Assembly: GCA_964416175.1 (NCBI GenBank)
Contig: CAYQDF010000006.1
Location: forward strand, 526 to 64,525
DNA length: 64,000 bases
Reading direction: 5' to 3'
DNA from: an uncultured Anaerolineaceae bacterium
Lineage (GTDB): Bacteria > Chloroflexota > Anaerolineae > Anaerolineales > UBA4823
A program made the translations under genes and the position numbers. Of the stretch, positions 1-64,000 are shown piece after piece. The notes under the pieces were generated by a model. That model had not been told where the DNA came from, did not search any database, and worked only from the letters and a program-made list of their open reading frames with translations. How positions within the stretch are numbered: position 1 is the first letter of the stretch; the number at the start of each line of letters is the position of its first letter.

Positions 1-85
1 GGTTGACCTCCGTTCCAGGTTGTAAATCAAAACGGCGAGCAGAAGTCCTGCTCGCCGCAATTTACTGACCTGGTCCCCTCTCGAT

Positions 86-1369
86 CTACGGCAGGAAGTC
101 CCAGGGATTGACCTTGCCGTAGCTGTCGTGCAGCATCTCAAAGTGGATGTGCGGACCGCTGGACTTGCCGGTGCTGCCGATCGTGCCGAGCGGAGTGCCC
201 TGGAAGACGCTCTGCCCGCAGATCACGCCCACCACGTCCATGTGGGCGTACAGGGTCTGCCAGCCGTTGCCGTGGTCGATGACCACCATGTTGCCGTATC
301 CGAAGTTGTTCCACCCGGCGTAGACCACCACGCCGCTGTCTGCCGCCCACAACGGCTCACCCAGGTCGCCGTCGATATCGATCCCGTAGTGGTTGGTTGA
401 AGGCGAGTAATCGTATCCGGACAGGAAGTGCGCGGCGCTGGGCCAGATAAAGGCGCCCGTGCCGACCGCGCCGTCGACGATCGTGCCGCAGGCCCCGGGG
501 CCGATCCACCGGGCGACTGCCGGGTCGTCCCGGGTGATGCGTGGGGCGCTCCAGGTGACGAACTGGCGCGAGCCGCCGGGCACGAACAGGAAGGTCCCGG
601 GCTCGATATTTGGGTCAGAGTAATCTCCCAGCGTCTCGGGGTCGAGGTGGTTGCCGGGGAAATTGACGATCACGTCCGGGGTGACGCCGTATCCCTGAGC
701 CACCCCGTTCAGGCCTTCGCCAGCCGACCACTTATGGTACACGCCGTTGGAAGGCATGATGTTCAGCACCTGCCCGGGGGTGAGGGCGTGCGGGTTGTCC
801 GCCAGGACGTAATAGTTGCCCCACAAGATGGTCTCGGGCTTGAGCCCAAACTTCTCTGCGATGCCAAAGACCGTGTCGCCGGGCTGCACTTCGTAGGTGA
901 TCACCTCCGTCCGTGGGCGGCTCGGGATCGTTGTGTGGAACAGAACCAGGCGCGGGATGCCCGTGGTGTACGGACCTCCGGCTGCCCCCAAAGGAGGCAG
1001 CGGAGGCAGCGCTTCGGTTGGCGTGGCTGTCGGCAGCGCGGCCGCCAGCGCAGCCGCCCTCGACGCTGGTGAAGGCTGGGGCTTCAGGATGTATTCACGC
1101 ATCACCCATACGACGAGCAGCGCCAGCGCGATCGATAGCATGTGCGTGCCGATCCGCAGGGCAGAATCGGCGATGCCCAGGTGGGACAGGTCTTTCAATA
1201 GAGAAAAAACACGGCTCTCTCGAGCAGTGCTGCGGGGCAGCTCTTCGGGTGGGGCCGGTCGGGACTCTTGATCTGAATTTGACCAAAAGGGCAGGTCCTC
1301 AGTTTCGGACAGCCCCTCGGGGAGGTGAACGTCTGGCATCCAGGGATTCTCCGCCTGGCATGATAACAT
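86..1369 (-). CDS. M23 family metallopeptidase with LysM-like domain, membrane-anchored/secreted
   Basis: 427-aa ORF. N-terminal TM helix. LysM-like segment GDTVFGIAEKFGLKPETILWGN. M23 motifs HYGIDI, VVIDHGNGWQTLYAHM, GPHIHFE. Confidence 0.85.
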   Translation of the reverse strand: MLSCQAENPWMPDVHLPEGLSETEDLPFWSNSDQESRPAPPEELPRSTARESRVFSLLKDLSHLGIADSALRIGTHMLSIALALLVVWVMREYILKPQPSPASRAAALAAALPTATPTEALPPLPPLGAAGGPYTTGIPRLVLFHTTIPSRPRTEVITYEVQPGDTVFGIAEKFGLKPETILWGNYYVLADNPHALTPGQVLNIMPSNGVYHKWSAGEGLNGVAQGYGVTPDVIVNFPGNHLDPETLGDYSDPNIEPGTFLFVPGGSRQFVTWSAPRITRDDPAVARWIGPGACGTIVDGAVGTGAFIWPSAAHFLSGYDYSPSTNHYGIDIDGDLGEPLWAADSGVVVYAGWNNFGYGNMVVIDHGNGWQTLYAHMDVVGVICGQSVFQGTPLGTIGSTGKSSGPHIHFEMLHDSYGKVNPWDFLP

Positions 1370-1406
1370 TTCCCGCCCGATCCGTCAACCGCTCGTGATC
1401 TTTCAT

Positions 1407-1443
1407 ACAAAAAGGTACCGAAGGAGTCGACTCCTTCGGTACC
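1407..1443 (-). terminator. Intrinsic terminator after the sigma/anti-sigma operon
   Basis: Perfect 13-bp stem GGTACCGAAGGAG/CTCCTTCGGTACC with a 4-nt loop (1414-1443). The A-run 1409-1413 on + gives a U-run on the - strand directly after the hairpin. Confidence 0.75.
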
Positions 1444-1494
1444 ATTCTATTTTGGTAGAACGATGCCGCTCGGCAACATTACGATTTTAATTGA

Positions 1495-2742
1495 CTAGGG
1501 TGATGGAGGTGGATCCTGCGTCTCTTCCGGATTTTCCGTCGGCGATCCACCCGACGCCGGCGTGGGAGTGACCGTCACAGTTTCGTTCACTCCGGAGGTT
1601 TCCGTCGCCACTGGAGTCAGGGTGTCGGTCGGCGTGGGGGTTGGTGTATCCGTAGGCGTTTCGGTCGGCGTTGCCGTTGGTGTATCGGTCGGCGTTTCAG
1701 TCGGCGTCTCGGTCGGCGTTTCGGTAGGTGTGGGTGTCGGGGTGTCAGTCGGGTTCGGTGTGTTGGTCGGCGTCGGCGTTTTCGTCGGCGGGATTGGCGT
1801 TGGCGTTTTCGTCGGCGGGATTGGCGTCGGCGTGCTTGTAGGTGGTTTTTGCGTTGGAGTGGAGGTGAACGGCTGTTGGGTCGGCGCACTCGTGGGCGGT
1901 GGTGGAAGTGTCTTGGTAGGCGTTGCAGTGGGGAACAGCGGTGCTGTCGGGGTGGGTGGAACGGCTTCGAATACGGACAACTCGTTGCGGACCTCTCTCG
2001 TCAGTTCGGCAATCGCCTGCGCCGTGTTAAAGAAGACGATATCAGAGAGCAGGTCCTCGCGGCTCAGGGCGAGAAAGATGGAATACTGCTCGATAAGGAG
2101 GGTGGCAAATTCATCGGCCAACTTTTCGGCTAAAACCGGATTGGTTGCGGCGATCTCTTCGATCAGTTCAACGGTTCTATCGATCTCGACCTGGGTCGAC
2201 ACCACCGTCTCGGCGAGTTTTTCGGACCGACCCTTTTCTATCAACTCCTTGATCTCAGTAAGGCGTGCTTCGACGAACTGGAGGCGGAGCTTGGCATCCC
2301 GAGATTTATCCAGGGAGGTCGCCAGGGCAATCTGCTCCAGATTCCGCTTTACAGAATACAGGGGGTCTCCAGGCAAGGAATTGCGGGCCACGGTAACGAC
2401 TGTCCCGCCGATGAACAGGAAAATCATCAGCACGGCGACGAACGCAACCGGGGCAACTCTCTGGATGTCGAAGGCCTGCCGCAAGCGGTCTTTCCAGGTC
2501 AGAGGTGCAGGTCGGGAACCTTCTTTGATCCGGGCGACGAGCCGTCGACGGGATGCGGCGACGAACTCCGGACGCGGTTCAAGTGCAGCCTTATGAGCAA
2601 ACAGCCAGGTCACAGCCTCCAGTTGCGCCTGTAATTCCTCCGCGTATTCCGGGTAGCGCGCGACGACTGATTCGAGGGTCTCGCGCCCCTCGCGAATCAG
2701 TTCCAGGCAGACATGAAAGGCTTCATCGAATTCTCTGGTCAT
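1495..2742 (-). CDS. Putative anti-sigma factor / membrane protein with Pro-Thr-rich C-terminal region
   Basis: 415-aa ORF whose start overlaps the stop of the upstream ECF sigma gene by 20 nt. One TM helix (VAPVAFVAVLMIFLFIGGTVV). Helical extracytoplasmic domain followed by PTPT/TPTETPTD repeats. Confidence 0.6.
   Translation of the reverse strand: MTREFDEAFHVCLELIREGRETLESVVARYPEYAEELQAQLEAVTWLFAHKAALEPRPEFVAASRRRLVARIKEGSRPAPLTWKDRLRQAFDIQRVAPVAFVAVLMIFLFIGGTVVTVARNSLPGDPLYSVKRNLEQIALATSLDKSRDAKLRLQFVEARLTEIKELIEKGRSEKLAETVVSTQVEIDRTVELIEEIAATNPVLAEKLADEFATLLIEQYSIFLALSREDLLSDIVFFNTAQAIAELTREVRNELSVFEAVPPTPTAPLFPTATPTKTLPPPPTSAPTQQPFTSTPTQKPPTSTPTPIPPTKTPTPIPPTKTPTPTNTPNPTDTPTPTPTETPTETPTETPTDTPTATPTETPTDTPTPTPTDTLTPVATETSGVNETVTVTPTPASGGSPTENPEETQDPPPSP
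1588..1959. repeat. Low-complexity Pro/Thr-coding repeat region, including a 27-bp tandem duplication (1775-1801, 1802-1828)
   Basis: Repeated GGCGT/GTCGG-type units on the + strand. GGCGTTTTCGTCGGCGGGATTGGCGT occurs twice in tandem and encodes PTPIPPTKT x2. Confidence 0.75.
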
Positions 2743-3295
2743 AATGTTCTTCCAATGTTTTTCGCAGAGCCGCTATCGCCCTGTACTGTAATACCCGCAC
2801 CGCCCCTGTTGACCGCTTCATGACCTTTGCTGTCTCGGTCGGAGAAAGGTCATTCAAAAACCGCAGTACCAGAACCTCCTGATAATCATCTCTGAGCAGT
2901 TCAATCGCCTGACGAAGCTCCTGGTGTTTAATGTTCAGTGAGGTGACTTCGCCGGGGTCAGGGTTTTTATCCCGCAACGGCAGGTCATCGATCGACACAC
3001 GCTGCGGCTCACGTCCGTTCCGCCGATAGTGATCGATCAGCATGTTGCGAGCAATGATTAATAAGAATGCAACAAAAGGTATCCCTCGTTCGTGATACTT
3101 ATTTAACGAACTCCATGCTCGTAAGAAGACCTCTCCCGTGAGATCCTCCGCGTCTAATCGGTTATCGAGGCGAGCATAAAGAAAGCGGTAGACGGCGTTC
3201 GCGTGCCGTTCGTACAGTTCACCAAACGCTTCCTCTTCACCATCCTTGGCCAGTCTGATGAGTTCGTTATCGTCTTGATCATGCCATTCCAGCAT
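2723..3295 (-). CDS. ECF-type RNA polymerase sigma-70 family factor
   Basis: 190 aa. Region 2 (AFGELYERHANAVYRFLYARL, EDLTGEVFLRAW) and region 4 HTH (LSPTETAKVMKRSTGAVRVLQYRA) are recognisable. Confidence 0.85.
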   Translation of the reverse strand: MLEWHDQDDNELIRLAKDGEEEAFGELYERHANAVYRFLYARLDNRLDAEDLTGEVFLRAWSSLNKYHERGIPFVAFLLIIARNMLIDHYRRNGREPQRVSIDDLPLRDKNPDPGEVTSLNIKHQELRQAIELLRDDYQEVLVLRFLNDLSPTETAKVMKRSTGAVRVLQYRAIAALRKTLEEHYDQRIR

Positions 3296-3310
3296 GATAC
3301 CTATCCTGTT

Positions 3311-3337
3311 TAACGAAGTATGATACGGATTGTTACT
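3311..3337 (-). promoter_or_regulatory. Possible ECF-type autoregulatory promoter (AAC-N16-CGT)
   Basis: The - strand reads GTAACAatccgtatcatacttCGTTAA about 15 nt upstream of the sigma start. Spacing matches the generic ECF AAC/CGT signature. Judged by eye only. Confidence 0.25.
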
Positions 3338-3631
3338 GGTATATAAGTACTAATTAAGGTCTAAGATCCACTGTACCGCTGGTATCTTCTTAACCGGCGA
3401 GTGTCACACCAGGATCATTTTAGCAGATTTATCGACAGGTTTAGGTGTTGATTTTACTTCCCGCCGCATTATCATTCGTGAGCGTACAGTCCGGAAGTCT
3501 TGTCCGGCTTATTTTCAGCCAGGATTGTAACATAAAACACTACCAGGGTACTATCGTTTCTTTCCAAACCCCGGGCGATCTGTGGTCTGATTGTGCAGGG
3601 ATGAGATTAGAAAAGGGGGTGTAAGGAGCGG

Positions 3632-3661
3632 CGCTGCGGGGAGACAGATCCCCCCGCAGCG
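3632..3661 (-). terminator. Possible terminator hairpin downstream of gdhA
   Basis: 10-bp GC stem CGCTGCGGGG/CCCCGCAGCG. The U-run on the - strand is not immediately adjacent. Confidence 0.4.
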
Positions 3662-3757
3662 GATCAAGAGACCTCAGGGATGGGAAGATAGCGGCGCTCG
3701 GAGATCCTTATGACGCTCTGAATTTCAGGAATCCCCAGACTCGATTCCCCCTGGGGG

Positions 3758-5044
3758 TTATAACCAGCCGCGCAGCTCCATCGCTTTGACGACGCGCGAG
3801 ATGGCGACCATATAAGCGGCATCGCGCATATAAACCTTTTCACTCTCTGCGGTTTCGACCACGCTGTTGAAGGCAGCCGTGACGTTGGTATCCAGGCGAG
3901 AGAGCACTTCATCGCGCGTCCAGTAATAGTTCATGTCATTTTGGACGCTCTCGAAGTACGACACGGTGACCCCTCCCGCGTTGCACAGAAAGTCGGGGAT
4001 GACGAAGATGCCGTTCCGCTTGAAGACTTCGTCAGCTTCAGGGGTCGTTGGGCCATTGGCGCCTTCCGCGACCATTTTCACACGATCATGCACGCGCTTG
4101 ACTGTCTCGGCGTTGATTTGGCCCTCCAGCGCGCCCGGGATGAGCACATCCGCTTCCTTGGCTATCCACTCATCGCCAGCTTCAATCCTGTATCCGGCCT
4201 GGTGAGCCAGGTCTTTATTGATGGTGCCATAGGTATCTGTAATTGACTGCAAGAAATGCGGATCGACCCCATCTGGATGGCTGACTGTGTAAGGGGCGCG
4301 GTCTTCCCGGTCCCAGTAGGAGACACAGGCGACCTTTCCTCCCAGGATATGCTTAAATCCGATGGCTGCGTATTGGGAGACGTTTCCAAATCCCTGAATT
4401 GCTGCCACTGACTTTGCCGGATCCAGCTTGAGATGTTTCATCGCCTCGCGCACGGTAAAGATCAGTCCAAAGCCGGTCGCTTCTGTGCGCCCGAGGGAAC
4501 CCCCTCCGCCGACTGGTTTGCCGGTGATGACACCAGGGGTATACTGCCCGACCAGTTTTGAGTACTCATCCATCATCCAGCCCATCATGCGCGGGTTGGT
4601 GCCTACGTCTGGGGCGGGGACGTCCTGGCGGGGACCGATGTTGCGCCAGATCTGATCGATCCATCCCCGCACCAGGTTTTCCTGTTCGTGGATGGAGAGG
4701 GTCGCCGGATCGACTGCCACGCCGCCCTTGCCGCCACCCAGCGGGATGTCAGCAACCGCGCACTTCCAGGTCATCCACATGGCGAGCGCGCGCACGGTAT
4801 CCAGAGTCTCGGCGGGATGGAAGCGGATGCCGCCCTTACACGGTCCACGCGCATCGTTATGTTGCACCCGGTAGCCGAAGAACACCCGGATGGTGCCATC
4901 GTCCATGTGGGTTGGGATCATAAACTTGAATTCCCGCATCGGCCAGCGCAACATCTCGGCGACCTGGGGGTCGAGGTTGAGCAACGTCGCGACGTGATCG
5001 AACTGGCTCTGGGCCATCGTGAATGCGTTGATCGTTTCAACCAT
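3758..5044 (-). CDS. gdhA: Glutamate dehydrogenase (Glu/Leu/Phe/Val dehydrogenase family)
   Basis: 428 aa. Catalytic Lys loop IPLGGGKGGVAVDP. Rossmann segment AIQGFGNVSQY. AGGAGA SD before the ATG. Confidence 0.9.
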   Translation of the reverse strand: MVETINAFTMAQSQFDHVATLLNLDPQVAEMLRWPMREFKFMIPTHMDDGTIRVFFGYRVQHNDARGPCKGGIRFHPAETLDTVRALAMWMTWKCAVADIPLGGGKGGVAVDPATLSIHEQENLVRGWIDQIWRNIGPRQDVPAPDVGTNPRMMGWMMDEYSKLVGQYTPGVITGKPVGGGGSLGRTEATGFGLIFTVREAMKHLKLDPAKSVAAIQGFGNVSQYAAIGFKHILGGKVACVSYWDREDRAPYTVSHPDGVDPHFLQSITDTYGTINKDLAHQAGYRIEAGDEWIAKEADVLIPGALEGQINAETVKRVHDRVKMVAEGANGPTTPEADEVFKRNGIFVIPDFLCNAGGVTVSYFESVQNDMNYYWTRDEVLSRLDTNVTAAFNSVVETAESEKVYMRDAAYMVAISRVVKAMELRGWL

Positions 5045-5075
5045 ATACCTGTCTCCTGGGAACTGTAGAAGTCTT

Positions 5076-5111
5076 AAAAAATCTAAGCGGGCACACCGGT
5101 ATGGCGCCCGC
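5076..5111 (-). terminator. Intrinsic terminator inside the predicted gdhA leader (candidate attenuator)
   Basis: On the - strand: GCGGGCGC..GUGUGCCCGC hairpin followed by CUUAGAUUUUUU, ending about 30 nt before the gdhA start codon. Confidence 0.5.
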
Positions 5112-5188
5112 CAATTTTCGGAGGAGGAAGGAGAATTGTGTCGTTGAAGCGCAAAGCTCAGCCTCTCCTCGTTGCTGATGCTACACTA

Positions 5189-5217
5189 ACCTTAATCGAT
5201 GTCAGACAACCCGTCAA
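5189..5217 (-). promoter_or_regulatory. Candidate sigma-70 promoter for gdhA (TTGACG-N17-TAAGGT)
   Basis: Hexamers read on the - strand with a 17-nt spacer. This would give a leader of about 138 nt that contains the terminator above. Confidence 0.4.
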
Positions 5218-5318
5218 GTGACTAATCTCACGTTTCTCTTATGATCGAAGCAGCCGACTTAGGGACCTCCAGCTGCCAGCGAGAGATCTCTGCCGGGGAC
5301 TCAAGCGGCCCGGCGAGG

Positions 5319-6821
5319 TCAATCAGCAGACCGCTTATAGCTGTCGAGCTGGCGATCCAGCTCCTTTTGGAGGATCTGCGGGTTGGCCTGGCCTCCGGCT
5401 GCTGCCATCGCCTGGCCGAACAGCCAGCGGGCGATCCCGGCTTTCCCTTGCAGATATTCCTGCAGCTGGCGTGGGTTCTCTTCCAGCACCTGCCTGACCA
5501 GCACCGTGATGGTTGCCGTATCTGAGATTTGTCTCAGTCCCCGGTCTTGAACGATCGCTTCCGGCGGCGCGCCGGTTGTAAACATCTCTGCCAGGACGCT
5601 CTTGGCGGTGTTCTGGTTGAGATCCCCACGGGTGACCATTTCGATCAGCGAGGCCAGCGCATCAGGCGTGATGCGGATTTTTTCGATTGAAGCGCCGGCC
5701 TGGTTCAACAGGCCGAACAGCTCGCCAGTGATCCAGTTGGCAGCGACCTTCGCCTCGCTGGCGGGACTTCCGCCACCTCGCGCCAATTGAGAAACGACCC
5801 GTTCGAAGTAATCAGCCACCGCCGGTTCAGTGACCAGCACGCCGGCATCATAGGCGTTCAACCCATACTGCGTTTGGAACCTCTGGAATTTTGCTGTGTG
5901 AAGCTCCGGGAGGGCTGCTCGCAGGCGCTCTATCCAGTCTGGATCGATGACCAGGGGTGGTAGATCGGGTTCTGGGAAGTAGCGGTAGTCGTCCTCCTGT
6001 TCTTTCACACGCTGGGTGACAGTCATGCCCAGGCTTTCATCCCAGCCAACCGTCTCCTGCAGGACGGGTTTCCCTTGCTGGATCAGCTCTATCTGGCGTT
6101 TGATCTCGTACGCGACGCTCCTTTCCAGCGCCCGGAAGCTGTTCAGATTCTTGATCTCGACGCGGGTCCCGAAATGGCTTGCGCCTGCCGGTCGTACAGA
6201 GATGTTGGGTTCGATGCGCAGGACTCCTTTTTCCAGGTCCCCGGAATTGACCTCCAGGTAGCGCAGCAGCGAGCGGAGACTGGCAGCATACGCCCGCACT
6301 TCCTCCGCGGAACGCATATCGGGTTCGGTAACAATCTCGAGCAGGGGGACGCCTGCCCGGTTCAGGTCGACCAGTGTATAAGCCGCGCCTGGACCTTCCG
6401 GGCTGGGGCTGAGGGTCACGTGGGTCAATTTGCCGGTATCCTCCTCAAGGTGGACGCGCCGGATGCGGATGGTCCGCTCACCAGAGGGGGTGGTGATTTT
6501 CAAGCGTCCGCGCCTTGCCAGCGGTTGTTCGTATTGGGAGATCTGGTAACCTTTCGGGAGGTCAGGGTAAAAGTAGTTCTTCCGCGCGAACAGGCTGACC
6601 GGGGCGATTTCGCATTCCAGGGCAAGGGCCACCCGCAGCGCATATTCGACTGCTTTTTCATTCACCACCGGCAGGACGCCTGGCATGCCGGTGCACACCG
6701 GGCACACCGCGCTGTTCGGCTCTGCCAGAGTGGAATCCACGACGGGACATGCGCAGAACATTTTGGACCTGGTCTCCAGTTCTGCGTGGACTTCGAGACC
6801 AATGACAGCTTCAAACTCCAT
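5319..6821 (-). CDS. gatB: Asp-tRNA(Asn)/Glu-tRNA(Gln) amidotransferase subunit B
   Basis: 500 aa. Canonical N-terminus [25 protein letters not shown] and a YqeY-like C-terminal tail. Confidence 0.95.
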
Positions 6822-6823
6822 GA

Positions 6824-7834
6824 TTAGAGGGACACCGTGGTGTTATCACCGGCGTTGATCGTGCCCGCGCGCCGCTGAATCTGTGCCCGCCGACCGATCA
6901 GGGAGCTTTCCAGGATCACGTCGGTGACTTGGGCTTCGTCTTCGAGGATCGAATTGCGAACGATGCTGCTGGTCACACGCGCCCCGGCACCGATCGAAAC
7001 ATAGGGACCGATAATCGAATTCTCAACTTCAGCAGTTGGGTGAACAAAAACCGGGGGGATAACCACCATTTTCTCCCGCCTGGCAGCCTCGGCGCTGTTG
7101 TTGTGACTGTTCTCCAGCAGGTATCGGTTCGTTTCCAGCAGCGATTCCGGTGTACCAGCGTCCAGCCAGATAGCCACTTTTTCGGTGCGCATTTTCAGGC
7201 CGCGTTCCAAAAGGATGTTCACTGCGTCCGCCAGGAAATATTCCCCATTCAGCTGAAGCCCGCGCCGCATCTGCTCTTCGACTGCGGAAACCAGATCTTC
7301 AGCGGATCGAAAATAATAAAAACCCACCACCGCCAGGTTGTTCTCCATTCCCTCCGGCTTCTCGATCAGCCGGGTCACCCATCCCTCAGGATCGATCACC
7401 GCCACGCCAAACCGGCGCGGATCGGGGACGGGCTTCACCCAGGTGATGGCATCGATATCTTCCCTGGCGAGCACCGAGAGGTCAGCTTCAATCAATGTGT
7501 CAGCGAACACGACCATCATTGGCCCGGTCAGATATTCCCGGGCGAGATAAATGGCGTGGGATTGTCCGCGTGGGTCGTCCTGTACGACGTAATGCTTCTT
7601 GAGGTGCGGGTAGCATTCCTGTAGGTGGGCTTCGATTTGGTCCCCCAGATATCCGACGATATTGACCAGTTCGATCGAATCCGGATTGGGGAGGGTGGAC
7701 AAGGTGCTGAGGACGTGATCGAGGACCGGCTTCCCTGCCACACTGACCAGTTGTTTTGGCTTGCTCCAGGTATGTGGCCGCAGCCGGGTGCCCAAGCCGG
7801 CCATTGGGATGACGACTTTCAGAGAGGTTTCCAT
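6824..7834 (-). CDS. Sugar-phosphate nucleotidyltransferase (glucose-1-phosphate thymidylyl/uridylyltransferase-like) with C-terminal left-handed beta-helix
   Basis: 336 aa. N-terminal [21 protein letters not shown] signature. C-terminal hexapeptide-like repeats. Stop lies 2 nt before the gatB start. Confidence 0.8.
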
Positions 7835-8059
7835 TGAATTGTGCTTTGCCCCTGGCTGAGACGAATTGCACCCACACGGTCCCCCCGAGTGCAGGGCTTG
7901 CCTTCTCCCGGGAGAAGGGGACCGGTGAGGGCAGCGGTAATTATACCCTTCCTGTCAGGGCTGAAGTCTGGCTGGGATCGGCACTGCTGGGAACAATATC
8001 TCACAGGCTATCGTCTTAGAATACGTCAATAATACTTCACGGGTAAAAGGAAGGAGTCT

Positions 8060-8791
8060 ATGTCTACCAAATCTTTACTAATTTTAGCAGGTTTCATGGT
8101 GTTGGGTCTGGCGGTGAGCGCCAGCAATCCGCTGCAGGCGGGGGAACCAGCATCAAGCCAACCCCCAATGCGCACGATCAGCGTGGGTGGAAGCGGGAGA
8201 GCGTTCCTGCCGCCGGAGATCGCCACCATCTCTGTCGGTGTGCGTACTGAGGACAGCGACGCTGCGCAGGCGGTCGAGGACAGCAACAGCCAGGTGGTTA
8301 CTTTAAAGGATGCGCTTTTAGCGATGGGCGTGGAGGAAAGGGACATCCAGACCACCAGTTTCAACATCTATCCAAACCAGCAGTTTGACGAAACCGGCAG
8401 GCCGGTCAGCACCACGTATGTCGTTGAGAACACTGTCACAGTCACCGTCCGTGACCTGGACATGCTTGGCGAGCTGCTGGGAGCCGCAGTCGAAGCAGGC
8501 GCCAACCAGATCTACGGGATCCAGTTTGACACCGAGGACCGGAGCGAAGCGCTGAGTCAGGCGCGCCGGGCCGCTGTGGAAGACGCTCGCGCTAAGGCCG
8601 AGGAACTCGCCGCAGCTGCCGGGGTGAGCCTGGGGGAACTGCAGTCGATCAGTGAAGTCAGCGGCATCCCGGTGCCGTACTTCGATGGCAGGGGCGGCGC
8701 GGCTGCTGAAGCAGCTGTCTCTGAAGTACCGATCAGCCCGGGGCAGCTGACCATCACTGTGGATGTGAGCCTGGTGTTCGCCATCGAATGA
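8060..8791 (+). CDS. SIMPL (DUF541) domain periplasmic protein
   Basis: 243 aa. Signal peptide. ISVGGSG..PEIATISVGV...TTSFNIYP pattern typical of the SIMPL / 26-kDa periplasmic immunogenic protein family. GGAAGGAG SD. Confidence 0.8.
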   Translation: MSTKSLLILAGFMVLGLAVSASNPLQAGEPASSQPPMRTISVGGSGRAFLPPEIATISVGVRTEDSDAAQAVEDSNSQVVTLKDALLAMGVEERDIQTTSFNIYPNQQFDETGRPVSTTYVVENTVTVTVRDLDMLGELLGAAVEAGANQIYGIQFDTEDRSEALSQARRAAVEDARAKAEELAAAAGVSLGELQSISEVSGIPVPYFDGRGGAAAEAAVSEVPISPGQLTITVDVSLVFAIE

Positions 8792-8819
8792 AGTTCAAGT
8801 GAAGATCATCCATTCGGTA

Positions 8820-8862
8820 GTGGAGTTATGCGATCCAGCCCCTGCGCATAACTCCACTTTTT
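8820..8862 (+). terminator. Intrinsic terminator
   Basis: 13-bp stem GTGGAGTTATGCG/CGCATAACTCCAC followed by TTTTT. The TTG start offered at 8861 in the ORF track lies inside this U-run. Confidence 0.8.
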
Positions 8863-8875
8863 GTATTGTTATAAT

Positions 8876-9781
8876 ATGAGCCTTGTGAACGAAAAGTACG
8901 TATTTTACCCCCCGCACCGTTTTGGATTGGTCTTCAACGCGCTCATGATTGTCCTCCTGGTCGCTGCCGGGACCTGGAGCCTCTGGCAGGCGAGCAATGC
9001 CGCGATTGGCCCCTTATTCCTGCTTTATCTCCTGCCGGGCTGCCTGGCGCTGGTCGGCGTGCCGATCCTGGGATACAGGGCTTACGCCCTTTGGCGGGCT
9101 GCTTATATGGTCGAGCAGAGTGGCATCCGCCTGCGGTGGGGGTTGCGTGAGGAAGATATTCCGATGGACGCGATCCAATGGGTGCGCTCCTGGCAGGAGA
9201 TGGGAACCGAGATTCCGCTGCCAATCTGGCACTGGCCTGGGGCGCTCCTCGGGACTCGGCGCCTGCCGGATGGGACCTTGCTGGAATATCTGGCTTCCGG
9301 TCCGCATGGACTGGTAGCGATCGGGCTGCAGGAAAGGATTTTTGCAATCTCTCCTGCTGATCCAGAGGTTTTTCTGCAGACCTGTAAACGCCTGGCGGAG
9401 TTCGCCTCGCTGGCTTCGATCCCGGCGCGGTCAGCGTATCCTTCTTTTCTTGTCTCGCGTATTTGGGCGGAGCGGCTGGCGCGCCTCCAGCTTATAGGTG
9501 GGTTGGCCCTGGCTGTACTCCTTTTAGCCCTGGTAAGCCTGGTGATCCCTTCCCGTCAGACCGTATCCCTGGGATTCGCTCCGGCCGATAGAGTCCCGGC
9601 CGTGCAGCTGCTCCTGCTGCCTGTGATCAATGGATTCTTTTATCTTTCCCAGCTGCTTTTAGGGATGTATTTCTTTCGCCGTGAGGTGGAAAGGGTCCTT
9701 GCGTACCTGGCGTGGGGCAGCAGCGTGCTGTCAGGGATTATTTTCCTGGCAGCGCTGTTCTTTATCCTCAGAGCGGGATAA
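8876..9781 (+). CDS. Membrane protein with bacterial PH-like (YdbS/YdbT-type) domain
   Basis: Start moved to ATG 8876, downstream of the terminator. Two N-terminal TM helices, a soluble segment (YMVEQSGIRLRWGLREEDIPMDAIQWV), then C-terminal TM helices. Confidence 0.55.
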   Translation: MSLVNEKYVFYPPHRFGLVFNALMIVLLVAAGTWSLWQASNAAIGPLFLLYLLPGCLALVGVPILGYRAYALWRAAYMVEQSGIRLRWGLREEDIPMDAIQWVRSWQEMGTEIPLPIWHWPGALLGTRRLPDGTLLEYLASGPHGLVAIGLQERIFAISPADPEVFLQTCKRLAEFASLASIPARSAYPSFLVSRIWAERLARLQLIGGLALAVLLLALVSLVIPSRQTVSLGFAPADRVPAVQLLLLPVINGFFYLSQLLLGMYFFRREVERVLAYLAWGSSVLSGIIFLAALFFILRAG

Positions 9782-9789
9782 CCTCCAGA

Positions 9790-9851
9790 TTATGCGCAGA
9801 GTTTCCACATGAGGCAGCGAGTTATCCACAGAAATCAGCCGGTTATCCACA
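9790..9851 (+). promoter_or_regulatory. Array of four same-orientation DnaA boxes
   Basis: TTATCCACA perfect at 9822-9830 and 9843-9851. TTATGCGCA (9790-9798) and GTTTCCACA (9801-9809) each have one mismatch to TTWTNCACA. Spacings are 11, 21 and 21 bp. Confidence 0.5.
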
Positions 9852-9870
9852 GAATCCTCCCATCCGGGGT

Positions 9871-10671
9871 ATGCAGATCCTGATAGGTGGGCTCCTCGGC
9901 GGGATCGTCGCCTACCTGGCTTACCGGGCGAAAGCCTTGAACCGCAGTGGGGCAGTCGCCGCTGCCCTGATTGGGGGATTGGTATTTGGCCTGGGAGGTC
10001 TATCGTGGGCAATTTTATTGCTACTGTTCTTCATCACTTCGAGCCTGCTTTCCCGTGCGTTCGACAGGCGTAAATCGAGTTTGAGCGAGAAATACGCCAA
10101 GGGTTCACGCCGCGATTACGCGCAGGTGCTGGCGAACGGTGGACTCGGCGCGTTCCTGGCGATCTTCCAGGCGGTCTTTCCCGAACAGAACTGGCCCTGG
10201 ATGGCATATATCGGAGCAATGGCAGCGGTCACGGCGGACACCTGGGCGACGGAAGTCGGCGTGCTCAGCCCATCTTTGCCGGTCCTGATTACCAACGGGA
10301 AAACAGTTGAGATGGGGGCTTCCGGAGGCGTGACCCTGGCCGGCTATCTGGCTTCGCTGACCGGCGCTCTGGCGATCGGCCTGGGTGCTTCATTGAGTTT
10401 ACCGCTGAAGGGAGTGTGGGAGGTCTGGCTGGTCGCCGTGGTGGGAGGGCTTATCGGGGCAACCACCGACTCGCTTCTGGGCGCCACTGTGCAGGGGATC
10501 TATCATTGCCCGCGGTGTGAGAAGGAGACGGAAAGCCACCCTGTGCACCGCTGTGGGACGCCAACCACCCGGCTGCGCGGCTGGCGCTGGTTGAACAACG
10601 ACCTGGTGAACTTTTTTTCATCGGTGAGCGGCGCAGGAGTTGCTTTGCTCGCCTGGATTCTATCCGGTTAG
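9871..10671 (+). CDS. DUF92 (TMEM19-like) integral membrane protein
   Basis: Start moved to ATG 9871 (MQILIGGLLGG...). The upstream part of the track ORF covers the DnaA boxes and looks non-coding. Multi-TM, with a C-terminal CPRCEKE..HRC motif. Confidence 0.75.
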   Translation: MQILIGGLLGGIVAYLAYRAKALNRSGAVAAALIGGLVFGLGGLSWAILLLLFFITSSLLSRAFDRRKSSLSEKYAKGSRRDYAQVLANGGLGAFLAIFQAVFPEQNWPWMAYIGAMAAVTADTWATEVGVLSPSLPVLITNGKTVEMGASGGVTLAGYLASLTGALAIGLGASLSLPLKGVWEVWLVAVVGGLIGATTDSLLGATVQGIYHCPRCEKETESHPVHRCGTPTTRLRGWRWLNNDLVNFFSSVSGAGVALLAWILSG

Positions 10672-11379
10672 TAGCTGGCTCAATTCTCCAAGGTCTCGAA
10701 TCACGCGGCAGTCAGCTTCTGGAAAGATGCCCTCCGGATCGAGCAAGACTGGCCTGAGACCGGCGTTCCGGGCACCGATTACATCCGCGTAATAATTATC
10801 CCCGACATAGATCGCTTCATGTGGTTGACAACCGAGGAGCTGCAGGGCGTGGTGGAAGATCGCCCGATCGGGTTTCCAGGCATTGATGGTTCCCGCCGCG
10901 AGGGTGAAGTCAAAGAAGGCGCGGATGCCGTGATCCTCCAGTTCTTCCTCGTATGGTTTGGTGCGGTTGGAGACGACGCCCAGCTGGTAACCGAGTTCTT
11001 TGAGCGTCGAGAGAATCTGGGGAACTCCCCCAACGAGCAAATCCTCCGGCTGGTAATTCTCGCGCATGCGGCGGAAAAGGTGTGAAGCAAGGTCCGCTGC
11101 CCGGTCATCGCCACATCCCAGGCGGAGCAGGTAGAGCCGGGCGTGGTTTATCCAGAACCGATCTTCATCCCCGGCGCTGGCTTCAAGGTCAGCGAGAAGC
11201 TCGGGGGACTGCGCCCAGTAATAATGCAGCCAGCGCAGGGTGGTCCGCCGACGGATGCTCCCATCCGGGACGCCGAGCTGGCCGGCAAACTCCAGGTAAG
11301 CATCGTTGAATGATGGGCGATGAAAGCGCAACGTCCCGTCCAGGTCGAAGAGGACGGCGTGAATGCCGTGTCCGAGCAT
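10660..11379 (-). CDS. HAD-superfamily hydrolase
   Basis: 239 aa. Motif I FDLDGTL, motif III/IV K...YVGDNYYADVIGARNAG. Confidence 0.8.
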   Translation of the reverse strand: MLGHGIHAVLFDLDGTLRFHRPSFNDAYLEFAGQLGVPDGSIRRRTTLRWLHYYWAQSPELLADLEASAGDEDRFWINHARLYLLRLGCGDDRAADLASHLFRRMRENYQPEDLLVGGVPQILSTLKELGYQLGVVSNRTKPYEEELEDHGIRAFFDFTLAAGTINAWKPDRAIFHHALQLLGCQPHEAIYVGDNYYADVIGARNAGLRPVLLDPEGIFPEADCRVIRDLGELSQLLTG

Positions 11380-11384
11380 GAAAC

Positions 11385-12365
11385 TTACCCCCCGATCTCG
11401 CTCATCACCCGGTTGAGCGGGATGACACCATCCGCCAACCCGTGACCCCAGGGTTTGTGCCAGATCCCATCCAGGATCAGCTGGCGCAGCTCTTCCAGGT
11501 CAGCCCCATCCCGCAGGGGCGTGAGCAGGTCAACTTCGCCTTCTCGAAGCAAACAAAGGCGCAGGCGTCCATCTGCGGTCAGGCGCGCACGATTGCACGA
11601 TGCGCAGAAAGGCTGCGTGACCGAGGAGATAAAACCAACGTCTCCTATTGCCCCGGGGATGTGGAAGAGGCGCGCTTCCCCGTCCAGCTTCCCGCCATTG
11701 ACGCTCACCAGAGGACCAAAGACTGCTTCAATGCGCGCCTGCGTCTCTTCCGCGGTGACGACCTGATTGAGCTGCAGGTCGGTCGCCCCGGCGAAAGGCA
11801 TCATTTCGATGAATCTCACCTGCCAGGGATGTTCCAGGGTCATTTCTGCGAGATCGACAACATCCGACTCGTTGTAACCCCGGACTACGACGGCGTTGAT
11901 CTTGATCGGCGCCAGCCCGGCTTCTTCAGCAGCCTGGATGCCCTCCCACACATCTTCCAGCTTCCCCCACCGGGTCAGGCGGCGGAATTTCTCTGGGTCG
12001 AGCGTGTCCAGGCTGACGTTCACGCGCTGCAGACCCGCTTCCGCCAGCGGGCGCGCCAGCCGCCCCAACAGGATCCCATTCGTTGTGATGGAAAGCGACC
12101 GGATGCCGGGTGTATGGGCAATCCCCCGCACCAGTTCCACGATATGGGCCCGAACCGTTGGCTCGCCGCCTGTCAGGCGGATCTTTTGAAAGCCCAGCCG
12201 GGCGAAAAGGCGCACGAACAGCAGGACTTCTTCGTCCTGCATGAGCTCCGCATTAGGCCGGAAGGTCATATCTTCCGGCATGCAGTACACACAGCGCAGA
12301 TTGCAGTGGTCGGTCAGGCTGATGCGGAGATAATTAATCGAACGCCCAAAACGGTCGAATGCCAT
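11385..12365 (-). CDS. moaA: GTP 3',8-cyclase (molybdenum cofactor biosynthesis protein A)
   Basis: 326 aa. YLRISLTDHCNLRCVYCMP radical-SAM cluster motif. C-terminal CASCNRARLTADGRLRLCL second cluster and GG tail. Confidence 0.92.
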   Translation of the reverse strand: MAFDRFGRSINYLRISLTDHCNLRCVYCMPEDMTFRPNAELMQDEEVLLFVRLFARLGFQKIRLTGGEPTVRAHIVELVRGIAHTPGIRSLSITTNGILLGRLARPLAEAGLQRVNVSLDTLDPEKFRRLTRWGKLEDVWEGIQAAEEAGLAPIKINAVVVRGYNESDVVDLAEMTLEHPWQVRFIEMMPFAGATDLQLNQVVTAEETQARIEAVFGPLVSVNGGKLDGEARLFHIPGAIGDVGFISSVTQPFCASCNRARLTADGRLRLCLLREGEVDLLTPLRDGADLEELRQLILDGIWHKPWGHGLADGVIPLNRVMSEIGG

Positions 12366-12461
12366 GATGCTAACAGTGACTTCCAGGGAGAATATTTATG
12401 ACTATCTTCGTCAAAATTATACCCTAATTTGTGCGTCCGGAAGACGCGTTTGGATCCGAGA

Positions 12462-13160
12462 TTATGCAGCAAGCAGTTTCCGGATGTGAATTGTGTGGTC
12501 GCGCTCATGCCAGACGGCGCGGCGGAGCATTTTGCGGGGGCTCCAAAACTCTCCATCGATGCCAACCACCCGCAGCGAGCCGACCAGGGTCGGTAATGCC
12601 GCTTCCAACAAGCTGCGAACCTTTTCCAACCTCTCCCTGGGATCGTCCGGAACTTCCTCGCGCGGGAACGCCATCCCCAGCCGATTCATGTACCACCATT
12701 CTGCGCCGCCGACATGTTTCAAGATTCCGGAGATGCTCCAGCGTTCGCCAGGCCGATTGAGATCCAGAGTTTCCTGGTCTAACCCGTCGACAGTGCCCAG
12801 CAGGTCGGCTCGGCTCCAGGTGAGCAGCTTCAGGCCTCGCTCAACATCTTGATCGGTAAGCGGTTTCCAATCGTGCAAGAACCATGCGTTCACCTCGTAT
12901 CCATCAGCGCTCAGTTCGTATTTCTCGTTGATGGTATATACCTGCCAGGATTCCTCGACCTGGATCTCCTGGTCAACCGGAGAGAGCCAGGGATGGGGAT
13001 CATGCTGGGCGATCCAGAAGACATATTCCTGGAACGCTGCCGGGATGCGATGCAAGGCTTCGTGCTCATCGAGGCCATACGCAAAGCAACCTGGGTGCTC
13101 CAGGGCCCAGGCCAGCGTGCGGCCTTCCACGCCGTTCTCGATACCGATCCTCAAAACCAT
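12462..13160 (-). CDS. DinB-family protein with N-terminal HicB-like fold segment
   Basis: 232 aa. C-terminal DinB-type helices (ILKHVGGAEWWY...WHERDHTIHIRKLL). Confidence 0.55.
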   Translation of the reverse strand: MVLRIGIENGVEGRTLAWALEHPGCFAYGLDEHEALHRIPAAFQEYVFWIAQHDPHPWLSPVDQEIQVEESWQVYTINEKYELSADGYEVNAWFLHDWKPLTDQDVERGLKLLTWSRADLLGTVDGLDQETLDLNRPGERWSISGILKHVGGAEWWYMNRLGMAFPREEVPDDPRERLEKVRSLLEAALPTLVGSLRVVGIDGEFWSPRKMLRRAVWHERDHTIHIRKLLAA

Positions 13161-13250
13161 GGTGGCTACTCTCTTTCTTGTGGATGTTCAATCTTCGTCC
13201 GGCGAGAGCCAGCTCTCGTGGTGGTGGAACGCCTGACATCTCGCTTCTTT

Positions 13251-13721
13251 CTACTTCGTGACGGTGATGGATCCTCCAGTCATTCTAACCAGGTCAGCAG
13301 GTGTCAGGCGGAAAACTGCGTGCGGCGTGCCGGCTGCCGCCCAGATCGCCTCGTAATTGAACAGGTCCTGGTCGATGTAGGTCTCGAGTGTTTCCAGGTG
13401 ACCGACGGGTGGGACGCCCCCGATCGCAAAGCCGGTGTGTTCCCGGATGAAATCCGCGTCAGCCTTGACCAGTGGTTCGCCGACCAGCCTGGCGAGTTTG
13501 CTCTCGTCCACCCGGTTGGCTCCACTGGCGATGACCAGGATCGGGCGCTGAGTCCGCTGTGTCTTGAATACCAGGGACTTGGCGATCTGGCCCACCTGGC
13601 AGCCCACCGCCTGAGCCGCTTCCACGGAGGTACGAGTGGAGGCGGGCAACTCGATCACATCTGCGGCAAATCCCAACGAGGTCAGCGTGTCTTGCACTTT
13701 CCGGGCGCTTGAACTTAACAT
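13251..13721 (-). CDS. YbaK/EbsC-type aminoacyl-tRNA deacylase domain protein
   Basis: 156 aa. QIAKSLVFK ... ILVIASGANRVD ... GFAIGGVPPVGH pattern of the YbaK/ProX family. Confidence 0.8.
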   Translation of the reverse strand: MLSSSARKVQDTLTSLGFAADVIELPASTRTSVEAAQAVGCQVGQIAKSLVFKTQRTQRPILVIASGANRVDESKLARLVGEPLVKADADFIREHTGFAIGGVPPVGHLETLETYIDQDLFNYEAIWAAAGTPHAVFRLTPADLVRMTGGSITVTK

Positions 13722-13731
13722 GGTTTCCTCC

Positions 13732-14721
13732 TTACTGAAGCCACCCGCGCCGGCGGATCCAGAGGAACATCAGGAAAGGCATCAAGAACATGATAATGAG
13801 GGTGAACACGAAAGATGGCAGTCCGGTCCACACATCCAGGGGGAAGACCGGCATGAAAAAGTTCATCCCAAAGAAACCTGCCACGAAGGAGATGGGCATG
13901 AACAGGGTCGTGATGATGGTCAGCGTGCGCATGATGTCGTTCATCCGATTGTTGATCACCGACAGGTAAGTGTCCAGCGTCCCCCCGATGAGATCCCGGA
14001 TGCTTTCTGTGATGTCGTGCAGGCGCACCAGGTGATCGTATACGTCCCGAAAATACACCCGGGCAGCTGAGTCGATCACCCGGTAGTCATCCCGCGCCAG
14101 CTTGTTGAGCACCTCCCGCTGCGGACCGAGGATGCGCCTGAGATTCAGCACGGCCCGCTTAAGGCCAAAGATCTGCTCGAGGGTGGCGTTGGTCGGGCGG
14201 GAGAACACCTGGTCCTCTGCCCGATCGATAGCCTCGTCCAGCGCTTCGACGACGGGCATGTAGCTGGCAATCACCTCGTCGGCCAGCCGGTACAGGAAGT
14301 AATCTGCCCCGTTGCGCAGATGCCGCTCGTCCCGGTGGCTTAGCTCCCACAGGCGCTGGATCGCGTGGATCGGGTAGTCGTGATGAGTCACCAGGTAATT
14401 CTTCCCGAGGAAGATGTCCAGTTCCAATGTGTCAAGATAATCCTCCTCCGCCTCGTCAAAGGTCACCGCGTGCAAAACGATGTAAAGGTACTCCCCCCAA
14501 TCATCGACTTTGGGCACGTGGGATTCCTGGAGGGCATCGTCGATTGCCAGGGGGTGGAAATTAAAGACCTGTTGCAGGACCGGCTCATCGGTTTCCGAGC
14601 GGGTCGCCTCGAAGTCAACCCACAGCAGTCCCCGGGTGTCCGACATGGCGATCCTGAACTCTTCGATCTGGAGGTCTTCTCGGATTTCCCCGCGGGAAGA
14701 AAAGTAGAGGGAACGGATCAT
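13732..14721 (-). CDS. corA: Magnesium/cobalt transporter CorA
   Basis: 329 aa. Two C-terminal TM helices with the GMN signature (FFGMNF). Confidence 0.9.
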   Translation of the reverse strand: MIRSLYFSSRGEIREDLQIEEFRIAMSDTRGLLWVDFEATRSETDEPVLQQVFNFHPLAIDDALQESHVPKVDDWGEYLYIVLHAVTFDEAEEDYLDTLELDIFLGKNYLVTHHDYPIHAIQRLWELSHRDERHLRNGADYFLYRLADEVIASYMPVVEALDEAIDRAEDQVFSRPTNATLEQIFGLKRAVLNLRRILGPQREVLNKLARDDYRVIDSAARVYFRDVYDHLVRLHDITESIRDLIGGTLDTYLSVINNRMNDIMRTLTIITTLFMPISFVAGFFGMNFFMPVFPLDVWTGLPSFVFTLIIMFLMPFLMFLWIRRRGWLQ

Positions 14722-14905
14722 GAGGAGATTCTAACATCAACCCTTTGGATCCAGAGGTATCCACAATTTTAATAGCGGTTTATTAATATCGGAAGAAAAA
14801 AGTCTCAGGTGTTCTTAAAGAAAAGCTTTGGAAACTTATCTGTCCGAATCAGCTTCATCGTTCTAAACTAGAGCAGCTAAAAAACCCCAGCTGGAGACTT
14901 TATCG

Positions 14906-15595
14906 GTGCCTGAACAGACGCCCATCACCCTTAACCATTTTACTTTTTTCAAGTTCACCGGCCATTATTACGAACAGCCCCAGGAGGTGCGCAGGCACTT
15001 CAGGCGCGATTTTTTCACGCATGTAAAGCAGACTGCACAACGCACATTCATTTACCAGGTCTTTCCGTTAGGGACGGGGGAGGACTTCATGGTCTGGAGC
15101 GCCCTTCCGATCGAGCAGCCCGGGCTGCCAGGAGATTTCTTCACAGCTTTCGCCAGAGCCACCAGTCCTTTTCGCCCCCTGGCGGAGCCTGTCCAGGCCT
15201 TATGGGGATTCACCCGGCCCTCTCAATATACCCGGACCCGCTCAGCCCAGGAACTGGATCCCTTCAACCCGGTCCGGTGCCGTTATCTGGTCCTGTATCC
15301 ATTCGCCAAGGAAAAGGAATGGTATCTGCTGAGCCAGGAGACCCGCCAGGGCATGATGAACGAGCACATCAAAATCGGCAAAGGTTTCCCAGAAATCCAA
15401 CAGCTCCTGCTGTATTCTTTTGGCCTCCAGGACCAGGAGTTCGTCGTAGTTTACGAAATGGAAGACCTTCCTCAATTCTCGAATCTGGTGTACGAGCTGC
15501 GCCGGACGGAAGCCCGGCGATACACAGAACGGGATACTCCGCTTCACGCCGCTGTTTACCACCCCGAAGACGAGGCTCTCGCATTGTTTGAGTGA
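14906..15595 (+). CDS. hemQ: Coproheme decarboxylase (chlorite dismutase-like HemQ/ChdC)
   Basis: 229 aa, GTG start after GGAGA. YLVLYPFAKEKEWYLLSQETRQGMMNEHIKIG is typical of HemQ. First gene of the heme operon. Confidence 0.85.
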   Translation: MPEQTPITLNHFTFFKFTGHYYEQPQEVRRHFRRDFFTHVKQTAQRTFIYQVFPLGTGEDFMVWSALPIEQPGLPGDFFTAFARATSPFRPLAEPVQALWGFTRPSQYTRTRSAQELDPFNPVRCRYLVLYPFAKEKEWYLLSQETRQGMMNEHIKIGKGFPEIQQLLLYSFGLQDQEFVVVYEMEDLPQFSNLVYELRRTEARRYTERDTPLHAAVYHPEDEALALFE

Positions 15596-15607
15596 GGAAG
15601 AAACCGG

Positions 15608-16591
15608 ATGCAAGTTCCTGAGATCGTTGGGATCCTCTTCATGGCTTATGGCAGCCCCGACTCGCTGGACCAGATGGAACCATATCTGATCGACGTTCGG
15701 GAGGGCCGCCCGCCTACCCCGGAACTGGTGGCGGAAATTCGCCGACGCTACGCCAGCATCGGTGGGCGCTCGCCATTGCTGGATTGGACGAAGGCCCAGG
15801 CGAACGCGGTCGCTGAACTCTTGAACCGGGAACACGCCTCGCAGAGGCTCCACTTTAGGGCTTACGTCGGGATGCGCCACTGGGAACCGCGCATCGGGCG
15901 GGCTGTCGAAAGTATGGCGGCGGATGGGATCCGCCGGGCGATCGCGCTCGTCATGGCCCCCCATAGCTCCCGGATGAGCGTTGGTAAATATTTCGAGCAG
16001 CTCGAGAAAAGCCTCGCGGAGAAGGACGCGGATATCTTATTCGCGCGCATCGAGAACTGGCACGATCATCCCGGTTTGATCGCTGCTCTCGCTGAGAGAT
16101 ATTTCGAAGCCAGGGGGCGTTTCGCCACGGCGAGCGATCCGTACGTGATCTTCACAGCTCACAGTTTGCCAGCCAGGATCCTCGAGGTGGGAGATCCGTA
16201 CGATGCCCAACTGCGGGCGACATCTCGCATCCTGGCGGACCTCCTCGAGCTACGGGATGGGCGCTGGCAGTTCTGTTACCAAAGCGCAGGAGCCAGCGCC
16301 GTTCCCTGGTTAGGCCCGCAGATAGAGGCAGTGATTGAAGAGCTTGCCCAAAAGGGCGAAAAAGATCTCCTGGTAGTGCCGATCGGATTCGTTTGCGATC
16401 ATGTCGAGGTGCTGTACGACATCGATATCGGCTGCCAGCAGATCGCACGCCGCCATGGGGCACACCTGGAAAGGAGCCCCTCCCTGAACACCTCGCCGAC
16501 TTTTATCCGGGCGCTGGCCGACCTGGTCCTGGAAGCTTTGCCGGGCCTGGAACTCGCTCAGAAGAACCCGCGCCACCCACGGGGGTATTAA
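15608..16591 (+). CDS. hemH: Ferrochelatase (likely coproporphyrin ferrochelatase CpfC)
   Basis: 327 aa. MAYGSPDSLD N-terminus, HSLP motif (FTAHSLPARILE), VPIGFVCDHVEVLYDID. Confidence 0.9.
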   Translation: MQVPEIVGILFMAYGSPDSLDQMEPYLIDVREGRPPTPELVAEIRRRYASIGGRSPLLDWTKAQANAVAELLNREHASQRLHFRAYVGMRHWEPRIGRAVESMAADGIRRAIALVMAPHSSRMSVGKYFEQLEKSLAEKDADILFARIENWHDHPGLIAALAERYFEARGRFATASDPYVIFTAHSLPARILEVGDPYDAQLRATSRILADLLELRDGRWQFCYQSAGASAVPWLGPQIEAVIEELAQKGEKDLLVVPIGFVCDHVEVLYDIDIGCQQIARRHGAHLERSPSLNTSPTFIRALADLVLEALPGLELAQKNPRHPRGY

Positions 16592-16609
16592 GGCTAACAG
16601 AGCACTGGT

Positions 16610-17881
16610 ATGACGATCCTTTGTATTGGTGTCAGCCATCAAACTGGGAGCGTGGTCCTGCGCGAGCGGTTGGCTTTTGATGAGCAAGCCCGGCAGGCTG
16701 CCCTTGCGGAGTTCCGGCAAGGTGGCAGGGACTGCGCGCCTGGTGTCCATGAGCTCGCGATCTTATCGACCTGCAACCGGGTTGAGATCTACGGCGTGGC
16801 TTCCCACGAAGATTTCACCGTGCTTGAATCGTTTCTGGAAAAATCCCGGGGGATCTCCCGGCCCACCTTTTCCCTGTCCCTGTACCGGTACTCCGGCGAG
16901 GAGGCAGTCCACCACATTTTCTCAGTGGCGGCCGGGCTGGATTCCTTGATCCTCGGAGAACCACAAATCCTGGGACAGGTCTCTCGAGCGCTGGAGGTGG
17001 CGCAGAGCCAGGGTGCTGCCGGTAAGGTCCTGACGCGCCTCTTCCAGTCTGCTGTCCATGCCGGGAAGCGTGCCCGAACAGAGACGAGCATCTCGCAGAA
17101 TCCCGCCACAATTTCGTCGATGGCTGTGCGCCTGATCACAGAGATCGTTGGAGATGTCGCCAGCAGCCATTTTGCAGTCCTGGGTGCTGGTGAAATGGCT
17201 GAGCTGGCAGTAGAAGCGCTGATTAAACGCGGCGCGACCCAGATATATGTGGTGAATCGGACCTTGCAGCGGGCACAGGGGCTGGCGAAAAAATGGGGCG
17301 GTCGTCCAGTCGCCTTCGCTCACTTGCCGGAAGTGTTAGAGATCGCGGACGCCGTGATTGCTTCCACTGGTGCGATGCACCCTGTGATCTGTAAAGGAAT
17401 GGTGGAAGAGGCGATGGAAACCCGGCCGAAGCGTCCTCTGGTGATCATGGATATTGCAGTGCCGCGCAACGTTGACCCCCAGGTCGCAGAGATCCCCGGA
17501 GTCACCCTTTACGACATGGATGCGCTTTGGGACTGCCTGGAGGATTCGCTGGCCCTTCGCGCCCGGGAGGTCCCCCACGTCATGCAGGTGATAGAGGAGG
17601 AGCGCGCTGAATTCATGAAATTTCTTACCGAAATGGAAGTCAACCCGCTGATCGCTGAGCTGCGCAGACAGGCTGACCAGATCAGACTCCGGGAACTCGA
17701 GAAGACCTTCCGGCGGATGCCGGACCTGACGCCGGCAGACAAGGAACGCGTGGCCGCGTTGACGAAGAGCATTGTCAAGAAGATCCTTCACGCGCCGACG
17801 GCCTGCCTGCGCTCTCAATTAAATGGCCCCGATGCCGCAGATTATGCGCACCTTACCCGCCAGCTGTTTGACCTGGATTGA
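16610..17881 (+). CDS. hemA: Glutamyl-tRNA reductase
   Basis: 423 aa. LSTCNRVEIY catalytic Cys motif and NADPH Rossmann segment VLGAGEMAE. Confidence 0.95.
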   Translation: MTILCIGVSHQTGSVVLRERLAFDEQARQAALAEFRQGGRDCAPGVHELAILSTCNRVEIYGVASHEDFTVLESFLEKSRGISRPTFSLSLYRYSGEEAVHHIFSVAAGLDSLILGEPQILGQVSRALEVAQSQGAAGKVLTRLFQSAVHAGKRARTETSISQNPATISSMAVRLITEIVGDVASSHFAVLGAGEMAELAVEALIKRGATQIYVVNRTLQRAQGLAKKWGGRPVAFAHLPEVLEIADAVIASTGAMHPVICKGMVEEAMETRPKRPLVIMDIAVPRNVDPQVAEIPGVTLYDMDALWDCLEDSLALRAREVPHVMQVIEEERAEFMKFLTEMEVNPLIAELRRQADQIRLRELEKTFRRMPDLTPADKERVAALTKSIVKKILHAPTACLRSQLNGPDAADYAHLTRQLFDLD

Positions 17882-17886
17882 GCCGA

Positions 17887-18801
17887 ATGCCAAAGCTGAT
17901 TTTCGCCACTCGCCCCTCGAAATTAGCCCGTACTCAGACGGAATTTGTGATCGATCGTCTCAAGCCAGTCTGGCCCGACCTGGACCTCCAGGTGCGCGTG
18001 ATCCACACCCAGGGAGACCGCGACCGTGCTCGCCCGCTCCCCGAGATCGGGGGAAAAGGCATATTCACCCAGGAGTTGGAGGCAGCTCTGATCGCTGGTG
18101 AGGTCGACGCGGCAGTTCATTCCTTGAAGGACCTGATGGTCGAGGACAGCCCTGGGCTGTGTGTTGGGGTGATCCCGGCAAGAGAGGATGCGCGCGACGT
18201 GCTGATCTCGCCGTCTGGCGGCAGCCTGGATGACCTTCCATCGGGCGCGGTTGTCGGGACTTCCAGCCTGCGCCGCCAGGCGCAGCTCCTGGCTTATCGC
18301 CCGGACCTGAAGATGTCGCCGGTGCGCGGCAACGTGGAGACCAGGGTCAGGCAGGTCCAGGAGGGAAGGTACGACGCCATCGTCCTGGCAGCTGCGGGAG
18401 TGATCCGTCTCGGCCTGGCTGAACTGATCACCCAGTATCTGCCATTCGAGGTCATGCTGCCTGCACCCGGGCAGGCTGCTCTGGCGGTCCAGTGCCGCGT
18501 CGATGATCTTGAAACACCGGTTTTCTTATCCGTGCTGGAGGATCCAGCAGTTCGCGCAGCGACCACTGCCGAGCGGGCCTTCCTGGCGGGCTTGGGCGGC
18601 GGATGCGCCCTGCCCATCGCCGCCTATGGGTATGCGGATCAGGATGGGATCATCACCCTGGAGGGGCTGGTCGCCTCCCTGGATGGGAGCCGCACGATCC
18701 GACTTTCAGCCTCTGGGAAGGAGCCGGCTGCCCTGGGAGCCGAGCTGGCAGCTGCTGCGCTGGCTGAGGGAGCAAAGTCTCTGCTGGCGGTGCAGGTATG
18801 A
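17887..18801 (+). CDS. hemC: Hydroxymethylbilane synthase (porphobilinogen deaminase)
   Basis: ATG 17887 chosen (MPKLIFATRPSKLARTQTE). The TTG at 17878 in the track is also possible. GNVETR and SLKD motifs present. Confidence 0.9.
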   Translation: MPKLIFATRPSKLARTQTEFVIDRLKPVWPDLDLQVRVIHTQGDRDRARPLPEIGGKGIFTQELEAALIAGEVDAAVHSLKDLMVEDSPGLCVGVIPAREDARDVLISPSGGSLDDLPSGAVVGTSSLRRQAQLLAYRPDLKMSPVRGNVETRVRQVQEGRYDAIVLAAAGVIRLGLAELITQYLPFEVMLPAPGQAALAVQCRVDDLETPVFLSVLEDPAVRAATTAERAFLAGLGGGCALPIAAYGYADQDGIITLEGLVASLDGSRTIRLSASGKEPAALGAELAAAALAEGAKSLLAVQV

Positions 18802-19568
18802 ACCTGGAGGGCAAGCGCATCCTCATCACTCGCCCCGCCTCGCAGGCGGGTGGATTCATACGGGCACTGGCGTCAGCCAAAGCGCTGCCAGTTTGTTTCC
18901 CGACTATCCAGATTGCCCCGCCGGCAGACCTGACCGCCCTGGACCAGGCGCTGTCGCGCCTGGAGTGCTATGCCTGGCTGGTGCTGACCAGCGCCAACGC
19001 AGTCCGGGCCGTTTGGGAGCGGATGGAAGTATTAGAGATTCACCGCCTTCCCCGACAGTTGCGAGTCGCTGCGATCGGTCCGGTGACTGCCGCTGCCCTG
19101 GAAGGCCACGGCTGCCAGCCAGACCTGGTACCCTGCGAATACACCGCCGAGGCGATACTCCCGGGGCTGGGGGATATCAGGGGTCTCTGGGTGCTGCTGC
19201 CGCGCGCGGAGCTGGCGCGCGAGGCGCTTCCGGATGGCATCAACGCAGCCGGGGGCGTGGCTCACGTGGTTGTGGCTTACCGGACCCTGCCTGCTGTGCC
19301 TGATCCGCAGAGCATCCAGGCTTTGGCCGAGGGCATCGATATCATCACCTTCACCAGCTCGTCGACCGTGCGCAATTTCGTCGACCTGGTGCGCAGGGCC
19401 GGATTTGACCCCCTCCACCTGCCTGGCGAACCGCTGATCGCCTGTATTGGGCCGATCACAGCCCGGACTGCCCTGGAGGCAGGCTTTCGACCCGGCGTTG
19501 TGGCAGAGCAATACACCGTAGAAGGATTGGTTGGTTCTCTATTGAGGTATAAAAATGAAACTGGTTGA
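18798..19568 (+). CDS. hemD: Uroporphyrinogen-III synthase
   Basis: 256 aa. ATGA overlap with hemC. HEM4-like two-lobe pattern (ILITRP..., [18 protein letters not shown]). Confidence 0.85.
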
Positions 19569-20643
19569 TACGCTGGACAGCAAACTGCCGGTGGGGCGGC
19601 GCACCGCGGATGCCGCACCTGACCCCGGCTGGAGACCGCCTCTTCCGGTCCATCGCCCACGCCGCCTGCGGCTGACTCCGGAAATCCGGACCCTCGTGCG
19701 GGAGACGGAAGTCTCCCCGCGGGATTTGATCTATCCCCTCTTCGTGCGTCCCGGGAAAAACGTCCGGCAGGAGATCCGTTCAATGCCAGGGATCTTCCAG
19801 TGGTCTGTAGACCGCCTGCCGTACGAAGCCGAATCCATCGCCAGGTTGGGCCTGCCAGGGGTGATCCTGTTCGGGATCCCCCTTCAGAAGGACCCGATCG
19901 GCCTGGAGAATTTTGATCCAGAGGGTATCGTCCACCAGGCCATTCGAGCGATCAAGGCTGCCGTCCCGAAGCTGCTCGTGATCACAGACATCTGCCTGTG
20001 CGAATACACCGATCACGGTCACTGCGGCCTGTTGAACGCCAGCGGCGATTTGCTGCATCTTCACCTACCGGAGGGATACGTTCTCAACGATGAGACTCTG
20101 GAAGTGTTGGGGCGGACGGCCCGTTCGCATGCCGAGGCGGGCGCCGACATCGTCGCCCCGAGCGGCATGATCGACGGCATGGTGGCCGCGATCCGGTCTG
20201 CCCTCGATCAAGCCCGATTTGAGCACATACCGATCCTTTCTTATGCTGTTAAATATGCTTCGGCTTTCTACGGGCCTTTTCGTGAGGCAGCCGAGTCCCC
20301 CCCGAAGTTCGGCGACCGCCGGTCACACCAGATGGATCCCGCGAACGCGCGCGAAGCGCTGCGAGAGGTGGCGCTGGACGTGGCGGAGGGTGCAGACATC
20401 TTGATGGTCAAGCCAGCCCTGCCTTATCTGGATGTGCTCCACATGCTCAGGCAGGCATACCCGCAGCTGCCTCTGGCCGCGTACAGCGTCAGCGGCGAGT
20501 ACTCGATGATCAAAGCCGCTGCCGCGAACGGCTGGCTCGACGAGCGGACAGCGGTCCTGGAGGCGTTGACCGCCATCAAGAGGGCCGGCGCGGACTTCAT
20601 TCTGACCTACCACGCAAAAGAGGCAGCGGGATGGCTGGCGTGA
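19555..20643 (+). CDS. hemB: Porphobilinogen synthase (ALA dehydratase)
   Basis: 362 aa. RPRRLR..IR.LVRET, cysteine-rich Zn site [14 protein letters not shown], active-site Lys regions (MVKPA). Confidence 0.92.
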
Positions 20644-21836
20644 GTCCTGTTCCCCTCACCGGGCAGGCAGCTGCAGAAAGAAGCTACCACGACCAGCGCA
20701 TGCTCCAGGCCGATTTCACCCGCGCTCCTTTCACCATTGCCTGGGAAGTAACGCGGGCGTGCGCCTACGCCTGCAAGCACTGCCGGGCTGATGCCCAGCA
20801 TGTCCCCCACCCAGACGAGCTGACCACTGCTGAGGCCTTCGGACTGATCGACAACCTGGCTCGCTTCGGCAGCCCGATCCTGGTCTTCACCGGCGGCGAT
20901 CCCATGATGCGCCGGGACCTGTTCGACCTGATCGCGTACGCAGCCGGGCGGGGTCTGCGCTGCTCGCTGACGCCCACTGCCACCGCGCTGCCCACTCTGG
21001 CGCGTCTGGAGAAAGCCCGGGAAGCAGGCATCCGGCGGATTGCCCTCAGCCTGGATGCGCCATCGCCCGGCGCACATGATGAATTCCGCCAGGTCGAAGG
21101 TTCCTGGGAGCGCACGATGAAGATCTTGCACCGCGCGCAGGATGCCGGGCTGAGCGTGCAGGTCAACACCACCGTCACCCGCTTCAACGTGGATTCGCTG
21201 CCCGAGATGGTGCCATTTGTCAAAGCCGTGCAGGCAGTACAGTGGTCGGTGTTTTTCATGGTGCCCACCGGGCGCGCACAGGCGGCCTGGATGATCTCCC
21301 CTGAGGAGCACGAGCGCACGTTCCACTGGTTGTACGACCTGTCTCGGGAAGCGCCGTTCGATATTAAAGCAACTGCCGCGCCGATGTACCGCCGGGTGGC
21401 TATCCAGCGTCGGCGTACAGAGGCGGACGACGGTGAGGAAATCACCTTCCAGGGAGCCGGGTTTCAATTCGCCGACGGGCTTGACCGCCCAACGAAAGGG
21501 GTCAATGACGGCAATGGTTTCCTCTTCATCTCTCACCGCGGTGAGATCATGCCCTCGGGATTTCTTCCAGTCCCGGCTGGCAACGTGCGCACCGACGACG
21601 TGGTCCAGGTCTACCAGCAACACCCCCTGTTCCTGGATTTGCGGAATCCGGCAAAATTGAAAGGCCGCTGTGGCGTTTGCGAATACCGCGAGGTGTGCGG
21701 CGGGCAGCGCGGGCGCGCCTACGGTGTGACCGGGGATTACCTGGAGACCGACCCCGCCTGCCTCTACCAGCCCGAAGCTTATCGGAGGTCCGGACAGCCC
21801 ACCTCAGGTCTGCCGGGAGGAACTGCTTGGAAATGA
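20631..21836 (+). CDS. Radical SAM/SPASM enzyme, AhbC/AhbD/NirJ-like, embedded in the heme operon
   Basis: 401 aa. CAYACKHC (CxxxCxxC) cluster motif. [10 protein letters not shown]-terminal SPASM-type [18 protein letters not shown]. Overlaps the hemB stop, and its stop overlaps the hemE ATG (ATGA). Confidence 0.8.
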
Positions 21837-22921
21837 AGGCATCGCCGGCATTGTCTGTTCAGACAGGTTCGGTGGACGCGCCTCCCGAACCGCAGGGTCG
21901 ATTCCTGCGCGCCTGCCGACGCCTGCCTGTGGACGCCACGCCAGTCTGGTTTATGCGCCAGGCCGGGCGCTACCTGCCGGAATACCGCGCCATCCGTGCG
22001 CGCTTCAGCCTGCTGGAGATCACCCGGCGACCGGAGGTCACGGCGGAGGTCACCCTGCAACCCGTTGATATCCTTGGAGTGGATGCAGCGATCTTGTTCG
22101 CCGATATCCTGCTCCCGCTCATCCCGCTTGGGCTGGACCTGGAATTCGTTTCCGGCGAAGGTCCTGTGATTCGAAACCCTGTCCGCAGCGCCGAAGGTGT
22201 TGCCCGCCTGCGGGAGGTGGACGTCCAAAGCGATCTTGGGCACGTCTTTGAGGCGATCCGCCTGGTCAGGCGGGAGCTGGAGGGGCGCGGCATCCCGCTG
22301 ATCGGCTTTGCGGGCGCGCCTTTCACGGTGGCTTCCTACATCGTAGAGGGCGGCCCTTCGAAGGATTTCCTGCATACCAAGCGGCTGATGTACACCTCCC
22401 CGGAGACCTGGCACCATTTGATGGAGAAGATCTCCAGTACCCTGGCGGCCTACCTGCTCTCCCAGGCGCAGGCGGGAGCGCAGGCAGTGCAGGTTTTCGA
22501 TTCCTGGGTGGGTGCTCTCAGCCCCGGGGATTATGTCCGCTATGCGCAGCCTTATTCCAGGCGAGTCCTTGCCGCAGTCCAGGCTGCCAATGTGCCGGTG
22601 ATCCACTTCGGTACGGGGACGGCAACCCTGCTGCAATCGATGAAGGAGGCAGGCGGCACCGTGATCGGCCTCGACTGGCGCATCCCGCTCGACGCAGGCT
22701 GGCAGACCGTTGGTTATGACCTTGCCGTGCAGGGAAACCTCGACCCGGTCCTGCTGTTCTCTCCCATGACCCTGCTTGGGGAGCGGGTTAAAGAAGTGCT
22801 GTCTCTGGCGGAAGGCCGTCCAGGGCATATCTTTAACCTGGGGCATGGCATCCTTCCAGAAACGCCGGTCGAAAATGTCCGGGCAGTTGTGGATCTGGTG
22901 CACGAATGGAGCGCCCGGTGA
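21833..22921 (+). CDS. hemE: Uroporphyrinogen decarboxylase
   Basis: Start moved to ATG 21833 (MKASPAL...), in frame with track ORF 21677. PVWFMRQAGRYLPEY signature. Confidence 0.9.
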   Translation: MKASPALSVQTGSVDAPPEPQGRFLRACRRLPVDATPVWFMRQAGRYLPEYRAIRARFSLLEITRRPEVTAEVTLQPVDILGVDAAILFADILLPLIPLGLDLEFVSGEGPVIRNPVRSAEGVARLREVDVQSDLGHVFEAIRLVRRELEGRGIPLIGFAGAPFTVASYIVEGGPSKDFLHTKRLMYTSPETWHHLMEKISSTLAAYLLSQAQAGAQAVQVFDSWVGALSPGDYVRYAQPYSRRVLAAVQAANVPVIHFGTGTATLLQSMKEAGGTVIGLDWRIPLDAGWQTVGYDLAVQGNLDPVLLFSPMTLLGERVKEVLSLAEGRPGHIFNLGHGILPETPVENVRAVVDLVHEWSAR

Positions 22922-24336
22922 AGCGGCTGGTCGTCGTGGGCGGAGGGATCGCCGGGCTGGCGGCAGCGTATTACGCGAGTCGGCTGTTCACCGATCGCCG
23001 CCAGGTGACCCTTGTCGAGCGAGAAGATCGTTGGGGAGGCAAAATTCGCACCGATCGCGTGGACGGGTTTGTCCTGGAAGCCGGGCCTGATACTTTTATC
23101 GCAGCCAAACCTTGGGCGGTGGACCTTTGCCGCGAACTTGGCATCGGGGAACGGCTGCGTGGCACCAACCCCCACAAGAAAAATACCTATATCTTGCGCA
23201 GAGGCCAGCTGCATCCCCTGCCTGGCGGGCTGTCGATGATGATCCCGACCCGGTTCGGAGACCTGGTCCGCAGTGGTTTAATTTCCTGGCCGGGCAAACT
23301 GCGCATGGGGCTGGATGTTCTGCTGCCCCCTGCCAATTGGAGCAGCTCTGAAGACGATGAGAGTATTGGGGAATTCGTGACCCGCCGCCTGGGGAGAGAG
23401 GCCTACGAAGCGCTGATCGAGCCGCTGATGAGCGGGATCTATGCCGGAGACGGCGACAGCCTGAGCCTCCTTTCCACGTTCCCTTATTTACGGGAGCTGG
23501 AGGCCAGACATGGAAGCCTGGTCCGGGGAGCACTGGCTGCGCGTGCCCGGCAGCCGAAGAATGGAAAAGGCCCAGCCAGCGGATCACGCAGCCTTTTCCT
23601 GACGCCACTTTCAGGGCTTGGGGAGATCGTGGAGACTCTCGTGGAGGTGCTGGAAGAGAGGGAGACGGGCATGATCATCGGGAATGGAGCCAGGCATCTT
23701 GAGAGGGTAGAGGGCGGTTACCGCCTGGAGCTGGAGGATGGATCCTGTCTGGAGGCGGAGGCTGTGATCCTGGCGACGCCAGCTTACATTTCCGCGAACC
23801 TCCTGGCAGGGGTTGCCCCTGGTCTGGCGGGGGAGCTGCGCGCCATCGAGTATGCGACGACAGCCACGGTCTCTCTGGGATACGAGGAAAGCGACCTGCC
23901 CCGGCCGCTGGACGGCTACGGCTACGCCATTCCTCGCCGGGAAGGGAGGAAGGCGCTGGCCTGTACCTGGACTTCGACCAAGTTCCCGCACCGCGCCCCA
24001 GCAGGAAAAGCTTTGCTGAGGGTGTTTATCGGCCGCGCCGGACAGGAGGATATCGCCTGGGATGAGGCGAGCCTGGAAGAGATCGCCAGGGAGGAACTCC
24101 GTGAGACGCTCGGGATCACAGCCAGGCCGCTCCTCACCCGGGTAACTGTCTGGGAGCGGGCAATGCCGCAGTATACGCTCGGACACGCTGCTCGCCTGGA
24201 CCGGATCAATGCCGGGCTGGCCGGACTCCCTGGCCTGGCTCTGGCCGGGAACGGATACAGGGGGATCGGTATCCCGGACTGCATCCGTTCTGGCGCGCGG
24301 GCGGTCGAGCAGCTGACAGGAGTGACCATCGGATGA
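22906..24336 (+). CDS. hemY: Coproporphyrinogen/protoporphyrinogen oxidase, HemY (CgoX) type
   Basis: 476 aa. FAD dinucleotide motif [15 protein letters not shown]. The C-terminal [13 protein letters not shown] is typical of HemY. Confidence 0.85.
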
Positions 24337-25616
24337 GGATCGAGAAATCCATCCAGCTCTTTGCGCAGGCTCGGCAGCTGCTTCCCGGCGGAGTCGATTC
24401 ACCGGTGCGAGCTTTTCGCGCTGTCGGGGGGCAACCCGTTTTCATCGAACGGGGCGCGGGGCCGTACCTGTATGACGTGGACGGCAACCGCTACATTGAT
24501 TATGTCCTTTCGTGGGGCCCTCTGATCCTGGGGCACGCGCATCCTGCTGTGGTCTCCGCCCTTAAAGAAGCCGTCGGGCGCGGGACGAGCTTCGGCGCGC
24601 CGAATCCGCTGGAGATCGAACTGGCGCGCTGGGTGCAATCCTTTATGCCCGGCATCGAGATGCTCCGCTTCGTTAACTCCGGCACCGAGGCCACGATGTC
24701 CGCCCTCCGGCTTGCGAGAGCGTTCACCCGGCGCGATAAGATCGTCAAGTTTGAAGGCTGCTACCACGGGCACGCGGATATGCTCCTGGTTCGGGCTGGT
24801 TCGGGCGTCGCCACGTTGGGGTTGCCCGACTCGCCCGGAGTGCCGGCGGCGACTGTCCAGGATACCCTTGTAGCGCGCTACAACGACCTCGAATCGGTCG
24901 AGCAGCTCTTTCGCCAGCATCCAGAGGAGATCGCGGCGGTGATCGTGGAACCAGTGGCTGGCAATATGGGAGTCGTGCCGCCCCTGGATGGCTTCCTGAA
25001 CGGTTTGCGTTCGCTCACCGCAGCACACGGCGCCCTGCTCGTCTTCGACGAAGTGATGACCGGATTCAGGGTCCATCCAGGCGGCGCTCAGGGGTTGTAC
25101 GGTATCCAGCCTGACCTGACCACTCTCGGAAAAGTGATCGGGGGCGGACTGCCGGTCGGCGCATACGGCGGGAGGCGGGAGATCATGGAGATGGTGGCGC
25201 CCGCGGGCCCTGTCTATCAGGCCGGTACGCTGTCCGGCAATCCCCTGGCGATGGCGGCGGGGATCGCGACGCTGGTAGAATTAGCCCGACCAGAAACCTG
25301 GATTCAGCTGGAGCGAACCAGCGAGCAGCTGGCAAATGGTTGCGCTCGAGCTGCCCGGGAGGTGGGCGTACCCGTGCGGCAGACGCGCGTCGGAACGATG
25401 TTCTCGCTGTTCTTCACGGAAGCGCCTGTTTATGACTGGCAGAGCGTCAAAGCCAGCGACATTGACCGGTTCGCACGATTCTTCCGGGCGATGCTGGCGC
25501 GCGGTATCTACCTGGCCCCCTCCCAGTTCGAAGCAGGGTTCGTCTCGACTGCCCACCGTCCGGAAGATATCCAGGATACGGTCGCAGCTGCGCTCGATGC
25601 GTTTAAGACACTCTAA
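24333..25616 (+). CDS. hemL: Glutamate-1-semialdehyde 2,1-aminomutase
   Basis: 427 aa. ATGA overlap with hemY. PLP lysine region [17 protein letters not shown]. Confidence 0.95.
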
Positions 25617-25690
25617 TACACAGGACGGCGAGGGGATTTTTGGATGTCCAACCCCCGCCAAGTGGGTGGTTTTCAAATAAACTCGAGAAG

Positions 25691-25726
25691 AAAAAACGGG
25701 CAGCAGTGCTGCCGCCCGTTTTATTT
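25691..25726. terminator. Bidirectional intrinsic terminator between hemL (+) and the malectin/SGNH gene (-)
   Basis: ACGGGCAGCA/TGCCGCCCGT stem (one mismatch) flanked by A6 upstream and TTTTATTT downstream. Confidence 0.75.
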
Positions 25727-25762
25727 ATTGTGAGCGGTTATACATCTCCTTGAGTAGACCCA

Positions 25763-28444
25763 TCAAGGATTTCCGCTGCTGGTGACTTCGAGGGCGGCGA
25801 GGGCGGCGCGCAGGGTGGCGGTGGTGAAGTCGATGTTGAGTTGTCCATCGGAGACGGCGACGACGAAAGTCTCGGCGATCGCAATGTTGGCGCCGCCCGC
25901 AGCGACGAAGATGTCGTAGTTGTCCAGGAGCAGGCTGCCTTCGATGGCCACGTCGAAGCGGCGCTGGCCGGGGGCGGAGACCTGGATCTCGGCGAAGTGC
26001 AGGGTGACGGCGTAATTGCCGGCGGGCAGGTTATCGAAGAGGTACGAGAAGGTGGTGTTGGAGCGCTGGACCTGGAAGAGGGGGTCGTCGGCGGTGCCGG
26101 CGATGGGGTTGGTGGTGGTGATGGGCTTGCCGGCGGTGTAACCGAAGCCGCCGGGGGAGTAGGCCTGGTCGGCGATGAAGAGGGCTCCGGAGGAAGCGGT
26201 GTAGGCCGCGCCGCCGGCATTGATCCGGTAGGCCACGGCAGGGGTATTAATTCCCTGGCCGGAAAGTGAGACAGAAAGGGAAGGCTCGTCCGGGTCATTG
26301 CTGTTGAGTTGCAGGCTGCCGCTGTAGGTGACCGCAGAGATCGGGGAGAAGCGCAGCGTGACGACCTGGTCAGCGCTGGGGGCGACGTCGAATGGGGTCG
26401 CCGGTGAGACAACTGTGAAAGCCGAGTCGGAGGATGTCAAGCTCGAGACAGTAAGCGTTTGGGCACCGAGATTGGAGATGGTCAGGGTGCGGTCGGTGGA
26501 AGAGCCGACCACCACCTGGCCAAAGTCCAGAGAAGTCGGGGTGATAGAAATGTCCGGCTCGTTTGCAGGCGGCTGGACGCCGTTACCTCGAAGCGACAAT
26601 TTATACGTGGGTTCATCGGGATCGTTGCTGGCGATCTGGAGACTGCCAGTCTGCGTTCCCGAGGCGGAAGGGGTGAACCGCACAGTAACGGGAACGCTGT
26701 TCCCCGGGGGGATCGTGAAGGGCGCCGCCGGGGATACGACCGTGAAAACGGGGTTGGTCGTGGACAGCCCTGAGACGTTCAGGTTGGCTCCGCCGACGTT
26801 AGAGATCGTGATGGTCCGTTCGCTGAATGTGCCCAAGTTCACATTACCGAAGTTTATGTTTGCGATGAACGTGGAGAGGGCATTCCTCCATACCACAGCC
26901 ATCTTAGAGTAGCCTGTGGCGTAAGGGTGGATGCTGTCCCAAAAATCTCCAGTCGGCTGCTTCTTATAGATGAGACCGGCCCCATTTTCCATGTCGACGA
27001 TGACGATCTGATCGCCATTGGCGATCCGGGTCTGCGCCATGGCTGCTACATTGTTGTTAAACTCAGTAGTTGTCGCGCTGTATTTCGTGCGGTTGATAAT
27101 GCGCGCCAGGACCACGGTGACCACGGTACCGGTGTTGCCTTCGAAGCGGTCGACCTCGTTGAGGATGTTTTCCACGTCAGTGGGGCTTGGGCTGAGGGAG
27201 TTGGTGCCGATGTGCAGCAGGACGGCGTCGGCAGGGTTGGCCATCAGCCAGTTATAGATGTTAGCTGCCACCTGGTCGTCCCGCCAGCCAGCGTGCCCTT
27301 CGTGATCGGGATCGAAGTCTCCGTAAAACTCGCCGTTGACCAGGCTGCCGACGAAGTCCACCTGGTGACCGGCGTTGACGAGGCTCCCCCACAGGTCACG
27401 CCGGTAGGAGATGTACTTTGTCGGATCGATCTCCCCCGAGTTGCTCCCGACCGTGATCGAATCGCCGACCGGCATGATGCGGATCAAAGAGGAGCTGGCG
27501 ATGTCCGGGACGTCTGCCGGCGGTTGGATGCCGTTGCCGGACAGGGGAACGCTCAAGGTCGGTTCGTCCGGGTCATCGCTGGCGATCTGCAGGTCGCCGT
27601 TCTGCGGACCGGTCGCGACTGGCGTGAAGCGGACCGTGACGGGGGTGCTGTTCCCGGGAGTAATGGTGAATGGGACAACCGGGGCGACGACCGAGAAGGC
27701 CGGGTTGGTGGTGGTCAGGGCGGAAACGTGCAGGTCGAGTGTTCCCTGGTTCGATACGGTCAGAATCAGATCGCTGGAGGAACCCAGGAACACGTCTCCG
27801 AAGTTGAGAGCGGCCGGGGAGGCGGCGATATCCGGAGCTGGCTCGGGCGTCCCGCTGCTGGTGACTTCGAGGGCGGCGAGAGCGGCACGCAGGGTGGCGG
27901 TGGTGAAGTCGATGTTGAGTTGTCCATCGGAGACGGCGACGACGAAAGTCTCGGCGATCGCAATGTTGGCGCCGCCCGCAGCGACGAAGATGTCGTAGTT
28001 GTCCAGGAGCAGGCTGCCTTCGATGGCCACGTCGAAGCGGCGCTGGCCGGGGGCGGAGACCTGGATCTCGGCGAAGTGCAGGGTGACGGCGTAATTGCCG
28101 GCGGGCAGGTTATCGAAGAGGTACGAGAAGGTGGTGTTGGAGCGCTGGACCTGGAAGAGGGGGTCGTCGGCGGTGCCGGCGATGGGGTTGGTGGTGGTGA
28201 TGGGCTTGCCGGCGGTGTAACCGAAGCCGCCGGGGGAGTAGGCCTGGTCGGCGATGAAGAGGGCTCCGGAGGAAGCGGTGTAGGCCGCGCCGCCGGCATT
28301 GATCCGGTAGGCCACGGCGGATTGCAGCTCATCAGGTGGGATGCCTTGAACCTCTTCGGAAGCTTCGGCCGGCGTGAACATTCCTAAGAACCCGGCGACA
28401 AGGAAAACGAGGCTCATTAAGTGCAGGATTTTTTTCGATTTCAT
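25763..28444 (-). CDS. Secreted multidomain protein: malectin - Ig-like - SGNH/GDSL hydrolase - 3x Ig-like - malectin
   Basis: 893 aa. Signal peptide MKSKKILHLMSLVFLVAGFLGMFTPAEA. SGNH blocks (MPVGDSITVG, LLHIGTNS, DSIHP). Four LNFG..L.VSN.G...L.VS.L...NP.F.VV repeats. Identical malectin-like modules at the N- and C-termini. Confidence 0.8.
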   Translation of the reverse strand: MKSKKILHLMSLVFLVAGFLGMFTPAEASEEVQGIPPDELQSAVAYRINAGGAAYTASSGALFIADQAYSPGGFGYTAGKPITTTNPIAGTADDPLFQVQRSNTTFSYLFDNLPAGNYAVTLHFAEIQVSAPGQRRFDVAIEGSLLLDNYDIFVAAGGANIAIAETFVVAVSDGQLNIDFTTATLRAALAALEVTSSGTPEPAPDIAASPAALNFGDVFLGSSSDLILTVSNQGTLDLHVSALTTTNPAFSVVAPVVPFTITPGNSTPVTVRFTPVATGPQNGDLQIASDDPDEPTLSVPLSGNGIQPPADVPDIASSSLIRIMPVGDSITVGSNSGEIDPTKYISYRRDLWGSLVNAGHQVDFVGSLVNGEFYGDFDPDHEGHAGWRDDQVAANIYNWLMANPADAVLLHIGTNSLSPSPTDVENILNEVDRFEGNTGTVVTVVLARIINRTKYSATTTEFNNNVAAMAQTRIANGDQIVIVDMENGAGLIYKKQPTGDFWDSIHPYATGYSKMAVVWRNALSTFIANINFGNVNLGTFSERTITISNVGGANLNVSGLSTTNPVFTVVSPAAPFTIPPGNSVPVTVRFTPSASGTQTGSLQIASNDPDEPTYKLSLRGNGVQPPANEPDISITPTSLDFGQVVVGSSTDRTLTISNLGAQTLTVSSLTSSDSAFTVVSPATPFDVAPSADQVVTLRFSPISAVTYSGSLQLNSNDPDEPSLSVSLSGQGINTPAVAYRINAGGAAYTASSGALFIADQAYSPGGFGYTAGKPITTTNPIAGTADDPLFQVQRSNTTFSYLFDNLPAGNYAVTLHFAEIQVSAPGQRRFDVAIEGSLLLDNYDIFVAAGGANIAIAETFVVAVSDGQLNIDFTTATLRAALAALEVTSSGNP
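25783..26249. repeat. Intragenic direct repeat, copy 1 (C-terminal malectin module)
   Basis: 467 bp, identical to 27852-28318 (offset 2069) apart from 2 mismatches near 25811-25818. Confidence 0.9.
27852..28318. repeat. Intragenic direct repeat, copy 2 (N-terminal malectin module)
   Basis: Partner of 25783-26249. Compared line by line. Confidence 0.9.
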
Positions 28445-28619
28445 CTCAATCTCTCGCTGTGCGATTGTAATCAGCCCCCTGGGATGGCTCCCTCAGCGTG
28501 CTGAATCGGCTCGGCCTCCGGGGAATTAAACGACCAATACCCCTGTCCGTTACAAGGATTATATACTGATTTGGATCTAATCTGGGTACTAGTTCGATAA
28601 CCATGGACAAGTGGCATGA

Positions 28620-28648
28620 TTGACAGCCGGTGGGTATCAGGCTATCAT
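28620..28648 (+). promoter_or_regulatory. Candidate sigma-70 promoter (TTGACA-N17-TATCAT)
   Basis: Consensus -35 and a good -10, about 60 nt upstream of the corrinoid protein ATG. Confidence 0.45.
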
Positions 28649-28707
28649 TTTGTCGAAATTCGCCCGGTGACTCCGGCGGGCATCAACCTGTTATAAAAGG
28701 AGGCGAG

Positions 28708-29355
28708 ATGTTGACAGGCGAATTATTGGACAAGATCAGGGACAGCCTCGTTGAGGGTGAGCCGGAGGCGACTGTCGCGCTGACAGCCCAGGCTCTCCAG
28801 GCTGGCCTGGAACCGATGACTATCATCAAAGAAGGGCTGGTGCCGGGGATGAATGTCGTGGGTGACAGGTTCGCCTGCGGCGAGTACTTTCTCCCTGAGC
28901 TGGTCATCGCCTCTGATGGGATGCAGCAGGCGATAGCGCTGCTCGAGCCAGAGCTGCTGGCTCGGAATCAAAAGCTGGAGGTGGCAGGGACGGTGGTCCT
29001 GGGCACAGTCAAAGGGGACATCCACGCCATCGGCAAGTCGCTGGTGGGGACTATGCTGACCGCCAACGGCTTCAAAGTCCACGACCTGGGAGTGGACGTG
29101 CCAGTGGAGCGATTCGTCGCCAAGGTGCAGGAGACCGGCGCCGAGATCCTGGGGCTCTCTGCCTTGCTGACCACGACCATGCTCCAGCAGAAGGCAGTGC
29201 TCGAAGCCCTGGAAGAGGCCGGGCTGCGGGAGAAAGTCAAGGTCATGGTCGGAGGCGCCCCGGTATCACGCGGCTGGGCGGAGGAAATCGGAGCGGATGG
29301 CTACGCCGAAGACGCCATGGGCGCTGTGCTGCTGGCGCAAGGGATGCTTGGTTAA
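28708..29355 (+). CDS. Cobalamin (B12)-binding corrinoid protein, methyltransferase-partner type
   Basis: Start moved to ATG 28708 after AAAGGAGG. N-terminal helical cap, then a Rossmann domain with the DxHxxG motif (GDIHAIGK). Confidence 0.8.
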   Translation: MLTGELLDKIRDSLVEGEPEATVALTAQALQAGLEPMTIIKEGLVPGMNVVGDRFACGEYFLPELVIASDGMQQAIALLEPELLARNQKLEVAGTVVLGTVKGDIHAIGKSLVGTMLTANGFKVHDLGVDVPVERFVAKVQETGAEILGLSALLTTTMLQQKAVLEALEEAGLREKVKVMVGGAPVSRGWAEEIGADGYAEDAMGAVLLAQGMLG

Positions 29356-29565
29356 TTCAACTTCGCAAAGAGTCCAGGCAGTCGGGAACAATAAAATACA
29401 GGAAAACCGTCTATTAATTTGTAATTAACCGGCTGGGCTGCGAAGGTGGACAAAAGTTTGTGCGCATCCTTCGACTGTGCTCCGGATGCTTCAAACCGAA
29501 AAGGGTCAGGTGAGCAGGAGTTCATCAGATGATAAGTTTACTCGATAGACTGAGGAGAGACGCCA

Positions 29566-30756
29566 ATGGATAAGAATACGATCCGACTGTTGATCGGCAT
29601 CGGGATCGCTTTTATAGTCATTGTTGGGCTGGTGGGGATAGGCTGCCTGGCTTTGACCTACTTCTACCCGCTTTACGTCACCCGGTCCACGCCTGCAGGG
29701 CTGGAGGCGCTGCACACGCAGGCCGCGCAGACCTTTGCGGCGCAGCTGACACAGACCGCCAGCGCCGCCACGGCGACCGTTCCCGGCCTCTCGCCCTCCC
29801 CGACCCCCCAGCTGACTGCCCAGCCGACGGCAACTCCCACCTCGCCTTTGCCGACGCTGACCCCCACGCCGGTCACACCCACCCCGGTACCCACACCGTG
29901 CTACTGGGCCAAGCTCGAGGGGGACGTAACCGTCAAAGATGGCACAATCTTCCCGCCCGGCGCCCAGTTTACCAAGACCTGGCGTCTGCGAAACATCGGT
30001 TCGTGCGCCTGGACCAGCGACTTTTTGCTGGTCTTCGCCAGCGGCGAGCGGATGTCCGGCCCGCAGTCTTCTCCGATCGGGAGAACCGTCAACCCGGGCG
30101 AGACGATCGACCTGTCGGTGAACCTGGTTGCCCCGACCCAGGCTGGAAAGCACCGCGGCAACTGGCAGCTGAGCACCTCCACGGGCCAGGTGTTTGGCCT
30201 GGGATCGGACCAAAAAGGTCCCTTCTGGGTGGAGATTAACGTGCTCCAGGCGGGTAAATTCGCCTACGATTTCACCTACAACTACTGTACGGCCAGCTGG
30301 AGCACCGCAGCCGGGAACCTGCCCTGCCCCGGCCAGTCAGGCGATGTGGATGGCTTTGTAGTGCTGGAGGAAGCCCCGGTTATCGAGATCAACCGCAAGG
30401 AGAACGAAGCCGGGCTTTGGATGCAGCCTCAGCACACGAATGACGGGTTCATCCGCGGTGAATATCCCGCCTTCAATGTAAAAGCCGGCCACCGCTTCAA
30501 GGCGATTGCAGCCTGTTTAAGTGGGGCTGAGAAGTGCGACGTGATCTTCCGGCTGAGCTACCGGGTCGGAGACGGACAGGATATCCTGATTTGGGAGGGG
30601 CGCGAGACTTACGACGGCTCGTTCACCACCATTGACATCGACCTGACCGCGCTGGCAGGCTTTGATGTCAAGTTCATCCTGAGCGTGCTGGCGAACGGTG
30701 CACCGGACGGCGACCAGGCATTCTGGCTGTTGCCAAGGATCGAGGCAGGTAATTAA
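29566..30756 (+). CDS. Membrane-anchored protein with Pro/Thr linker and NBR1-like Ig domain
   Basis: 396 aa. N-terminal TM helix and PT-rich linker. CYWAKLEGDVTVKDGTIFPPGAQFTKTWRLRNIGSCAWTSDF...GKHRGNWQL resembles the N_BRCA1_IG (NBR1) fold family. Confidence 0.6.
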   Translation: MDKNTIRLLIGIGIAFIVIVGLVGIGCLALTYFYPLYVTRSTPAGLEALHTQAAQTFAAQLTQTASAATATVPGLSPSPTPQLTAQPTATPTSPLPTLTPTPVTPTPVPTPCYWAKLEGDVTVKDGTIFPPGAQFTKTWRLRNIGSCAWTSDFLLVFASGERMSGPQSSPIGRTVNPGETIDLSVNLVAPTQAGKHRGNWQLSTSTGQVFGLGSDQKGPFWVEINVLQAGKFAYDFTYNYCTASWSTAAGNLPCPGQSGDVDGFVVLEEAPVIEINRKENEAGLWMQPQHTNDGFIRGEYPAFNVKAGHRFKAIAACLSGAEKCDVIFRLSYRVGDGQDILIWEGRETYDGSFTTIDIDLTALAGFDVKFILSVLANGAPDGDQAFWLLPRIEAGN

Positions 30757-30784
30757 GAATTGATGCCTGCGCAGTAAATAATCC

Positions 30785-30821
30785 AGGAGTTACGCAGATC
30801 AGGAGAACCTCCTACCAACTG
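30785..30821 (+). repeat. Conserved non-coding element, copy A (core)
   Basis: AGGAGTTACGCAGATCAGGAGAACCTCCTACCAACTG. 34 of 37 columns are identical to 56130-56165. Weaker similarity continues about 45 nt downstream. Confidence 0.7.
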
Positions 30822-31184
30822 CGCAAGTTCTATAATTATTGCGTTCCATCCGGCGGAAGCCTTACGGGATCTGGGTGCGGTGCATCCTATCAACACTGGA
30901 AGCAAACTTTGCCTTTGAAACGGGGTGAGAGAGCTCCAGAGGTGCGCCGCACCTTGATCGCATCGACTCAGAGCTTTTCCCGCCTTCCTCTAATCGAATA
31001 AGACGGGTATACTCCCTTTATTGCCAAAGGGACGACCGAAGACCTGACAACCTGGCTCCGGGCGTGCAATGCCGGCCTCATTCCCCGCGCCTCGAACTTC
31101 GAATCAAATCCCGGCGGATAGCCTCACGATCCTGGCGAAAGGGATACATCCATATCTTGTAAGTTTGATGATAAGGAGGAAAAT

Positions 31185-32633
31185 TTGTACGACGTTCTCG
31201 TGATCGGCGGCGGCCCAGCAGGGGTCACGGCTGCCCTGCGCGCCAGCGAATTGGGCGCCAAAGTGGCTCTGGTCGAACGCGCCCACCTGGGCGGGACCTG
31301 CACCAACGACGGTTGCGTGCCGACCAGGGTTCTGGCCCGGGCAGCCCGCCTGGCGCGCGAATCTGAACAGTTCGCCGATTTCGGGCTGGTGGCGGAGCGG
31401 CCAGCGGTGGATTTCGCCGCCCTGATGAAGCGCACCCAGGAAAAAGTCTACAGCCTGCATGAGAAAAAACAGCTTCTCTATCACCTGAAGGAGGCAGGCG
31501 TGGAGGCTTACATCGCCGTCGGCGACGCGCGGTTCACAGACCCGCACACCGTGACCACGGAAGGGGGGATGCAGCTCGGGGCGGAAAAGTTCATCCTTTG
31601 CGCAGGAGGCCACGCCCGGAGGCTGACCTTTCCGGGGAACGAGCATGCCCTGACGCACAGCGATATCTGGAGGCTTGACCGGCTGCCGCGCTCGGTCATC
31701 ATCATCGGCGGCGCGGCGACTGGCTGCCAGCTGGCTTCGATCTTCGAAGCGTTTGGAGCTCGCGTCGTTATTCTCGAAGTCGCCACCCGCCTGTTGGGGA
31801 TGGAGGATGAGTGTATCTCCCGGGAAGTACACAAAGCTTTTATTGAGCGAGGGATCGAGGTCGTCACCGGTATCGGAGGCGTCGAGCGGATCGAAAAACG
31901 AGCTCGAGAGCTCGTCGTCTGGTACGCTCACCGGGAACAGGCGCGGCAGGCAGCCGCGGAAGCGGTGGTCCTGGCGACAGGCTGGCCGGGAAACGCCGAT
32001 ACGTTGAACCTCCCCGCGGCAGGGGTGCAGAGCGAGCGCGGCTACATTGTGGTGGATGAATATCTAAGGACTTCTGCGCCGCACATCTTTGCAGCCGGCG
32101 ATATTACCGGGCGGATGATGCTGGTGCAAAGCGCTGGTTACGAGGCCCGAGTTGCAGCCGAGAACGCGGTCCTGGGGATGGGGCAGCCATACTCCCACAA
32201 GATCGTCCCTCACGGCGGCTTTACGGATCCGGAATATGGCAGCGTTGGGCTGACCGAGGAGCGCGCTCGCGCTCTGGAGCCAGATTGTGTGATCGCTGAA
32301 GTGCCGTATGCTGCGATGGACCGGGCGATCATCGATGGTCACCCGACAGGATGCTGCAAGTTGATCGTGTCGGGCGAGACGCACCGCATCCTGGGGGCAC
32401 ACGTGGTCGGCGAACAGGCACTCGAGATCATCCAGCTGATCGCTGCTGGAATGGCAGCCGATATGTGGGTCGAACAGCTCGCGGACCTGGAGCTGGCTTA
32501 TCCGACTTATACCGCGATCATCGGCCTGGCTGCTCGCAATCTGGTGAGGGAGTTGGGCGTGATGCCGCTTGCCCCGGAGTGGCGGGCTTTGGGCCGGCCG
32601 CACGCCTCCGAGTGGGAGCGCGGGCCGGATTGA
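31185..32633 (+). CDS. Class I pyridine nucleotide-disulfide oxidoreductase (Lpd/MerA/GR family), atypical C-terminal active site
   Basis: 482 aa, TTG start after TAAGGAGGA. FAD motif VIGGGPAGV. Redox-active CTNDGC. The dimerisation domain has AYPTYTA where the family HPT..E dyad usually sits. Confidence 0.85.
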   Translation: MYDVLVIGGGPAGVTAALRASELGAKVALVERAHLGGTCTNDGCVPTRVLARAARLARESEQFADFGLVAERPAVDFAALMKRTQEKVYSLHEKKQLLYHLKEAGVEAYIAVGDARFTDPHTVTTEGGMQLGAEKFILCAGGHARRLTFPGNEHALTHSDIWRLDRLPRSVIIIGGAATGCQLASIFEAFGARVVILEVATRLLGMEDECISREVHKAFIERGIEVVTGIGGVERIEKRARELVVWYAHREQARQAAAEAVVLATGWPGNADTLNLPAAGVQSERGYIVVDEYLRTSAPHIFAAGDITGRMMLVQSAGYEARVAAENAVLGMGQPYSHKIVPHGGFTDPEYGSVGLTEERARALEPDCVIAEVPYAAMDRAIIDGHPTGCCKLIVSGETHRILGAHVVGEQALEIIQLIAAGMAADMWVEQLADLELAYPTYTAIIGLAARNLVRELGVMPLAPEWRALGRPHASEWERGPD

Positions 32634-32658
32634 GCCGGCATCCGCCCAGGGGTGAGGC

Positions 32659-35229
32659 ATGTCCGAGGATCTAAAGGGTAATATCCTGTCCGGGCCAGAA
32701 GAGAAGGCGGCACCAGTCCAGAACCCGCCGGCAAGGCGCCTTTCGCCGGGCAGGCTGCTGGTGGCCTCTGTCTTTGCCCTGGCGCTCCTGGTATTTCTGG
32801 ATGCGCCCGTGCTCGCCGTCTCATGGAGCTCCAGGCCATTCCTGGGCTTCGTCGTCGAACCAAGCCTGGTGGTCTCGAATGTGGGCGGAGTCATCTGGAA
32901 CGCCCAGCGCCTCAGCATCAACCACCCGGAACGGATCACCCACCTCGATGGCCGGGCGGTGGAGACCAGTGAAGAGTATCTTTCGATAGTATCCAACCTT
33001 ACGGTTGGGGAACCGGTGGAAGTCTGGACGGTCTTTCCAGATGGGACGCAGCGCAAGTACCCTTCCGTCCGCGTGAACATCTTTTCCCCTGTCGATCAGG
33101 TGCTCTTTTTCTGGCTGCCGTACCTGGTAGGGCTGGTTTACCTGGCGATTGGGGGCCTGATCTACCGCCTGCGGGGCGACACCTCTCCCGGACAGGTCTT
33201 CGCCTTCTTCTGCGCGAGCATCGCCGTCGTCATGGGACTGTATTTCGATTTGATCTCGACGCATGCCGGGTCGATCTTGTGGACAATAGCCCTTGCGCAG
33301 GTGGGCGGCGCGGTGATCAGCCTGGCGCTGGTTTTCCCAGAGGAGCTGTTCGCCGGGACCCGGTATACAGCAGTGCGGTATCTGCCGATACTGGTTTCTC
33401 TGGGATTGGCGGTCTGGGGCGTCGTTGCAGTTGTCAATTATAGGGCGAACCCCTGGGAGTATATCGCCGCCTGGCGTTTCAAATACCTCTACGCCGCTCT
33501 CGGGATCCTGGTCTTTATCGGCGTGATGCTCTATCGGCAGGCAACCAGCCAATCCGCTGTCGCCCGCCAGCAGGCACGGGTGATCTTGTGGGGCAGCCTG
33601 TTCGCCTTCACACCGGTGGTCGTGTGGATGACAGCGCCCCTGTTTAGGTTTAATTTTGCCTGGAACCCGGCGATTTTCGTACCCTTTTTACTGCTCTTCC
33701 CTATGGTGATCGCCATCGCCATCCTCCGCTACCACCTGTGGGATATCGACGTCATCGTCAACCGCACCCTGGTTTACGGTGTCCTGTCGCTGCTCCTGGC
33801 GCTGGTCTATTTCCTCACCGTTTTAGTCACGCAGCAGATTTTCCGCGAGCTGACCGGGGAGACCTCGAGTCTGGCGGCGGTGGTCTCGACCCTGGTGATT
33901 GTGGCGATCTTCAACCCGTTGCGGAGAGACGTCCAGGTCTTCATTGACCGCCGGTTCTACCGCCGGAAGTACGACATTGCCAAAACTCTCGAGGCTTTCA
34001 CTCAAACGCTGCAGGAAGAGGTGGACCTCGATCGGGTCATCCAGCGCCTTGAGTCGGTGATCTGGGAGACGATCCTGCCGGCGCATATCCACGTCTGGCT
34101 GCGTTTTGGGGATTCATATTCCGTCTATCGCCCTGCCGGGAGTGTCTTCGAACAGCAAATCAATCCGATCCTGGGATCTCTTACCGTGCCGGTCAGGGAT
34201 CCCCTGGTCGCCTATTTTCAGAACGCCCCGCAGGCAGTGAAAATGGTGGACCTGGAGCTGGAGTCGGCAGGTCTGGGGAAGATGAATGCCGCGGGGGTGG
34301 AGATGATCGTCCCTTTCCTCACGCACGGCGAGCTACTCGGCTGGCTCAGCCTCGGGGCGCATCTCAGCGGCCAGGAATATTCGGCTGATGATCGGATTTT
34401 GCTCTCCAGGCTTGCGATACAGGCTGCGCCTTCCGTGCGGGTGGCCCAGCTGGTCGCTGAGCAGCAGGCAGAGACGTTGAAGCGCGAGCGCCTGGAACAG
34501 GAGCTCGCGCTTGCCCGCCGCATCCAGGTGGCGCTGTTGCCTAAAGAGATGCCAGATCTCTGCAACTGGCGGATGGCCACGCATTATCAGCCGGCGAGGA
34601 CGGTCGGTGGTGATTTCTACGATTTTGTCAGCTTCGACGATGGACGCCTGGGCATCTTTATTGGAGACGTAACCGATAAAGGCATCCCGGCGGCGCTGGT
34701 CATGGCGACCACCCGGACGATGTTGCGCGCGGTTGCCCACAAAGACCTGACCCCCGGGGAGACATTGCGCCGGGTAAACGATCTCTTGCAAGTTGATATC
34801 CCTGCCAATATGTTCGTTACCTGTCTGTATGCCATCCTGGAACCAGAAACGGGTGAGCTGGTATACGCCAATGCCGGACATAATCTTCCTTACTGCCACA
34901 CTCGCCAGGGTGTCGTCGAGCTAAGAGCTACCGGGATGCCGCTTGGCCTGATGGTGAATATGATCTATGAAAACCAATCTTCCGTCCTCGAACCGGGCGA
35001 TTGCGCGATTTTCTACAGTGATGGTCTGGTGGAGGCGCATAACGCCCAGGGTGAGATGTTTGGCACAGGCCGTTTGATCGGCCTGCTTGAAGATGAATAC
35101 GTCGAGAGTGCATCCCTCATCGATCGACTGTTAAAAGAGTTGGGTGACTTCACCGGAGTGGGGTGGGAACAGGAGGATGACATCACCCTGGTGGGAGTGA
35201 AGCGGGGACTGGACGGCGACCAGATCTAG
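32659..35229 (+). CDS. Multi-TM sensor with GAF domain and PP2C/SpoIIE-type phosphatase domain
   Basis: 856 aa. PDZ-like extracytoplasmic segment, about 8 TM helices, a GAF-like region, and a C-terminal SpoIIE domain (GGDFYDF, IGDVTDKGIPAALVMA, FYSDGLVEA). Confidence 0.8.
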   Translation: MSEDLKGNILSGPEEKAAPVQNPPARRLSPGRLLVASVFALALLVFLDAPVLAVSWSSRPFLGFVVEPSLVVSNVGGVIWNAQRLSINHPERITHLDGRAVETSEEYLSIVSNLTVGEPVEVWTVFPDGTQRKYPSVRVNIFSPVDQVLFFWLPYLVGLVYLAIGGLIYRLRGDTSPGQVFAFFCASIAVVMGLYFDLISTHAGSILWTIALAQVGGAVISLALVFPEELFAGTRYTAVRYLPILVSLGLAVWGVVAVVNYRANPWEYIAAWRFKYLYAALGILVFIGVMLYRQATSQSAVARQQARVILWGSLFAFTPVVVWMTAPLFRFNFAWNPAIFVPFLLLFPMVIAIAILRYHLWDIDVIVNRTLVYGVLSLLLALVYFLTVLVTQQIFRELTGETSSLAAVVSTLVIVAIFNPLRRDVQVFIDRRFYRRKYDIAKTLEAFTQTLQEEVDLDRVIQRLESVIWETILPAHIHVWLRFGDSYSVYRPAGSVFEQQINPILGSLTVPVRDPLVAYFQNAPQAVKMVDLELESAGLGKMNAAGVEMIVPFLTHGELLGWLSLGAHLSGQEYSADDRILLSRLAIQAAPSVRVAQLVAEQQAETLKRERLEQELALARRIQVALLPKEMPDLCNWRMATHYQPARTVGGDFYDFVSFDDGRLGIFIGDVTDKGIPAALVMATTRTMLRAVAHKDLTPGETLRRVNDLLQVDIPANMFVTCLYAILEPETGELVYANAGHNLPYCHTRQGVVELRATGMPLGLMVNMIYENQSSVLEPGDCAIFYSDGLVEAHNAQGEMFGTGRLIGLLEDEYVESASLIDRLLKELGDFTGVGWEQEDDITLVGVKRGLDGDQI

Positions 35230-35276
35230 TCATTAATGTCTAGTCCGATGAGTACTTTTTTCCCAACGGAGGATCA

Positions 35277-35305
35277 TTGACTTCTCTTTACGAATGTGCT
35301 ATATT
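35277..35305 (+). promoter_or_regulatory. Strong sigma-70 promoter (TTGACT-N17-TGc-TATATT)
   Basis: Near-consensus -35, 17-nt spacer, extended -10 TG, TATATT. Confidence 0.6.
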
Positions 35306-35311
35306 GATTTG

Positions 35312-35421
35312 TGTGGAGGCAGTGATCCACAGGCTTGGACTGGTCGCACGACCTCCAAGGGAGGGGAGCCTGCGGGGAGCCAATTGCGAAACCGGCCACA
35401 GGTCGGTTTCGTTTGCTTTTT
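35312..35421 (+). ncRNA. Candidate small RNA or cis-regulatory leader of about 110 nt, unclassified
   Basis: Bounded by the promoter above and an intrinsic terminator. Internal helix UGGAGG/CCUCCA (35314-35319 / 35352-35357). G-rich repeat GGGGAGCC x2. No ORF. Confidence 0.4.
35388..35421 (+). terminator. Intrinsic terminator
   Basis: GAAACCGGCC-ACA-GGTCGGTTTC hairpin (one G-U pair) followed by GTTTGCTTTTT. Confidence 0.75.
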
Positions 35422-35685
35422 AACGGTGGCCGTCTGAATTATCTGGTTCGGACCTGACCGGGGCTGTTGAATGGGATTTTGGTCAGGATGTTAGTTTTAT
35501 GATCGAATAGCAAAAATTCTGCTTTTTCCAGGAGAGTTTTCATTGCCCTTCTATCCCGCTGGCTGAGAGCGAGGTAGATCTTGCCCTCTGTGAAAGGAGG
35601 TGAGGCAAACCCCCCGAAGTTGATAACAATGTCTGTTTTAGATTGGTTCAAATTAATCAATTAATCTAGGCGGAGGCAACATACT

Positions 35686-37992
35686 ATGAAACGGCTCGTT
35701 TCTTTGTTCATATTGCTAGCCCTTGTAGCCGGACTGTTCGCGATGCCAGCCCTATCCGGTCCGGTTTCTGCGGGCAATATCTCTTCCAAGGATAGAACCG
35801 TAGACCTGATCGTCAAGACCGATGGGGCCAGCAGTTCGGTAATCAGCAAAGTCAATGCGCTGGGAGGTACAGTAAAATACGCCTATAAGAACGTCCCGGT
35901 CCTGGCGGTCAGAATTCCAGTGGATAACTACCTGGCGCTGCTGAACACCCCGGGGGTCTTGACAATCGTGAAGGACCGGCTGATCTCACTGAGCGCAGAG
36001 GTCGGGTTGAAGGAAAAGCCAGCCCCCGAATCGTATCTGGTGCAGGACGCGGCGGGCATCGCCGTGAAAGCCCTGGATCCGAAATCTCTGGACCTCGCCG
36101 CACTCCCGGAAGGTTACGCGAACTTTATTTACACTGGCGCTATCGACGTCTGGGAAGCGACAGACTTTGGCGCGGGCACCGTGGTGGCGGTAGTTGACAC
36201 GGGCACAGTCCCGAATGTCTGCCTTGCCCACGCAGTGATCGGCGCGCCGGGATTCCCGGATGGCTACAATGCCACCGGCGACGGCGTTCCCGCGACCGAT
36301 CCGCTGAATCACTGGCACGGCACACACGTGGGAGGTGTGATCGCTTCGGCCTGTGCGCTGGATTTCACGAGCGATCCCGGCGATCCGCTCTACCAGGCGA
36401 TCTCTGCCTACCTGCCGTGGTCGGTCGATTTCGTCCCGATCTTAGGCCAGGCGCCGCTCGCCCAGCTTTACCCGGTGAAGGTCTTTGACGTGACTGGCGG
36501 TTCGACGCCCACCTCGGTCATCCTCGATGGGCTCGACCACCTGCTGACTCTCAAGCGGGATGGTCTTTTGGATGTTGATGTGGTGAACATGAGCCTCGGC
36601 GGTTCATCGCTCTACGATGGCAAGGATATCTTCGACACATTCTTGCTCGAATTCCGCAAGGAGCACATCCTGGTCGTGACTTCCGCCAGCAACGATGGGC
36701 CGATCCCGAACAGCATCGGCTCCCCGGCCACCTCCTTCCGGACGCTCGCCGTTGGGGCTTTGGATTATGCACCGTCCTCCCGCGTTCTCTATGAATACCT
36801 GGGCCTCATCTCTGGCCTTGGATCAGGCCAGGGGATGGTGATGCGGCCGACGGATGAAGTGCGGGTGACGAATTTCTCCAGCCGAGGTCCCATGAGTGAC
36901 GGACGCATGGGCCCGGACATCTCCGCGCTGGGTTTGTGGAACTTCCACGCCGGCCCGCAAAATGAACTGCGCTGGGCGGGTGGGACCTCGTTCTCCTCCC
37001 CCACCGTGGCAGGCGGCGCTGCGCTGATCAACTCCTACTACGAGAACAAGCACGGCTCGGATACGCCGATCCATCGCTGGTATAAATCCCTCCTCAAATC
37101 GGCGGATCCCAGCGTGGTCGGCAGCAGCTGGCAGGGAGCGAACGACGTCGGATTCGGCGCCCTGGACATGGTCGCCGCGCTGAAGACCTTCCGCAATCCG
37201 CCAGTCCTCATGGATTACCCGGTCTACACCGGCGAACTCGCGCCGAGCATCCTCGGCGATCCTGTCAAGTTCCAGACGGACGTTTATGAGAGCTCCACGA
37301 TCACTCTGAACCCGAGCGAGACGCACACCGCGGTCTTCTCCATCGCCCCGTTCACCAGCAAGGTGACCATCGAGTTCTTCGATATCGTCGCGCCGGACAA
37401 CTCGGCGTACGCGTACTGGCCGAACGCCCTCGAGGTCCACGTCCAGAGCGCCAAGCGCACGGCTGTAGCCCACCCGGTTGGCCTCTACTGGTATCCCTTC
37501 GCTTACGGGGATGCCTTCTCCATTGAGATCGAAGACGGTCCGTGGACTGTGGCGGGCACTCCCTGGACATACCAGCCCATGGAACCTGGCTTGATGAAAG
37601 TCTCCCTGGTGGGCGACTTCTCGAACGAGTCCCCGGTCAGCTTCAAGATGCGCGTGACGCGGGAGAACGATGGCCTCAAGCGTGGCAGGCTGCTGGCCAG
37701 CTCCGACATCGGAATGGGCGATGCGTTCGTCATCCCGGTGGATGTCCCTGCCGGGCTCAGCTCGGTCACTTTCGACACGGTCTTCACCCGGAACTGGACG
37801 AAGTTCCCCACCAGCGACATCGATATGCTCATCTTCGATCCGGATCTGAACCTGGTCTCGATCGACGGCGCAACCCTGAACGCGCCGGAGCGGGCTGTCA
37901 TCGAGAATCCCGCAGCTGGAACCTGGTACATCTACATCGAAGGATTCGAGATGTACCGGAAGGATCACTTCAAACTCTGGATGAAGAAATAG
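35686..37992 (+). CDS. Secreted S8 (subtilisin-like) serine peptidase with C-terminal pre-peptidase-like domain
   Basis: 768 aa. Signal peptide. Catalytic triad motifs VAVVDTGT, HGTHVGG, GGTSFSSPTVAG. Confidence 0.9.
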   Translation: MKRLVSLFILLALVAGLFAMPALSGPVSAGNISSKDRTVDLIVKTDGASSSVISKVNALGGTVKYAYKNVPVLAVRIPVDNYLALLNTPGVLTIVKDRLISLSAEVGLKEKPAPESYLVQDAAGIAVKALDPKSLDLAALPEGYANFIYTGAIDVWEATDFGAGTVVAVVDTGTVPNVCLAHAVIGAPGFPDGYNATGDGVPATDPLNHWHGTHVGGVIASACALDFTSDPGDPLYQAISAYLPWSVDFVPILGQAPLAQLYPVKVFDVTGGSTPTSVILDGLDHLLTLKRDGLLDVDVVNMSLGGSSLYDGKDIFDTFLLEFRKEHILVVTSASNDGPIPNSIGSPATSFRTLAVGALDYAPSSRVLYEYLGLISGLGSGQGMVMRPTDEVRVTNFSSRGPMSDGRMGPDISALGLWNFHAGPQNELRWAGGTSFSSPTVAGGAALINSYYENKHGSDTPIHRWYKSLLKSADPSVVGSSWQGANDVGFGALDMVAALKTFRNPPVLMDYPVYTGELAPSILGDPVKFQTDVYESSTITLNPSETHTAVFSIAPFTSKVTIEFFDIVAPDNSAYAYWPNALEVHVQSAKRTAVAHPVGLYWYPFAYGDAFSIEIEDGPWTVAGTPWTYQPMEPGLMKVSLVGDFSNESPVSFKMRVTRENDGLKRGRLLASSDIGMGDAFVIPVDVPAGLSSVTFDTVFTRNWTKFPTSDIDMLIFDPDLNLVSIDGATLNAPERAVIENPAAGTWYIYIEGFEMYRKDHFKLWMKK

Positions 37993-38025
37993 CGGGCGAA
38001 GCGGATCTTCCTGATCATCTTTCGT

Positions 38026-38064
38026 GTTCACCCCGGAGCCTTGCTTCCGGGGTGAACCATTTTC
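38026..38064 (+). terminator. Intrinsic terminator after the S8 peptidase gene
   Basis: 12-bp stem GTTCACCCCGGA/TCCGGGGTGAAC followed by CATTTTC. Confidence 0.7.
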
Positions 38065-38128
38065 AGCGGGGTGAACGCACGCCGCATTCCCGACATAAGA
38101 AGATTGCGGCACGGTATAATCCGGGCTG

Positions 38129-40744
38129 ATGATCCCCCTTTACCTGAGCCTCTCGGGTTTCCTCTCCTACCGGGAACGGGCCGAGATCGATTTTTCAGAC
38201 TTCGATCTGGCCTGCATTGCCGGCTCAAACGGTGCGGGGAAATCCTCCCTGCTGGATGGGATCACCTGGGCCCTGTTCGGCCAGGCGCGCAAGCGGGACG
38301 ACTCGCTGATCAACGCCCACTCCAAAGCAGCGGAGGTGTGCCTGATCTTCGCCTACGAGGGAAACGTCTACCGGGTGCTGCGGTCCAAGCCGCGTGATAA
38401 ACCGGCAGTGCTGGAATTCCACATCCTCCAGGACCAAGGACCACCGACCGATGACGATGGCAATTGGTCGCCGGTCGTCTGGCTTTCGTCTACCGCCACC
38501 TGGAAACCCCTGACCGAGCGCACTTTGCGGGACACGGAAGCCCGAATCCAGGAGACCCTGCGCCTGGATTATGATACCTTCATCAACGCGTCGTTTTTCC
38601 TCCAGGGAAAGGCCGACCAGTTCACCCAGCAGCGCCCGGGCGACCGCAAACGGATTTTAGCCAGCATCCTTGGCCTTGAGATCTGGGAGCGCTACCGACA
38701 GCAGGCTGCTGATCGACGAAGAGGCATCGAGCTGGAGATCCAGGCGCTGGATGGGCGACTGCACGAGATCGCCGCCGAGCTCGAGGAGGAGGGGACGCGG
38801 CTGAAACGCCTTAATGATTTGGAAGGGGAGCTGGAAGTCCTGTCCCAGGCGCGGGCAAACCAGGAGGCTGCTCTGGTCGAGATCCGCCGGGCTGCTGCCA
38901 CCCTGGAGGAGCAAGGCCGACTGGTGGCTGTCCTCGCCCGCCAGCTCGAAGATGGCGAACAGCGGCTGAGTCAGCTGGTGAGCCGGCATGCGGAGCGAGA
39001 AGAGGAGCGCCGCGCGTTTGCCAGCCGGCTGGAACGGGCGGCTGAGATCGAATCTGCGCACGCTTCCTGGCTGGAGGTCAGGGCGCGCCTCGAAGAGTGG
39101 GAGGAGATTGCCGCCCGCTTCCGAGAGAACGAGAAGCGCCGGCAGGGGCCGCTGGACGAGATCAACGCGGCCCAGGCGCGGCTGGAACAAGAACTCCAGA
39201 TGCTGGCAGCGCGCCAGGCCGAAATCGAGAGCCTGAAGTCCGAAGCCCTTCAGGTGGAGGTCGAACTTGCTGCGGCTGAAGGTCTGGCGAAAGACGCCGA
39301 GCACCGCCTGGCTCGCCGGGCGCGCCTGGATGAAGAGCTCCAGCTCGCCCTGGAACGCCAGGCAGAAGCGAAGGCGGAAAATCCGCGCCTCAAAGCTGAG
39401 ATGGATGAACTGAAGATCCGGATCGACCAGCTGCAGGAAGTCGAAGGCGCGACCTGCCCTCTGTGCGGACAGCCGCTCAACCCTGCCGACCGGCAGGCGC
39501 TGATCGAAGCGTTGAATGCGAAAGGCAGGGAAATGGGGGACCGCTTCCGTGCCAACAAGGCGCTTCTTGAGCAGGAGGGCGAGCAGGTTCGCGAACTTCA
39601 GGCCCAGATCGCGGACCTCGCCCAATCGGAAGAGGAGCTGCGAGCACAGCAGGCGTTGATCGCCCGCTATGCCAGCCGACTCGATTCGATACGATCACAG
39701 TGCCAGGAATGGGAAGCGAGCCTGGCGCCGCGCCTGGCAGAGATCCATGCTGAGCTGAAAAGCGGGACGTTTGCAGCGGAAGCCCGGTCACGCCTGGCGC
39801 AAATCGATGCGGAGCTGCTTGAGATCGGCTACGATGCAGCCGCCCATGACGCAGACCGTCGCCTGGAAGCGGAAATCCGATCCAGCGTAGAGGAGATGAA
39901 CCTCCTGGAGAAAGCGCGGGCGGCCCTCGAACCCCTGGCGCGCGAGATCGCCGACCTGCACGGCCAGATCGAAGCACTCCGCGTGGAGCTCGAACGCCAG
40001 AGGGAAGAGTATACCAGCGCTGCCGCAAACCTGGCTGCTTCCCAGGCGGAAGCCCCCGACCTAGATGCTGCGGAGCGCCAGCTTCTGGATCTGAAGGAGA
40101 ACGAAAATCGCCTCCGGGTCGAAGTGGGCGCCGCCCGTCAGAAAGTCCTCGTCCTGAATGACCTTAAATTACGCCGCCAGGCATTGGGGCTCGAGCGAGA
40201 GGCACTCGCCAACCGAGTCGCTCAATTCAGGCAGCTGGAGCGTGCCTTCAGCAAGGATGGCGTTCCCGCCCTGCTGATCGAGCAGGCTTTGCCGCAGATC
40301 GAAACCCGGGCAAACGAGGTCCTGGACCGCCTGAGCAACGGGGGGATGTCCGTGCGCTTCGTGACTCAGGCGGCGTACAAGGACAAGCGCCGCGACGACC
40401 TGCGGGAGACCCTGGATATCCAGATCAGCGACAGCGCCGGGACGCGGGATTACGAGATGTTCAGTGGAGGGGAAGCCTTCCGGGTCAACTTCGCCATCCG
40501 CCTGGCGCTGGCGGAGGTGTTGGCCCAGCGCGCTGGCGCGCGCCTCCAAACCCTGGTGATCGACGAAGGCTTTGGCAGCCAGGACGCGGAAGGCCGTCAG
40601 CGGTTGATCGAAGCCATCAATCTGGTGCGGGTGGACTTCTCCAAGATCCTGGTGATCACTCACATCGACGAATTGAAAGACGCCTTCCCAAACAGGATCG
40701 AAGTGGAAAAGACGGCGCGTGGTTCGCTCGTCAGAGTGGTCTGA
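38129..40744 (+). CDS. sbcC: SbcC/Rad50-like SMC-family ATPase with zinc hook
   Basis: 871 aa. Walker A GSNGAGKSS, long coiled coil, CPLCGQPL hook, signature FSGGEAF, Walker B LVIDEGFGSQD. No SbcD-like gene is adjacent. Confidence 0.8.
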   Translation: MIPLYLSLSGFLSYRERAEIDFSDFDLACIAGSNGAGKSSLLDGITWALFGQARKRDDSLINAHSKAAEVCLIFAYEGNVYRVLRSKPRDKPAVLEFHILQDQGPPTDDDGNWSPVVWLSSTATWKPLTERTLRDTEARIQETLRLDYDTFINASFFLQGKADQFTQQRPGDRKRILASILGLEIWERYRQQAADRRRGIELEIQALDGRLHEIAAELEEEGTRLKRLNDLEGELEVLSQARANQEAALVEIRRAAATLEEQGRLVAVLARQLEDGEQRLSQLVSRHAEREEERRAFASRLERAAEIESAHASWLEVRARLEEWEEIAARFRENEKRRQGPLDEINAAQARLEQELQMLAARQAEIESLKSEALQVEVELAAAEGLAKDAEHRLARRARLDEELQLALERQAEAKAENPRLKAEMDELKIRIDQLQEVEGATCPLCGQPLNPADRQALIEALNAKGREMGDRFRANKALLEQEGEQVRELQAQIADLAQSEEELRAQQALIARYASRLDSIRSQCQEWEASLAPRLAEIHAELKSGTFAAEARSRLAQIDAELLEIGYDAAAHDADRRLEAEIRSSVEEMNLLEKARAALEPLAREIADLHGQIEALRVELERQREEYTSAAANLAASQAEAPDLDAAERQLLDLKENENRLRVEVGAARQKVLVLNDLKLRRQALGLEREALANRVAQFRQLERAFSKDGVPALLIEQALPQIETRANEVLDRLSNGGMSVRFVTQAAYKDKRRDDLRETLDIQISDSAGTRDYEMFSGGEAFRVNFAIRLALAEVLAQRAGARLQTLVIDEGFGSQDAEGRQRLIEAINLVRVDFSKILVITHIDELKDAFPNRIEVEKTARGSLVRVV

Positions 40745-40805
40745 GAATTTGATCTCTGGGAACATGGGGTAAAAAAGCATTTCAGAGGAGAATTATCTTA
40801 ATTTC

Positions 40806-40834
40806 TTGACCAGCCCTGCGGGTGGTGATAGAAT
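40806..40834 (+). promoter_or_regulatory. Sigma-70 promoter of the phhA leader (TTGACC-N17-TAGAAT)
   Basis: Good hexamers with a 17-nt spacer, about 30 nt upstream of the leader-peptide ATG. Confidence 0.55.
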
Positions 40835-40862
40835 TTGGTTTGCCAACCCCAAGGTGCCTCAT

Positions 40863-40964
40863 ATGTCAGGCCGTTTTTACACTTCACCCGCCTATTATTA
40901 CGCCTATACATACCGCCGGTCGGCGGTGTGCGCGCGTGGGCCGATCTGGAGGCGCCTGGTTTAG
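40863..40964 (+). CDS. Tyr-rich leader peptide (33 codons): MSGRFYTSPAYYYAYTYRRSAVCARGPIWRRLV
   Basis: AAGGTG SD 6 nt upstream of the ATG. Six Tyr and one Phe within codons 5-17. Lies between the promoter and the terminator upstream of phhA. Confidence 0.55.
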   Translation: MSGRFYTSPAYYYAYTYRRSAVCARGPIWRRLV

Positions 40965-40996
40965 AGTACTCAATCTAAGTCTAACGGATTAATTGA

Positions 40997-41033
40997 AGCC
41001 ACAGGTCCTCCCCGACCCCGTGGCTTTTTTTTT
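40997..41033 (+). terminator. Intrinsic terminator (attenuator) immediately upstream of phhA
   Basis: AGCCACAGG...CCCCGTGGCT hairpin followed by T9. The phhA SD AGGAGG (41052-41057) and ATG 41063 follow directly. Confidence 0.8.
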
Positions 41034-41062
41034 ATTTCCGGTCCCTGTTTCAGGAGGTTTTA

Positions 41063-41746
41063 ATGGAATTCACGAGCGAACAGCACAAGATCTGGCAGAC
41101 GCTGTACAGGCGCCAGCTGCCGCGCGTGGAAAAATACGCGTGCCGGGAATACCTGGAAGGGTTTGATATTCTGGAGCTCCCCGCAGACCAGATACCAGGG
41201 CTCGATTTCCTGAATGGGCGAATCACCCCGCGTACCGGCTGGAGCACGGTGCGGACGAAGATCCGCTATTCCGACGCCGTGCAGTGGTACCGGCACTTCG
41301 CCTGCCGGGAGTTCCTGGTCACGGACTACCTGCGCGATTGGGGGGAACTGGACTTCACCCCTGAGCCGGACATGTTCCACGACATCTTCGGGCACCTGCC
41401 CTTCATGGTGCTGCCGGCATACACGGAGCTGCAAGATCTGTTCGCGCCGGCTTTCCACCGGGCGAATCCGGAGCAAAGGGAGAACATCAAGCGGCTGGCC
41501 TGGTTCAGCACGGAGTTTGGGCTGATCCGGGAGGCTGGGGAAGTGAAGATCTTCGGCGCCGGGCTGATCTCCTCCTCGGGTGAAATGGAGCACGTGCTGG
41601 CAGGCAACGTGCCGCTGCTGCCCTTCAAAGTGGAGACCATCATCAATTACGACAAGGCGATCTGGAGCTACAACCAACAGCTGTTCGTCTTCGATTCGCT
41701 GGCGGATCTCAAAGACGAGCTGCAGTGGTATTTTGATTCGTTATAG
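41063..41746 (+). CDS. phhA: Phenylalanine-4-hydroxylase (biopterin-dependent aromatic amino acid hydroxylase)
   Basis: 227 aa. Iron-binding EPDMFHDIFGHLP (H-x4-H) and WFSTEFGL Glu motif. Confidence 0.85.
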   Translation: MEFTSEQHKIWQTLYRRQLPRVEKYACREYLEGFDILELPADQIPGLDFLNGRITPRTGWSTVRTKIRYSDAVQWYRHFACREFLVTDYLRDWGELDFTPEPDMFHDIFGHLPFMVLPAYTELQDLFAPAFHRANPEQRENIKRLAWFSTEFGLIREAGEVKIFGAGLISSSGEMEHVLAGNVPLLPFKVETIINYDKAIWSYNQQLFVFDSLADLKDELQWYFDSL

Positions 41747-41821
41747 AGGTCACATTTAATGTGATTTGGTATCTGCGCAAATCCTCCAATCTTCTTTACC
41801 GGAAAGCGTGGCTGTCTGGGA

Positions 41822-41851
41822 TTGCCAGATCAGGGATGTATATGATATAAA
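41822..41851 (+). promoter_or_regulatory. Candidate nrfHA promoter (TTGCCA-N18-TATAAA)
   Basis: Hexamers read by eye, about 60 nt upstream of the nrfH ATG. Confidence 0.3.
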
Positions 41852-41909
41852 TTTCGCAGCTGTGTGACATATACCCCAAACTCAACCCCACCTTTGGCGT
41901 GAGTACGAG

Positions 41910-42386
41910 ATGAGATTCGTCCTGTTCACTGGCATCGCTGCACTGCTGCTCGTCGTCGGCCTGGGAATGTATGTCACCGATTTCACGGCCTACCTGGGCA
42001 ATAACCCCACCACCTGCAACAACTGCCACGTGATGGACGCCGTTTACGAAGGCTGGTTCCACGGCGGTCACAAGCAGTGGGCTGTCTGCGCAGACTGCCA
42101 TACCCCTCACCCCCTGATCCCTAAATACTACGTAAAAGCGCTTTCCGGCTACCATCACGTCACCGCCTTTGTTTTCGGAAAGATCCCGGATGCGATCCGG
42201 GCCAAGGAGTCGTCGCGCCGGGTGGTCCAGGAGAACTGCATCCGCTGCCACGCGGAGACGATTGCGGAGACAAACGAAGGACTGATGGACTCGGACCGCT
42301 ATTGTTTCGAGTGCCACCGCAGCGTGGCGCACGGAGAGCGCGGTATCTCTCTGCTGCCATACCAACACAAGGAGGAAGGCCAATGA
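41910..42386 (+). CDS. nrfH: Tetraheme cytochrome c NrfH (NapC/NirT family)
   Basis: 158 aa. N-terminal TM helix. Four CxxCH motifs (CNNCH, CADCH, CIRCH, CFECH). Confidence 0.9.
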   Translation: MRFVLFTGIAALLLVVGLGMYVTDFTAYLGNNPTTCNNCHVMDAVYEGWFHGGHKQWAVCADCHTPHPLIPKYYVKALSGYHHVTAFVFGKIPDAIRAKESSRRVVQENCIRCHAETIAETNEGLMDSDRYCFECHRSVAHGERGISLLPYQHKEEGQ

Positions 42387-43687
42387 GAATCTCCAAGACG
42401 GGTGCTGTCCTGGCTGGCGTCATTGTCCTGTTAACCGCGGCTGTGATCGGCTTGCTTATATACATCAACAACCAGCCTCCGCCCATGCGCGGCATTGCGC
42501 CTCTCGTGGAGATCGCCGAGATGGAGCCCGATTCGTCCAGGTGGGGTGTCAATTTCCCCAACCAGTACTCCACACTTTTGCTGACAGAAATGAACAATGA
42601 GCGGACGGCTTACGGCGGCTCCAACCCCTTCTCCAGGCTGGAGAACAACCCGCGCCTGCTGACCTTGTTCGCTGGCTACAGTTTTTCGAAGGATTACAAC
42701 GAAGAGCGCGGCCACCTGAACAGCCTCACAGATGTTCGCGCCACGGGCAGGGTGAATGAGACCACTCCCGGCACCTGTTATTCGTGCAAGACGGCTGCGA
42801 ACCCGCAGCTGTGGAGCGAGATGGGCATGGCGGAATATGACAAGACCCCTTTCAGCGAGCTGGGAAAGCTTATCGAACACCCCATCGGCTGCGCCAATTG
42901 CCACGAAGCCAACACCATGCGCCTGATCGTGACCAACCCTGCACTGGAGGAGGCGCTGGAGGTGCAGGGCAGGGACTGGCGGACGTTCACCCGCCAAGAG
43001 ATGCGCACTGTGGTTTGCGCCAATTGCCATGTCGAATACTATTTCGCTGGAGAGGGGAAATACCTGACCTTCCCATGGGCAGGTGGGACGGACATCGAGT
43101 CGATCTCCGCTTACTACGCCGATCTGCAGTTCAAGGACTGGGACCACCCGCAATCAGGCGCGCCCATGATCAAGATGCAGCACCCCGAGTACGAGATCTT
43201 TACCGCCAACAGCACCCACTATAACGCTGGAGTGGCCTGCGCTGACTGCCATATGCCCTACACCCGCGACGGAGCAGCCAAGTTCTCGACCCACAATGTG
43301 AAAAGCCCGCTCCTGAACGCGGAAACCGCCTGCGGCGCCTGCCACACCGACGTGGCGTACGTCACCAGCCGGGTATCCATCATCCAGAACCAGGTGAGCG
43401 AGAGGATGGGCGCGGCCGAGGAAGCTATTGTGGCGGCGATCAAGGCGATCGAGGCGGCGGCAGCATCGCCGGGGGCAGACGCCACCCTGCTGGAGGAGGC
43501 CCGCCAGCTGCACCGGGAAGCCCAGCTGCGGTGGGACTTCATCTCTGCCGAGAACAGCATGGGTTTCCACAATCCGGAAGAAGCCCTGCGCATTCTTGCA
43601 TCAGCCACGGACCTGGCGCGCCAGGCGCAGCTCAAGGCGGTCCTGGCTGGGGGCGGCTTAGTAGGGGGCGAGACCAGCGGAAATTGA
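42383..43687 (+). CDS. nrfA: Pentaheme cytochrome c nitrite reductase NrfA (ammonia-forming)
   Basis: Start moved to ATG 42383 (ATGA overlap with nrfH). Active-site CxxCK (CYSCK) plus four CxxCH (CANCH x2, CADCH, CGACH). Confidence 0.9.
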   Translation: MRISKTGAVLAGVIVLLTAAVIGLLIYINNQPPPMRGIAPLVEIAEMEPDSSRWGVNFPNQYSTLLLTEMNNERTAYGGSNPFSRLENNPRLLTLFAGYSFSKDYNEERGHLNSLTDVRATGRVNETTPGTCYSCKTAANPQLWSEMGMAEYDKTPFSELGKLIEHPIGCANCHEANTMRLIVTNPALEEALEVQGRDWRTFTRQEMRTVVCANCHVEYYFAGEGKYLTFPWAGGTDIESISAYYADLQFKDWDHPQSGAPMIKMQHPEYEIFTANSTHYNAGVACADCHMPYTRDGAAKFSTHNVKSPLLNAETACGACHTDVAYVTSRVSIIQNQVSERMGAAEEAIVAAIKAIEAAAASPGADATLLEEARQLHREAQLRWDFISAENSMGFHNPEEALRILASATDLARQAQLKAVLAGGGLVGGETSGN

Positions 43688-43691
43688 AACC

Positions 43692-43730
43692 AACCTCCCG
43701 CTGATTCATATCTGGCGGGAGGTTTTCTTC
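43692..43730 (+). terminator. Intrinsic terminator after nrfA
   Basis: 10-bp stem AACCTCCCGC/GCGGGAGGTT followed by TTCTTC. Confidence 0.75.
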
Positions 43731-43808
43731 TATTCCGATAGACCTACCTCTTTTTATGGGATAAAATAGGAGTGACTCGCTCCAAACCCTTTCGGCCCTG
43801 GACCGGAC

Positions 43809-44639
43809 ATGCTGGAAAATATCGACCTCTCCCTGAAGCTCGGGAAGAAAGAATACAGGCGGTTAAAACCGGAGCTGCAGAACCACCTCTACGCCGTGCA
43901 GAAAGCGTCCTGGGATGCCGGCATCCCGGTGATCATCCTCTTCGAGGGCTGGGATGCAGCCGGGAAGGGAACGGCGATCCAGCACCTGACCACCAGGCTT
44001 GATCCGCGCGGTTTCAAACTTTATCCCATCCGAGCAGCGCGCACGTACGAGAAAAAGCGCCCCTGGCTGTGGCGATTCTGGCTCAAGATCCCCGGCCGGG
44101 GCGAGTGGGCGATCTTCGACCGCTCGTGGTACGGCCGGACGCTGGTGGAACGCGTGGAAAATCTGATCCCGGAATCCGAATGGCGGACGGCTTACCGGGA
44201 CATCGTCGACTTCGAGGGCACCCTGGCCGATGACGGTTATCTGATCATCAAGCTGTTCTTGCATATCAGCCGCCAGGAGCAGAAGCGGCGGTTTGAGAAA
44301 TTGTCCCGGGATCCCCTGAACGCCTGGCACGTCGAGCCCGAAGACTGGGAGCACCATCGCCATTACAGGGAATGGCTGTTGGCTTACGAAGAGACTTTCG
44401 AACGCACCGAGGCAGAGTGGGCACCCTGGACGATCGTGGAAGCCACCGATCAACGCTATTCCCTGATCAAGGTCTACCGGACGATCATCGGCGCGCTGGA
44501 GGAGAGGCTTTCTGCGGCAGGCGCTTCCCCCGACCCGGCTTTGTGGCTGAAAAGTGCGGCGGGCGAGGGCGAGGAAAGCCGCGTCGAAGAAGTTATCCAA
44601 GAGGAGCCCGTCGGGTTGCCGGCCTCCCAGTTAAAATAA
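43809..44639 (+). CDS. ppk2: Polyphosphate kinase 2 family protein (single domain)
   Basis: 276 aa. Walker A-like FEGWDAAGKG, FDRSWYGR lid motif. Confidence 0.85.
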   Translation: MLENIDLSLKLGKKEYRRLKPELQNHLYAVQKASWDAGIPVIILFEGWDAAGKGTAIQHLTTRLDPRGFKLYPIRAARTYEKKRPWLWRFWLKIPGRGEWAIFDRSWYGRTLVERVENLIPESEWRTAYRDIVDFEGTLADDGYLIIKLFLHISRQEQKRRFEKLSRDPLNAWHVEPEDWEHHRHYREWLLAYEETFERTEAEWAPWTIVEATDQRYSLIKVYRTIIGALEERLSAAGASPDPALWLKSAAGEGEESRVEEVIQEEPVGLPASQLK

Positions 44640-44685
44640 CAACCAGCACACGCTTCCGCTTATTGCAGGCAAGAAGATTGCGCAC

Positions 44686-45492
44686 ATGCTCAAGACAGTC
44701 GATCTGACATCCGCATTAGAAAAAGAAGAATATCTCCATTCTTTGGTGAAGTACCAGGTTGCTCTGCACAGCCTGGGATATCAGGTCTATGTCCAGCAGC
44801 GCCCGGTGGTGATGGTCTTCGAGGGGTGGGACGCAGCCGGGAAAGGGGGAGCCATCAAACGCGTCACCGAGAAGCTTGACCCGCGCGGCTACGTGGTCTA
44901 TTCGATCGCCACCCCCCAGGGTGAGGACGCAGTCCGCCATTACCTCTATCGATTCTGGAGGAGGCTGCCCGAATCCGGGCAGATCGCCATCTTCGACCGC
45001 AGCTGGTACGGCCGCGTCCTGGTCGAGCGCATCGAGGGGTTCTGCACCGAAGAGGCCTGGAAGCGCGCCTACCGGGAGATCAACCAGTTCGAGCGGCAGC
45101 TGGTCGATTTCGGCACCATCCTGTTCAAGTTCTGGATGCAGATCAGCTCCGATGAACAGCTGCGGCGCTTCGAAGCCCGCGCCGGGGATGTCCTGCGCAG
45201 CTGGAAACTCACCGAAGAGGACTGGCGCAATCGGGAGAAGTGGGACCAGTACGAAGAAGCGGTCAACGACATGCTGCTCAAGACCAGTACGGTGACGGCT
45301 CCATGGACGATCGTCGCGGCCAACAACAAGTGGTACGCGCGCGTGAAAGTGCTCAAAACGCTTGTCGACAGGCTGAGCCAGGAGCTACAGTACGACCCCT
45401 TTGCCGATAGCGTTGACCGGGCAGGCAAGAAAGGCAGCTCTGCTGGTTCGAAGAAGAGGAAAAAGAAGGAAAAGTCCACCGCTTTGGGTTAG
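44686..45492 (+). CDS. ppk2: Polyphosphate kinase 2 family protein (second paralog) with Lys-rich tail
   Basis: 268 aa. FEGWDAAGKG, FDRSWYGR. C-terminal KKGSSAGSKKRKKKEK. Confidence 0.85.
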   Translation: MLKTVDLTSALEKEEYLHSLVKYQVALHSLGYQVYVQQRPVVMVFEGWDAAGKGGAIKRVTEKLDPRGYVVYSIATPQGEDAVRHYLYRFWRRLPESGQIAIFDRSWYGRVLVERIEGFCTEEAWKRAYREINQFERQLVDFGTILFKFWMQISSDEQLRRFEARAGDVLRSWKLTEEDWRNREKWDQYEEAVNDMLLKTSTVTAPWTIVAANNKWYARVKVLKTLVDRLSQELQYDPFADSVDRAGKKGSSAGSKKRKKKEKSTALG

Positions 45493-45510
45493 GCGGCGGA
45501 GGGAAATAGG

Positions 45511-47652
45511 ATGACAGCACAGCTCAAAGAATCGAAGGAGGGAGTCGAAGCCAGGATCGACCTGGACGACCCAAAACTGTACATCAACCGCGAGCTCAGC
45601 ATGCTGGAATTCCAGCGGCGAGTGCTGGAGGAAGCCCAGGACGTGGACAACCCCCTGCTGGAACGGGTCAAGTTCTTGGCTTTCCTGGGCATCAACCTGG
45701 ACGAGTTTTTCATGGTGCGCGTTGCCGGGTTAAAGAAGCAGGTCGCGGCCGGCGTGGTCGACCTGCCGCCGGATGGGATGACGCCAGCCGAGCAGGTTGC
45801 TGCGATCCGCAAGCTGGCCCTGGAGATCATGGTCGCCGGGCAGGAATGCCTGACGAAAGACCTGCTGCCTCGGCTCGACAAAGCCGGTATTCACGTCCTG
45901 GATTACGCCCAGCTCAACGATAAGCAGAGGGAAAGCGTCGACAGCTATTTCGACGAAGTGGTCTTCCCGGTGCTGACTCCAATGGCCTTCGACCCCGGAC
46001 ATCCTTTCCCCCACATCTCCAACCAGAGCCTGAACCTGGCGGTGCTCATCCGCGACAAGACCGACCACTTCGCCCGGATAAAAGTGCCCGGCACCCTGCC
46101 GCGCCTGGTGCCGATCAAGCGCTCATCGGGGAGCGTGCGGCGGGACGGCACGGTGCCCCACCACCATTACTTCGTCTGGCTGGAACAGGTCATCGCCGCT
46201 AACCTTCCCGACCTCTTCCCCGGGATGAAGATCGTAGAATCCCACCCCTTTCGGATAACACGCGACGCCGACGTGATGATTCAAGAACTGGAAGCCTCCG
46301 ACCTCCTCGAAAGCATCGAACAGGGCGTGCGCAAACGCCGCTTCGGGTCGGTCGTGCGCCTGGAAGTAAATCCCCAAATGCCAAATCACGTCCGGAATAT
46401 CCTGATTCAGAACCTGGAGATGGATCGCAACGACGTCTATACCCTGGAAGGTCCTCTTGGCTCGAGTAACTTGATGGGTCTCTACCAGATCGATCGCTAC
46501 GATCTCAAGGATGTGCCTTTCGTCCCCGCGATCCCATCCGAGCTCAAGGGGGAGACATTCGACGGCAATATCTTCGCCGCCATCCGGAAGGGTGACATCC
46601 TGCTCCACCATCCCTACGATTCGTTCACCCCGGTGGTGGATTTCCTGCACCTGGCCGCCAGGGATCCGGACGTGCTGGCGATCAAGCAGACCCTGTACCG
46701 GGTCGGCCGCAACTCGCCGGTCGTCAAGGCCTTGATGGAAGCCCGGGAGAACGGCAAGCAGGTGGCCGTTTTGGTGGAGCTGAAGGCCCGCTTCGACGAG
46801 GAGAGCAACATCGGCTGGGCTCGGGCGCTGGAGCGGGAGGGCGTGCATGTCATTTACGGCCTGCTCGGATTGAAAACCCACTCCAAGATCGCCCTGGTCG
46901 TGCGCAAAGAAGGGGAGAGCATCCGGCGGTATGTGCACCTGGCGACGGGAAACTACAACTCGGTCACCGCGCTGTCTTACGAGGACATCGGCCTGTTCAC
47001 CTGCGACGAGCAGATCGGGGCGGACGCCACCGATCTGTTCAACTACCTGACCGGCTATTCGAACAAGCAAGATTACCGCAACCTGCTCGTCGCCCCCGTC
47101 AACTTACGGGAAAGAATGGTGGCGTTGATCGAGCGTGAGGCTGATCTGCAGGGAAAAGGGGAGCAGGGGCATTTGATATTCAAAATAAACTCGCTGGTGG
47201 ACAAAGGCATCATCAAAGCCCTGTACCAGGCCTCGATGGCTGGGGTCAAGATCGACCTGATCGTGCGCGGCATGTGCTGCTTGCGGCCAGGATTGCAGGG
47301 GATCAGCGAGAACATACGCGTGGTGAGCGTGGTCGGGCGCTTCCTGGAGCACAGCCGGATATATTATTTCCGCAACGGCGGAAAAGAGGAAATCTACCTG
47401 GGCAGCGCGGACCTGATGCCGCGCAACATCAACAGCCGGGTGGAAGTGCTTTTCCCGGTCGAGGACCAAGGTCTGATCCGCTACCTGCGCGACGACGTGC
47501 TGGCCGAGCACCTGGCAGACAATGTTAAAGCGCGCGCCATGAGGCCGGATGGAACGTTCAGAAAACCGACCCGGGCGCCGGAGGATGCGCCGCGCAACGT
47601 CCAGGTGCGCCTGATCGAGAAGCGCCTGGCGAAGCGCGGCCTCCCATCCTGA
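45511..47652 (+). CDS. ppk: Polyphosphate kinase 1
   Basis: 713 aa. LYINRELSMLEFQRRVLEEA N-terminus, autophosphorylated His region (LKTHSKIALV), two PLD-like HKD domains. Confidence 0.95.
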   Translation: MTAQLKESKEGVEARIDLDDPKLYINRELSMLEFQRRVLEEAQDVDNPLLERVKFLAFLGINLDEFFMVRVAGLKKQVAAGVVDLPPDGMTPAEQVAAIRKLALEIMVAGQECLTKDLLPRLDKAGIHVLDYAQLNDKQRESVDSYFDEVVFPVLTPMAFDPGHPFPHISNQSLNLAVLIRDKTDHFARIKVPGTLPRLVPIKRSSGSVRRDGTVPHHHYFVWLEQVIAANLPDLFPGMKIVESHPFRITRDADVMIQELEASDLLESIEQGVRKRRFGSVVRLEVNPQMPNHVRNILIQNLEMDRNDVYTLEGPLGSSNLMGLYQIDRYDLKDVPFVPAIPSELKGETFDGNIFAAIRKGDILLHHPYDSFTPVVDFLHLAARDPDVLAIKQTLYRVGRNSPVVKALMEARENGKQVAVLVELKARFDEESNIGWARALEREGVHVIYGLLGLKTHSKIALVVRKEGESIRRYVHLATGNYNSVTALSYEDIGLFTCDEQIGADATDLFNYLTGYSNKQDYRNLLVAPVNLRERMVALIEREADLQGKGEQGHLIFKINSLVDKGIIKALYQASMAGVKIDLIVRGMCCLRPGLQGISENIRVVSVVGRFLEHSRIYYFRNGGKEEIYLGSADLMPRNINSRVEVLFPVEDQGLIRYLRDDVLAEHLADNVKARAMRPDGTFRKPTRAPEDAPRNVQVRLIEKRLAKRGLPS

Positions 47653-47695
47653 GGCAGGGTCTGGATACAGATGGAGAAGCGATTCAGGAAAAGGT

Positions 47696-49633
47696 GTGAG
47701 GGATTCGATGGGCTTACTTTTGAAGGAAGCTGAAAGACCGGACGTGGAGGCCCTGGCGAAGCGCGGCGGGACGCCGGCGGTTCGCCGCCGCGCGCAGGCG
47801 CTCTTGCTCTACGACGAGGGCTTGCCGACCAGGGAAGTTGCGGGCCGGGTAGGCCTGTCCGCCAGCCAGACGCGATACTGGAAACAGCGCTACCAGGAGC
47901 AAGGCATAGCTATTTTCGCCAGGGAGGACCTGCGAGCCGTCCTGTTCTCCGAAGCTCTGGTCCCCGAAGAAAATGGATTGGGACGGACTGCGCTCGAAGC
48001 GCTGGAAGGCGACGGAGATCTGGCCCTGGAAGGAGCAGCGCGCGGCGCGGTCGAAGGCGAGCTGCCTGCTCCGGGAGAGGCTGTCTCCCCGGAAGAGCAG
48101 GGACAGCGGCCGCCAGCCCACCTGCGCCTGGCGGAGCACCGGCGCGACCTGGCGCTGGCGCTGTTCGACGGGACGCAGCCTGTCCACCAACTGTACTCCC
48201 GCGAACGTCGGCTGCTTGAGGCGGCTGCCCTCATCCAGCACCTCGAGGAAGATCAAAGGGGTGGTGGACAGGGCAAAGCAGGGCGCATATTAATCCTCTC
48301 CAATCCCCTGGCAGAGCTCGACCCGGAGGAAAACCAGATCGTAGAGTCTATCCTCGCATTCCAGCGTGGAGGCGTTAAACGTCTTGCCAGCGCTGGACCT
48401 GGAGAGGAGCATCCTCCCACGGAACGAACCGCGCTCATCCTGGCTGCCCTGTTGCGCATCGCGTTCGGCCTGGACGCGTCGGGAAGCCGGCAGACCCGGA
48501 TCCTGTCTATCGAAAGCCTGCCCGAAACGTTGAATATCCGGATAAAGGGCGCTGGGAAGGACGCCCGGTCTGCCGAAAGAAAGGCCAGGCTGTGGTCGGC
48601 GTTGTTCGGGCAGGCGGTCAGCATCCAGACCGACCGGTCCGGGAGGGAAAGTCAGACGCGGAACCGCCTGCAGGTCCTCCTGGACCGGAAAAGCCCCGGC
48701 GTGGAAGCGACCGACACCCTGGCGGAGGCCGGCCGGAAAGTGCTGGGCTACCACTTCGCCGAGATGGTGCGCCACGAAGAGGGCACCCGTTCCGGGGAGG
48801 ACATCGAGGAGCTGCACGACATGCGCGTCGCCACCCGGCGGATGCGGGCGGCCTTCGAGGTCTTCGCCGGCGGTTTCAAGCCTAAAGCGATCGATCCTTA
48901 CCTCAAAGGGCTGCGCGCCACGGGGAGGGCTCTGGGCCGTGTGCGCGACCTGGACGTCTTCATGGAGAAAGCCCGGCAGTATCTGGAATCCCTCCCGGAG
49001 GAAGCGCGTGGCGGGCTGGATCCCCTGTTGGAAGCCTGGCGGGAGGAGAGAGAGAAGAGCCGCGGCGAGATGCTGGCGCACCTGAACAGCGAGGACTACA
49101 CGGTGTTCAAACGCAGGTTCCTGGTGTTCCTCACTACACCGGGAGAAGGCGCAAGCCGGGCAGTCCCACCCACGCCGCAGCTGGTGCGCGAAGTCCTGCC
49201 TGTTCTGGTCTACACCCGCCTGGGCGCCGTGCGCGCCTTTGCCCCGGTCCTGGATTCCGCCACCCTCGACCAGCTGCACGCCCTGCGCATCGAATTCAAG
49301 AAGCTGCGCTACACGCTGGAATTCTTCCGCGAGGTCCTCGGCGGGGAGGCCAGGGGGCTAATCGAGGAGATCAAGGCCCTCCAGGACCACCTGGGGGACC
49401 TGAACGACGCCGACGTGGCCTGCCAGATCCTGCGCGACTTCCTGGACGAGTGGGAAAACCGCCAGCTGATGGTGCCGATCGACGAGCGGGAAGATCCGGA
49501 GCCGATCGTGGCCTACCTGGCGACCCGGCACGCCGAGCGCCACCGCCTGGTCGTCACCTTCCGGGAGGCGTGGGCGCGCTTCGACCGGCCGGAGGTCCGC
49601 GCCCGGTTCGCCGCTGCTGTGGCCGTGTTGTAA
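47696..49633 (+). CDS. HTH - degenerate Ppx/GppA C-terminal-like region - CHAD domain protein
   Basis: 645 aa. N-terminal HTH (LPTREVAGRVGLSASQTRYWKQRYQEQG). Central LLEAAALIQHLE segment resembles the Ppx HD region but lacks HD. C-terminal CHAD (HDMRVATRRMRAAFEVF, LHALRIEFKKLRYTLEFF). Confidence 0.75.
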   Translation: MRDSMGLLLKEAERPDVEALAKRGGTPAVRRRAQALLLYDEGLPTREVAGRVGLSASQTRYWKQRYQEQGIAIFAREDLRAVLFSEALVPEENGLGRTALEALEGDGDLALEGAARGAVEGELPAPGEAVSPEEQGQRPPAHLRLAEHRRDLALALFDGTQPVHQLYSRERRLLEAAALIQHLEEDQRGGGQGKAGRILILSNPLAELDPEENQIVESILAFQRGGVKRLASAGPGEEHPPTERTALILAALLRIAFGLDASGSRQTRILSIESLPETLNIRIKGAGKDARSAERKARLWSALFGQAVSIQTDRSGRESQTRNRLQVLLDRKSPGVEATDTLAEAGRKVLGYHFAEMVRHEEGTRSGEDIEELHDMRVATRRMRAAFEVFAGGFKPKAIDPYLKGLRATGRALGRVRDLDVFMEKARQYLESLPEEARGGLDPLLEAWREEREKSRGEMLAHLNSEDYTVFKRRFLVFLTTPGEGASRAVPPTPQLVREVLPVLVYTRLGAVRAFAPVLDSATLDQLHALRIEFKKLRYTLEFFREVLGGEARGLIEEIKALQDHLGDLNDADVACQILRDFLDEWENRQLMVPIDEREDPEPIVAYLATRHAERHRLVVTFREAWARFDRPEVRARFAAAVAVL

Positions 49634-49686
49634 AAGCAGATGCGTAAGTCGCGTCGATGACGTAACCATATCGGACCGCGCCTCAA

Positions 49687-50454
49687 CTACTCCAGCACCC
49701 CCTCCAGCTCTCTTCCCTGGAGCAGCATCTGGGCGAAGGCCTCCGGCAGGCCCTTCGCGCGGATGGCATTCACAGCCCGCTCGACGTCATATTCCAGCCG
49801 GAAGTGTTCCACCATAATCTTACTGGCAGAGATCTCCAACAAGGCGTAGCAGGCGCGTGAGTCGCCGTCGCCCGGCCTTCCAACGCTGCCGGTGTTGACG
49901 AACCAGGTCCCCTCCAACTGGTGGGCAAATGCCTGGTGGGAATGGCCAAAGACGATCCCATCGAAGTCGCGCCCGTATTTTTTCCTCGCCAGCCGCCTGA
50001 GTTCTATCAGGCGCTCGCCGGGCGTCGCCGGGACTAACGCCTCCGCGTTCGACGCGGGGCTGCCGTGGACCAGTAAGAATTCCTTGCCGTTCGCTGCCAG
50101 GTGTGTTTCTTCGGGCAAGGAACGCAAATACTCCAGACTTTCGGGCGAGAGCTGCTCAAAAGCCCATTTAAAGGCAAGATACTTCAAAGGGTGCTTGCTG
50201 TCTTGCCATTTCCTGTCTTTCCTCGGGAATTTGAGCACCTTGAGATCGTAATTGCCGATGATGGAAACGGCGTTCACCCGGCGGAGGCGATCCACGACCT
50301 CTTCGGGGAAGGCGCCGTAGCCCAGGAAATCGCCGACGTTCCAGATCGCGCTGGCGCCCCGCACCCCGGCGTGTGCCAGGACGGCCTCCAGGGCGGGCAG
50401 GTTGGCGTGGACGTCTCCGATCAGGGCGACGCGGGTCGAGGTTGTTCCGGACAC
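49687..50454 (-). CDS. Metallophosphoesterase (calcineurin-like; ApaH/PrpE/YfcE-type)
   Basis: 255 aa. Motifs GDVHAN, GDFLGYG, GNYD, GHSH. Confidence 0.8.
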   Translation of the reverse strand: MSGTTSTRVALIGDVHANLPALEAVLAHAGVRGASAIWNVGDFLGYGAFPEEVVDRLRRVNAVSIIGNYDLKVLKFPRKDRKWQDSKHPLKYLAFKWAFEQLSPESLEYLRSLPEETHLAANGKEFLLVHGSPASNAEALVPATPGERLIELRRLARKKYGRDFDGIVFGHSHQAFAHQLEGTWFVNTGSVGRPGDGDSRACYALLEISASKIMVEHFRLEYDVERAVNAIRAKGLPEAFAQMLLQGRELEGVLE

Positions 50455-50456
50455 AT

Positions 50457-50978
50457 TCAGGAAGGCGGGCGCAGCGGCGTCTCCAGCAGGACGCGATCTG
50501 TCCCGCGATCGATCTCCCAGGGATAAATAATGTGCGCGTCGGTGACGGCGGCGTAGTAATCCGGGCGGGCCGCGCTGAAGAGGTTACGGTACGGGTTGAA
50601 ATGCAGCACGCAGGTGTACGGGTAGCCGCCGGCGGCGACGATTCGGTTCTTGACCGAGGTGATCGTGCGCCCGGACCCCCACACGTCGTCGACCACCAGG
50701 GCGCGCCGGTCGCGCAGCAGGTGCTCCTCCGGGAACTGGAGGTACATGGGCCAGGCGTAGAGCCCCGTCTTTTCCATTTCCATTCGCGCCGGGAAGTCGA
50801 CCGCGGCGGTCAGGATGTGGGTGATGTTCAGGGCTTCTGCCAGCAGGCCGCCGGGGATGATACCGCCGCGGGTGATCAGCACCATCGCTTCGAACTCCAC
50901 CTCGAACTGGGGCACGAGGTGATCGATCAGGCCATCGACGTCACTCCAGGTGAGAATCTCACGCCGCATCTGGTCCAT
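50457..50978 (-). CDS. Phosphoribosyltransferase (purine PRT-like)
   Basis: 173 aa. PRPP-binding loop ALVVDDVWGSGRT. Confidence 0.75.
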   Translation of the reverse strand: MDQMRREILTWSDVDGLIDHLVPQFEVEFEAMVLITRGGIIPGGLLAEALNITHILTAAVDFPARMEMEKTGLYAWPMYLQFPEEHLLRDRRALVVDDVWGSGRTITSVKNRIVAAGGYPYTCVLHFNPYRNLFSAARPDYYAAVTDAHIIYPWEIDRGTDRVLLETPLRPPS

Positions 50979-51116
50979 AAGGATCTCCGATCATAGAATG
51001 TTTGCCGAGAGGAGGATTACGTCCGGGAACTTCCCCCATCCCTCGAGGAGGCGAGGGAGGTCCAACGGTTGGGCGTGTGCGGCAGTTACCGAACGTTCTC
51101 ATGACATCAATGGATA

Positions 51117-53846
51117 TTATAGCAAGGAAGGCGGGTTAACCTCGATGCGCCAGCCCTCCAGCGGGCGGCCACGCAGCAACCCGGCCGGGTCCGGGCCGAG
51201 CAGGATGACCTGCCAGCGGTGCAGGCCGCCCAGGCGGTCGAAGAAGCAGGGCACGGGCCCAATCAGGCGTGTGGTCCCCTGGCGCCCCTCGCCTTCGATC
51301 CATTCCCGGAGCTGGGCGGCAAGCGCCTCGGCTGCCCCTCGGGCTTTCGCCTCGCTGGTCTGGCGGGTCTCCAGGCGCACCAGCTGGTTGAAGGGCGGGT
51401 AGCCCAGTTCGCGGCGGTATCCCAATTCCCGGAGGTAGAACGCCTGGTAATCGTGTCCGGCGGCGGAGCGGATCACGTAATGGTCAGGCTGGTAAGTCTG
51501 CAAGATCACTTCGCCGCCCAGCGGGCTGCGCCCGGCCCGCCCGGCTACCTGGGTCAGCACCTGGAACACGCGCTCCGCGGCGTGGAAATCCGGGAGATTG
51601 AGGCCGACATCCGCCAGCACCACGCCGACCAGGGTCACCAGGGGCAGGTCCAGCCCCTTTGCCAGCATCTGCGTCCCGATCAGGATATCGGCGCGGTGGG
51701 CCAGGAAATGGTCCAGGATCAGCTCGTGGGCGCCTTTGTGGCGGGTGGTGTCGTAATCCCAGCGCAGCGTGCGGGCACCGGGGAACAGCACCTGGATCTC
51801 GCTTTCCACCCGCTCGGTGCCCGTGCCGAACTGGCGGATGGCCGCGCTGCCGCAGTTCGGGCACGATGCCGGCATCCCCCGCCGGTAGCCGCAGTGATGG
51901 CAAGTCAGACCGGTCGTTTCAGCCCCCTGCCGGCTTTTCCCCTCCTTGAGACCGGGCGGTCCGGCTGGGGTGAGGCTCCTGGGAGAGCGCGGCGGGGCGT
52001 GGTACGTGAGGGGCGTGCCGCAGCGCGGGCAGCGCAGGCTCTCTCCGCAGTCCCGGCAGAACACGTACGTCGCCGTTCCCCGCCGGTTCAAGAACAGGAT
52101 CGCCTGCTGCCCGGCTTCGAGCACCCGGGCGAGGCCGGTTTGCAGGCTCCGGCTAAAGATCGAGCGGTTGCCCTTCTTTAGTTCCTGCCGCATGTCGATC
52201 ACCCGCACCGGGGGCAGGTCGGTCGTCTCCGCCAGGTGTTCCAGGGGACGGTAGTGGGTGCGCGTTCTTTCTACGGGGAGCCCCCTGATCTGCTCGTCCA
52301 GCACCTGGCGGTGCGCCAGGATGCGGTCCGGCAGGCGCAGATAGCGCCAGCTGCCCTGATCGGCGCGGTACCGGCTCTCCAGGTCCGGGGTGGCGGAGCC
52401 TAACAGGCACACCGCGCCGGTCAGACGGGCGTAAGCGACGGCGACCTCCCGGGCGTGGTAGTAGGGGGGCGATTCGCTCTGGTAGTAGCTGTCGTCGTGG
52501 CACTCGTCGACCACGATCAAGCCGGGGTCCGGCAGGGGGGTGAACAGCGCGGAACGCGGCCCGACGATGACCCGCAACTCGCCGCGGCGGGCGCGCCGCC
52601 AGGTATCGTACCGTTCCCCCGGTGAAAGCCTGGAATGGACCAGCCCGACCAGCCCGGGGAAGCGCGCCTGGAAGCGGCGGACAGTCTGCGGAGTGAGCGC
52701 GATCTCGGGCACCAGGACCAGGGCGCTCCTACCCAGGCGGAGGACTTCCGCTGCGGCGTGCAGATAAATCTCCGTCTTTCCCGAGCCGGTGACGCCGTGC
52801 AGCAGAAAGGGGGCGCCGGTCTGCGCTTCCAGTCCAGCAGAGCTCTCTGGCGCGTTCCCTTGGGTGATGTTTCGTCCAGGCGCTTCGCCAGGTTCAGCGC
52901 CAGCTCGTCGCTGGCTGAGCCTGGCGAAGTCGGCGGAGATCGCGGTGCGGATCGCTTCCCAGGCGGCCTGCTGCTCCCGGATCAGCGGGGGCGGCTCCTT
53001 GGGGACGATATTCGATCCGGCCAGGGGGTCGCGCCAGGCCTGGCTCTCCCCCAAATGCACCAACCCCCGGTCAGCCAGGTAACGCAGGTCCGCGGCGCTC
53101 CCGCCGGTCGCGGCATAGACCCAGGCCACCTCCACCGGGCTGGGAGCCTGGGCCAGGCAGCGCAGGATCGCCCGGCGCCGGTGGAAAGCTTCGGAGCCTG
53201 GCCGACCGAGGGCGCCGTGTTGCTCCTCGACCGCCTCGGGTGGTATAGCGAGGCTGGCGGTGCGGACGGTCTTGGGTTTCACGACCGGGGGTTGTAAGAC
53301 CGTCTGGCTGGTGACCAGCCCGCGCCGGAGTAAGGCGCGCATGGCCGACCGCCAGTTGGCCCGCGGCAACGCCCGGTCGAGCTGGCGCCCCAACAGCGGC
53401 CCGCGGCGGAAGAGAAGGTCCAGCAGGCGCCGTTGGAGGTCGGTCAGCTGCTGCGGGCCTGACGCGGCGGAGCGACCTACCGCCCGATAGGACGTGTCGG
53501 CTACCTGCGCCAGCCCGACCGGCAACATCAGGCTGATGCAGGACGACAGAGGCGCCAGCGTGGTGTATGCCAGGTGCTCTGCCAGGGCCAGCTGGGCGGG
53601 CGTTACGGCGACTTCCGGGTCGATCAGGGCAAGCACCGCCTTCGTTTCCCTGACCGCTGGCGCCTCCACCTGGCGCAGGACCACGCCCTGGACGCGCTGC
53701 TTCCCGAAAGGGACTTCCACCAGGTGGCCGGGAATTACGACCCCCTCCAACTCCGGAGGCAGATGGTAGTGAAAGACGCCTGACACCTGGGGGACGTTGA
53801 CGGCGATCTCCAGGTAAGTCAGGGCGGGGGCAGGATCGGATTTCAC
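51117..53846 (-). CDS. priA: Primosomal protein N' (replication restart helicase PriA)
   Basis: 909 aa. Walker A GVTGSGKTE, DECHD box, Cys-rich Zn region CRDCGESLRCPRCGTPLTYH...CHHCGY...CPNCGS with a Pro/Arg-rich insert. Confidence 0.9.
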   Translation of the reverse strand: MKSDPAPALTYLEIAVNVPQVSGVFHYHLPPELEGVVIPGHLVEVPFGKQRVQGVVLRQVEAPAVRETKAVLALIDPEVAVTPAQLALAEHLAYTTLAPLSSCISLMLPVGLAQVADTSYRAVGRSAASGPQQLTDLQRRLLDLLFRRGPLLGRQLDRALPRANWRSAMRALLRRGLVTSQTVLQPPVVKPKTVRTASLAIPPEAVEEQHGALGRPGSEAFHRRRAILRCLAQAPSPVEVAWVYAATGGSAADLRYLADRGLVHLGESQAWRDPLAGSNIVPKEPPPLIREQQAAWEAIRTAISADFARLSQRRAGAEPGEAPGRNITQGNAPESSAGLEAQTGAPFLLHGVTGSGKTEIYLHAAAEVLRLGRSALVLVPEIALTPQTVRRFQARFPGLVGLVHSRLSPGERYDTWRRARRGELRVIVGPRSALFTPLPDPGLIVVDECHDDSYYQSESPPYYHAREVAVAYARLTGAVCLLGSATPDLESRYRADQGSWRYLRLPDRILAHRQVLDEQIRGLPVERTRTHYRPLEHLAETTDLPPVRVIDMRQELKKGNRSIFSRSLQTGLARVLEAGQQAILFLNRRGTATYVFCRDCGESLRCPRCGTPLTYHAPPRSPRSLTPAGPPGLKEGKSRQGAETTGLTCHHCGYRRGMPASCPNCGSAAIRQFGTGTERVESEIQVLFPGARTLRWDYDTTRHKGAHELILDHFLAHRADILIGTQMLAKGLDLPLVTLVGVVLADVGLNLPDFHAAERVFQVLTQVAGRAGRSPLGGEVILQTYQPDHYVIRSAAGHDYQAFYLRELGYRRELGYPPFNQLVRLETRQTSEAKARGAAEALAAQLREWIEGEGRQGTTRLIGPVPCFFDRLGGLHRWQVILLGPDPAGLLRGRPLEGWRIEVNPPSLL

Positions 53847-53862
53847 TTTATTCGTCGAACGA

Positions 53863-55197
53863 TCAACCTGGAATTGTCCCCTTTTCCAGGCGCGCCAGCC
53901 TCACCCGAGAGATGCGCAGGCCGTCCATGGCCTCCACCTGGATGCGGAGGCCATCGCTCTCTATGGCGTCTTTCACCTTGGGGATGCGGTTGAATTTACC
54001 GAGCACATACCCGGCAATGGTGTCGTAATTGCGGTCATTCAGATCCAGGCCGAGATTCTGGTTGACGTCTTCGATCAGCGTCAGTCCATCGATCAGGTAC
54101 GACCCGTCCGGGAGGGCCTGGATCTCCGGAGTGAACACGTCGAAGGGATCGCTGACCTCCCCGACGATCTCCTCCAGCAGGTCTTCCAGCGTCACCAGGC
54201 CGGCCGTGCCGCCGAACTCGTCCAGGACGAGCGCGATGTGCTGGCGGTTGTGGCGGAAGTGGTGGAGCAGGGCGCTGACGGAGATCGTCTCCGGCACGAA
54301 GATCGGCTCCCGCACCAAGGACCGCGCGGTGCAGGTTTCCCAGCCAGTGCTCTGCATGGCGCGCAGGATGTCTTTGACATGGACGACGCCCAGGATGTTG
54401 TCGAGGTCGTCGTCGTAGACCGGGAATTTCGTGTACGTCGATTCGGTTATCAATGAAACGATCTTGTCCAGCGGGAGGTCCGCTTCCACTGCGACGATTT
54501 CGGTGCGCGGGATCATGACCTGCCTCACCAGGAGGTCGCCGAAATTGAAGACCGCGTAGATCATCTCTCGTTCCGGGGGACGGATCAGACCGCCTTCGCT
54601 GCTGGCGGATACCAGCATCTTCAATTCTTCAACGGAATGCACCAGTTCATGCCCTGAGGCAGGCTGCACGCCGATCAAGCGCAGCAGGGCGTTGCCGGTG
54701 CCGTTCAGCAGCCAGATCGCCGGTTTGAAGATCCATTCGCTCCACAGGGTCGGGCGGGCGATGAGCAAGGAGGTGCGTTCCGGGTTCTGCAGGGCGATGG
54801 ATTTGGGCGCCAGCTCGCCGACGACCACGTGCAGGAAGGTGATCATCCCAAAGGCCAGACCCGCAGAGATGCTGTGCGCGACTCCCTCCTGGATGTTCGC
54901 CGGGAATAGATTCACGATCGGCTCCAGCAGGTGCGCCAGCGCAGGTTCCCCGATCCAGCCCAGGCCCAGGCTGGCCAGTGTGATGCCGAGCTGGGTGGCG
55001 GCGATCACCCGATCTGGGTTCTTCAAGGCTTTCTGGACCGCTGCGGCGGAGAGGTCGCCCCGCGAAACCAGTTCGGCGATGCGCGTATGGCGCACGCTCA
55101 CCAGGGAGAATTCGGCGGCAACGAAAAAGCCGTTCAGCAGGACCAGGATGAAGACCGCGAACAGGCCGAGGACATCAGCAGATATGGCGGTTTCCAT
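53863..55197 (-). CDS. CNNM/HlyC-CorC family transporter (DUF21-CBS pair-CorC_HlyC)
   Basis: 444 aa. Four N-terminal TM helices, a CBS pair, and the C-terminal CorC_HlyC domain. Confidence 0.85.
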   Translation of the reverse strand: METAISADVLGLFAVFILVLLNGFFVAAEFSLVSVRHTRIAELVSRGDLSAAAVQKALKNPDRVIAATQLGITLASLGLGWIGEPALAHLLEPIVNLFPANIQEGVAHSISAGLAFGMITFLHVVVGELAPKSIALQNPERTSLLIARPTLWSEWIFKPAIWLLNGTGNALLRLIGVQPASGHELVHSVEELKMLVSASSEGGLIRPPEREMIYAVFNFGDLLVRQVMIPRTEIVAVEADLPLDKIVSLITESTYTKFPVYDDDLDNILGVVHVKDILRAMQSTGWETCTARSLVREPIFVPETISVSALLHHFRHNRQHIALVLDEFGGTAGLVTLEDLLEEIVGEVSDPFDVFTPEIQALPDGSYLIDGLTLIEDVNQNLGLDLNDRNYDTIAGYVLGKFNRIPKVKDAIESDGLRIQVEAMDGLRISRVRLARLEKGTIPG

Positions 55198-55203
55198 GGG
55201 GAG

Positions 55204-56067
55204 TCAACTGGTCCACGCGCTGCTTGTTTGGGTGATCACGGCGGCCGCATACCCGACCACTTCTGAGTAGTCTCCGGTCACGTCTCCGGAGGTGGCATGG
55301 TGGAGTACCTGCACCCGGTCGGCGCCCAGCTCCCGGGCCGCCCACAATACTGCCGCCAGCGCAAACCGCCCACAGGCGAAGCCCCTGCCTTCGTCTTCCA
55401 CCCGGATCACGCCCTGCGGGTCGAATGCCTCCACCTGGCGCAGCAGCTCTGCGTCCAGGGCCTTCGCCTGGGTCTGCGGGTAGAAGTGGGAGAGGTCTGT
55501 GCTGGCGACCAGAAGGGAATTGCGACCGGAAAGCGTTTTCGCGAGAGCCTTGCCGAGCGTTCGGCTGACTTCCGCCGACTGGCTGCGAACCATGACCGGC
55601 AGCAGACGGAATGGGCCGGCCAGGGCGCGTTGGAGGAACGGCAGTTCGATCTCCAGGGAATGCTCCGGGTCGTTCCGCACGCGCGCGAGCCCAAACCCCA
55701 GGTCTTCGACCAGGAGGTCGTCCAATTCTTCCAGGGCGCCCTGCTCGATGTGGACCGGGCCGAGGGGGGTCTGGTACGCTGCGTGGGCTGAGGTCAGCAG
55801 CGGCGGCTGGTAAGGGTGGTGCATGGGAGAGACGACCGCCACCAGGTCCGGTTGTAAGCCCCGCAGCGGCGCGAAGGCGTAGCCGGCCACCGGACCGGAG
55901 TAAAGGTGGCCGGCGTGGGGCGCGACGACCCCCACGATGCGGCCTTCGATGGGGGGTAGCTGGGCTGCGGCCATGTAATCATCCACGCTGCCGGCCAGGC
56001 GGCGCGCGTCGCCCGGGTACCAGCGGCCGGCGATGGGTGAGGGACGGGCATCGAGGGTGGTGTTCAT
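55204..56067 (-). CDS. MEMO1-family protein (AmmeMemoRadiSam system protein B-like)
   Basis: ATG 56067 preferred (MNTTLDARPSPIAGRWYPG...); the track start at 56109 is also possible. VAPHAGHLYSGPVAGYAF motif. Confidence 0.8.
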   Translation of the reverse strand: MNTTLDARPSPIAGRWYPGDARRLAGSVDDYMAAAQLPPIEGRIVGVVAPHAGHLYSGPVAGYAFAPLRGLQPDLVAVVSPMHHPYQPPLLTSAHAAYQTPLGPVHIEQGALEELDDLLVEDLGFGLARVRNDPEHSLEIELPFLQRALAGPFRLLPVMVRSQSAEVSRTLGKALAKTLSGRNSLLVASTDLSHFYPQTQAKALDAELLRQVEAFDPQGVIRVEDEGRGFACGRFALAAVLWAARELGADRVQVLHHATSGDVTGDYSEVVGYAAAVITQTSSAWTS

Positions 56068-56129
56068 AATGCTGATTAATTCTAGCATAATCCAGACCCA
56101 ATGTCCCATTCCCCGAATCCAGCTGTGTT

Positions 56130-56165
56130 AGGAGTTACGCAGTTCAGGCAACCTCCTACCAACTG
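56130..56165 (+). repeat. Conserved non-coding element, copy B (core)
   Basis: AGGAGTTACGCAGTTCAGGCAACCTCCTACCAACTG, partner of 30785-30821. Located about 105 nt upstream of the SelW-like gene. Confidence 0.7.
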
Positions 56166-56271
56166 GATAAGTCCTATATGTTATACTAATTTCATCCTGA
56201 AAGCCTGCTCCCGCCCAGGGATGGGCCGCAACCCAACCTGCATCCAGATATGATATAAGGAGACGATGCCG

Positions 56272-56508
56272 ATGAAGAAAGTCGAGCTGGTGTATTGTGC
56301 CGTCTGACATTACACAGAGCGCGCTGCCAGTCTGGCGGCTGAGCTGTTGAAGGAGTTCGAGTTCCAGATCGAGAGTCTAACCCTGGTGCCTTCCGATGGA
56401 GGCCGGTTTGAAGTCATGGTCGATGACCAGCTCGTATATTCCAAGCTCCGGACCGGCCGCCACGCCGAACCCGGGGAGATAGCCGGGCTGATTCGCAAAC
56501 TGATTTAA
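56272..56508 (+). CDS. SelW/SelT/SelH (Rdx) family selenoprotein, CxxU motif; TGA 56305-56307 read as selenocysteine
   Basis: Not in the ORF track. AAGGAGA SD 8 nt before the ATG. Translation: MKKVELVYCAVUHYTERAASLAAELLKEFEFQIESLTLVPSDGGRFEVMVDDQLVYSKLRTGRHAEPGEIAGLIRKLI. Matches the Rdx pattern YCxx(C/U)...ELL...P..GG.FEV.VD..L[IV][YW]SK...G. A hairpin follows the TGA. Confidence 0.8.
56318..56345 (+). promoter_or_regulatory. SECIS-like stem-loop downstream of the SelW-like UGA
   Basis: GCUGCC-AGUCU-GGCGGC (56323-56339) with outer AGC/GCU pairs. The apical loop lies about 22 nt after the UGA and contains GU. Confidence 0.5.
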
Positions 56509-56574
56509 TCGAAATCCCCGATTTATTTGCGGGAATGCAGCTCCCAGGGTCTGGGGAAAGGATGAACGGGATCG

Positions 56575-57438
56575 ATGGAGATCTATCTTGCAGATGAACA
56601 GGCTTACCATTTCGTTCCGCGCTTCACCCTGGAAGTTGCGCGCGACCGGGTGGAACAGAAAAAAACCGGCCTGGTCGCCGGGACCCTGGGGTCGTTGTTC
56701 TCCCGCCCAGATCCTGGCGACATCCAATTGTCCAGCATCGAGAATCGTCTCGAGCCGTACTGGACCATCTCGGCTGCTGCGCGCACGGTATATGACCGCA
56801 CACGCGCCTTCACAGTCCCAGTCAGCGGACCGGATGTCCAGCGCGTCAAGATATTTGGACAGGAGGTCCTCGTCGACAAGAAGGTGAAAGAGGGGCCAGC
56901 TTTCTCCCTGGAGGGGGTCGAATCCTGCCTGGAAGAACGGCGCGCCGCGCGTTCCTTCGACGGCCTGACCGGTGAGAAATTCGACGCAGAGAAGTTCAAG
57001 GCATTTCCCAAGACAGTGATCGTCGACCTGGATAGCTTCAGCTCACCGGAGGCGGTAGTCATCCCGCCCCAGGTCAGGGCCGCGGCTGTGGTGCGGCAGG
57101 TCCTGGCTGAGGTGATCCGGCCCGTTCAGAGCGCCCAGGTGATCCACGAAGAGACGGTGCACGTCGAGGCCATCGAGCTGAACTTCCGCCCGGTCTATGC
57201 GTTCGAATACGAGTGGGCGGCAAAGGGTAAGCGGGTCGTGATTGAGTTTGACGCCCTGACCGGCGAGATGACCGCCGGCGGGAAGAAGCTCAGCGCTCAA
57301 ATCAAAGGCATGGTCAGCCGGGACCTGCTGTTCGACATCACGGCCGATGCCGCAGGCATGCTGGTTCCCGGGGGCGGAATCGCTGTCAAACTGGTGAAGG
57401 CCGTCGTGGACCGCCCGAAATCGAACCAGATGAAATAA
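56575..57438 (+). CDS. Hypothetical protein (no family recognised)
   Basis: 287-aa ORF with GC3-rich codon usage and a GGAAAGGA SD-like sequence upstream. Sits between the SelW-like gene and dtd on the same strand. Confidence 0.6.
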   Translation: MEIYLADEQAYHFVPRFTLEVARDRVEQKKTGLVAGTLGSLFSRPDPGDIQLSSIENRLEPYWTISAAARTVYDRTRAFTVPVSGPDVQRVKIFGQEVLVDKKVKEGPAFSLEGVESCLEERRAARSFDGLTGEKFDAEKFKAFPKTVIVDLDSFSSPEAVVIPPQVRAAAVVRQVLAEVIRPVQSAQVIHEETVHVEAIELNFRPVYAFEYEWAAKGKRVVIEFDALTGEMTAGGKKLSAQIKGMVSRDLLFDITADAAGMLVPGGGIAVKLVKAVVDRPKSNQMK

Positions 57439-57455
57439 GCAGCTGTTGAAGATCA

Positions 57456-57893
57456 ATGCGCATCGTACTGCAACGCGTATCCCGGGCAGCGGTCAGCGTC
57501 GGCGAGCGGCGGGTGGCGCAGATCGGTCCCGGTGTGGTGATCCTCGTGGGGGTCGGCCCCACTGACGGTGAAGAGCAGGTGCAATACCTGGCCGAGAAGA
57601 TCGCCAACCTGCGGATCTTCGAAGACGAAGATGGCAAGATCAACCGCTCCCTGCTGGAAGTGGGCGGGGAGGCGATCGTCGTATCGCAGTTCACGCTCTA
57701 CGCGGACACGCGCAAAGGGCGGAGGCCGTCTTTCACCGGGGCCGCCCTGGCAGAGGCTGCCGCTCCGCTGGTGGAGAAGCTCGCCGCGCGCCTCTCGGAG
57801 CTGGGGGTCCCGACTCAAACCGGCGAATTTGGGGCTCACATGCTGGTCGAGATCGCCAACGATGGCCCGGTGACGATCTGGTTAGAACGCTGA
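57456..57893 (+). CDS. dtd: D-aminoacyl-tRNA deacylase
   Basis: 145 aa. MRIVLQRV..., [18 protein letters not shown]-terminal NDGPVT. Confidence 0.9.
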
Positions 57894-58697
57894 GCCGCGG
57901 TCGAAGCTGCCCCGGAGCGCTGTCCACCCCAACCGCCAGAGAACGGCGTCCACCTGGATCGCGATCGCCCCGGCGGAAAGCATGGTATCAGCCTGCCGCT
58001 CGTTGAAGATCCCGCCGCCGCCGATCACCCGCAGCCCCATTCCTGCCAGGCGGCGCACCCCGGCCAGTGCCTGGGGGAAGAGGCCGGGGCCATAGAGGCG
58101 GCCGTTTACCAGCCTGCCATCCGGGCCGGCCAGAGTCCCGCGGGGCGGGCCCAGGCTGAATGCGTAGGCTGATTCAGCTCCCAGCGCCTCCGCGAGCTCC
58201 CCTGCCCGCTCCAGCGGCAGGCGCACGATCAGGGGGAGCTCCCCCTGCGCGGCGACCGCGATCTGGCGCGCTGCTGGCGCAGGACAGTCTGGGGGAATTC
58301 CGAGTTCGATCCCCGCCACCCCCTCGAGTGTTTCGAGGCGGGCGACCATATTTGCAAGCTCAGTCCCGAACTCTGGCCCGGTGCCCTGTGTATCCGTCGG
58401 AACATCGGGCAGCAGGTGCACGATGACCGGGATGGGCGAGCGCCTCCAGCGCGCTGCGTACTGGCGGACAGCTCTGTTCATCCCCGGATTGGGGTAGCCG
58501 CTGTGCAGCAAGAATCCGCCGGGGAAGCTCAGGCAGCTCCGAGACAGGGCTGGTACGCGCCGTTTCCGGCTGATGGGATTGGTGACGAACGCTCCCAGCC
58601 TGGATAGATCGAAAGGGCCATGCGGGGAGGGAGCGAATCCGAGGCTTCCTGCAGCGTTCAGCAGGGGTGGATCGAACGTGAGGTCGTATTTGGACAT
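57882..58697 (-). CDS. Dihydroorotate dehydrogenase-like TIM-barrel protein (divergent PyrD paralog)
   Basis: 271 aa. [10 protein letters not shown] and SGYPNPG resemble PyrD N-terminal motifs but are divergent. C-terminal GGGIF..AGA..IQV. Confidence 0.55.
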
Positions 58698-58777
58698 GGG
58701 TCAGGATGCCGGTGAGAGCAGGATTTTCCGGAGATGAGACCTCTTATAGGGCGATAATCTTTTATGTCAGGACTGGA

Positions 58778-59506
58778 TTAAACCAATAATTTCGCGATAT
58801 CGAACACCGGACCTTGCCGGCAGACCAGGCTCCAGGCCTCCCCGGTCCGCGGGGAATGTCTTGCCCGCGCCGCGCGGCTGGTTTGGATGGCGCACACCCC
58901 GCATTCCCCCAGGCCAGCGCAGGGCATGGGGGTCTCGACTAAAATCTGCCCGCGGTCCAAGAAGACGCCGTCAGAGTGCGCTCCCAATTGTTCCAGGATC
59001 TCCGGCAGCTTTTCCTGCGGAGCGTCGATCGCCAGAAAATCCGCCCAGACAAGGGCTTCCCCCAGGTCGATCAGGGGATAGGCCTCCAGGGAAGTTGGGA
59101 GCGGCGGGAGCGGGGCGTCGGTGAAGAGGGCGACCGCGTCGGGTGCCTGGAGGCCGGCAGCCAGGGGCAGGAGGCGGGCGGCGGTCTGCCCGGCCGCGAT
59201 CAGCGCCAGCCGTTTGGCCTCCCCCGGGATGTGGAACCCGTTCCCTAGCGGCCCGCACAGGACCAGTCCTGTTCCCGGGCGCCAATCACCCGGGATGGGG
59301 GGCGCGCAGAGGAAGCCGCCCGGTACAGGTCCAGCGAAATAGAGCGGCGTACCGAGGATGTCCTCCTCAGCCACGGCCAGGAGGTATTGGCCGGGCTGGG
59401 GGATGGCTCCCGGCGGGCAGGCGATCCCTGCATAGGGGGCCTGCCGGATATTGGCTCTGCCCGGCTGGAGATGGATCTCAGTGACTCGCCCGGGATAGGT
59501 CCGCAT
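58778..59506 (-). CDS. PyrK-like electron-transfer subunit homolog with C-terminal 2Fe-2S motif
   Basis: 242 aa. C-terminal CAGLGECGVCAI...C pattern as in PyrK. The FAD RPxS motif was not recognised. Confidence 0.5.
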   Translation of the reverse strand: MRTYPGRVTEIHLQPGRANIRQAPYAGIACPPGAIPQPGQYLLAVAEEDILGTPLYFAGPVPGGFLCAPPIPGDWRPGTGLVLCGPLGNGFHIPGEAKRLALIAAGQTAARLLPLAAGLQAPDAVALFTDAPLPPLPTSLEAYPLIDLGEALVWADFLAIDAPQEKLPEILEQLGAHSDGVFLDRGQILVETPMPCAGLGECGVCAIQTSRAARARHSPRTGEAWSLVCRQGPVFDIAKLLV

Positions 59507-59618
59507 GGCTGCATCGTATCACGGATCGCCAGGCCGGGCAACGCCAACCAGATGGAGTGATTCGGGCTATCGTGTATAATCGGCATCACGTGGTTTAACA
59601 ACCTCCGGAGGAGAAACT

Positions 59619-60701
59619 ATGAACATCGCCAGTGTACTTCAAGGTTTCGTGGCGCTGCTGTGGGTGGCAGTGGTTGGCATGATCATCCTGGCCGTGGTGC
59701 GCGCCTCGCGTGGCTTTAAAGTCAGGCAGCTCTCTGCCACGATCCTGGCTGTCGCCGTTGCGGCAGTCATCCTGACGTCGGTCAGCGCAGGGCTGGTCTT
59801 CATCCGCCCGGAGGAGCGCGGCGTGGTGCTCTCTGCGCTCCAGCCCAACGGAATCCGCCCCGCAGCGCTCCAGCCGGGCTTGCGCTGGATCATCCCGTAC
59901 TTCGAATCGGTGGAGCGCTACCTGATCTCCCAGCAGACGTACACCATGTCGATCGCTCCTCTCGAAGGCCAGATGCAGGGAGACGATTCAGTCACTGCCC
60001 GCACGTCCGACGGGCAGGAGATCTTCATCGATGCCTCCGTGATTTACGCAGTGAACCCCGATGAGGTCGTGAAGGTGCACATCGCCTGGCAGGACCGGTA
60101 TACGATGGAGCTCGTTCGCCCGCTGGCCCGCGGCGTGATCCGCGACGCAGTTTCCCAGTTCGGCGTCGAGGAAGTTGTCACCACGAAGCGCTTTGAACTA
60201 CAGCAGCAGATCTACGAAAGCATGGCTGCGAAAATGGAGGCCAACGGTCTCATCCTGACCGATTTCGTCCTCCGCAACATCACCTTCTCTCCGGAGTACG
60301 CCGCCTCGGTCGAACAGAAGCAGATCGCCGAGCAGCAGGCGCAGCAGGCGGCCTTCGTCGTCGAGCAGCGCCGCCAGGAAGCGGAACAGGCGCGGCAGGT
60401 CGCCCAGGGCCAGGCGGACGCGGTCGTGATCCGGGCGCAAGGCAGCGCCGAAGCCCGCCTGATCGAAGCGGAAGCCGAGGCGAAAGCACTCCAGCTGCTG
60501 GCAGACGCCGTGCGAGAAAATCCAGAGCTGCTCACGTACCAGTACATCGCCAAGATCGCTCCGGGCATCCAGGTGATGCTGCTGCCAAGCGACAACCAGT
60601 TCTTGTTCCCGCTGCCGACGCTGGAACCTGGAATGGGCAGCGCGATCCCTCTGCCGACTCCAGAACCCACCCCATCCCCGACCCCGGAGGCCAATCCTTA
60701 A
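59619..60701 (+). CDS. SPFH/band-7 (prohibitin-like) membrane protein with Pro-rich tail
   Basis: 360 aa. N-terminal TM helices, SPFH core (GLRWIIPYFESVERY), coiled-coil AEQQAQQAAF...; C-terminal PTPEPTPSPTPE. Confidence 0.85.
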   Translation: MNIASVLQGFVALLWVAVVGMIILAVVRASRGFKVRQLSATILAVAVAAVILTSVSAGLVFIRPEERGVVLSALQPNGIRPAALQPGLRWIIPYFESVERYLISQQTYTMSIAPLEGQMQGDDSVTARTSDGQEIFIDASVIYAVNPDEVVKVHIAWQDRYTMELVRPLARGVIRDAVSQFGVEEVVTTKRFELQQQIYESMAAKMEANGLILTDFVLRNITFSPEYAASVEQKQIAEQQAQQAAFVVEQRRQEAEQARQVAQGQADAVVIRAQGSAEARLIEAEAEAKALQLLADAVRENPELLTYQYIAKIAPGIQVMLLPSDNQFLFPLPTLEPGMGSAIPLPTPEPTPSPTPEANP

Positions 60702-60704
60702 GAA

Positions 60705-61769
60705 ATGTCAGAAGTTTTTCCGTCCGGACGCCAGATCCGCCTGACGACGCTGTCGAGCTGCGCGGGTTGAGCGTCGAAGTTAAGCGCTGAAGCGCTGGCG
60801 CAGGTGCTGCGCCCCATAGAGGGCATGTTTCACGCCGCGGATTTCCCGGACCTGCTGGTGGGTCTGGGAGAGCCGGACGATGCGGCTGTCTGGCGGCTGA
60901 CCGACGACCGCGCCCTGGTGGTGACGACCGACTTCTTCACCCCCGTGGTGGACAACCCGTATGATTACGGGGCGATCGCCGCCGCCAACAGCCTCTCGGA
61001 CATCTACGCCATGGGCGGGAAGCCTTTCCTGGCGCTCAACGTGGCTGCCCTGCCGCCCGATCTGCCGGCAGAGATCAGCGGCGAGATCCTGCGCGGCGGC
61101 GCCGAGAAAGCGCGGGAGGCTGGAGTTGTGATCGCCGGCGGGCACACCGTCCAGGACAAGGAGCCCAAGTACGGCCTGATCGCCCTGGGGTTCGTCGACC
61201 CCGCTCGCATGATCACCAAGCGCGGCGCAGCACCAGGCGACGTGCTCGTGCTGAGCAAGCCCCTGGGCTTCGGCACCATCACCACCGCCCTCAAGCGCGA
61301 GCAGGCCGACCCCACCGACGTATCAGAGGCGGTCGGCTGGATGAAGCGCTTGAATAATGCGGCTTCTGAGCTGGCGGTGGATTGCGGAGTGCGCGGGGGG
61401 ACGGACGTGACCGGCTTCAGCCTGCTGGGGCACGGATGGGAAATGGCCCAGTCCTCCGGAGTGGGACTGCGGTTCTCCTTTGGGAAAATCCCCTTCGTTC
61501 GCGGGGCGCGCCGCTATGCCCAGGAATGGATCTTCCCCGGCGGGACCTCCGACAACCGGCTGTATTTCAGCCCGCACGTGCGCTTCTCGGAAGAGATCGA
61601 CGAGCCCGCCCAGATGCTGCTCTTCGATGCCCAGACCAGCGGAGGTCTGCTGCTGGCGGTGCCCCCTGGGGAAGTCGAGCGCCTGTTCTCCCGCGCCGCC
61701 GAGGCCGGGCAGGTGCTATGGCAGGTGGGCGAGGTGGTGGAGGGGGATGATATCGAGGTGACAGCTTAG
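60705..61769 (+). CDS. selD: Selenide, water dikinase (selenophosphate synthetase), Sec-containing form; TGA 60768-60770 read as selenocysteine
   Basis: Track ORF 60804-61769 is a SelD lacking its catalytic N-terminus. Extending in frame through the TGA to ATG 60705 gives MSEVFPSGRQIRLTTLSSCAGUASKLSAEALAQVL, which is the G(C/U)xxK active-site loop. ATG lies 4 nt after the upstream stop. Confidence 0.85.
60797..60813 (+). promoter_or_regulatory. SECIS-like hairpin downstream of the selD UGA
   Basis: GGCGCA-GGUGC-UGCGCC, with a GGU-containing apical loop about 33 nt after the UGA. A smaller AGCGC-UGAA-GCGCU hairpin at 60783-60796 is an alternative. Confidence 0.45.
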
Positions 61770-61794
61770 CGATTCTTAACCCAGAGGCGCAGGC

Positions 61795-63423
61795 ATGACG
61801 CTTGAATTCACTTCTCGCCGCTCACCCGTCCTTGGCGCCCGCGGCATGGTGGCGACGTCGCAGCCCTTGGCAGTGGCTGCCGGGCTGGAGGTTCTGGCCC
61901 TGGGCGGCAACGCCGCCGACGCCGCCGCGGCGGCTGCCGCGGCCCTCAATGTCACCGAGCCGACCTCGACCGGAATCGGGGGCGACTGCTTCGCCCTGTA
62001 TTACGACTCAGCCAGCCGCCAGGTAAGCGCCCTGAACGGTTCCGGGCGCGCCCCGGCCGCCCTGACCCTGGAGCGCCTGGAGCGGGAAGGCTACCGGCAG
62101 GCGCTGCCGCCTCTTCACCCATACACGATCACCGTGCCGGGGGCCTGCGCCGGGTGGTGCGACCTGGTGGAGAGGCACGGCCGGTTCTCGATCGCAAGGG
62201 TGCTTGCGCCGGCGATCCGGCTGGCCGAGGAGGGCTTCCCGGTGGCGCCGGTCACCGCGTATTTCTGGGCGCGCGGCGCAGAACGCCAGCTGCGCCAGGC
62301 CCGGGGCGGCTCGGAGCTCACCATCGACGGGCGCGCCCCGCGCGCCGGAGAAGTCTTCCGCAACCCGGGGCTGGCCAGGACTCTGAGGGCCGTGGCCGAA
62401 GGGGGAAAAGAGGCCTTCTACCGGGGAGCGATCGCCGCCGCCATCGCGGCCATCGTCCAGGAGGCCGGCGGCTGCCTGGCTGAATCCGACCTGGCGGCCC
62501 ACCACAGCACCTGGGACGAGCCGATCAGCACCACGTACCGCGGCCTGCGGATCTGGGAATGCCCGCCGAACGGGCAGGGGTTGGCCGCGCTGTTGGCGCT
62601 GAACATCCTGGAAGGCTTCGATCTGGCGGGCACGCCGCCGCTCTCGGCGGAGCGCCTGCACCTCGAGATCGAGTCCCTGCGCCTGGCGTTCGCAGACGCC
62701 CGCTGGTACGTCGCCGACCCCGCGGCGCAGCCGGCGCCTCTGGAAGACCTCCTTTCGAAAGACTACGCCGCCGTGCGCCGCAAATTGATCGACCCTGCCC
62801 GGGCGTCCCTGGATCAGGCGCGGGGAACGCCCGCCGCCGCTTCGGACACGGTGTACCTGAGCGTTGTCGACGAGGAGGGCAACGCCTGCTCTTTCATTAA
62901 CAGCAACTACATGGGGTTCGGGACGGGCATCGTTCCTCCTGGCTGGGGGTTCACGCTGCAGAACCGCGGCCACAACTTCAGCCTCGAACCGGGCCACCCC
63001 AACGCCCTGGCGCCCGGCAAGCGCCCGTATCACACCATCATCCCGGCCCTGGCGACGCGGTCCGGTGCGTCGGGCGAGGCGCTCTACGCCTGTTTTGGCG
63101 TGATGGGGGGATTCATGCAGCCCCAGGGGCACCTGCAGATAGTGGCGGCCCTGGTCGACGACGGGCTGGACCCACAGGCCGCCCTCGACCGGCCGCGGTT
63201 CTGCATTACGGATGGGGAAGCTGGCGGGGGGGTCGCTTTAGAGGCAGGCATCCCCATCGAGACGGTGGAGCAGCTGGAGCGGATGGGTCACCCGGTGGAG
63301 GGGATCGAAGGCCATGCCCGGGCGCTGTTCGGGCGCGGGCAGGTCATCCTGCGCGACGCCGCGAGCGGCATCCTGTGGGGCGGCAGCGACCCGCGCGCGG
63401 ATGGGTGCGCCATGTGCCTGTAA
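61795..63423 (+). CDS. ggt: Gamma-glutamyltransferase
   Basis: 542 aa. Autoprocessing and nucleophile Thr region (ASDTVYLSVVDEEGNA) and GGSDPRADG near the C-terminus. Confidence 0.9.
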   Translation: MTLEFTSRRSPVLGARGMVATSQPLAVAAGLEVLALGGNAADAAAAAAAALNVTEPTSTGIGGDCFALYYDSASRQVSALNGSGRAPAALTLERLEREGYRQALPPLHPYTITVPGACAGWCDLVERHGRFSIARVLAPAIRLAEEGFPVAPVTAYFWARGAERQLRQARGGSELTIDGRAPRAGEVFRNPGLARTLRAVAEGGKEAFYRGAIAAAIAAIVQEAGGCLAESDLAAHHSTWDEPISTTYRGLRIWECPPNGQGLAALLALNILEGFDLAGTPPLSAERLHLEIESLRLAFADARWYVADPAAQPAPLEDLLSKDYAAVRRKLIDPARASLDQARGTPAAASDTVYLSVVDEEGNACSFINSNYMGFGTGIVPPGWGFTLQNRGHNFSLEPGHPNALAPGKRPYHTIIPALATRSGASGEALYACFGVMGGFMQPQGHLQIVAALVDDGLDPQAALDRPRFCITDGEAGGGVALEAGIPIETVEQLERMGHPVEGIEGHARALFGRGQVILRDAASGILWGGSDPRADGCAMCL

Positions 63424-63425
63424 TT

Positions 63426-64000
63426 TTAGGATTCGCGGGCACCGACGAGCGGCTGGAGCGGTTCGCCGCTGGCGACGACCACGATCAACAGCACCGCTGC
63501 CACGAGCAGGATCGCGCCCAGGATCCACCACCCGAAGATCCCGCTGATCATGCCGGCCAGCACGACAGCCGCCAGCCATCCCATGGCCTGAGCCGCGACG
63601 CGCCTGCGTTCGTCCAGGGGCCGGTTCACGGACAGCCACCACCTCCAGCCGGCGCCCATGAGCAGCAGGCTGCCGGCGACGATCGCCGCCACAACCTGGT
63701 TCCCGGTGAAGATCCCCAGGTCCGCCGCCAGGACGCCGCAGCTCCCGGTCAGGGAGGGCAGCGGGTGGCGCCGCACCAGGTACGCCCGGTTCAGGATGAA
63801 ATGCCCCCAGGCCGCATCTGCCTGAGTCACCGGCCACTCGATCAGCCTCTCCTCGCCTGGGGCGAGCGCGATCCGCTGGGTCTCCTTCAAGACCCGGGTC
63901 ACGAATCCGCCGCTCTTGCTGATGTGGATCGTCCTCTCGACGGGCCTGTCCGCCTGATTCTTCACGGTGACCGAGACGTAGCCGGTCTCGTCCGAATCGA
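63426..64000 (-). CDS. Membrane protein, 5'-partial (continues beyond the window end)
   Basis: The frame stays open upstream of the track GTG at 63965 to position 64000 (..DSDETGYVSVTVKNQ..). Beta-rich segment followed by 3-4 TM helices. Confidence 0.5.
   Translation of the reverse strand, partial: DSDETGYVSVTVKNQADRPVERTIHISKSGGFVTRVLKETQRIALAPGEERLIEWPVTQADAAWGHFILNRAYLVRRHPLPSLTGSCGVLAADLGIFTGNQVVAAIVAGSLLLMGAGWRWWLSVNRPLDERRRVAAQAMGWLAAVVLAGMISGIFGWWILGAILLVAAVLLIVVVASGEPLQPLVGARES

Follow-up and report, generated by a model that had tools for sequence, protein, structure and literature searches.

An array of predicted DnaA boxes with a conserved 21-bp period between the bPH_5 and DUF92 genes of Anaerolineales

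Outside the replication origin, DnaA-binding sites have, as far as we know, been characterised thoroughly in E. coli, Bacillus and a few other bacteria only, and we know of no replication-control data for the phylum Chloroflexota. The DnaA-box clusters of Bacillus, which contain more boxes than the array described here, are dense intergenic groups of consensus or one-mismatch boxes outside oriC and away from the unwinding site. They bind DnaA stably, repress neighbouring genes, with ywlC and yydA being regulated negatively, and jointly restrain initiation (PMC2533591, PMC3245932). In E. coli, the non-coding chromosomal locus datA has essential boxes that share one orientation and stand at optimised intervals (PMC5742627); an IHF site is needed between its boxes 2 and 3, and this locus spans about 180-260 bp. 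The E. coli loci DARS1 and DARS2 have a core with three DnaA boxes, in which box I is opposite to boxes II and III, with head-to-head DnaA contacts (PMC5742627). DnaA has also been described as a roadblock inside transcribed regions, at the asnC terminator and in guaB of E. coli, where the box or boxes lie downstream of the promoter, as summarised in PMC11317965 (refs 27-29 therein). The DnaA-oligomerisation arrays of oriC, finally, consist of co-oriented boxes in helical register.

The array compared here with these systems was found in 64,000 nt of DNA of an uncultured Anaerolineaceae bacterium; this whole stretch is referred to as the window. The features of the region are the following.

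8820 to 8862, + strand: intrinsic-terminator-like hairpin with T-run after the SIMPL gene (-23.2 kcal/mol, z-score -5.1)
8867 to 8875, + strand: TGtTATAAT, read from the sequence as a candidate promoter of the extended -10 type for the bPH_5-DUF92 unit
8876 to 9781, + strand: bPH_5 (bacterial PH domain) membrane protein (Pfam PF10882, E 3e-14; called as a 301 aa gene in L001-L006)
9782 to 9870, + strand: intercistronic spacer of 89 bp, nearly filled by the array
9790 to 9798, + strand: doubtful weak box TTATGCGCA, off the 21-bp register and with no counterpart in relatives
9801 to 9809, + strand: degenerate third predicted DnaA box, GTTTCCACA, standing at -42, a position conserved in relatives
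9822 to 9830, + strand: middle predicted DnaA box, a perfect TTATCCACA placed 21 bp upstream of the last one
9843 to 9851, + strand: last (promoter-distal) predicted DnaA box, perfect TTATCCACA, with the DUF92 ATG 19 nt downstream; anchor for the 27-locus comparison
9871 to 10671, + strand: DUF92 integral membrane protein (Pfam PF01940, E 1e-67)

The first-pass annotation of this DNA had described four DnaA boxes on one face of the helix, in the gap between the stop codon of the PH-domain protein and the DUF92 ATG at 9871. The location in this gap was confirmed, as were the coordinates and the + strand of the two perfect boxes and the start-to-start spacings of 11, 21 and 21 bp in a single orientation. 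The whole array measures 62 bp with three to four co-oriented boxes. The two perfect boxes have a 13-bp core, GTTATCCACAGAA, in common, and the spacers that follow differ. In the 64-kb window, TTATCCACA occurs only in these two copies, versus 0.09 expected, and two copies were reached in none of 100 shuffles of the window. A chance origin of the two perfect boxes, which had been called unlikely, is excluded. The two upstream sites had been presented as one-mismatch boxes. This holds against the relaxed consensus TTWTNCACA, to which TTATGCGCA and GTTTCCACA each have one mismatch, but not against TTATCCACA, to which each has two. The box at 9801 is probably real, as a degenerate third box, because it stands exactly at the -42 position conserved in the relatives. 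What speaks for the box at 9790, and this alone, is the 2-bp gap that makes it a pair with the 9801 box (a 'double box'). A further match to TTATGCGCA, on the - strand at 8843-8851, is part of the stem of the SIMPL terminator. The array is better read as three conserved positions and one doubtful box than as the four boxes first counted.

Neither dnaA nor dnaN was found by Pfam scans of every large ORF in the window, and a six-frame search of the window gave no DnaA signature motifs, in agreement with the initial description of the array as lying away from these genes. Several other features of the window came to light. At 35306-35404 (+), Rfam recognised a c-di-GMP-II-GAG riboswitch aptamer (RF03169; 44.6 bits, which exceeds the gathering score). 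It lies just behind a gene for a SpoIIE-type phosphatase and precedes a subtilase S8 gene (35686-37992) by about 280 nt. The haem biosynthesis genes at 14906-25616 (+) form a long cluster with a common orientation. They encode a chlorite-dismutase-like protein, ferrochelatase, GluTR, PBG deaminase, HEM4 and ALAD, followed by a radical SAM protein, UroD, an oxidase of the amine-oxidase type and an aminotransferase of class III; this gene set looks like the coproporphyrin-dependent route. A polyphosphate cluster at 43809-49633 (+) contains two PPK2 genes, PPK1 and a gene for a CHAD-domain protein with an N-terminal HTH. At 62968-63052 (-), ARAGORN called an 85-nt tRNA-Gly(GCC) within the CDS for gamma-glutamyltranspeptidase and antisense to it. 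This CDS has a Pfam match over residues 32-537 of 542 and Rfam gave no tRNA at gathering score, and the call is probably a false positive.

The conservation of the array was assessed in 80 DUF92 loci from GTDB species representatives, which together with the window amount to 1.19 Mb. A DUF92 protein identical to that of the window is found on metagenome contigs only, the nearest GTDB genomes being Anaerolineales or Chloroflexota MAGs. Two to four TTATCCACA boxes are present directly 5′ of DUF92 in 26 of the 80 loci (26 GTDB species), with DUF92 products that are 47-66% identical to that of the window. In a 27th locus, L028, the array is decayed. A metagenome scan detected the array at the same locus in at least four further contigs. 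The position of the array is always the gap after the bPH_5 gene; the gene pair itself, bPH_5 and then DUF92, is kept in about 45 of the 80 loci.

Across the 27 loci, every one of the 76 boxes with at most one mismatch is on the coding strand, and the spacing between neighbours is 21 bp in 41 of 49 cases and 22 bp in three more. When these loci were anchored on the last box only, the position -21 showed 1.2-2.0 bits per column. At the position -42, where the relatives have a perfect or one-mismatch box, 1.1-1.3 bits were found in columns -41 to -37. Values near 2 bits are reached only within the 9-mer, and no spacer column comes to 0.6 bits. Hardly any two of the 12-bp spacers are alike, 47 of 50 having a sequence of their own, and the flank preference is weak (R-N ahead of the box, G-W-W-W-T behind it). 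Within the species, six contigs show a single SNP in the gap, at 9839, which falls in a spacer. The first-pass annotation had made its reading depend on the 9-mer being rare elsewhere; in the window and the 80 loci, the arrays hold 52 perfect boxes, and the rest of the 1.19 Mb holds 5 versus 5.5 expected. Since the spacers diverge while the 9-mers, their orientation and their period remain constant, the latter are under selection and the sequence between them is not. We conclude that the array is an old and selectively maintained set of three predicted DnaA boxes, possibly four. About 18 loci have the bPH_5-DUF92 pair with a spacer of about 10-40 bp, typical of co-transcribed genes, and with no boxes. 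These relatives are scattered through the DUF92 tree, and several subclades have lost the array while retaining both genes. Given this repeated loss, its predicted function is dispensable.

Two of the compared loci have peculiarities of their own. The locus L031 (DYIZ01000121.1), labelled Candidatus Aquidulcis sp. of the class Limnocylindria, has the full SIMPL-bPH_5-array-DUF92-HAD-MoaA synteny with the Anaerolineales loci and a MoaA product with 81% identity; either the label is doubtful or the element would extend beyond Anaerolineae. In L017, three perfect boxes at 2011-2061 are separated by identical spacers (GTTGAATACGG), which suggests a recent duplication of the 21-bp unit. An IS-like insertion of about 8 kb (L017:2100-9990), the first ORF of which was read as transposase-like, lies in this locus between the intact array and DUF92, and a lone perfect box is found about 170 bp before DUF92.

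To our knowledge, DnaA is the sole protein that recognises TTATCCACA as an asymmetric 9-mer, and the information in the aligned loci is confined to this 9-mer, with background level at its edges. We infer that DnaA is the binder of the array. This assignment rests on the near-universal DnaA-box consensus (PMC6669920), taken to hold for the DnaA of Anaerolineales as well. A metagenome scan for three perfect boxes at 21-bp spacing gave at least 120 matches (L087-L206). Among the matches listed, about 15 are beside dnaA in box-rich, origin-type regions, and triplets were found between dnaA and dnaN in Competibacteraceae contigs; other listed triplets are isolated and have Prim-Pol/AAA_25 replication genes, a serine recombinase gene or nrdD as neighbours. 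The dnaA-linked matches were also considered as the dnaA and oriC of this clade and rejected, L107 being Patescibacteria-like and L152 belonging to Competibacteraceae. The viral contigs L207-L326 provided an unbiased sample of tandem perfect boxes in one orientation. Measured from start to start, their distances have maxima at 11-12 bp (75 pairs), 20-22 bp (40 pairs) and 31-34 bp (21 pairs), which corresponds to one, two and three helical turns. Judged from these sets, the 21-bp phasing is a general signature of predicted DnaA sites. The triplets in origins and the viral phasing support DnaA as the binder, and they support an explanation of the spacing by cooperative binding on the same face. 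A literature search on 21-bp phased DnaA boxes or on the oriC of Chloroflexi found nothing relevant.

The same data bear on whether the repeats might be operators for another lineage-specific protein, for instance a response regulator acting on direct repeats, the match to the DnaA box being coincidental. Helically phased direct repeats are what OmpR/PhoB-type regulators typically bind, the element occurs in one clade only, and there is the weak preference for G-W-W-W-T after the box, often GAAAT after the middle box. However, the conserved core is exactly the universal 9-mer, and the same motif with the same 21-bp spacing recurs in dnaA-linked origins and in mobile-element replication modules of unrelated taxa. 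We regard such a coincidence as very unlikely.

With three to four co-oriented boxes within 62 bp, the array has the DnaA-box cluster expected of oriC. One could imagine that, in a lineage with oriC unlinked from dnaA, it serves as the chromosomal origin or contributes the DnaA-box half to a bipartite one. In the window, the - strand carries all genes left of 7834 and the + strand carries SIMPL, bPH_5 and DUF92. The cumulative GC skew stays level up to about 8 kb and climbs from there. In the complete genome CP070764.1 (locus L034), the N-terminus of dnaN is encoded at L034:1-189 (-), so that dnaN starts 9.7 kb from the array, and there is no other box cluster within 20 kb. Several observations speak against this reading. 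The absence of an adjacent AT-rich element or DnaA-trio, reported from the first inspection, was confirmed: 40-bp windows across 9500-10200 reach at most 62% AT. The rule for the basal unwinding system asks for at least three NAN trios that follow a box after a spacer of no more than 16 bp (PMC8287927). The run in the window is two, and runs of at least three occur in 9 of the 27 loci versus 21% of random positions, a frequency not raised over random. In several loci, the array begins right at the bPH_5 stop codon and 2-12 nt separate its last box from the DUF92 ATG, and there is therefore no room to unwind. Nor does the GC skew change sign consistently at the array, the position of which relative to a skew inflection had been proposed as a check. 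The skew averages -0.001 left of the array and +0.021 right of it, a difference that is not significant (p = 0.08; 10 kb per side). In many loci the two sides agree in the sign of the skew, in several also in its size, and in the window it is positive on both sides. The genes right of DUF92 (HAD, MoaA, DinB, CorA) are on the - strand in most loci. The repeated loss of the array at a syntenic site, in relatives that have the same gene pair, implies that it is not an only origin. Because an AT-rich element, a DnaA-trio and a consistent switch of skew or strand are missing and the array is lost in relatives, we conclude from these comparative data, in line with the first-pass annotation, that the array is not a replication origin, and we give the contrary reading hardly any weight. 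The array resembles the oligomerisation arrays of oriC in its helical register but differs from them in these features and in being dispensable in relatives.

The surroundings of dnaN in the L034 lineage were inspected as well. The AT-rich 230-bp region upstream of L034 dnaN contains no DnaA boxes, and dnaA is not adjacent. In the close relatives L327 and L328, neither dnaA nor a box cluster was found beside dnaN. The oriC seems to be unlinked from dnaN in the lineage of these three. Short 'DnaN' proteins proved to be frameshift fragments from long-read assemblies. In a Chloroflexota MAG, recF (L073:7757-8968, +), preceded by a peptide deformylase gene, is located directly upstream of bPH_5, the array and DUF92. 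It was considered as a clue to an origin region and rejected: this recF stands alone, with no dnaA or dnaN nearby.

The transcriptional setting of the array was derived from the flanking genes. In the window, SIMPL, bPH_5 and DUF92 on the + strand are followed by genes for a HAD hydrolase and MoaA on the opposite strand. The stability of the hairpin after SIMPL was matched by none of 200 shuffles, and this putative terminator would form the upstream boundary of a bPH_5-DUF92 unit. The candidate promoter TGtTATAAT, which has no -35 match, was missed by the consensus promoter scan. The consensus scan found no promoter-like or terminator-like site in 9782-9870, and no promoter is conserved in the gap of the relatives (27 loci). 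A promoter formed by the boxes themselves was considered and rejected, as a weak TCCACA-N17-CACAAT arrangement is present in only 5 of the 27 loci and absent from the window. An RNA element in the gap was likewise discarded: there is no Rfam match, and the fold is no better than that of shuffles (z-score 0.28). The distance from the last box to the DUF92 start codon is 2-60 nt across the array loci, and the MQI/MQL start of the DUF92 protein is kept in homologues. Because of the SIMPL terminator, the lack of a promoter or terminator in the gap and the short distance to the start codon, the array is placed inside the bPH_5-DUF92 unit. The two genes appear to be transcribed as one unit, with the array in their intercistronic gap, and DUF92 is likely to be the regulated cistron. 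The first-pass annotation had proposed a DnaA-regulated promoter among other functions. Its regulatory sense is kept here, but the promoter part has to be reworded, since the gap contains no promoter and the array would lie within a transcribed region.

This geometry, judged from sequence alone, fits a roadblock, which places a box within a transcribed region upstream of a gene. The asnC and guaB sites of E. coli, as far as they are summarised in PMC11317965 (refs 27-29 therein), have one or two boxes, whereas the present array has three phased, predicted high-affinity boxes that are kept across many species. We propose that the three boxes, which at 21 bp stand two helical turns apart and thus on one DNA face, would be bound by DnaA cooperatively. 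Bound DnaA would block RNA polymerase from reading into DUF92, or would occlude the ribosome-binding region on the DNA. High DnaA occupancy would then lower the output of DUF92, and transcription across the site would strip DnaA off. As the last box is too close to the start codon to have a separate promoter downstream of it, any action on DUF92 is expected to be negative, by occlusion or roadblock.

The best explanation of the data, to which we assign a probability of roughly 0.55, is a selectively maintained DnaA array in the bPH_5-DUF92 operon that blocks DUF92 transcription. Its parts differ in strength. That the array is a functional, non-origin DnaA-binding site is held with high confidence. 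That its main job is the cis-regulation of DUF92 by roadblock or occlusion is put forward tentatively, at slightly less than even odds. Several points weigh against this explanation. The array is intact in L017 even though the insertion separates it from DUF92, which fits a function independent of this gene, and it is lost in subclades that keep the gene pair. We know of no link between DUF92, which we take to be the family of the plant phytyl-phosphate kinase VTE6, and the cell cycle. Finally, E. coli DnaA prefers in vivo box pairs with gaps of 2-3 bp, and many consensus boxes that stand alone stay unoccupied (ChIP-seq; PMC11317965), whereas the boxes of the array are 12 bp apart. Gaps of this length may need longer-range contacts, weak sites in the spacers or another mode of cooperativity. 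Hidden low-affinity boxes in the 12-bp spacers were looked for and rejected, the offsets 10-11 matching on average at 3.4 of 9 positions versus 2.2 in the background, which is too weak. A more specific version of the proposal, in which the array is a previously undescribed intra-operon DnaA sensor that gates read-through into DUF92 by a DnaA complex on high-affinity boxes two helical turns apart, a spacing for which the 2-3 bp gaps of E. coli would not predict cooperativity, is doubtful.

The main rival to DUF92 regulation is a DnaA-buffering or DnaA-inactivating role. The array would then be a control locus for DnaA activity, of the datA or Bacillus type, which restrains re-initiation by holding or inactivating DnaA-ATP, and its position between bPH_5 and DUF92 would be a historical accident. 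The Bacillus DnaA-box clusters are the closest analogue of the array. Like the six clusters of Bacillus (PMC3245932), it is a dense intergenic group of consensus and near-consensus boxes outside oriC and away from an unwinding site. It differs from them in having three to four boxes, in its strict single direction and exact 21-bp spacing, and in standing between two co-oriented cistrons and not in a promoter region. With the essential boxes of datA it shares the single orientation and the fixed intervals, 41 of 49 spacings being 21 bp, as well as a non-coding chromosomal location (PMC5742627), but it spans only about 50-60 bp. The persistence of the array in L017 and the distance of 9.7 kb to the dnaN start in CP070764.1, which hints at an origin-proximal location, would also be in line with such a role.

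A datA-type locus would be expected to carry an IHF site, and the spacer between the middle and the last box resembles one. The E. coli IHF consensus WATCAANNNNTTR is matched at 8 of 9 positions at 9833-9845 in the window, at 9 of 9 in L037 and L039, and mostly at 7 of 9 elsewhere. This spacer often starts with GAAAT(C/G) or GGAATC, and the TTA of the next box completes the IHF-like match. The good match is present in few loci only and the next box supplies part of it, which makes a datA-type IHF site doubtful; IHF is mainly a proteobacterial protein and is not expected in this phylum. Plain titration looks weak, since three to four boxes hold few DnaA molecules. Moreover, no box cluster is found next to dnaN in L034 and its close relatives, and the repeated loss speaks against a central role. 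We consider DnaA control as the main function to be rather unlikely. The DARS-like function proposed at first is contradicted by the orientation of the boxes: the DARS core needs an opposite box I, and there is no - strand box among the 76 boxes of the 27 loci. Returning to the regulation of DUF92 as the preferred reading, a secondary role of the array as a DnaA-buffering site would be compatible with it.

The array is a clear and deeply conserved example of a predicted non-origin DnaA-box site in Chloroflexota. Its regular architecture would make it a clean test case for the cooperation of DnaA across two helical turns, and three boxes with a 21-bp period may serve as a simple marker for DnaA-controlled sites in uncultured genomes. 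It is also a warning for origin-prediction tools, as a cluster of perfect boxes near dnaN need not be oriC. If the 21-bp and 32-bp phasing reflects a general, under-described cooperativity of DnaA, it would apply to origins, to the replication modules of mobile elements and to regulatory sites. If the proposed blocking of DUF92 transcription is true, envelope or isoprenoid-lipid metabolism would be tied to the replication-initiation potential in these bacteria.

Follow-up and report, generated by a model that had tools for sequence, protein, structure and literature searches.

A predicted AhbD-type, oxygen-independent coproheme decarboxylase encoded beside HemQ in a heme operon of an uncultured Anaerolineales bacterium

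Based on comparative sequence analysis, we propose that the radical SAM gene between hemB and hemE in a ten-gene heme operon of an uncultured Anaerolineaceae bacterium encodes an AhbD-type, oxygen-independent coproheme decarboxylase of the single-auxiliary-cluster kind, placed beside an oxygen- or peroxide-dependent HemQ (probability about 0.8). This reading of the window (the whole 64,000-nucleotide stretch of DNA analysed) draws on family placement, the cysteine pattern, a conserved operon position, gene fusions and the accessory distribution of the gene. Because the oxidants of HemY and HemQ are O2 or H2O2, anaerobes and facultative anaerobes with the coproporphyrin-dependent (CPD) route need another way to finish heme, and an AhbD-type enzyme would fill the last step, as the field already assumes. 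According to reviews, the last CPD step falls to AhbD in some organisms, and ahbD co-localises with hemY, hemH and hemQ (PMC7242693, PMC10548856, PMC10114771, PMC13564367). The arrangement is real, but the novelty implied in the original prediction is not, since reviews from 2020 to 2026 describe it from genome comparisons. On AhbD-like proteins and an oxygen-independent decarboxylase for coproheme, reviews alone were found; the searchable literature yielded neither a biochemical nor a genetic test of a bacterial CPD-linked member, and a full-text search found no paper naming TIGR04053. The window offers a clean example of the arrangement, in which one operon of a nitrite-ammonifying Anaerolineales genome encodes both HemQ and the radical SAM enzyme. 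Behind the NCBI name 'TIGR04053 family radical SAM/SPASM protein' there is a probable heme synthase, although the practical gains from recognising this are modest.

The operon has the order hemQ-hemH-hemA-hemC-hemD-hemB-rSAM-hemE-hemY-hemL, where rSAM denotes the radical SAM gene. All genes lie on the plus strand, overlapping or spaced by at most 18 nt, and the neighbours of the radical SAM gene were confirmed by Pfam and NCBIfam (Table 1). The genes hemA, hemC, hemD and hemB (16610-20643) make up the shared trunk that leads from glutamyl-tRNA to uroporphyrinogen III. In the CPD route the HemY-family oxidase is the coproporphyrinogen oxidase CgoX, and the ferrochelatase HemH makes coproheme. 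CgoX/CpfC and PgoX/PpfC substrate specificities are not separable for the window hemY and hemH by sequence alone. HemE, HemY and HemH, which the original prediction had listed together with HemQ, are borne out by model scores, HemY and HemH passing curated cut-offs. HemQ is recovered by the Pfam Chlor_dismutase model only, falling below both NCBI HemQ models (best HemQ_actino, 91.8 bits against a cut-off of 235), and its best matches among solved structures are the coproheme decarboxylases 9mhq and 6xub. A strong hairpin between hemL and the convergent gene is a probable bidirectional terminator closing the operon; on the upstream side neither a promoter-like site nor an Rfam element was found.

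The original prediction described the 401-aa open reading frame by its CAYACKHC (residues 44-51), FFMVPTGRA (208-216) and 12-residue C-terminal (347-358) motifs and by overlaps with both neighbours, all of which are present. The hemB stop codon TGA (20641-20643) lies 13 nt inside the frame, and its own TGA (21834-21836) shares the letters ATGA with the hemE start codon (21833-21835). Direct reading of the sequence places a GAGG 7 nt upstream of the ATG. Inferred from these overlaps, translation of the gene may be coupled to that of hemB and hemE. The nrfHA genes noted in the original prediction were likewise recovered, by matches to TIGR03153 and Cytochrom_C552; as context only, the encoded multiheme nitrite reductase would create a demand for heme under anoxia.

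Table 1. Heme operon features and nrfHA genes, with positions in the window
Feature	Coordinates	Strand	Evidence or remark
hemQ-like (chlorite-dismutase family; probable coproheme decarboxylase ChdC)	14906-15595	+	First operon gene; Pfam Chlor_dismutase 136 bits
hemH, ferrochelatase	15608-16591	+	Pfam Ferrochelatase 293 bits; TIGR00109 245.7 bits (cut-off 124.6)
hemA	16610-17881	+	Pfam GlutR
hemC	17878-18801	+	Pfam Porphobil_deam
hemD	18798-19568	+	Pfam HEM4
hemB	19555-20643	+	Pfam ALAD
Shine-Dalgarno-like AAAAGAGG	20616-20623	+	Within hemB 3' end; ends 7 nt before the radical SAM ATG
Predicted AhbD-type radical SAM heme synthase gene (TIGR04053 family; single-auxiliary-cluster type)	20631-21836	+	401 aa, ATG start
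CX3CX2C radical SAM cluster motif (Cys44, Cys48, Cys51)	20760-20783	+	Invariant across 56 aligned homologues
CX2CX5CX20C motif (Cys347, 350, 356, 377), predicted auxiliary [4Fe-4S] cluster II site	21669-21761	+	
hemE, uroporphyrinogen decarboxylase	21833-22921	+	Pfam URO-D 421.6 bits; TIGR01464 423 bits
hemY, HemY-family FAD oxidase	22906-24336	+	Pfam Amino_oxidase 194.7 bits; TIGR00562 322.6 bits (cut-off 97.85)
hemL, glutamate-1-semialdehyde aminomutase	24333-25616	+	Last operon gene; Pfam Aminotran_3 262.7 bits
Hairpin, 13-bp stem, A and T runs at flanks	25693-25722	.	Between hemL and convergent gene; probable terminator
nrfH	41910-42386	+	Four CxxCH motifs; TIGR03153 153 bits (cut-off 134.2)
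nrfA	42302-43687	+	Cytochrom_C552 438 bits

Family models place the protein on the AhbD branch of the AhbC/AhbD/NirJ group to which the original prediction had assigned it. It passes the NCBIfam equivalog TIGR04053 with 453.3 bits (cut-off 395; model positions 2-366 of 366 aligned), and the second-best model is the AhbD model TIGR04545 (rSAM_ahbD_hemeb, 'heme b synthase'), which aligns over positions 2-339 of 339 at 354.6 bits, below its equivalog cut-off of 500. NirJ2 (235.9 bits), NirJ (161.4), AhbC (160.7) and NirJ1 (153.7) follow, all under cut-offs of 500-650. AhbC had been counted among the propionate decarboxylases, which needs correcting as it removes acetate side chains (PMC13564367). 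In BLASTP comparisons over about 350 aa the protein is 42% identical to Desulfovibrio vulgaris AhbD and 40.5% to Methanosarcina barkeri AhbD; identity is 44-47% to haloarchaeal AhbDs, against 22-25% to PqqE and MftC. The database representatives nearest to the AhbDs of Halorubrum (66% identity), Archaeoglobus (74%), Sulfolobus (62%) and Aeropyrum (50%) all score above the TIGR04053 cut-off (443-488 bits) and below that of TIGR04545 (247-346 bits). TIGR04053 is thus a model that captures close relatives of archaeal AhbDs, and because these relatives fail TIGR04545 too, the latter appears to be scoped to the AhbD subtype with a full SPASM domain.

The cysteine pattern agrees with this placement. 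Fix et al. (2023, PMC10452713) found CX3CX2C and CX2CX5CX20-38C motifs in all 39 AhbDs compared, and both occur in the window protein, the second as CX2CX5CX20C. The full eight-cysteine SPASM motif belongs only to the methanogen and sulfate-reducer subtype, and AhbDs of non-methanogenic archaea lack the cluster-I cysteines (PMC10452713). [quoted passage not shown] The last of these, Gln359, is shared by the Anaerolineales clade, whereas nearly all other members have Ser at this position. The SPASM motif claimed in the original prediction holds for its auxiliary-cluster-II half and fails for its cluster-I half, and the protein is best described as an incomplete SPASM enzyme with one predicted auxiliary cluster. 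Across 56 aligned homologues no cluster ligand varies, and neither does the GGDP SAM-binding motif.

The phylogenetic placement suggested as a check in the original prediction puts the protein in a cysteine-poor group with archaeal AhbDs, with moderate bootstrap support (103/200) in a crude neighbour-joining tree of a reduced set; with 152 taxa, an exact-bipartition bootstrap reached 19/50. References for the tree were rebuilt from an OCR'd supplement, with archaeal sequences lacking their N-termini, and we treat it as supporting evidence only because the Archaeoglobus pair is drawn towards the long branch of PqqE. An AlphaFold2 model (pLDDT 84.8) has a SPASM/Twitch radical SAM fold. This adds the fold class only, since the PDB holds no solved AhbD structure (the best sequence match there is PqqE) and a fold search with the model returned generic SPASM/Twitch enzymes.

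Conservation of the locus extends across related Chloroflexota, where hemB lies directly upstream of the radical SAM gene in 67/67 loci. Co-occurrence with hemQ and hemY had been proposed as a further check. Each of the 43 related operons that reach from hemA to hemL and carry the radical SAM gene also has a gene for a HemY-type oxidase; hemQ, hemH and hemY are all found in 19 of the 43, and hemQ adjoins the radical SAM gene in many sister operons. Both hemQ and hemH are missing locally in 21/43, and these genes probably lie elsewhere, because the essential hemH is missing along with hemQ. Two open reading frames of about 230 aa downstream of hemL were considered as hemQ and rejected: that in L001 is an isochorismatase by Pfam, and that in L020 has no match to the window hemQ, its sequence suggesting a regulator. 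Some otherwise identical operons (L087, L098, L118 and L081) do not contain the radical SAM gene, which makes it an accessory gene, a pattern expected of a conditional isoenzyme.

Gene fusions add evidence on the substrate. At least 13 clusters contain proteins in which the radical SAM enzyme is fused to HemH, with the reverse domain order in P0287; in P0154 it is fused instead to a HemY-type oxidase. In one case hemY comes immediately after the gene for a fusion with HemH, and no hemQ lies within 10 kb. Relatives with a full SPASM domain are fused instead to AhbA/B-type siroheme decarboxylase domains. Fusions by themselves do not fix the order of steps. We regard the ferrochelatase fusions as evidence for the substrate that is, as far as we found, unreported in the literature. 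Homology, conserved operon position and these fusions together favour the substitute for HemQ put forward in the original prediction.

By analogy to characterised AhbD, we infer the substrate, the chemistry and a division of labour between aerobic and anaerobic conditions as follows. HemE, HemY and HemH would supply coproheme within the operon. The CX3CX2C [4Fe-4S] cluster would reductively cleave SAM to yield a 5'-deoxyadenosyl radical, and this would take a hydrogen from one of the propionates of iron-coproporphyrin III (coproheme). With the departure of CO2 and of one electron, the latter via the C-terminal [4Fe-4S] cluster, a vinyl group would be left; carried out twice, once on ring A and once on ring B, the reaction would give protoheme without O2 or H2O2. 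HemQ could carry out the last step with an oxidant available and the radical SAM enzyme under anoxia, for example when heme is needed for NrfHA.

Other substrates and roles fit the data less well. The enzyme could act in the manner of HemN/CgdH, decarboxylating metal-free coproporphyrinogen III to protoporphyrinogen IX under anoxia, with HemY and HemH following in the protoporphyrin order. The propionate-to-vinyl chemistry would be identical, the gene adjoins hemE, whose product is coproporphyrinogen, and the HemY-type fusion in P0154 would join consecutive steps in that order. However, the ferrochelatase fusions, in both domain orders, join consecutive steps only with coproheme as substrate, and no HemN model is among the NCBIfam matches listed (25 of 47). 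Both characterised members, the AhbDs of D. vulgaris and M. barkeri, use an iron complex, and archaeal AhbDs of the TIGR04053 type act after iron insertion at the siroheme stage (PMC13564367, PMC10452713), which leaves a HemN-like step quite unlikely. Kinship with NirJ and AhbC might also point to removal of side chains for a modified heme, and the recruitment of radical SAM relatives as heme chaperones (PMC10114771) to a non-catalytic role like that of HemW. Yet the NirJ, NirJ1/AhbC and NirJ2 scores are far under their cut-offs, no nir or ahbABC genes occur among the window ORFs scanned against Pfam, the invariant cluster ligands and GGDP suggest an active enzyme, and the position between core heme genes in 67/67 loci points to the main pathway. 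We consider either role very unlikely. We give somewhat more room, while still thinking it unlikely, to the idea that bacterial CPD-linked TIGR04053 members form a distinct anaerobic terminal module, passing electrons to a membrane acceptor or working on an intermediate other than coproheme; the single auxiliary cluster, the Anaerolineales Gln and a tandem pair of DUF4491 membrane proteins found in roughly half of the sister operons might be marks of such a module.

The original prediction had also offered an anaerobic substitute for HemY, which would have to take coproporphyrinogen III to coproporphyrin III by a six-electron oxidation without oxygen. Since O2 is the normal oxidant of HemY-type oxidases, an anaerobic alternative would be required somewhere (PMC10965808). 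For this step the oxygen-independent enzyme known is CgoN, an FAD protein (PMC10965808); ring oxidation is known for no member of the enzyme group discussed here, and Staphylococcus aureus CgoX is reported to function under aerobic as well as anaerobic conditions (PMC12670364). The two proteins look like partners, not alternatives, because hemY accompanies the radical SAM gene in 43/43 operons, is fused to it in P0154 and lies directly after a radical SAM-ferrochelatase fusion. We reject this option as highly improbable, and a peptide maturase (RiPP) of the SPASM type, present in a heme operon by chance, as having a negligible probability. The nearest solved folds are indeed the peptide-modifying SPASM enzymes PqqE, SuiB, SkfB and CteB-like, but identity to these is just 12-20%, and with no AhbD structure solved they are the nearest matches available. 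Against a maturase there are also the lack of a precursor peptide gene, the absence from the window protein of the cluster I of anSME, SuiB and CteB (PMC10452713), and the conserved position in heme operons.

An AhbD-type coproheme decarboxylase can be compared with several known systems. The biochemically characterised AhbDs (EC 1.3.98.6) of M. barkeri and D. vulgaris are 40-42% identical to the window protein over the whole length and share with it the CX3CX2C, C-terminal CX2CX5CXnC, TGGDP, QINTT/QVNTT and PTGR blocks; the reaction, coproheme to heme, is expected to be common to them. They differ in having an eight-cysteine SPASM domain with two auxiliary clusters, against one auxiliary site here, and in acting after AhbA/B/C in the siroheme route, whereas the window gene sits among hemE, hemY, hemH and hemQ. 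NirJ and AhbC (NirJ1) belong to the same superfamily branch of tetrapyrrole-modifying radical SAM enzymes. However, their substrate is didecarboxysiroheme, from which NirJ takes off propionates and AhbC acetates. Their genes occur together with nir or ahbAB genes, none of which is present among the window ORFs scanned, and the window protein reaches 161 bits on their models against cut-offs of 515-650.

ChdC/HemQ, encoded in the same operon, has the substrate and product predicted for the radical SAM enzyme but an unrelated chlorite dismutase fold, and it works with H2O2 and the iron of its substrate, using neither SAM nor Fe-S clusters (PMC10965808). HemQ and AhbD have been described as an aerobic/anaerobic isoenzyme pair, like HemF and HemN (PMC10114771, PMC10548856). 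CgdH/HemN, another radical SAM enzyme, likewise needs no oxygen to form vinyl groups from the propionates of rings A and B, but it acts on metal-free coproporphyrinogen, binds two SAM and has no SPASM/Twitch domain. The non-methanogenic archaeal AhbDs (haloarchaea, Archaeoglobus, Crenarchaeota) share with the window protein the TIGR04053 family, the loss of cluster-I cysteines, and PSGFLP and CGGS/CGGQ in place of PCGYLP and CGGC, although the cluster-I replacements are mostly Glu/x/Ser/Ser in archaea versus Ala/Val/Ser/Gln here. AhbD coexists with a ChdC-type protein in Haloferax volcanii, where ahbD deletion impairs anaerobic growth only and is rescued by heme, aerobic growth being served by the ChdC-domain protein (PMC5746218). 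The source of coproheme differs, being siroheme in archaea and, in the window operon, coproporphyrin via HemY and HemH.

The radical SAM protein encoded between hemB and hemE is most probably (roughly 80%, by analogy with characterised enzymes) an oxygen-independent coproheme decarboxylase using the mechanism of AhbD, the radical SAM heme synthase that converts coproheme to heme. This upholds the main reading of the original prediction, a substitute for the O2- or peroxide-dependent decarboxylase HemQ, through an AhbD-type family match, the cysteine pattern and ferrochelatase fusions. Its 401-aa reading frame starts with ATG and belongs to a ten-gene operon whose other members were assigned with Pfam and NCBIfam; all ten genes share one strand, overlap or are separated by at most 18 nt, and are flanked by a divergent corA on one side and a convergent gene on the other. 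The hemB stop codon TGA (20641-20643) falls within the radical SAM frame 13 nt past its ATG, GAGG lies 7 nt upstream of that ATG, and the terminal TGA (21834-21836) shares bases with the hemE ATG (21833-21835). The predicted frame, both overlaps and all three motifs (CAYACKHC, residues 44-51; FFMVPTGRA, 208-216; a 12-residue motif, 347-358) are present in the sequence, and the overlaps suggest the claimed translational coupling with hemB and hemE. The best-matching genomic loci all derive from Anaerolineales or other Chloroflexota (70-78% protein identity), which assigns the window to this group. An 893-aa protein convergent with the operon combines malectin, several HYDIN/ASH-type Ig-like and GDSL lipase domains.

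Coordinates of features in the window and in related loci
Feature	Coordinates	Strand	Basis or description
hemQ-like	14906-15595	+	Pfam/NCBIfam
hemH	15608-16591	+	Pfam/NCBIfam
hemA	16610-17881	+	Pfam/NCBIfam
hemC	17878-18801	+	Pfam/NCBIfam
hemD	18798-19568	+	Pfam/NCBIfam
hemB	19555-20643	+	Pfam/NCBIfam
radical SAM gene	20631-21836	+	ORF, TIGR04053
hemE	21833-22921	+	Pfam/NCBIfam
hemY	22906-24336	+	Pfam/NCBIfam
hemL	24333-25616	+	Pfam/NCBIfam
hairpin	25693-25722		13-bp stem, 3' of heme operon
893-aa protein	25763-28444	-	convergent with heme operon
c-di-GMP-II-GAG aptamer	35306-35404	+	Rfam RF03169
subtilase gene	35686-37992		768 aa
hydroxylase homologue	41063-41746	+	227 aa
nrfH	41910-42386		four CxxCH motifs
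nrfA	42302-43687
polyphosphate cluster	43809-49633	+
tRNA-Gly(GCC) call	62968-63052	-	ARAGORN, 85 nt
ORF opposite tRNA call	61795-63423		542 aa
DUF4491 pair, L055	12256-12630, 12694-12957		related locus
DUF4491 pair, L063	7765-8118, 8229-8492		related locus
DUF4491 pair, L024	11155-11508, 11622-11894		related locus

The protein scores 453 bits against the NCBIfam model TIGR04053 (curated cut-off 395), followed by TIGR04545, the AhbD 'heme b synthase' model, which it matches over the full model length at 355 bits, short of the cut-off of 500. Matches to NirJ2 (236 bits), NirJ (161) and AhbC (161) are far weaker. Reference AhbDs were reconstructed from a published alignment supplement (Fix et al. 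2023, PMC10452713), an OCR'd text that contains a few errors and in which archaeal entries are truncated by 60-90 residues at the N-terminus. Against these, BLASTP identity was 42% for D. vulgaris, 40.5% for M. barkeri, 44-47% for haloarchaeal and 41% for Archaeoglobus AhbDs, compared with 25% for MftC and 22% for PqqE. JGI labels several close homologues 'AdoMet-dependent heme synthase'. A confident AlphaFold2 model (pLDDT 84.8, pTM 0.85) lies nearest to the SPASM/Twitch radical SAM enzymes PqqE, SuiB, SkfB, BlsE and anSME among solved structures, which include no AhbD.

AhbDs of methanogens and sulfate reducers carry the full eight-cysteine SPASM motif with two auxiliary clusters, whereas those of non-methanogenic archaea retain only CX2CX5CX20-38C and one auxiliary cluster (PMC10452713). 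The protein has exactly the latter pattern (Cys347, 350, 356, 377), so the SPASM motif originally assigned to it is reduced to this half: cysteine is replaced at all four cluster-I sites, by Ala, Val, Ser and Gln, the Gln being invariant in 120 close homologues, and the Pfam SPASM model finds no match. Because of this pattern and these replacements, the enzyme is predicted to hold two clusters rather than three. In a neighbour-joining tree of references and 150 diverse representatives from an exhaustive search, a full-SPASM group includes the D. vulgaris and M. barkeri AhbDs, and a cysteine-poor group with moderate bootstrap support (103/200, reduced taxon set) unites our protein with every crenarchaeal, Archaeoglobus and haloarchaeal AhbD. 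For the AhbDs of Halorubrum, Archaeoglobus, Sulfolobus and Aeropyrum, the nearest representatives (66%, 74%, 62% and 50% identity, respectively) score 443-488 bits with TIGR04053, above its cut-off, and none of them reaches that of TIGR04545. The uninformative NCBI name of TIGR04053 therefore covers the enzymes of these archaea that heme researchers refer to as AhbD.

That the operon already has HemQ is probable rather than proven: the hemQ-like protein passes Pfam Chlor_dismutase and its closest solved relatives are actinobacterial-type coproheme decarboxylases, but it falls under both NCBI HemQ equivalog cut-offs (best 91.8 bits versus 235). Current models seem to cover Chloroflexota HemQ poorly. 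Among 80 loci retrieved with the radical SAM protein, and hence selected by the gene itself, hemB lies directly upstream wherever both are visible (67/67). Forty-three loci reach from hemA to hemL; hemY is present in all of them and hemQ in 19, the latter together with hemH and often in the order rSAM-hemQ-hemE-hemH-hemY. Three have hemH and hemY, and in 21 hemY occurs with hemQ and hemH both locally absent. Ferrochelatase is indispensable to heme synthesis, and this local absence is therefore uninformative on the rest of the genome.

To offset selection by the radical SAM gene, further loci were retrieved via hemB. The gene follows hemB in four (L084, L088, L089, L090), and same-order operons lack it in four others (L087, L098, L118, L081), an absence that would count against the predicted role only in heme-making anaerobes, a trait not readable from these contigs. 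This makes the gene an accessory insert in a conserved operon, which fits a conditional isoenzyme. About 40 of the 80 radical SAM-bearing Anaerolineales operons also encode, after hemE or after the radical SAM gene, tandem small DUF4491 (Pfam) membrane proteins of ~125 and ~110 aa, the first with a conserved tail (KGHAPANPxNPRH...DLLKREP). DUF4491 is absent from the window and we found no mention of it in the literature searched; the pair may work with the terminal heme enzymes as a membrane partner that has so far gone unrecognised.

The strongest new evidence in this analysis for coproheme as substrate comes from gene fusions, since the product of ferrochelatase in this route is the substrate of AhbD. 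The related protein P0130 (49% identical) joins the radical SAM enzyme to a C-terminal ferrochelatase, an architecture recurring in at least 13 clusters (67-100% identity), those with a named source being Ktedonobacteraceae; P0287 has the reverse order, which suggests an independent fusion event. On a 63-kb contig, a HemY-type oxidase directly follows the radical SAM-ferrochelatase gene, with no hemQ within 10 kb, which packs three steps, coproporphyrinogen to heme, into one compact module. In the full-SPASM relatives, which are more distant, the fusion partners are instead AhbA/B-type siroheme decarboxylase domains. Other family members carry an N-terminal hemerythrin domain (P0302 by Pfam scan, P0328 and P0375 by precomputed database domains; 538-540 aa) or a C-terminal pyridoxamine-5'-phosphate-oxidase-like domain (P0151, 537 aa), additions that may equip an oxygen-sensitive enzyme with oxygen or iron sensing, or with heme or flavin binding. 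Separately, P0285, P0286 and P0289 (763-778 aa) combine an N-terminal FAD/NAD(P)-binding oxidoreductase domain (Pyr_redox_2/NAD_binding_8) with ferrochelatase; P0286 is from Ktedonobacteraceae, which also have the radical SAM-ferrochelatase fusion.

By analogy with M. barkeri AhbD (PMC10452713), the CX3CX2C cluster would cleave SAM and the resulting radical would take hydrogen from a coproheme propionate; CO2 and one electron would leave, the electron via the C-terminal cluster, and two such rounds through a monovinyl intermediate would yield heme. A HemN-like action on coproporphyrinogen is unlikely, given that characterised family members use the iron complex and that the ferrochelatase fusions fit coproheme. 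Weak NirJ and AhbC scores and invariant catalytic motifs make another tailoring or a chaperone role somewhat less probable still. The original prediction also allowed for replacement of HemY, which we consider very improbable because hemY accompanies the gene and, in one relative, is even fused to it as a HemY-type amine oxidase (P0154, 48% identical). A peptide maturase is hardly conceivable with precursor peptide gene and cluster I both absent and the heme-operon position conserved.

Elsewhere in the window, nrfH and nrfA are both present as predicted, and a Pfam scan of ORFs of at least 200 aa, covering most of the window up to its last ~8 kb, found no ahbA/B, ahbC or nir-like genes. A short biopterin-dependent aromatic amino acid hydroxylase homologue directly precedes nrfH, and two PPK2, PPK1 and an HTH-CHAD protein lie in tandem directly downstream of nrfHA. 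The c-di-GMP-II-GAG aptamer (44.6 bits, gathering score 40) is ~280 nt upstream of the subtilase gene. The tRNA-Gly(GCC) call, within an opposite-strand ORF, may be a false positive. G+C drops to 53% at 2001-4000, versus ~60% elsewhere, and 2743-3757 contains no ORF of at least 200 aa.

The original finding is real, mainly read correctly and already known: an AhbD-type last step in bacteria with the coproporphyrin-dependent route has been published, as has the clustering of ahbD with hemY, hemH and hemQ (PMC7242693, PMC10548856, PMC13564367), and Layer and colleagues depict an 'AhbD-like' anaerobic step within that route (PMC10114771). The literature searched contained no bacterial member linked to this route whose function had been tested biochemically or genetically, nor any statement that TIGR04053 corresponds to the one-auxiliary-cluster AhbD type, that ferrochelatase fusions occur in both orders, or of the presence/absence pattern within Anaerolineales operons. 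The last three points refine the known picture and do not change it. A division of labour of the kind predicted here is seen in Haloferax volcanii, where ahbD deletion harms anaerobic growth only, heme restores it, and aerobic growth requires a ChdC-domain protein (PMC5746218); judging from its haloarchaeal relatives, this AhbD is probably also a TIGR04053 member.

Follow-up and report, generated by a model that had tools for sequence, protein, structure and literature searches.

The DNA analysed here (the window) is a single stretch of 64,000 nucleotides in which, on the plus strand, a promoter, a short Tyr-rich open reading frame (ORF) and an intrinsic terminator lie between the genes sbcC and phhA. 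The gene phhA (41063 to 41746, ATG at 41063) encodes a 227-residue pterin-dependent aromatic amino acid hydroxylase resembling phenylalanine-4-hydroxylase (PAH). The protein matches the Pfam family Biopterin_H (8.5e-38) and the Chromobacterium PAH of PDB entry 1LTU (3.1e-38), and its score of 215 bits against NCBIfam NF008877 is under the 247-bit equivalog cut-off. The alignment shows no variation at His106, His111 or Glu151. As judged by homology, PhhA probably converts Phe to Tyr. The gene following the terminator is thus a PAH-like gene functionally linked to the amino acid that the leader would sense.

The promoter is of the sigma-70 type (40806 to 40834) and consists of a TTGACC −35 hexamer, a 17-nt spacer and a TAGAAT −10 hexamer, with a TG at 40826 to 40827. 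In a promoter scan it showed 10 of 12 matches plus the TG extension and was the sole promoter-like site on the plus strand between 40000 and 42500. Both hexamers are kept in the relatives L161 and L162. Transcription would start at about 40841. A Shine-Dalgarno (SD) sequence, AAGGTG (40851 to 40856), is found 6 nt 5' of the ATG at 40863, which opens a leader ORF of 33 codons plus stop (40863 to 40964, stop codon at 40962 to 40964; translation MSGRFYTSPAYYYAYTYRRSAVCARGPIWRRLV), so that the 5' leader holds a translatable short ORF with its own ribosome binding site (RBS) 3' of a promoter. The ORF is kept in L161, L162 and L164. Six Tyr codons, starting at 40878, 40893, 40896, 40899, 40905 and 40911, fall within codons 6 to 17, and a Phe codon is found at 40875. 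The last five Tyr codons form the putative regulatory run TAT TAT TAC GCC TAT ACA TAC (40893 to 40913; Y11 to Y13, Y15 and Y17), whose core YY(Y)xY is kept in L161, L162 and L164 while the Y17 position is variable (F/H/S). Tyr codon choice in the leader (3 TAT, 3 TAC) shows no significant bias relative to the long ORFs of the window (143 TAT, 308 TAC).

Two hairpins complete the leader. Hairpin P1 (CAUACCGCC-GGUC-GGCGGUGUG, 40909 to 40930) is present in the minimum-free-energy (MFE) fold with its 5' arm starting at the last Tyr codon, and four relatives share its core CCGCCGGUCGGCGG without change; the consensus fold retains it as well. P1 may serve to pause RNA polymerase or as an insulator; the hairpin is conserved, yet it is no classical region 1:2 partner of the antiterminator described below. 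The intrinsic terminator, located between the leader ORF and phhA, has the stem GAAGCCAC(A)GGUC / GACC(CC)GUGGCUU with the loop CUCCCC and an internal loop (40996 to 41026), and its run of nine T residues (U9 in the RNA, 41025 to 41033) ends 19 nt before the phhA SD AGGAGG (41052 to 41057), which is conserved as CAGGAGG in L161 and L162. A simple terminator scanner missed this element because the loop exceeds 8 nt. Compensatory changes occur at the stem base among relatives, and RNAalifold analysis of four close relatives supported both P1 and the terminator. Promoter, SD, 33-codon Tyr-rich uORF, 9-bp hairpin and U9 terminator, all proposed in an earlier sequence-only reading of this DNA, were thus recovered at these positions. 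Pairing of the P1 loop GGUCGG with the terminator-loop sequence CCGACC was considered as an antiterminator and rejected; L161 keeps it, but L162 has only 5 bp of it and L164 none.

We searched for the same architecture upstream of phhA at 149 homologous loci using a strict detector, which demanded a start codon in frame with a cluster of at least 3 Tyr among 5 codons, a stop 8 to 30 codons later and, 30 to 80 nt after the stop, a hairpin and T-run. The detector was positive at 25 of the 149 loci, while neither the antisense strand (0/149) nor the control regions (0) gave any positive. When F, H, N, K or M was used as the regulatory residue only 1 to 2 positives were obtained, and none with D, C, Q, E or W. 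A looser count gave 26 sense and 4 antisense hits. The codon cluster is therefore specific for a single amino acid, Tyr, and conserved in at least 25 loci, which belong to Chloroflexota, Acidimicrobiia, Acidobacteriota (L015), Gemmatimonadota and Bacteroidota. Conservation of uORF, Tyr run and terminator in relatives, which the sequence-only reading had named as a check on its proposal, is hence seen upstream of phhA orthologues in several phyla. For a single short ORF at one locus it could be argued that an untranslated ORF carries Tyr codons by chance beside an ordinary terminator. In the window, however, TAYTAYTAY occurs only once on both strands together (0.10 expected), and the leader is the sole stop-to-stop ORF of at most 90 aa in any frame with at least 3 Tyr in 5 residues. 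Given the counts of 25/149 sense loci against none in antisense or control sequence, chance already appears effectively refuted, and we give it next to no weight.

Between the groups, RNA sequence is unrelated and only the Tyr codons, their frame and the geometry are common. In all homologues an in-frame start lies 4 to 18 codons 5' of the Tyr run. A stop follows 10 to 27 codons after the first Tyr of the run in the Tyr frame, compared with 1 to 286 codons in the other two frames. The T-run lies 44 to 64 nt beyond the stop in 23 loci and 71 nt beyond it in L009, and the terminator hairpins of the homologues range from −10.8 to −28 kcal/mol. These observations bear on the idea that the ORF is incidental and that a translation-independent RNA element, such as a riboswitch, a T-box-like sensor of tRNA-Tyr or a TRAP-like protein site made of UAY repeats, controls the terminator. 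The leader is indeed highly structured (fold z = −3.9 relative to dinucleotide shuffles), the P1 core and the GGAGGC block discussed below are identical at every position in close relatives, suggesting constraint at the RNA level, and several homologous uORFs have no recognisable SD. Further, T-boxes with Tyr specifiers are known Tyr-sensing RNAs (PMC1262725). However, start and stop positions are constrained in the Tyr frame only, TAT and TAC freely interchange among homologous leaders, the antiterminator strand always adjoins the stop codon, and the Chloroflexota, Acidimicrobiia and Bacteroidota versions share nothing but in-frame Tyr codons and a terminator. Rfam searches pointed in the same direction. 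At E <= 10 the region 40600 to 41300 gave only sub-threshold chance matches to unrelated families and no T-box (RF00230), and at gathering thresholds 16 homologous loci gave only chance matches and tRNAs, again with no T-box. The curated Rfam leaders (Trp_leader, Phe_leader, His_leader, Leu_leader, Thr_leader and others) matched neither the window nor the 16 loci. T-boxes, riboswitches and known leader families were therefore dropped, and control by an RNA element independent of translation seems very unlikely to us.

A functional peptide is another conceivable reason for keeping the ORF. A Tyr-rich peptide encoded beside an aromatic hydroxylase might serve as a small protein, or as a RiPP precursor on whose aromatic residues the neighbouring enzyme acts, and in the syntenic relative L161 the leader ORF is in fact called as a 33-aa gene. 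Yet the Tyr run is the only feature that the peptides have in common, the shortest has 14 aa (L009) and the longest about 41 aa, and residues after the run follow RNA pairing, as illustrated by RRSA, which corresponds to the CCGCCGGUCGGCGG hairpin. No family was matched at E <= 10 by eight leader peptides compared with NCBIfam or five compared with Pfam. The strong terminator between peptide and enzyme and the lack of adjacent maturation or export genes also speak against a peptide product, which we consider highly improbable. The preferred reading, attenuation by a translating ribosome, additionally calls for an RNA structure that excludes the terminator.

To model this structure, the leader was folded with ribosome positions masked. 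The sequence-only reading had proposed that CGUGGGCC (40935 to 40942), taken as a mimic of the terminator 3' arm, pairs with AGCCACAG. This pairing offers about 4 contiguous pairs and appeared in no optimal or constrained fold, and the mimic is not conserved, being altered in L161 and deleted in L162; it was rejected in favour of a better candidate. Folding did yield a predicted antiterminator that is mutually exclusive with the terminator, as that reading had expected. Its 5' strand (region 2, 40929 to 40961, core GGAGGCGCCUGGUU at 40948 to 40961) lies within the 3' end of the leader ORF immediately 5' of the stop codon, and a ribosome at the stop would therefore cover it. The core at 40948 to 40961, extendable to 40929, is predicted to pair with 40997 to 41012, extendable to 41024; in this state GGAGGCGCCUGG would be the segment that pairs with 40997 to 41012. 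The predicted helix contains a GGAGG:CCUCC contact, and its remainder joins GCCUGGUU to the terminator 5' arm AGCC..AGGU. A second complementarity suggested earlier, of the GGAGG segment with the terminator loop and 3' arm, thus holds for the GGAGG:CCUCC contact but not for the 3' arm, since the rest of the helix uses the 5' arm. In one predicted state 40929 to 40940 also pairs with the terminator 3' arm CCCCGUGGC. Across 12 Anaerolineae-type leaders the GGAGGC block hardly varies. Predicted folds hence contain a terminator-exclusive antiterminator that could be blocked by a ribosome at the leader stop.

The balance between the two structures in the window depends on where free RNA begins. For untranslated RNA or with a ribosome at the stop, the calculated probability of the terminator stem was 0.999. 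It fell to 0.14 to 0.47 when free RNA began at a position between 40906 and 40912, which corresponds to a stall at YYY, and returned to 0.85 to 1.0 when free RNA began at 40918, 40925 or 40937, making the effect register-dependent. In untranslated RNA the MFE structure contains a long-range helix between the leader RBS and start codon (40849 to 40872) and 40939 to 40959. If the RBS strand behind a single stalled ribosome was allowed to re-pair, terminator probability was again 0.999. Antitermination as modelled would therefore depend on kinetic trapping, on steric exclusion or on the RBS being occupied by a second ribosome. The RBS helix is an uncertain candidate for an anti-antiterminator: its pairs are mostly retained in L161 via G-U changes, and the RNAalifold consensus of four close relatives did not support it. 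While region 2 pairs with the upstream RBS in the window and L161, where one stalled ribosome does not block pairing at equilibrium, in 10 of 19 folded homologues the partner of the corresponding strand overlaps the Tyr run or directly follows it, with L012 and L076 showing a mixed pattern. The window antiterminator duplex had z = −1.5 (p = 0.07) against shuffles, and the cognate terminator of the window ranked 8th of 23 in the swap test described below. The window's own switch is thus thermodynamically borderline and its antiterminator statistically modest.

Across loci the signal was stronger than in the window alone. At 24 of 25 loci, pre-terminator folds show the terminator 5' arm paired with a segment that lies inside or adjoins the 3' end of the uORF; this partner is no more than about 40 nt upstream of the stop (24/25) and runs beyond the stop codon in the window and in L097. 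Antiterminator duplex energies were below those of shuffles (mean z = −1.25). Column-wise covariation testing of the antiterminator in a 12-sequence MAFFT alignment failed; subgroups use different registers and segments, and a swap test on 23 loci was used instead. Cognate pairs of uORF 3' end and terminator 5' arm were about 4 kcal/mol better than non-cognate ones, and 0 of 20,000 permutations were as good (p <= 5e-5). This result is the signature expected of a co-evolving antiterminator. It also helps to judge whether the uORF might act by another route, namely mRNA stability, Rho access or phhA translation initiation, with the hairpin and U-run being a constitutive partial terminator or an sbcC insulator. 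The borderline energetics in the window would suit such a role, as would the position of the terminator 280 nt past the sbcC stop, from where it could end sbcC read-through transcripts too. A constitutive terminator, however, would not be expected to have a 5' arm that co-varies with the 3' end of its uORF, as is seen here, a promoter is present between sbcC and the leader, and the same uORF-terminator unit recurs in unrelated genomic contexts. Further, the phhA SD, 19 nt past the U-run, is unsequestered in every predicted fold. Action by these other routes therefore strikes us as very unlikely.

Taken together, a Tyr-rich leader and terminator precede phhA in at least five phyla, and the element is therefore most likely a switch that is on when charged tRNA-Tyr is low. 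We consider it probable that this locus is a classical ribosome-mediated transcription attenuator with Tyr regulatory codons controlling read-through into phhA, and comparison thus lends good support to the central proposal of the sequence-only reading. Computation showed the parts, their conservation and specificity for Tyr in several phyla, and that each uORF 3' end co-varies with the terminator of its own locus, while we infer ribosome stalling, footprints, folding kinetics, the transcription start and the physiological response. Transcription from about 40841 would be accompanied by translation of the 33-codon leader. When Tyr-tRNA is plentiful, the ribosome would reach the stop at 40962 to 40964 and its footprint would lie over GGAGGCGCCUGGUU (40948 to 40961); with this segment covered, the terminator (40996 to 41026 plus U9) would form and transcription would end before phhA. 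When Tyr-tRNA is scarce, the ribosome would stall at the YYY/Y/Y codons (40893 to 40913) and leave 40929 to 40961 free to pair with the terminator 5' arm and loop (40997 to 41012, extendable to 41024). Termination would be prevented and RNA polymerase would enter phhA, whose product would convert Phe to Tyr. If the leader is not translated at all, the RBS region would pair with 40939 to 40959 and the terminator would form.

Leader-peptide attenuation is textbook knowledge for Trp, His, Phe, Leu, Thr and Ile/Val. Like the element described here, the enterobacterial systems trpL-trpEDCBA, pheL-pheA and pheM-pheST combine a promoter-proximal ORF carrying a codon run for the sensed amino acid, a terminator 5' arm that alternatively pairs near the 3' end of the leader ORF, and a controlled gene whose product synthesizes the sensed amino acid or charges it (PMC11802643, PMC3082878). 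The present leader differs in using Tyr rather than Trp or Phe codons, in targeting a pterin-dependent hydroxylase instead of a shikimate-pathway enzyme or synthetase, and in its untranslated RNA, where the antiterminator is sequestered by the leader RBS and not by the regulatory-codon segment. No sequence or Rfam relationship to the enterobacterial leaders was found. A Tyr-codon-containing leader peptide, ribosome stalling and an aromatic-pathway gene are also features of aroR/aroF in Corynebacterium glutamicum, as summarised in PMC11802643 from Neshat et al. 2014. There, aroR contains Phe-Tyr-Phe and is Phe-responsive, Tyr availability being reported to have no effect, whereas the run described here is essentially Tyr-only with 3 to 5 Tyr. 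UAC-specifier T-boxes of Bacillus subtilis tyrS and Tyr-pathway genes likewise respond to the charging of tRNA-Tyr and act on an intrinsic terminator in the 5' leader, but do so by direct binding of uncharged tRNA without translation; the present leader has no T-box match or conserved T-box sequence. In a comparative survey, RNA-level control by Tyr was attributed to T-boxes, and no conserved RNA structure was seen upstream of actinobacterial tyrosine genes (PMC1262725). The computationally described motifs uORFC-8-2 (Cys/cysS) and uORFC-13-1 (Phe/aroF) are comparable in pairing a uORF with a terminator and in having conserved codons that fit the downstream gene, but amino acid, gene and taxa differ and none concerns Tyr or phhA (PMC8632094). 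Rfam 15, Pfam, NCBIfam and the openly accessible literature searched contained no Tyr leader or phhA attenuator, in agreement with the earlier statement that no such leader had been described. Most likely, then, the Tyr codons and the phhA target are what is new here, while the principle of classical leader-peptide attenuation is known.

In Proteobacteria, the same enzyme gene is controlled by the sigma-54 activators PhhR/TyrR and by divergent Lrp/AsnC genes (PMC1173090, PMC3223726). These systems induce phhA for catabolism when Phe/Tyr are abundant, whereas the attenuator would act when Tyr is scarce; this opposite logic implies an anabolic, biosynthetic role for PhhA. PAH has been shown genetically to be a Tyr-biosynthetic enzyme in Dyella, Legionella and Echinicola (PMC7311316), and phhA induction under Tyr limitation is therefore logical. 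If true, the leader would extend that genetic evidence, predicting that phhA is switched on by tyrosine shortage and thus has a role in tyrosine synthesis. It would also add tyrosine to the amino acids under leader-peptide attenuation and could be used as it stands to sense Tyr-tRNA charging in vivo. As a regulatory annotation it would matter when auxotrophy is predicted in uncultured Chloroflexota, Acidimicrobiia, Gemmatimonadota and Bacteroidota, and it could readily be made into a new Rfam or uORF motif entry.

With modest confidence, we lean towards regarding Tyr-codon leaders as a widespread, uncatalogued class of attenuators dedicated to phhA, marking the gene as a regulated biosynthetic (not catabolic) route induced by Tyr starvation in many uncultured lineages. 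The leader is absent in the close PhhA relatives L001 (74% identity) and L165 to L167 (76%) and is therefore dispensable. Its presence in at least five phyla and in at least two unrelated architectures suggests that it either arose more than once or moved along with the gene. The Chloroflexota-type leader starts about 10 codons before the Tyr run and has GC-rich RNA, and the Bacteroidota-type leader starts about 7 codons before a YYYY(Y) run.

The 318 nt gap between sbcC (38129-40744, Pfam SbcC/Rad50 domains) and phhA was found by promoter scan, translation and folding to hold every part that the sequence-only reading had assembled into a Tyr-sensing attenuator: promoter, Shine-Dalgarno (SD) sequence, Tyr-rich ORF, 9 bp hairpin and terminator with nine U. 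The promoter (TTGACC-17-TAGAAT, 40806-40834, + strand) shows 10/12 matches and a TG extension and was the single promoter-like site on the + strand of 40000-42500. The leader SD (AAGGTG, 40851-40856) is followed 6 nt further on by the ATG (40863) of the leader ORF (uORF, 40863-40964), which translates as MSGRFYTSPAYYYAYTYRRSAVCARGPIWRRLV. The minimum free energy fold of 40841-41040 (-72 kcal/mol, z = -3.9 versus dinucleotide shuffles) contains both the 9 bp hairpin, P1 (40909-40930), and the terminator stem (40996-41026), after which come nine U (41025-41033) and the phhA SD (AGGAGG, 41052-41057). TAYTAYTAY occurs once on both strands of the 64 kb window (expected 0.10), and scanning all frames of the window revealed no second small ORF with at least three Tyr per five residues. 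Based on sequence and folding models, the element is probably a Tyr-codon leader-peptide attenuator of phhA, where we infer the specificity of the enzyme. Additionally, a small hairpin (UUUAGA/UCUAAG, 40960-40979) takes in the leader stop codon, and a spacer motif, UAACG (ca. 40982-40986), is conserved in the window and in two loci carrying close PhhA relatives (L161, L162).

For comparison, 160 loci with PhhA relatives were gathered from a genome and a metagenome collection, plus a few via exact-protein look-up. The PhhA of L161 is 91% identical to that of the window and synteny is retained (sbcC, leader, phhA, nrfHA), with the leader, MSDRFYASPAYYYAYTFRRSAGRAREMAWRRLV, annotated there as a 33-residue gene. 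The corresponding leaders of L162 and L164 read MFNRQPASVYYSRYTHRRSAVIPIRRRLV and MNPGKPSFSPGYYYAYTSRRSAECWVYPVGRRLA. Promoter, YY(Y)xY core, CCGCCGGUCGGCGG hairpin and terminator are common to the window and these three loci, as is a GGAGGCG(C/U)CUGG block directly 5' of the leader stop. An insertion of ca. 95 nt, built from a GC-rich unit (…GCGGGCCTTGTGCCCGC…) present twice, separates terminator and phhA SD in L162 (377-500) and L163 (130-260); it is absent from the window and L161 and may be a small repeat element.

In distant loci the leader RNA could not be aligned with that of the window, yet the same layout is retained. Leader peptides were found in Acidimicrobiia (L010, MQVSYYAYFIYRLPGARYGAMLM; L012, VQKRNVAYAYYRPGVRCREVSR), Acidobacteriota (L015, MHTLRNHHRFYYYSLPQWPARRDPTD), Gemmatimonadota (L026, MLHTQMCATAAYYYRDHDLAAAGGASP), other Chloroflexota (L005, MAFQNGSHAYVYYYAESDLAVLSCPE) and Bacteroidota (L063, MNSNNSTYYYYTDPDRAAA; L068, MNKMNTTYYYYYLMNPIGMVNCCS; L069, MMINNNNTYYYYPIPLGSA; L079, MKLTNRAYYYYYIGCSGGRVG), in each case with a strong hairpin and T-run 44-64 nt past the leader stop, and then phhA. 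Many homologous leaders have a uORF ATG that lacks an SD and is placed just 3-12 nt 3' of a -10-like box (TATAAT, TATATT or TATAGG) (L005, 2775-2797; L032, 2838-2865; L063, 318-337; L069, 2818-2839; L079, 2806-2824; L092 and L094, upstream of the ATG). Such peptides may be translated from leaderless or near-leaderless mRNA.

We defined a strict detector calling for an in-frame start at most 20 codons upstream, at least three Tyr in five codons, a stop 8-30 codons past the first Tyr and, 30-80 nt beyond that stop, a T-run directly adjoining a hairpin at least as stable as -8 kcal/mol. The conservation of uORF and terminator upstream of phhA orthologues, on which the sequence-only reading depended, extends over multiple phyla: 25/149 loci were positive on the sense strand and 0/149 on the antisense strand, while control regions of equal size gave 0 positives. 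Swapping the regulatory codon yielded few hits (F 2, N 2, H 1, K 1, M 1) or, for D, C, Q, E and W, 0. Four further members (L004, L007, L102 and L164) were missed because the U-run was weaker or too little upstream sequence was available. The distance from the first Tyr of the run to the stop is 10-27 codons in the Tyr frame and 1 to 286 codons in the other two frames, and TAT and TAC are exchanged among homologous leaders. These frame-specific constraints speak for translation over an RNA motif.

Coupling between uORF and terminator was analyzed by folding, for 25 loci, the RNA reaching from just past a ribosome halted at the final Tyr codon as far as the loop of the terminator. In 24/25 loci a segment within or beside the uORF 3' end is the pairing partner of the terminator 5' arm, for example ACGGUACGGG with CCCGUACCG in L010 and AUUGGAAUGG with CCGUUCCAGU in L068. 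Partner segments fall within the ca. 40 nt that end with the leader stop, which they overrun by 6-15 nt in the window and L097, and would therefore be covered by a ribosome at the stop, not by one at the Tyr run. Duplex energies were better than those of dinucleotide shuffles (mean z = -1.25), with p < 0.05 in 7/25 loci. When segments and arms were swapped among 23 loci, cognate pairs were ca. 4 kcal/mol better than row and column means predict; 0/20,000 permutations were as good, and the cognate arm ranked 1st-3rd of 23 in 15 loci. Antiterminator and terminator co-vary across lineages with differing terminator sequences. In 10/19 homologues folded, the antiterminator 5' strand (region 2, 40929-40961 in the window) has a pairing partner that overlaps the Tyr run or immediately follows it, which is the classical 1:2 arrangement of attenuators; L012 and L076 are mixed.

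Folding the window with masked ribosomes predicts a genuine mutually exclusive antiterminator, the outcome varying with register and occupancy of the ribosome-binding site (RBS). Once translation opens the 5' part, GGAGG-C-GCCU-GGUU (40948-40961) is predicted to pair with AGCC-AC-AGGU-CCUCC (40997-41012). With P1 intact the predicted helix is longer, GC.CGCG.GGG.CG (40929-40942) pairing with CG.CCCCGUGGC (41012-41024), so that both terminator arms would be sequestered. The ensemble probability of the terminator stem was 0.999 for the untranslated leader and 0.998-0.999 when 40947-40977 was masked to represent a ribosome on the stop. It was 0.14-0.47 when the free RNA began at 40906-40912, which places the A site within the YYY run, 0.06 for a beginning at 40929 and 0.85-1.0 for one at 40918, 40925 or 40937. 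When the leader is folded untranslated, the antiterminator strand is locked into a long helix in which 40939-40959 pairs with the leader RBS and start (40849-40872). At equilibrium, this helix and the terminator re-form when one stalled ribosome is masked and the RBS strand left free (0.999); masking the RBS region too, as by a second initiating ribosome, lowers the probability to 0.14-0.63. The switch is modeled as thermodynamically borderline, and its working would depend on kinetics or RBS occupancy. The RBS helix is mostly retained in L161 via G-U changes and is unsupported by the consensus fold of four sequences, which supports P1 and the terminator, the latter with compensatory AU-to-GC changes at its base. 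The pairing first proposed, CGUGGGCC (40935-40942) with AGCCACAG, is not supported: it amounts to ca. 4 contiguous pairs found in no optimal fold, and the segment is changed in L161 (GUGAGAUG) and deleted in L162. In the extended state, 40929-40940 is predicted to pair with the terminator 3' arm and not to mimic it. The remark on a second complementarity was partly right: its GGAGG:CCUCC contact belongs to the predicted antiterminator.

Phenylalanine hydroxylase (PAH) forms Tyr from Phe. According to fitness data, Dyella japonica depends on it for growth without tyrosine, and in Echinicola vietnamensis (Bacteroidota) its function partly overlaps that of prephenate dehydrogenase; Legionella PAH reportedly has a comparable role (PMC7311316). 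Read-through at Tyr-tRNA shortage would therefore be sensible. This is the opposite of Proteobacteria, where PhhR/TyrR induce phhA for catabolism (PMC1173090; PMC3223726); the Tyr-run leader was not found in the proteobacterial loci of our set (L073, L075, L080). The proposed mechanism is the same as that already known from trpL, pheL and hisL. The window's attenuator appears, from sequence comparison, to be one member of an uncatalogued multi-phylum class: Rfam 15 gave no match for the window and 16 homologous loci, and NCBIfam and Pfam hold no model for the leader peptides. In line with the sequence-only reading, which knew of no such leader, neither a Tyr leader nor a phhA attenuator was found in the freely accessible full-text literature searched; an earlier prediction may exist. 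Among the nearest parallels, C. glutamicum aroR carries Phe-Tyr-Phe and responds to Phe, with Tyr reportedly without effect (PMC11802643), and in Acholeplasma the uORF motif of aroF carries Phe codons (PMC8632094). A survey of Actinobacteria states that T-boxes regulate tyrosine elsewhere and did not find a conserved RNA structure in front of Tyr genes (PMC1262725).

Some close PhhA relatives also occur without the leader. In L001 the 5' region is short and AT-rich, and L165-L167, whose PhhA is 76% identical to that of the window, have a plain promoter. There (628-3726) phhA is divergent from, and beside, short-chain reductase, FolB, HPPK and GTP cyclohydrolase I genes. This gene environment resembles one for the pterin cofactor and suggests that the enzyme is regulated differently there. 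In Algoriphagus marinus (L059, ca. 2740-2900) a short His-rich ORF with no Tyr run, MNPTPRTFVHHSHYRLQ, precedes a clear terminator (AAAGGCCUA...UAGGCCUUUUU) upstream of phhA and may represent a leader that has degenerated or is tuned in another way. A conserved ORF of ca. 69 residues (MF(M/I)QGQGGNGRYRYYW...) that precedes a less closely related PhhA paralogue (L027, 380-589; L155, 51-260) passed a loose Tyr filter and was rejected as an attenuator, being longer, protein-like and without terminator architecture.

The 227-residue phhA product (41063-41746, Pfam Biopterin_H) has a match at 3.1e-38 in the phenylalanine hydroxylase of Chromobacterium violaceum (PDB 1LTU) and scores 215 bits, under the 247-bit cut-off, against the NCBIfam phenylalanine 4-monooxygenase equivalog NF008877. 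His106, His111 and Glu151 are invariant in an alignment of 22 homologues, and homologues with names are from Chloroflexi or Anaerolineales. By homology it is a PAH-like hydroxylase of presumed substrate specificity. An nrfH-nrfA pair (41910-43687), encoding a NapC/NirT-type tetrahaem cytochrome and a cytochrome c552 nitrite reductase, lies 3' of phhA, an adjacency kept in L161 and L164. PAH requires O2, and Nrf typically serves respiration under anaerobic or microaerobic conditions. Further on, a polyphosphate gene cluster (43809-47652) comprises two tandem PPK2 genes (43809-44639, 44686-45492) followed by PPK1 (45511-47652).

Follow-up and report, generated by a model that had tools for sequence, protein, structure and literature searches.

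The 64-kb stretch of DNA that we analysed (hereafter, the window) carries on its forward strand a short gene of the Rdx/SelW-like family, whose coding sequence contains an in-frame UGA codon and, just after it, a small hairpin (Table 1). Read directly and translated, the sense frame runs from the ATG at 56272 through the TGA at 56305-56307 to the TAA at 56506-56508, and its product is MKKVELVYCAV, then the TGA, then HYTERAASLAAELLKEFEFQIESLTLVPSDGGRFEVMVDDQLVYSKLRTGRHAEPGEIAGLIRKLI, with the part after the interruption beginning HYTERAAS when TGA is taken as U. The Shine-Dalgarno-like sequence, the start, the TGA, the stop and the length of 78 codons are all as an earlier sequence-only reading of this DNA had described them. 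An alternative in-frame ATG is present at 56266; it lies 2 nt from the Shine-Dalgarno-like sequence, which is a poorer spacing than that of the ATG at 56272. The same reading had held that no open reading frame (ORF) covers the gene in the sense direction and that only two short antisense ORFs flank the TGA. The antisense ORFs do exist (56128-56310 and 56310-56498); however, a sense ORF from a TTG at 56347 to 56508 spans the 3′ two-thirds of the gene, and this claim stood only in part.

Table 1. Features of the UGA-containing Rdx gene and of selD in the window.
Feature	Position	Strand	Basis
Shine-Dalgarno-like sequence, AAGGAGA	56257..56263	+	Direct read; 8 nt 5′ of ATG 56272
Rdx/SelW-like selenoprotein CDS, 78 codons, predicted Sec at codon 12 in C9-A-V-U12	56272..56508	+	Translation, PF10262, TIGR02174, PDB alignments, codon-position pattern
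Cys9 codon TGT, first redox residue of CxxU	56296..56298	+	Direct read; Cys in every orthologue translation
In-frame UGA, codon 12, predicted selenocysteine U12	56305..56307	+	TGA conserved in orthologues; Cys in distant homologues
Possible extended lower SECIS stem	56314..56347	+	Single-sequence MFE only: 56314-17/56344-47, 56320-21/56340-41
Core SECIS-like hairpin, GCUGCCA-GUC-UGGCGGC, 7-bp stem	56323..56339	+	Fold; covariation across orthologues
53-aa fragment with TTG start, called by public annotation	56347..56508	+	ORF list; P0010 100% identical; JGI calls
selD (selenophosphate synthetase), in-frame UGA 60768-60770, motif SSCAG-U-ASKLS	60705..61769	+	TIGR00476, 354 bits with U replaced by C

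Genomic neighbourhood

The genes upstream of the Rdx gene are divergent and encode a Memo-like protein (55204-56109), a CNNM/CorC transporter and PriA, an arrangement that is conserved in four related loci. Downstream lie an ORF of 287 aa (56575-57438, forward strand) and then the gene for Dtd (57456-57893). The 287-aa ORF, which is also present on four JGI contigs, matched nothing in Pfam or NCBIfam, and tblastn did not find it in the related loci. Dtd is encoded 3′ of the Rdx gene in 15 of the 16 loci L001-L016, with a tryptophanyl-tRNA synthetase (TrpRS) gene between the two in most of them, and the order Rdx-TrpRS-Dtd is found in most of the Anaerolineae relatives (L001-L016 and L030); in the window, the TrpRS slot is filled by the unrelated 287-aa ORF. 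A scan of 56050-56650 returned no promoter-like site in the stretch from the divergent Memo gene, whose near boundary is 56109, to the ATG at 56272, and no terminator-like site; the two promoter-like sites that it did return (56063-56107) are inside the Memo gene.

The sequence-only reading had also pointed to a Sec-containing selD about 4 kb away, and this proved correct: selD lies 4.4 kb from the Rdx gene and has its own in-frame TGA. Two hairpins are present 3′ of this codon, the second of which (60797-60813) has a 7-bp stem and a GUG triloop, much like the 7-bp stem and GUC loop in the Rdx gene. The annotations of selD begin after the UGA, giving a product of 321 aa from the ORF caller and of 314 aa from JGI. 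A Sec-containing SelD presupposes a working Sec machinery. Neither ARAGORN nor Rfam identified a tRNA-Sec, either in the window or in 31 fetched loci, and Pfam scans found no SelA or SelB among 29 of the 49 large ORFs of the window; this search covered the 64-kb window and the fetched flanks, where absence is uninformative for the whole genome. In a crude scan of the window for other UGA-interrupted genes, with the other candidates judged by eye, only the Rdx gene and selD had coding-like pieces upstream of the UGA.

Several other features were recorded elsewhere in the window. At 35306-35404 on the forward strand there is a c-di-GMP-II-GAG riboswitch aptamer (RF03169), which scored 44.6 bits where the gathering score is 40; a gene for a subtilase (Peptidase_S8; 35686-37992) follows about 280 nt downstream. 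Ahead of the gene for a cytochrome c552 (NrfA-type nitrite reductase; 42302-43687, forward strand) lies a small CxxCH-rich ORF of the multi-haem type that resembles NrfH (41766-42386, forward strand), and the haem pathway genes hemA, hemB, hemE and hemL are clustered at 16.6-25.6 kb. Finally, ARAGORN called an 85-nt tRNA-Gly(GCC) at 62968-63052 on the reverse strand, inside and antisense to a gamma-glutamyltranspeptidase ORF (61795-63423). As Rfam gave no tRNA match at this site at the gathering threshold, the call is probably a false positive.

Protein family and fold

The product of the Rdx gene had been said to carry the signature of the Rdx fold, and profile searches, run with U12 written as C, bore this out at full length. 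The match to Pfam Rdx (PF10262; E=2e-20) scored 73.1 bits against a cutoff of 22.6, with residues 3-76 aligned to positions 1-74 of the 74 in the profile, and that to NCBIfam TIGR02174 ("CXXU_selWTH") scored 63.2 bits against a cutoff of 34.2; both scores are well over the curated cutoffs. The equivalog NF041051 (SelTWH_Campy) gave 78 bits, which is below its cutoff of 88, and on this score the window protein is a relative of the Campylobacter-type equivalog rather than a member of it. Furthermore, the bacterial SelW-related structures 3DEX, 2FA8, 2P0G, 2OBK, 2OKA and 2OJL align over the full length of the protein with their CxxC motif over CxxU. The UGA falls opposite the second Cys of CxxC in these solved Rdx proteins, at the second redox position where it had been proposed to lie.

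An AlphaFold model was made of P0020, the closest true-Cys relative, which is 53% identical to the window protein. The model (pLDDT 94.6) has the topology beta1-[CTAC]-alpha1-beta2-beta3-beta4-alpha2, with the CTAC motif between a strand at residues 3-10 and a helix at residues 16-33. Its top PDB matches are all SelW-related, with TM scores of 0.82-0.88 and an rmsd of about 1.3 Å; after the bacterial SelW-related structures come mouse SelW and MIEN1, and then thioredoxins. Judged from this homologue, the window product is predicted to have a thioredoxin-like Rdx fold.

Conservation of the UGA codon

The orthologue scan used one genome per species and gave 25 loci with relatives. Most of these belong to Anaerolineales, Anaerolineae or "Chloroflexia" MAGs, and the rest come from Caldilineaceae, one Lentisphaeria, one Actinomycetota, three Gamma-/Proteobacteria and one unclassified bacterium. 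TGA was found at exactly the homologous codon in all 25 species-level genomes, with the flanking Y-C-x-x and [HN]-Y conserved, and the motif YC..U-[HN]Y is kept across phyla. It also occupies the homologous codon in two cultured organisms, Cytobacillus spongiae and Thermomicrobium roseum, which were reached by tblastn of plasmid records. More distant homologues have a Cys codon, TGC or TGT, at this position. The alignment of orthologues at the UGA codon, which had been put forward as a check on the gene, therefore came out in its favour. Both the match to the protein family and the conservation of TGA are clearly beyond what chance would give.

The pattern of substitution was compared on the two sides of the UGA among the window and 19 Chloroflexota loci. 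At codon positions 1, 2 and 3, sequences differed in pairwise comparison by a mean of 0.32, 0.22 and 0.60 for the eight codons 5′ of the UGA, and 0.30, 0.17 and 0.57 for the 62 codons 3′ of it; position 3 varies about three times as much as position 2 on both sides. This pattern is of the coding type both before and after the UGA: the gene is one continuous frame under purifying selection, and does not consist of a leader with a short gene behind it. Of the 49 large ORFs in the window, 20 terminate in TGA, which is therefore a normal stop codon here, not one that has been globally reassigned.

Public annotation of the gene and its relatives

Public databases hold few intact members of this group. 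Among the best 120 protein-database matches, 103 are products of 53-66 aa that cover only the part after the UGA, 16 are full-length proteins whose residue at the Sec site is W, and a single one (P0020) has a genuine Cys there; from these alignments, 119 of the 120 look like Sec forms. One of the short products (P0010, 53 aa) is 100% identical to the window over 53 aa. The full-length W-bearing homologues are found among proteins P0001-P0017. For two of them, P0001 and P0006, the DNA was checked (L042, 409-651, and L043, 501-743): the codon at the Sec site is TGA, and the gene under table 11 does not give the recorded product. As TGA is present in the DNA of both W proteins checked, we regard the W as an artefact of alternative-code calling on contigs of roughly 1 kb.

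JGI holds four contigs of the same or a near-identical organism with identical synteny, on which the Rdx gene is called as the 53-aa fragment; on the one that carries the whole of selD, that gene is called as the 314-aa fragment. In the plasmid or megaplasmid records of the cultured organisms, nothing is annotated at the site in C. spongiae (L032; NZ_CP089998.1, 370644-370871; motif CMR-TGA), and in T. roseum (L033; NC_011961.1, 408170-408409; motif CTS-TGA) the RefSeq gene starts only after the UGA. The T. roseum gene is located just upstream of thiI.

A conserved hairpin downstream of the UGA

The sequence-only reading had noted a GC hairpin with a GU-containing loop downstream of the UGA. 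This hairpin is present, with a 7-bp stem and the loop GUC, and its assignment as a SECIS type is backed by covariation among the orthologues. The loop G (56330) and U (56331) are at +26 and +27 from the U of the UGA, and the hairpin sits in a local fold of -17.3 kcal/mol. Rfam at the gathering threshold gave no match to any family, SECIS included, in the Rdx gene region. As a single sequence, the hairpin was not significant against dinucleotide shuffles (z-score -1.4). When the gene was synonymously recoded with the codon usage of the window, 6.9% of recodings had all seven of the seven stem pairs and 9.7% had an MFE at least as low, and the peptide A-A-S-L-A-A alone forces at least four of the seven pairs. 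Taken by itself, the hairpin in the window sequence is weak evidence, and it becomes significant only across orthologues. The extended lower stem was not recovered in the orthologue consensus fold and is weakly supported.

The orthologues were compared in an ungapped alignment of 48 nt and 26 sequences. In the helix columns (19-25/29-35), 84.6% of cells were paired, against 18-50% when the partner was slid by 1-3 columns; four of the pairs show compensatory double changes, and RNAalifold independently selected the four inner pairs. The covariation score, which comes from sequences that are related and yet heavily diverged at synonymous sites, was 0.464 against at most 0.195 for the slid controls, a value reached by none of 500 shuffles. 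Recoding the orthologues synonymously gave 114 ± 4 in-register pairs against the 148 of 175 observed, and none of 5000 recodings reached the observed number. At the two pairs that involve third codon positions only (columns 21-33 and 24-30), 46 of 50 were paired against 21 ± 3 expected. The loop G26 is invariant though the codon there encodes Ser, Gly or Arg, with the Ser codons being AGY, and the loop U27 is retained in 21 of 25 sequences. This comparative evidence argues strongly for a conserved structured RNA hairpin 3′ of the UGA. Bacterial SECIS elements have been described as a small apical hairpin with a conserved G (PMC1088965; PMC4607533), features that the window hairpin matches, and the minimal element is an apical hairpin of 5-6 bp just after the UGA (PMC4607533; PMC1088965).

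Relatives with cysteine at the UGA position

The only close Cys-form relative is P0020 (L030, 2001-2252; codon TGC), in which the hairpin is perfect (seven of seven pairs) in the SECIS register and has a GUC loop. It was considered as a negative control; with n=1 and the hairpin intact, it does not discriminate. This relative appears to have changed from Sec to Cys recently and to have kept its SECIS as a fossil. The eight Cys forms from plasmid records (L034-L041), which are Rdx genes of Proteobacteria, Actinomycetota and a haloarchaeon, keep between one and four of the seven in-register pairs. Several of them encode L-R-A-x-W-M-A-Q as CUGCGC...GCGCAG and fold a shifted hairpin near the SECIS position, and as a control these distant forms are only partly clean for that reason. 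This shifted hairpin may descend from an ancestral SECIS, or it may simply be a coincidental outcome of the use of GC-rich codons. Since Cys forms also fold hairpins, the hairpin here is not by itself diagnostic of Sec.

Discussion

We conclude with high confidence that 56272-56508 on the forward strand encodes a 78-residue Rdx-fold (SelW/SelT/SelH-like) protein of the thiol/selenol oxidoreductase type, in which the second redox residue of C9-x-x-U12 is most probably Sec; the interpretation given in the sequence-only reading is thus supported. In the mechanism that we propose, a ribosome would reach the UGA at 56305, and the hairpin at 56323-56339, with its G/U apical loop, would recruit SelB-GTP-Sec-tRNA(Sec), leading to insertion of Sec instead of termination. 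Selenophosphate for the synthesis of Sec would be supplied by SelD, itself a predicted selenoprotein, whose gene lies 4.4 kb away. The product, folded as beta1-[CxxU]-alpha1-beta2-beta3-beta4-alpha2, would then cycle between a selenenylsulfide and the reduced thiol/selenol. In the literature, the CxxU motif is taken to suggest a redox function, and SelW interacts with glutathione (PMC1088965). What the data show directly is the gene with its family and fold, the conservation of the UGA and that of the structured RNA; insertion of Sec at this UGA, its dependence on SelB and the redox activity of the product are inferred.

Public annotation implies a different product, namely a 53-aa protein that starts at the TTG at 56347, which would make the upstream 75 nt an untranslated leader and the TGA irrelevant. 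The JGI calls on all four contigs and many database entries do start after the UGA, and RefSeq annotates T. roseum likewise. However, the starts of the truncated calls vary, with products ranging from 53 to 66 aa, which is typical of an artefact, and the fragment would be without beta1, the whole of CxxU and half of alpha1, all of which are needed by the fold. The coding-type substitution pattern of the eight codons 5′ of the TGA, together with the conservation of YC..U-[HN]Y across phyla, is also at odds with an untranslated leader, and we consider a 53-aa product highly improbable.

A full-length product in which the UGA at 56305 is read as something other than Sec is, in our judgement, just as improbable. 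Such decoding could involve a reassignment of the code 4/25 type, to Trp or Gly, or near-cognate or Cys read-through; some pipelines do place W at this site in orthologues, and the searches of the 64-kb window turned up none of selA, selB and tRNA-Sec. Against this, TGA serves as the stop codon for 20 of the window's 49 large ORFs, and the codon at 56305 is aligned to the catalytic Cys in CxxC, a position where Trp would be non-functional; in addition, a constrained hairpin follows the UGA, and selD in the same window has a classic Sec site. Finally, a short ORF broken by a stop codon might be thought a pseudogene, or a chance ORF in which the TGA is a sequencing error, but this is effectively refuted by the identical TGA in 25 independent genomes, on four contigs of different samples with the P0010 call and in cultured organisms, and by purifying selection on both sides of the TGA.

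The Rdx selenoprotein proposed here may also be considered with its Anaerolineae relatives, a clade with near-fixed Sec, a RHAEPGE motif and linkage to trpS and dtd. That the selenoprotein of this clade has a functional link to translation quality control or to aminoacyl-tRNA metabolism, instead of being a generic redox protein, is a long shot, drawn from synteny only, and it is weakened because trpS in the window has been replaced by the unrelated 287-aa ORF.

Both the protein family and the way in which annotation misses it have been on record for some 20 years. The Rdx family, its CxxU selenoprotein forms and their tendency to escape annotation are documented (PMC1088965; PMC1794560; PMC4607533), and among the selenoprotein families of the Sargasso Sea data the bacterial SelW-like proteins ranked first in abundance, with 48 Sec and seven Cys forms (PMC1088965). 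A Sec-containing ancestral state has been proposed for these proteins, Cys homologues being few in organisms that use Sec (PMC1794560), and selenoproteins of Chloroflexi have already been recorded (PMC1794560; PMC13326102). The call of a gene at this locus is therefore correct, and the gene is of a kind already described; the gain is in effect a corrected annotation and not a new system. The locus adds one Sec-form member to the Rdx family and opens no new question. The correction itself is to annotate 56272-56508 as a 78-aa selenoprotein with a transl_except at 56305-56307, and selD should likewise be extended to 60705. More widely, the Anaerolineae clade is represented in public databases almost entirely by artefacts, either fragments of 53-66 aa or proteins into which code-4/25 calling on short contigs has put Trp at the site of Sec, and these entries distort both family profiles and counts of the Chloroflexota selenoproteome.

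Comparison with known systems

The solved Cys-form Rdx proteins, namely Atu0228 (2FA8), SAV_2001 (3DEX) and those of Vibrio cholerae (2P0G) and Pseudomonas (2OBK and 2OKA), have their fold in common with the P0020 model, and their redox motifs are aligned with that of the window protein. They differ in having CxxC rather than CxxU, and the deposited chains are about 20 residues longer (103-108 aa), with an identity of 28-36%. Mouse SelW (2NPB) and MIEN1 also have the common Rdx fold, with CxxU (SelW) or CxxC, but are more distant, with TM scores of 0.61-0.65 to the P0020 model and ranks of 22-23 among the structure matches. The eukaryotic SECIS sits in the 3′UTR and is a kink-turn type structure rather than a hairpin within the coding region.

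For the RNA, a known parallel is the minimal SECIS of E. coli fdhF, which likewise has a short G+C-rich stem directly 3′ of the UGA with a G and a U in a small apical loop. The fdhF loop G and U, at +23 and +24, contact SelB. The loop context CAGUCUG in the window resembles that of fdhF, which we take to be GCAGGUCUGC. The G and U of the window, at +26 and +27, are one codon further from the UGA than in fdhF, and no bulged U is evident in the window hairpin, to which SelB binding is predicted.

The closest counterparts are the bacterial SelW-like Rdx selenoproteins. In the other bacterial members compared here, the C-terminus reads GRFPEPGEI or GGFP, whereas that of the Anaerolineae clade reads SKLxTxRHAEPGEI. 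The full-length domain is common to all of them, with CxxU after beta1 and a size of about 80 aa. Their SECIS hairpin likewise lies inside the coding region, just 3′ of the UGA, and they too have been missed or truncated by gene callers (PMC1088965; PMC1794560; PMC4607533).
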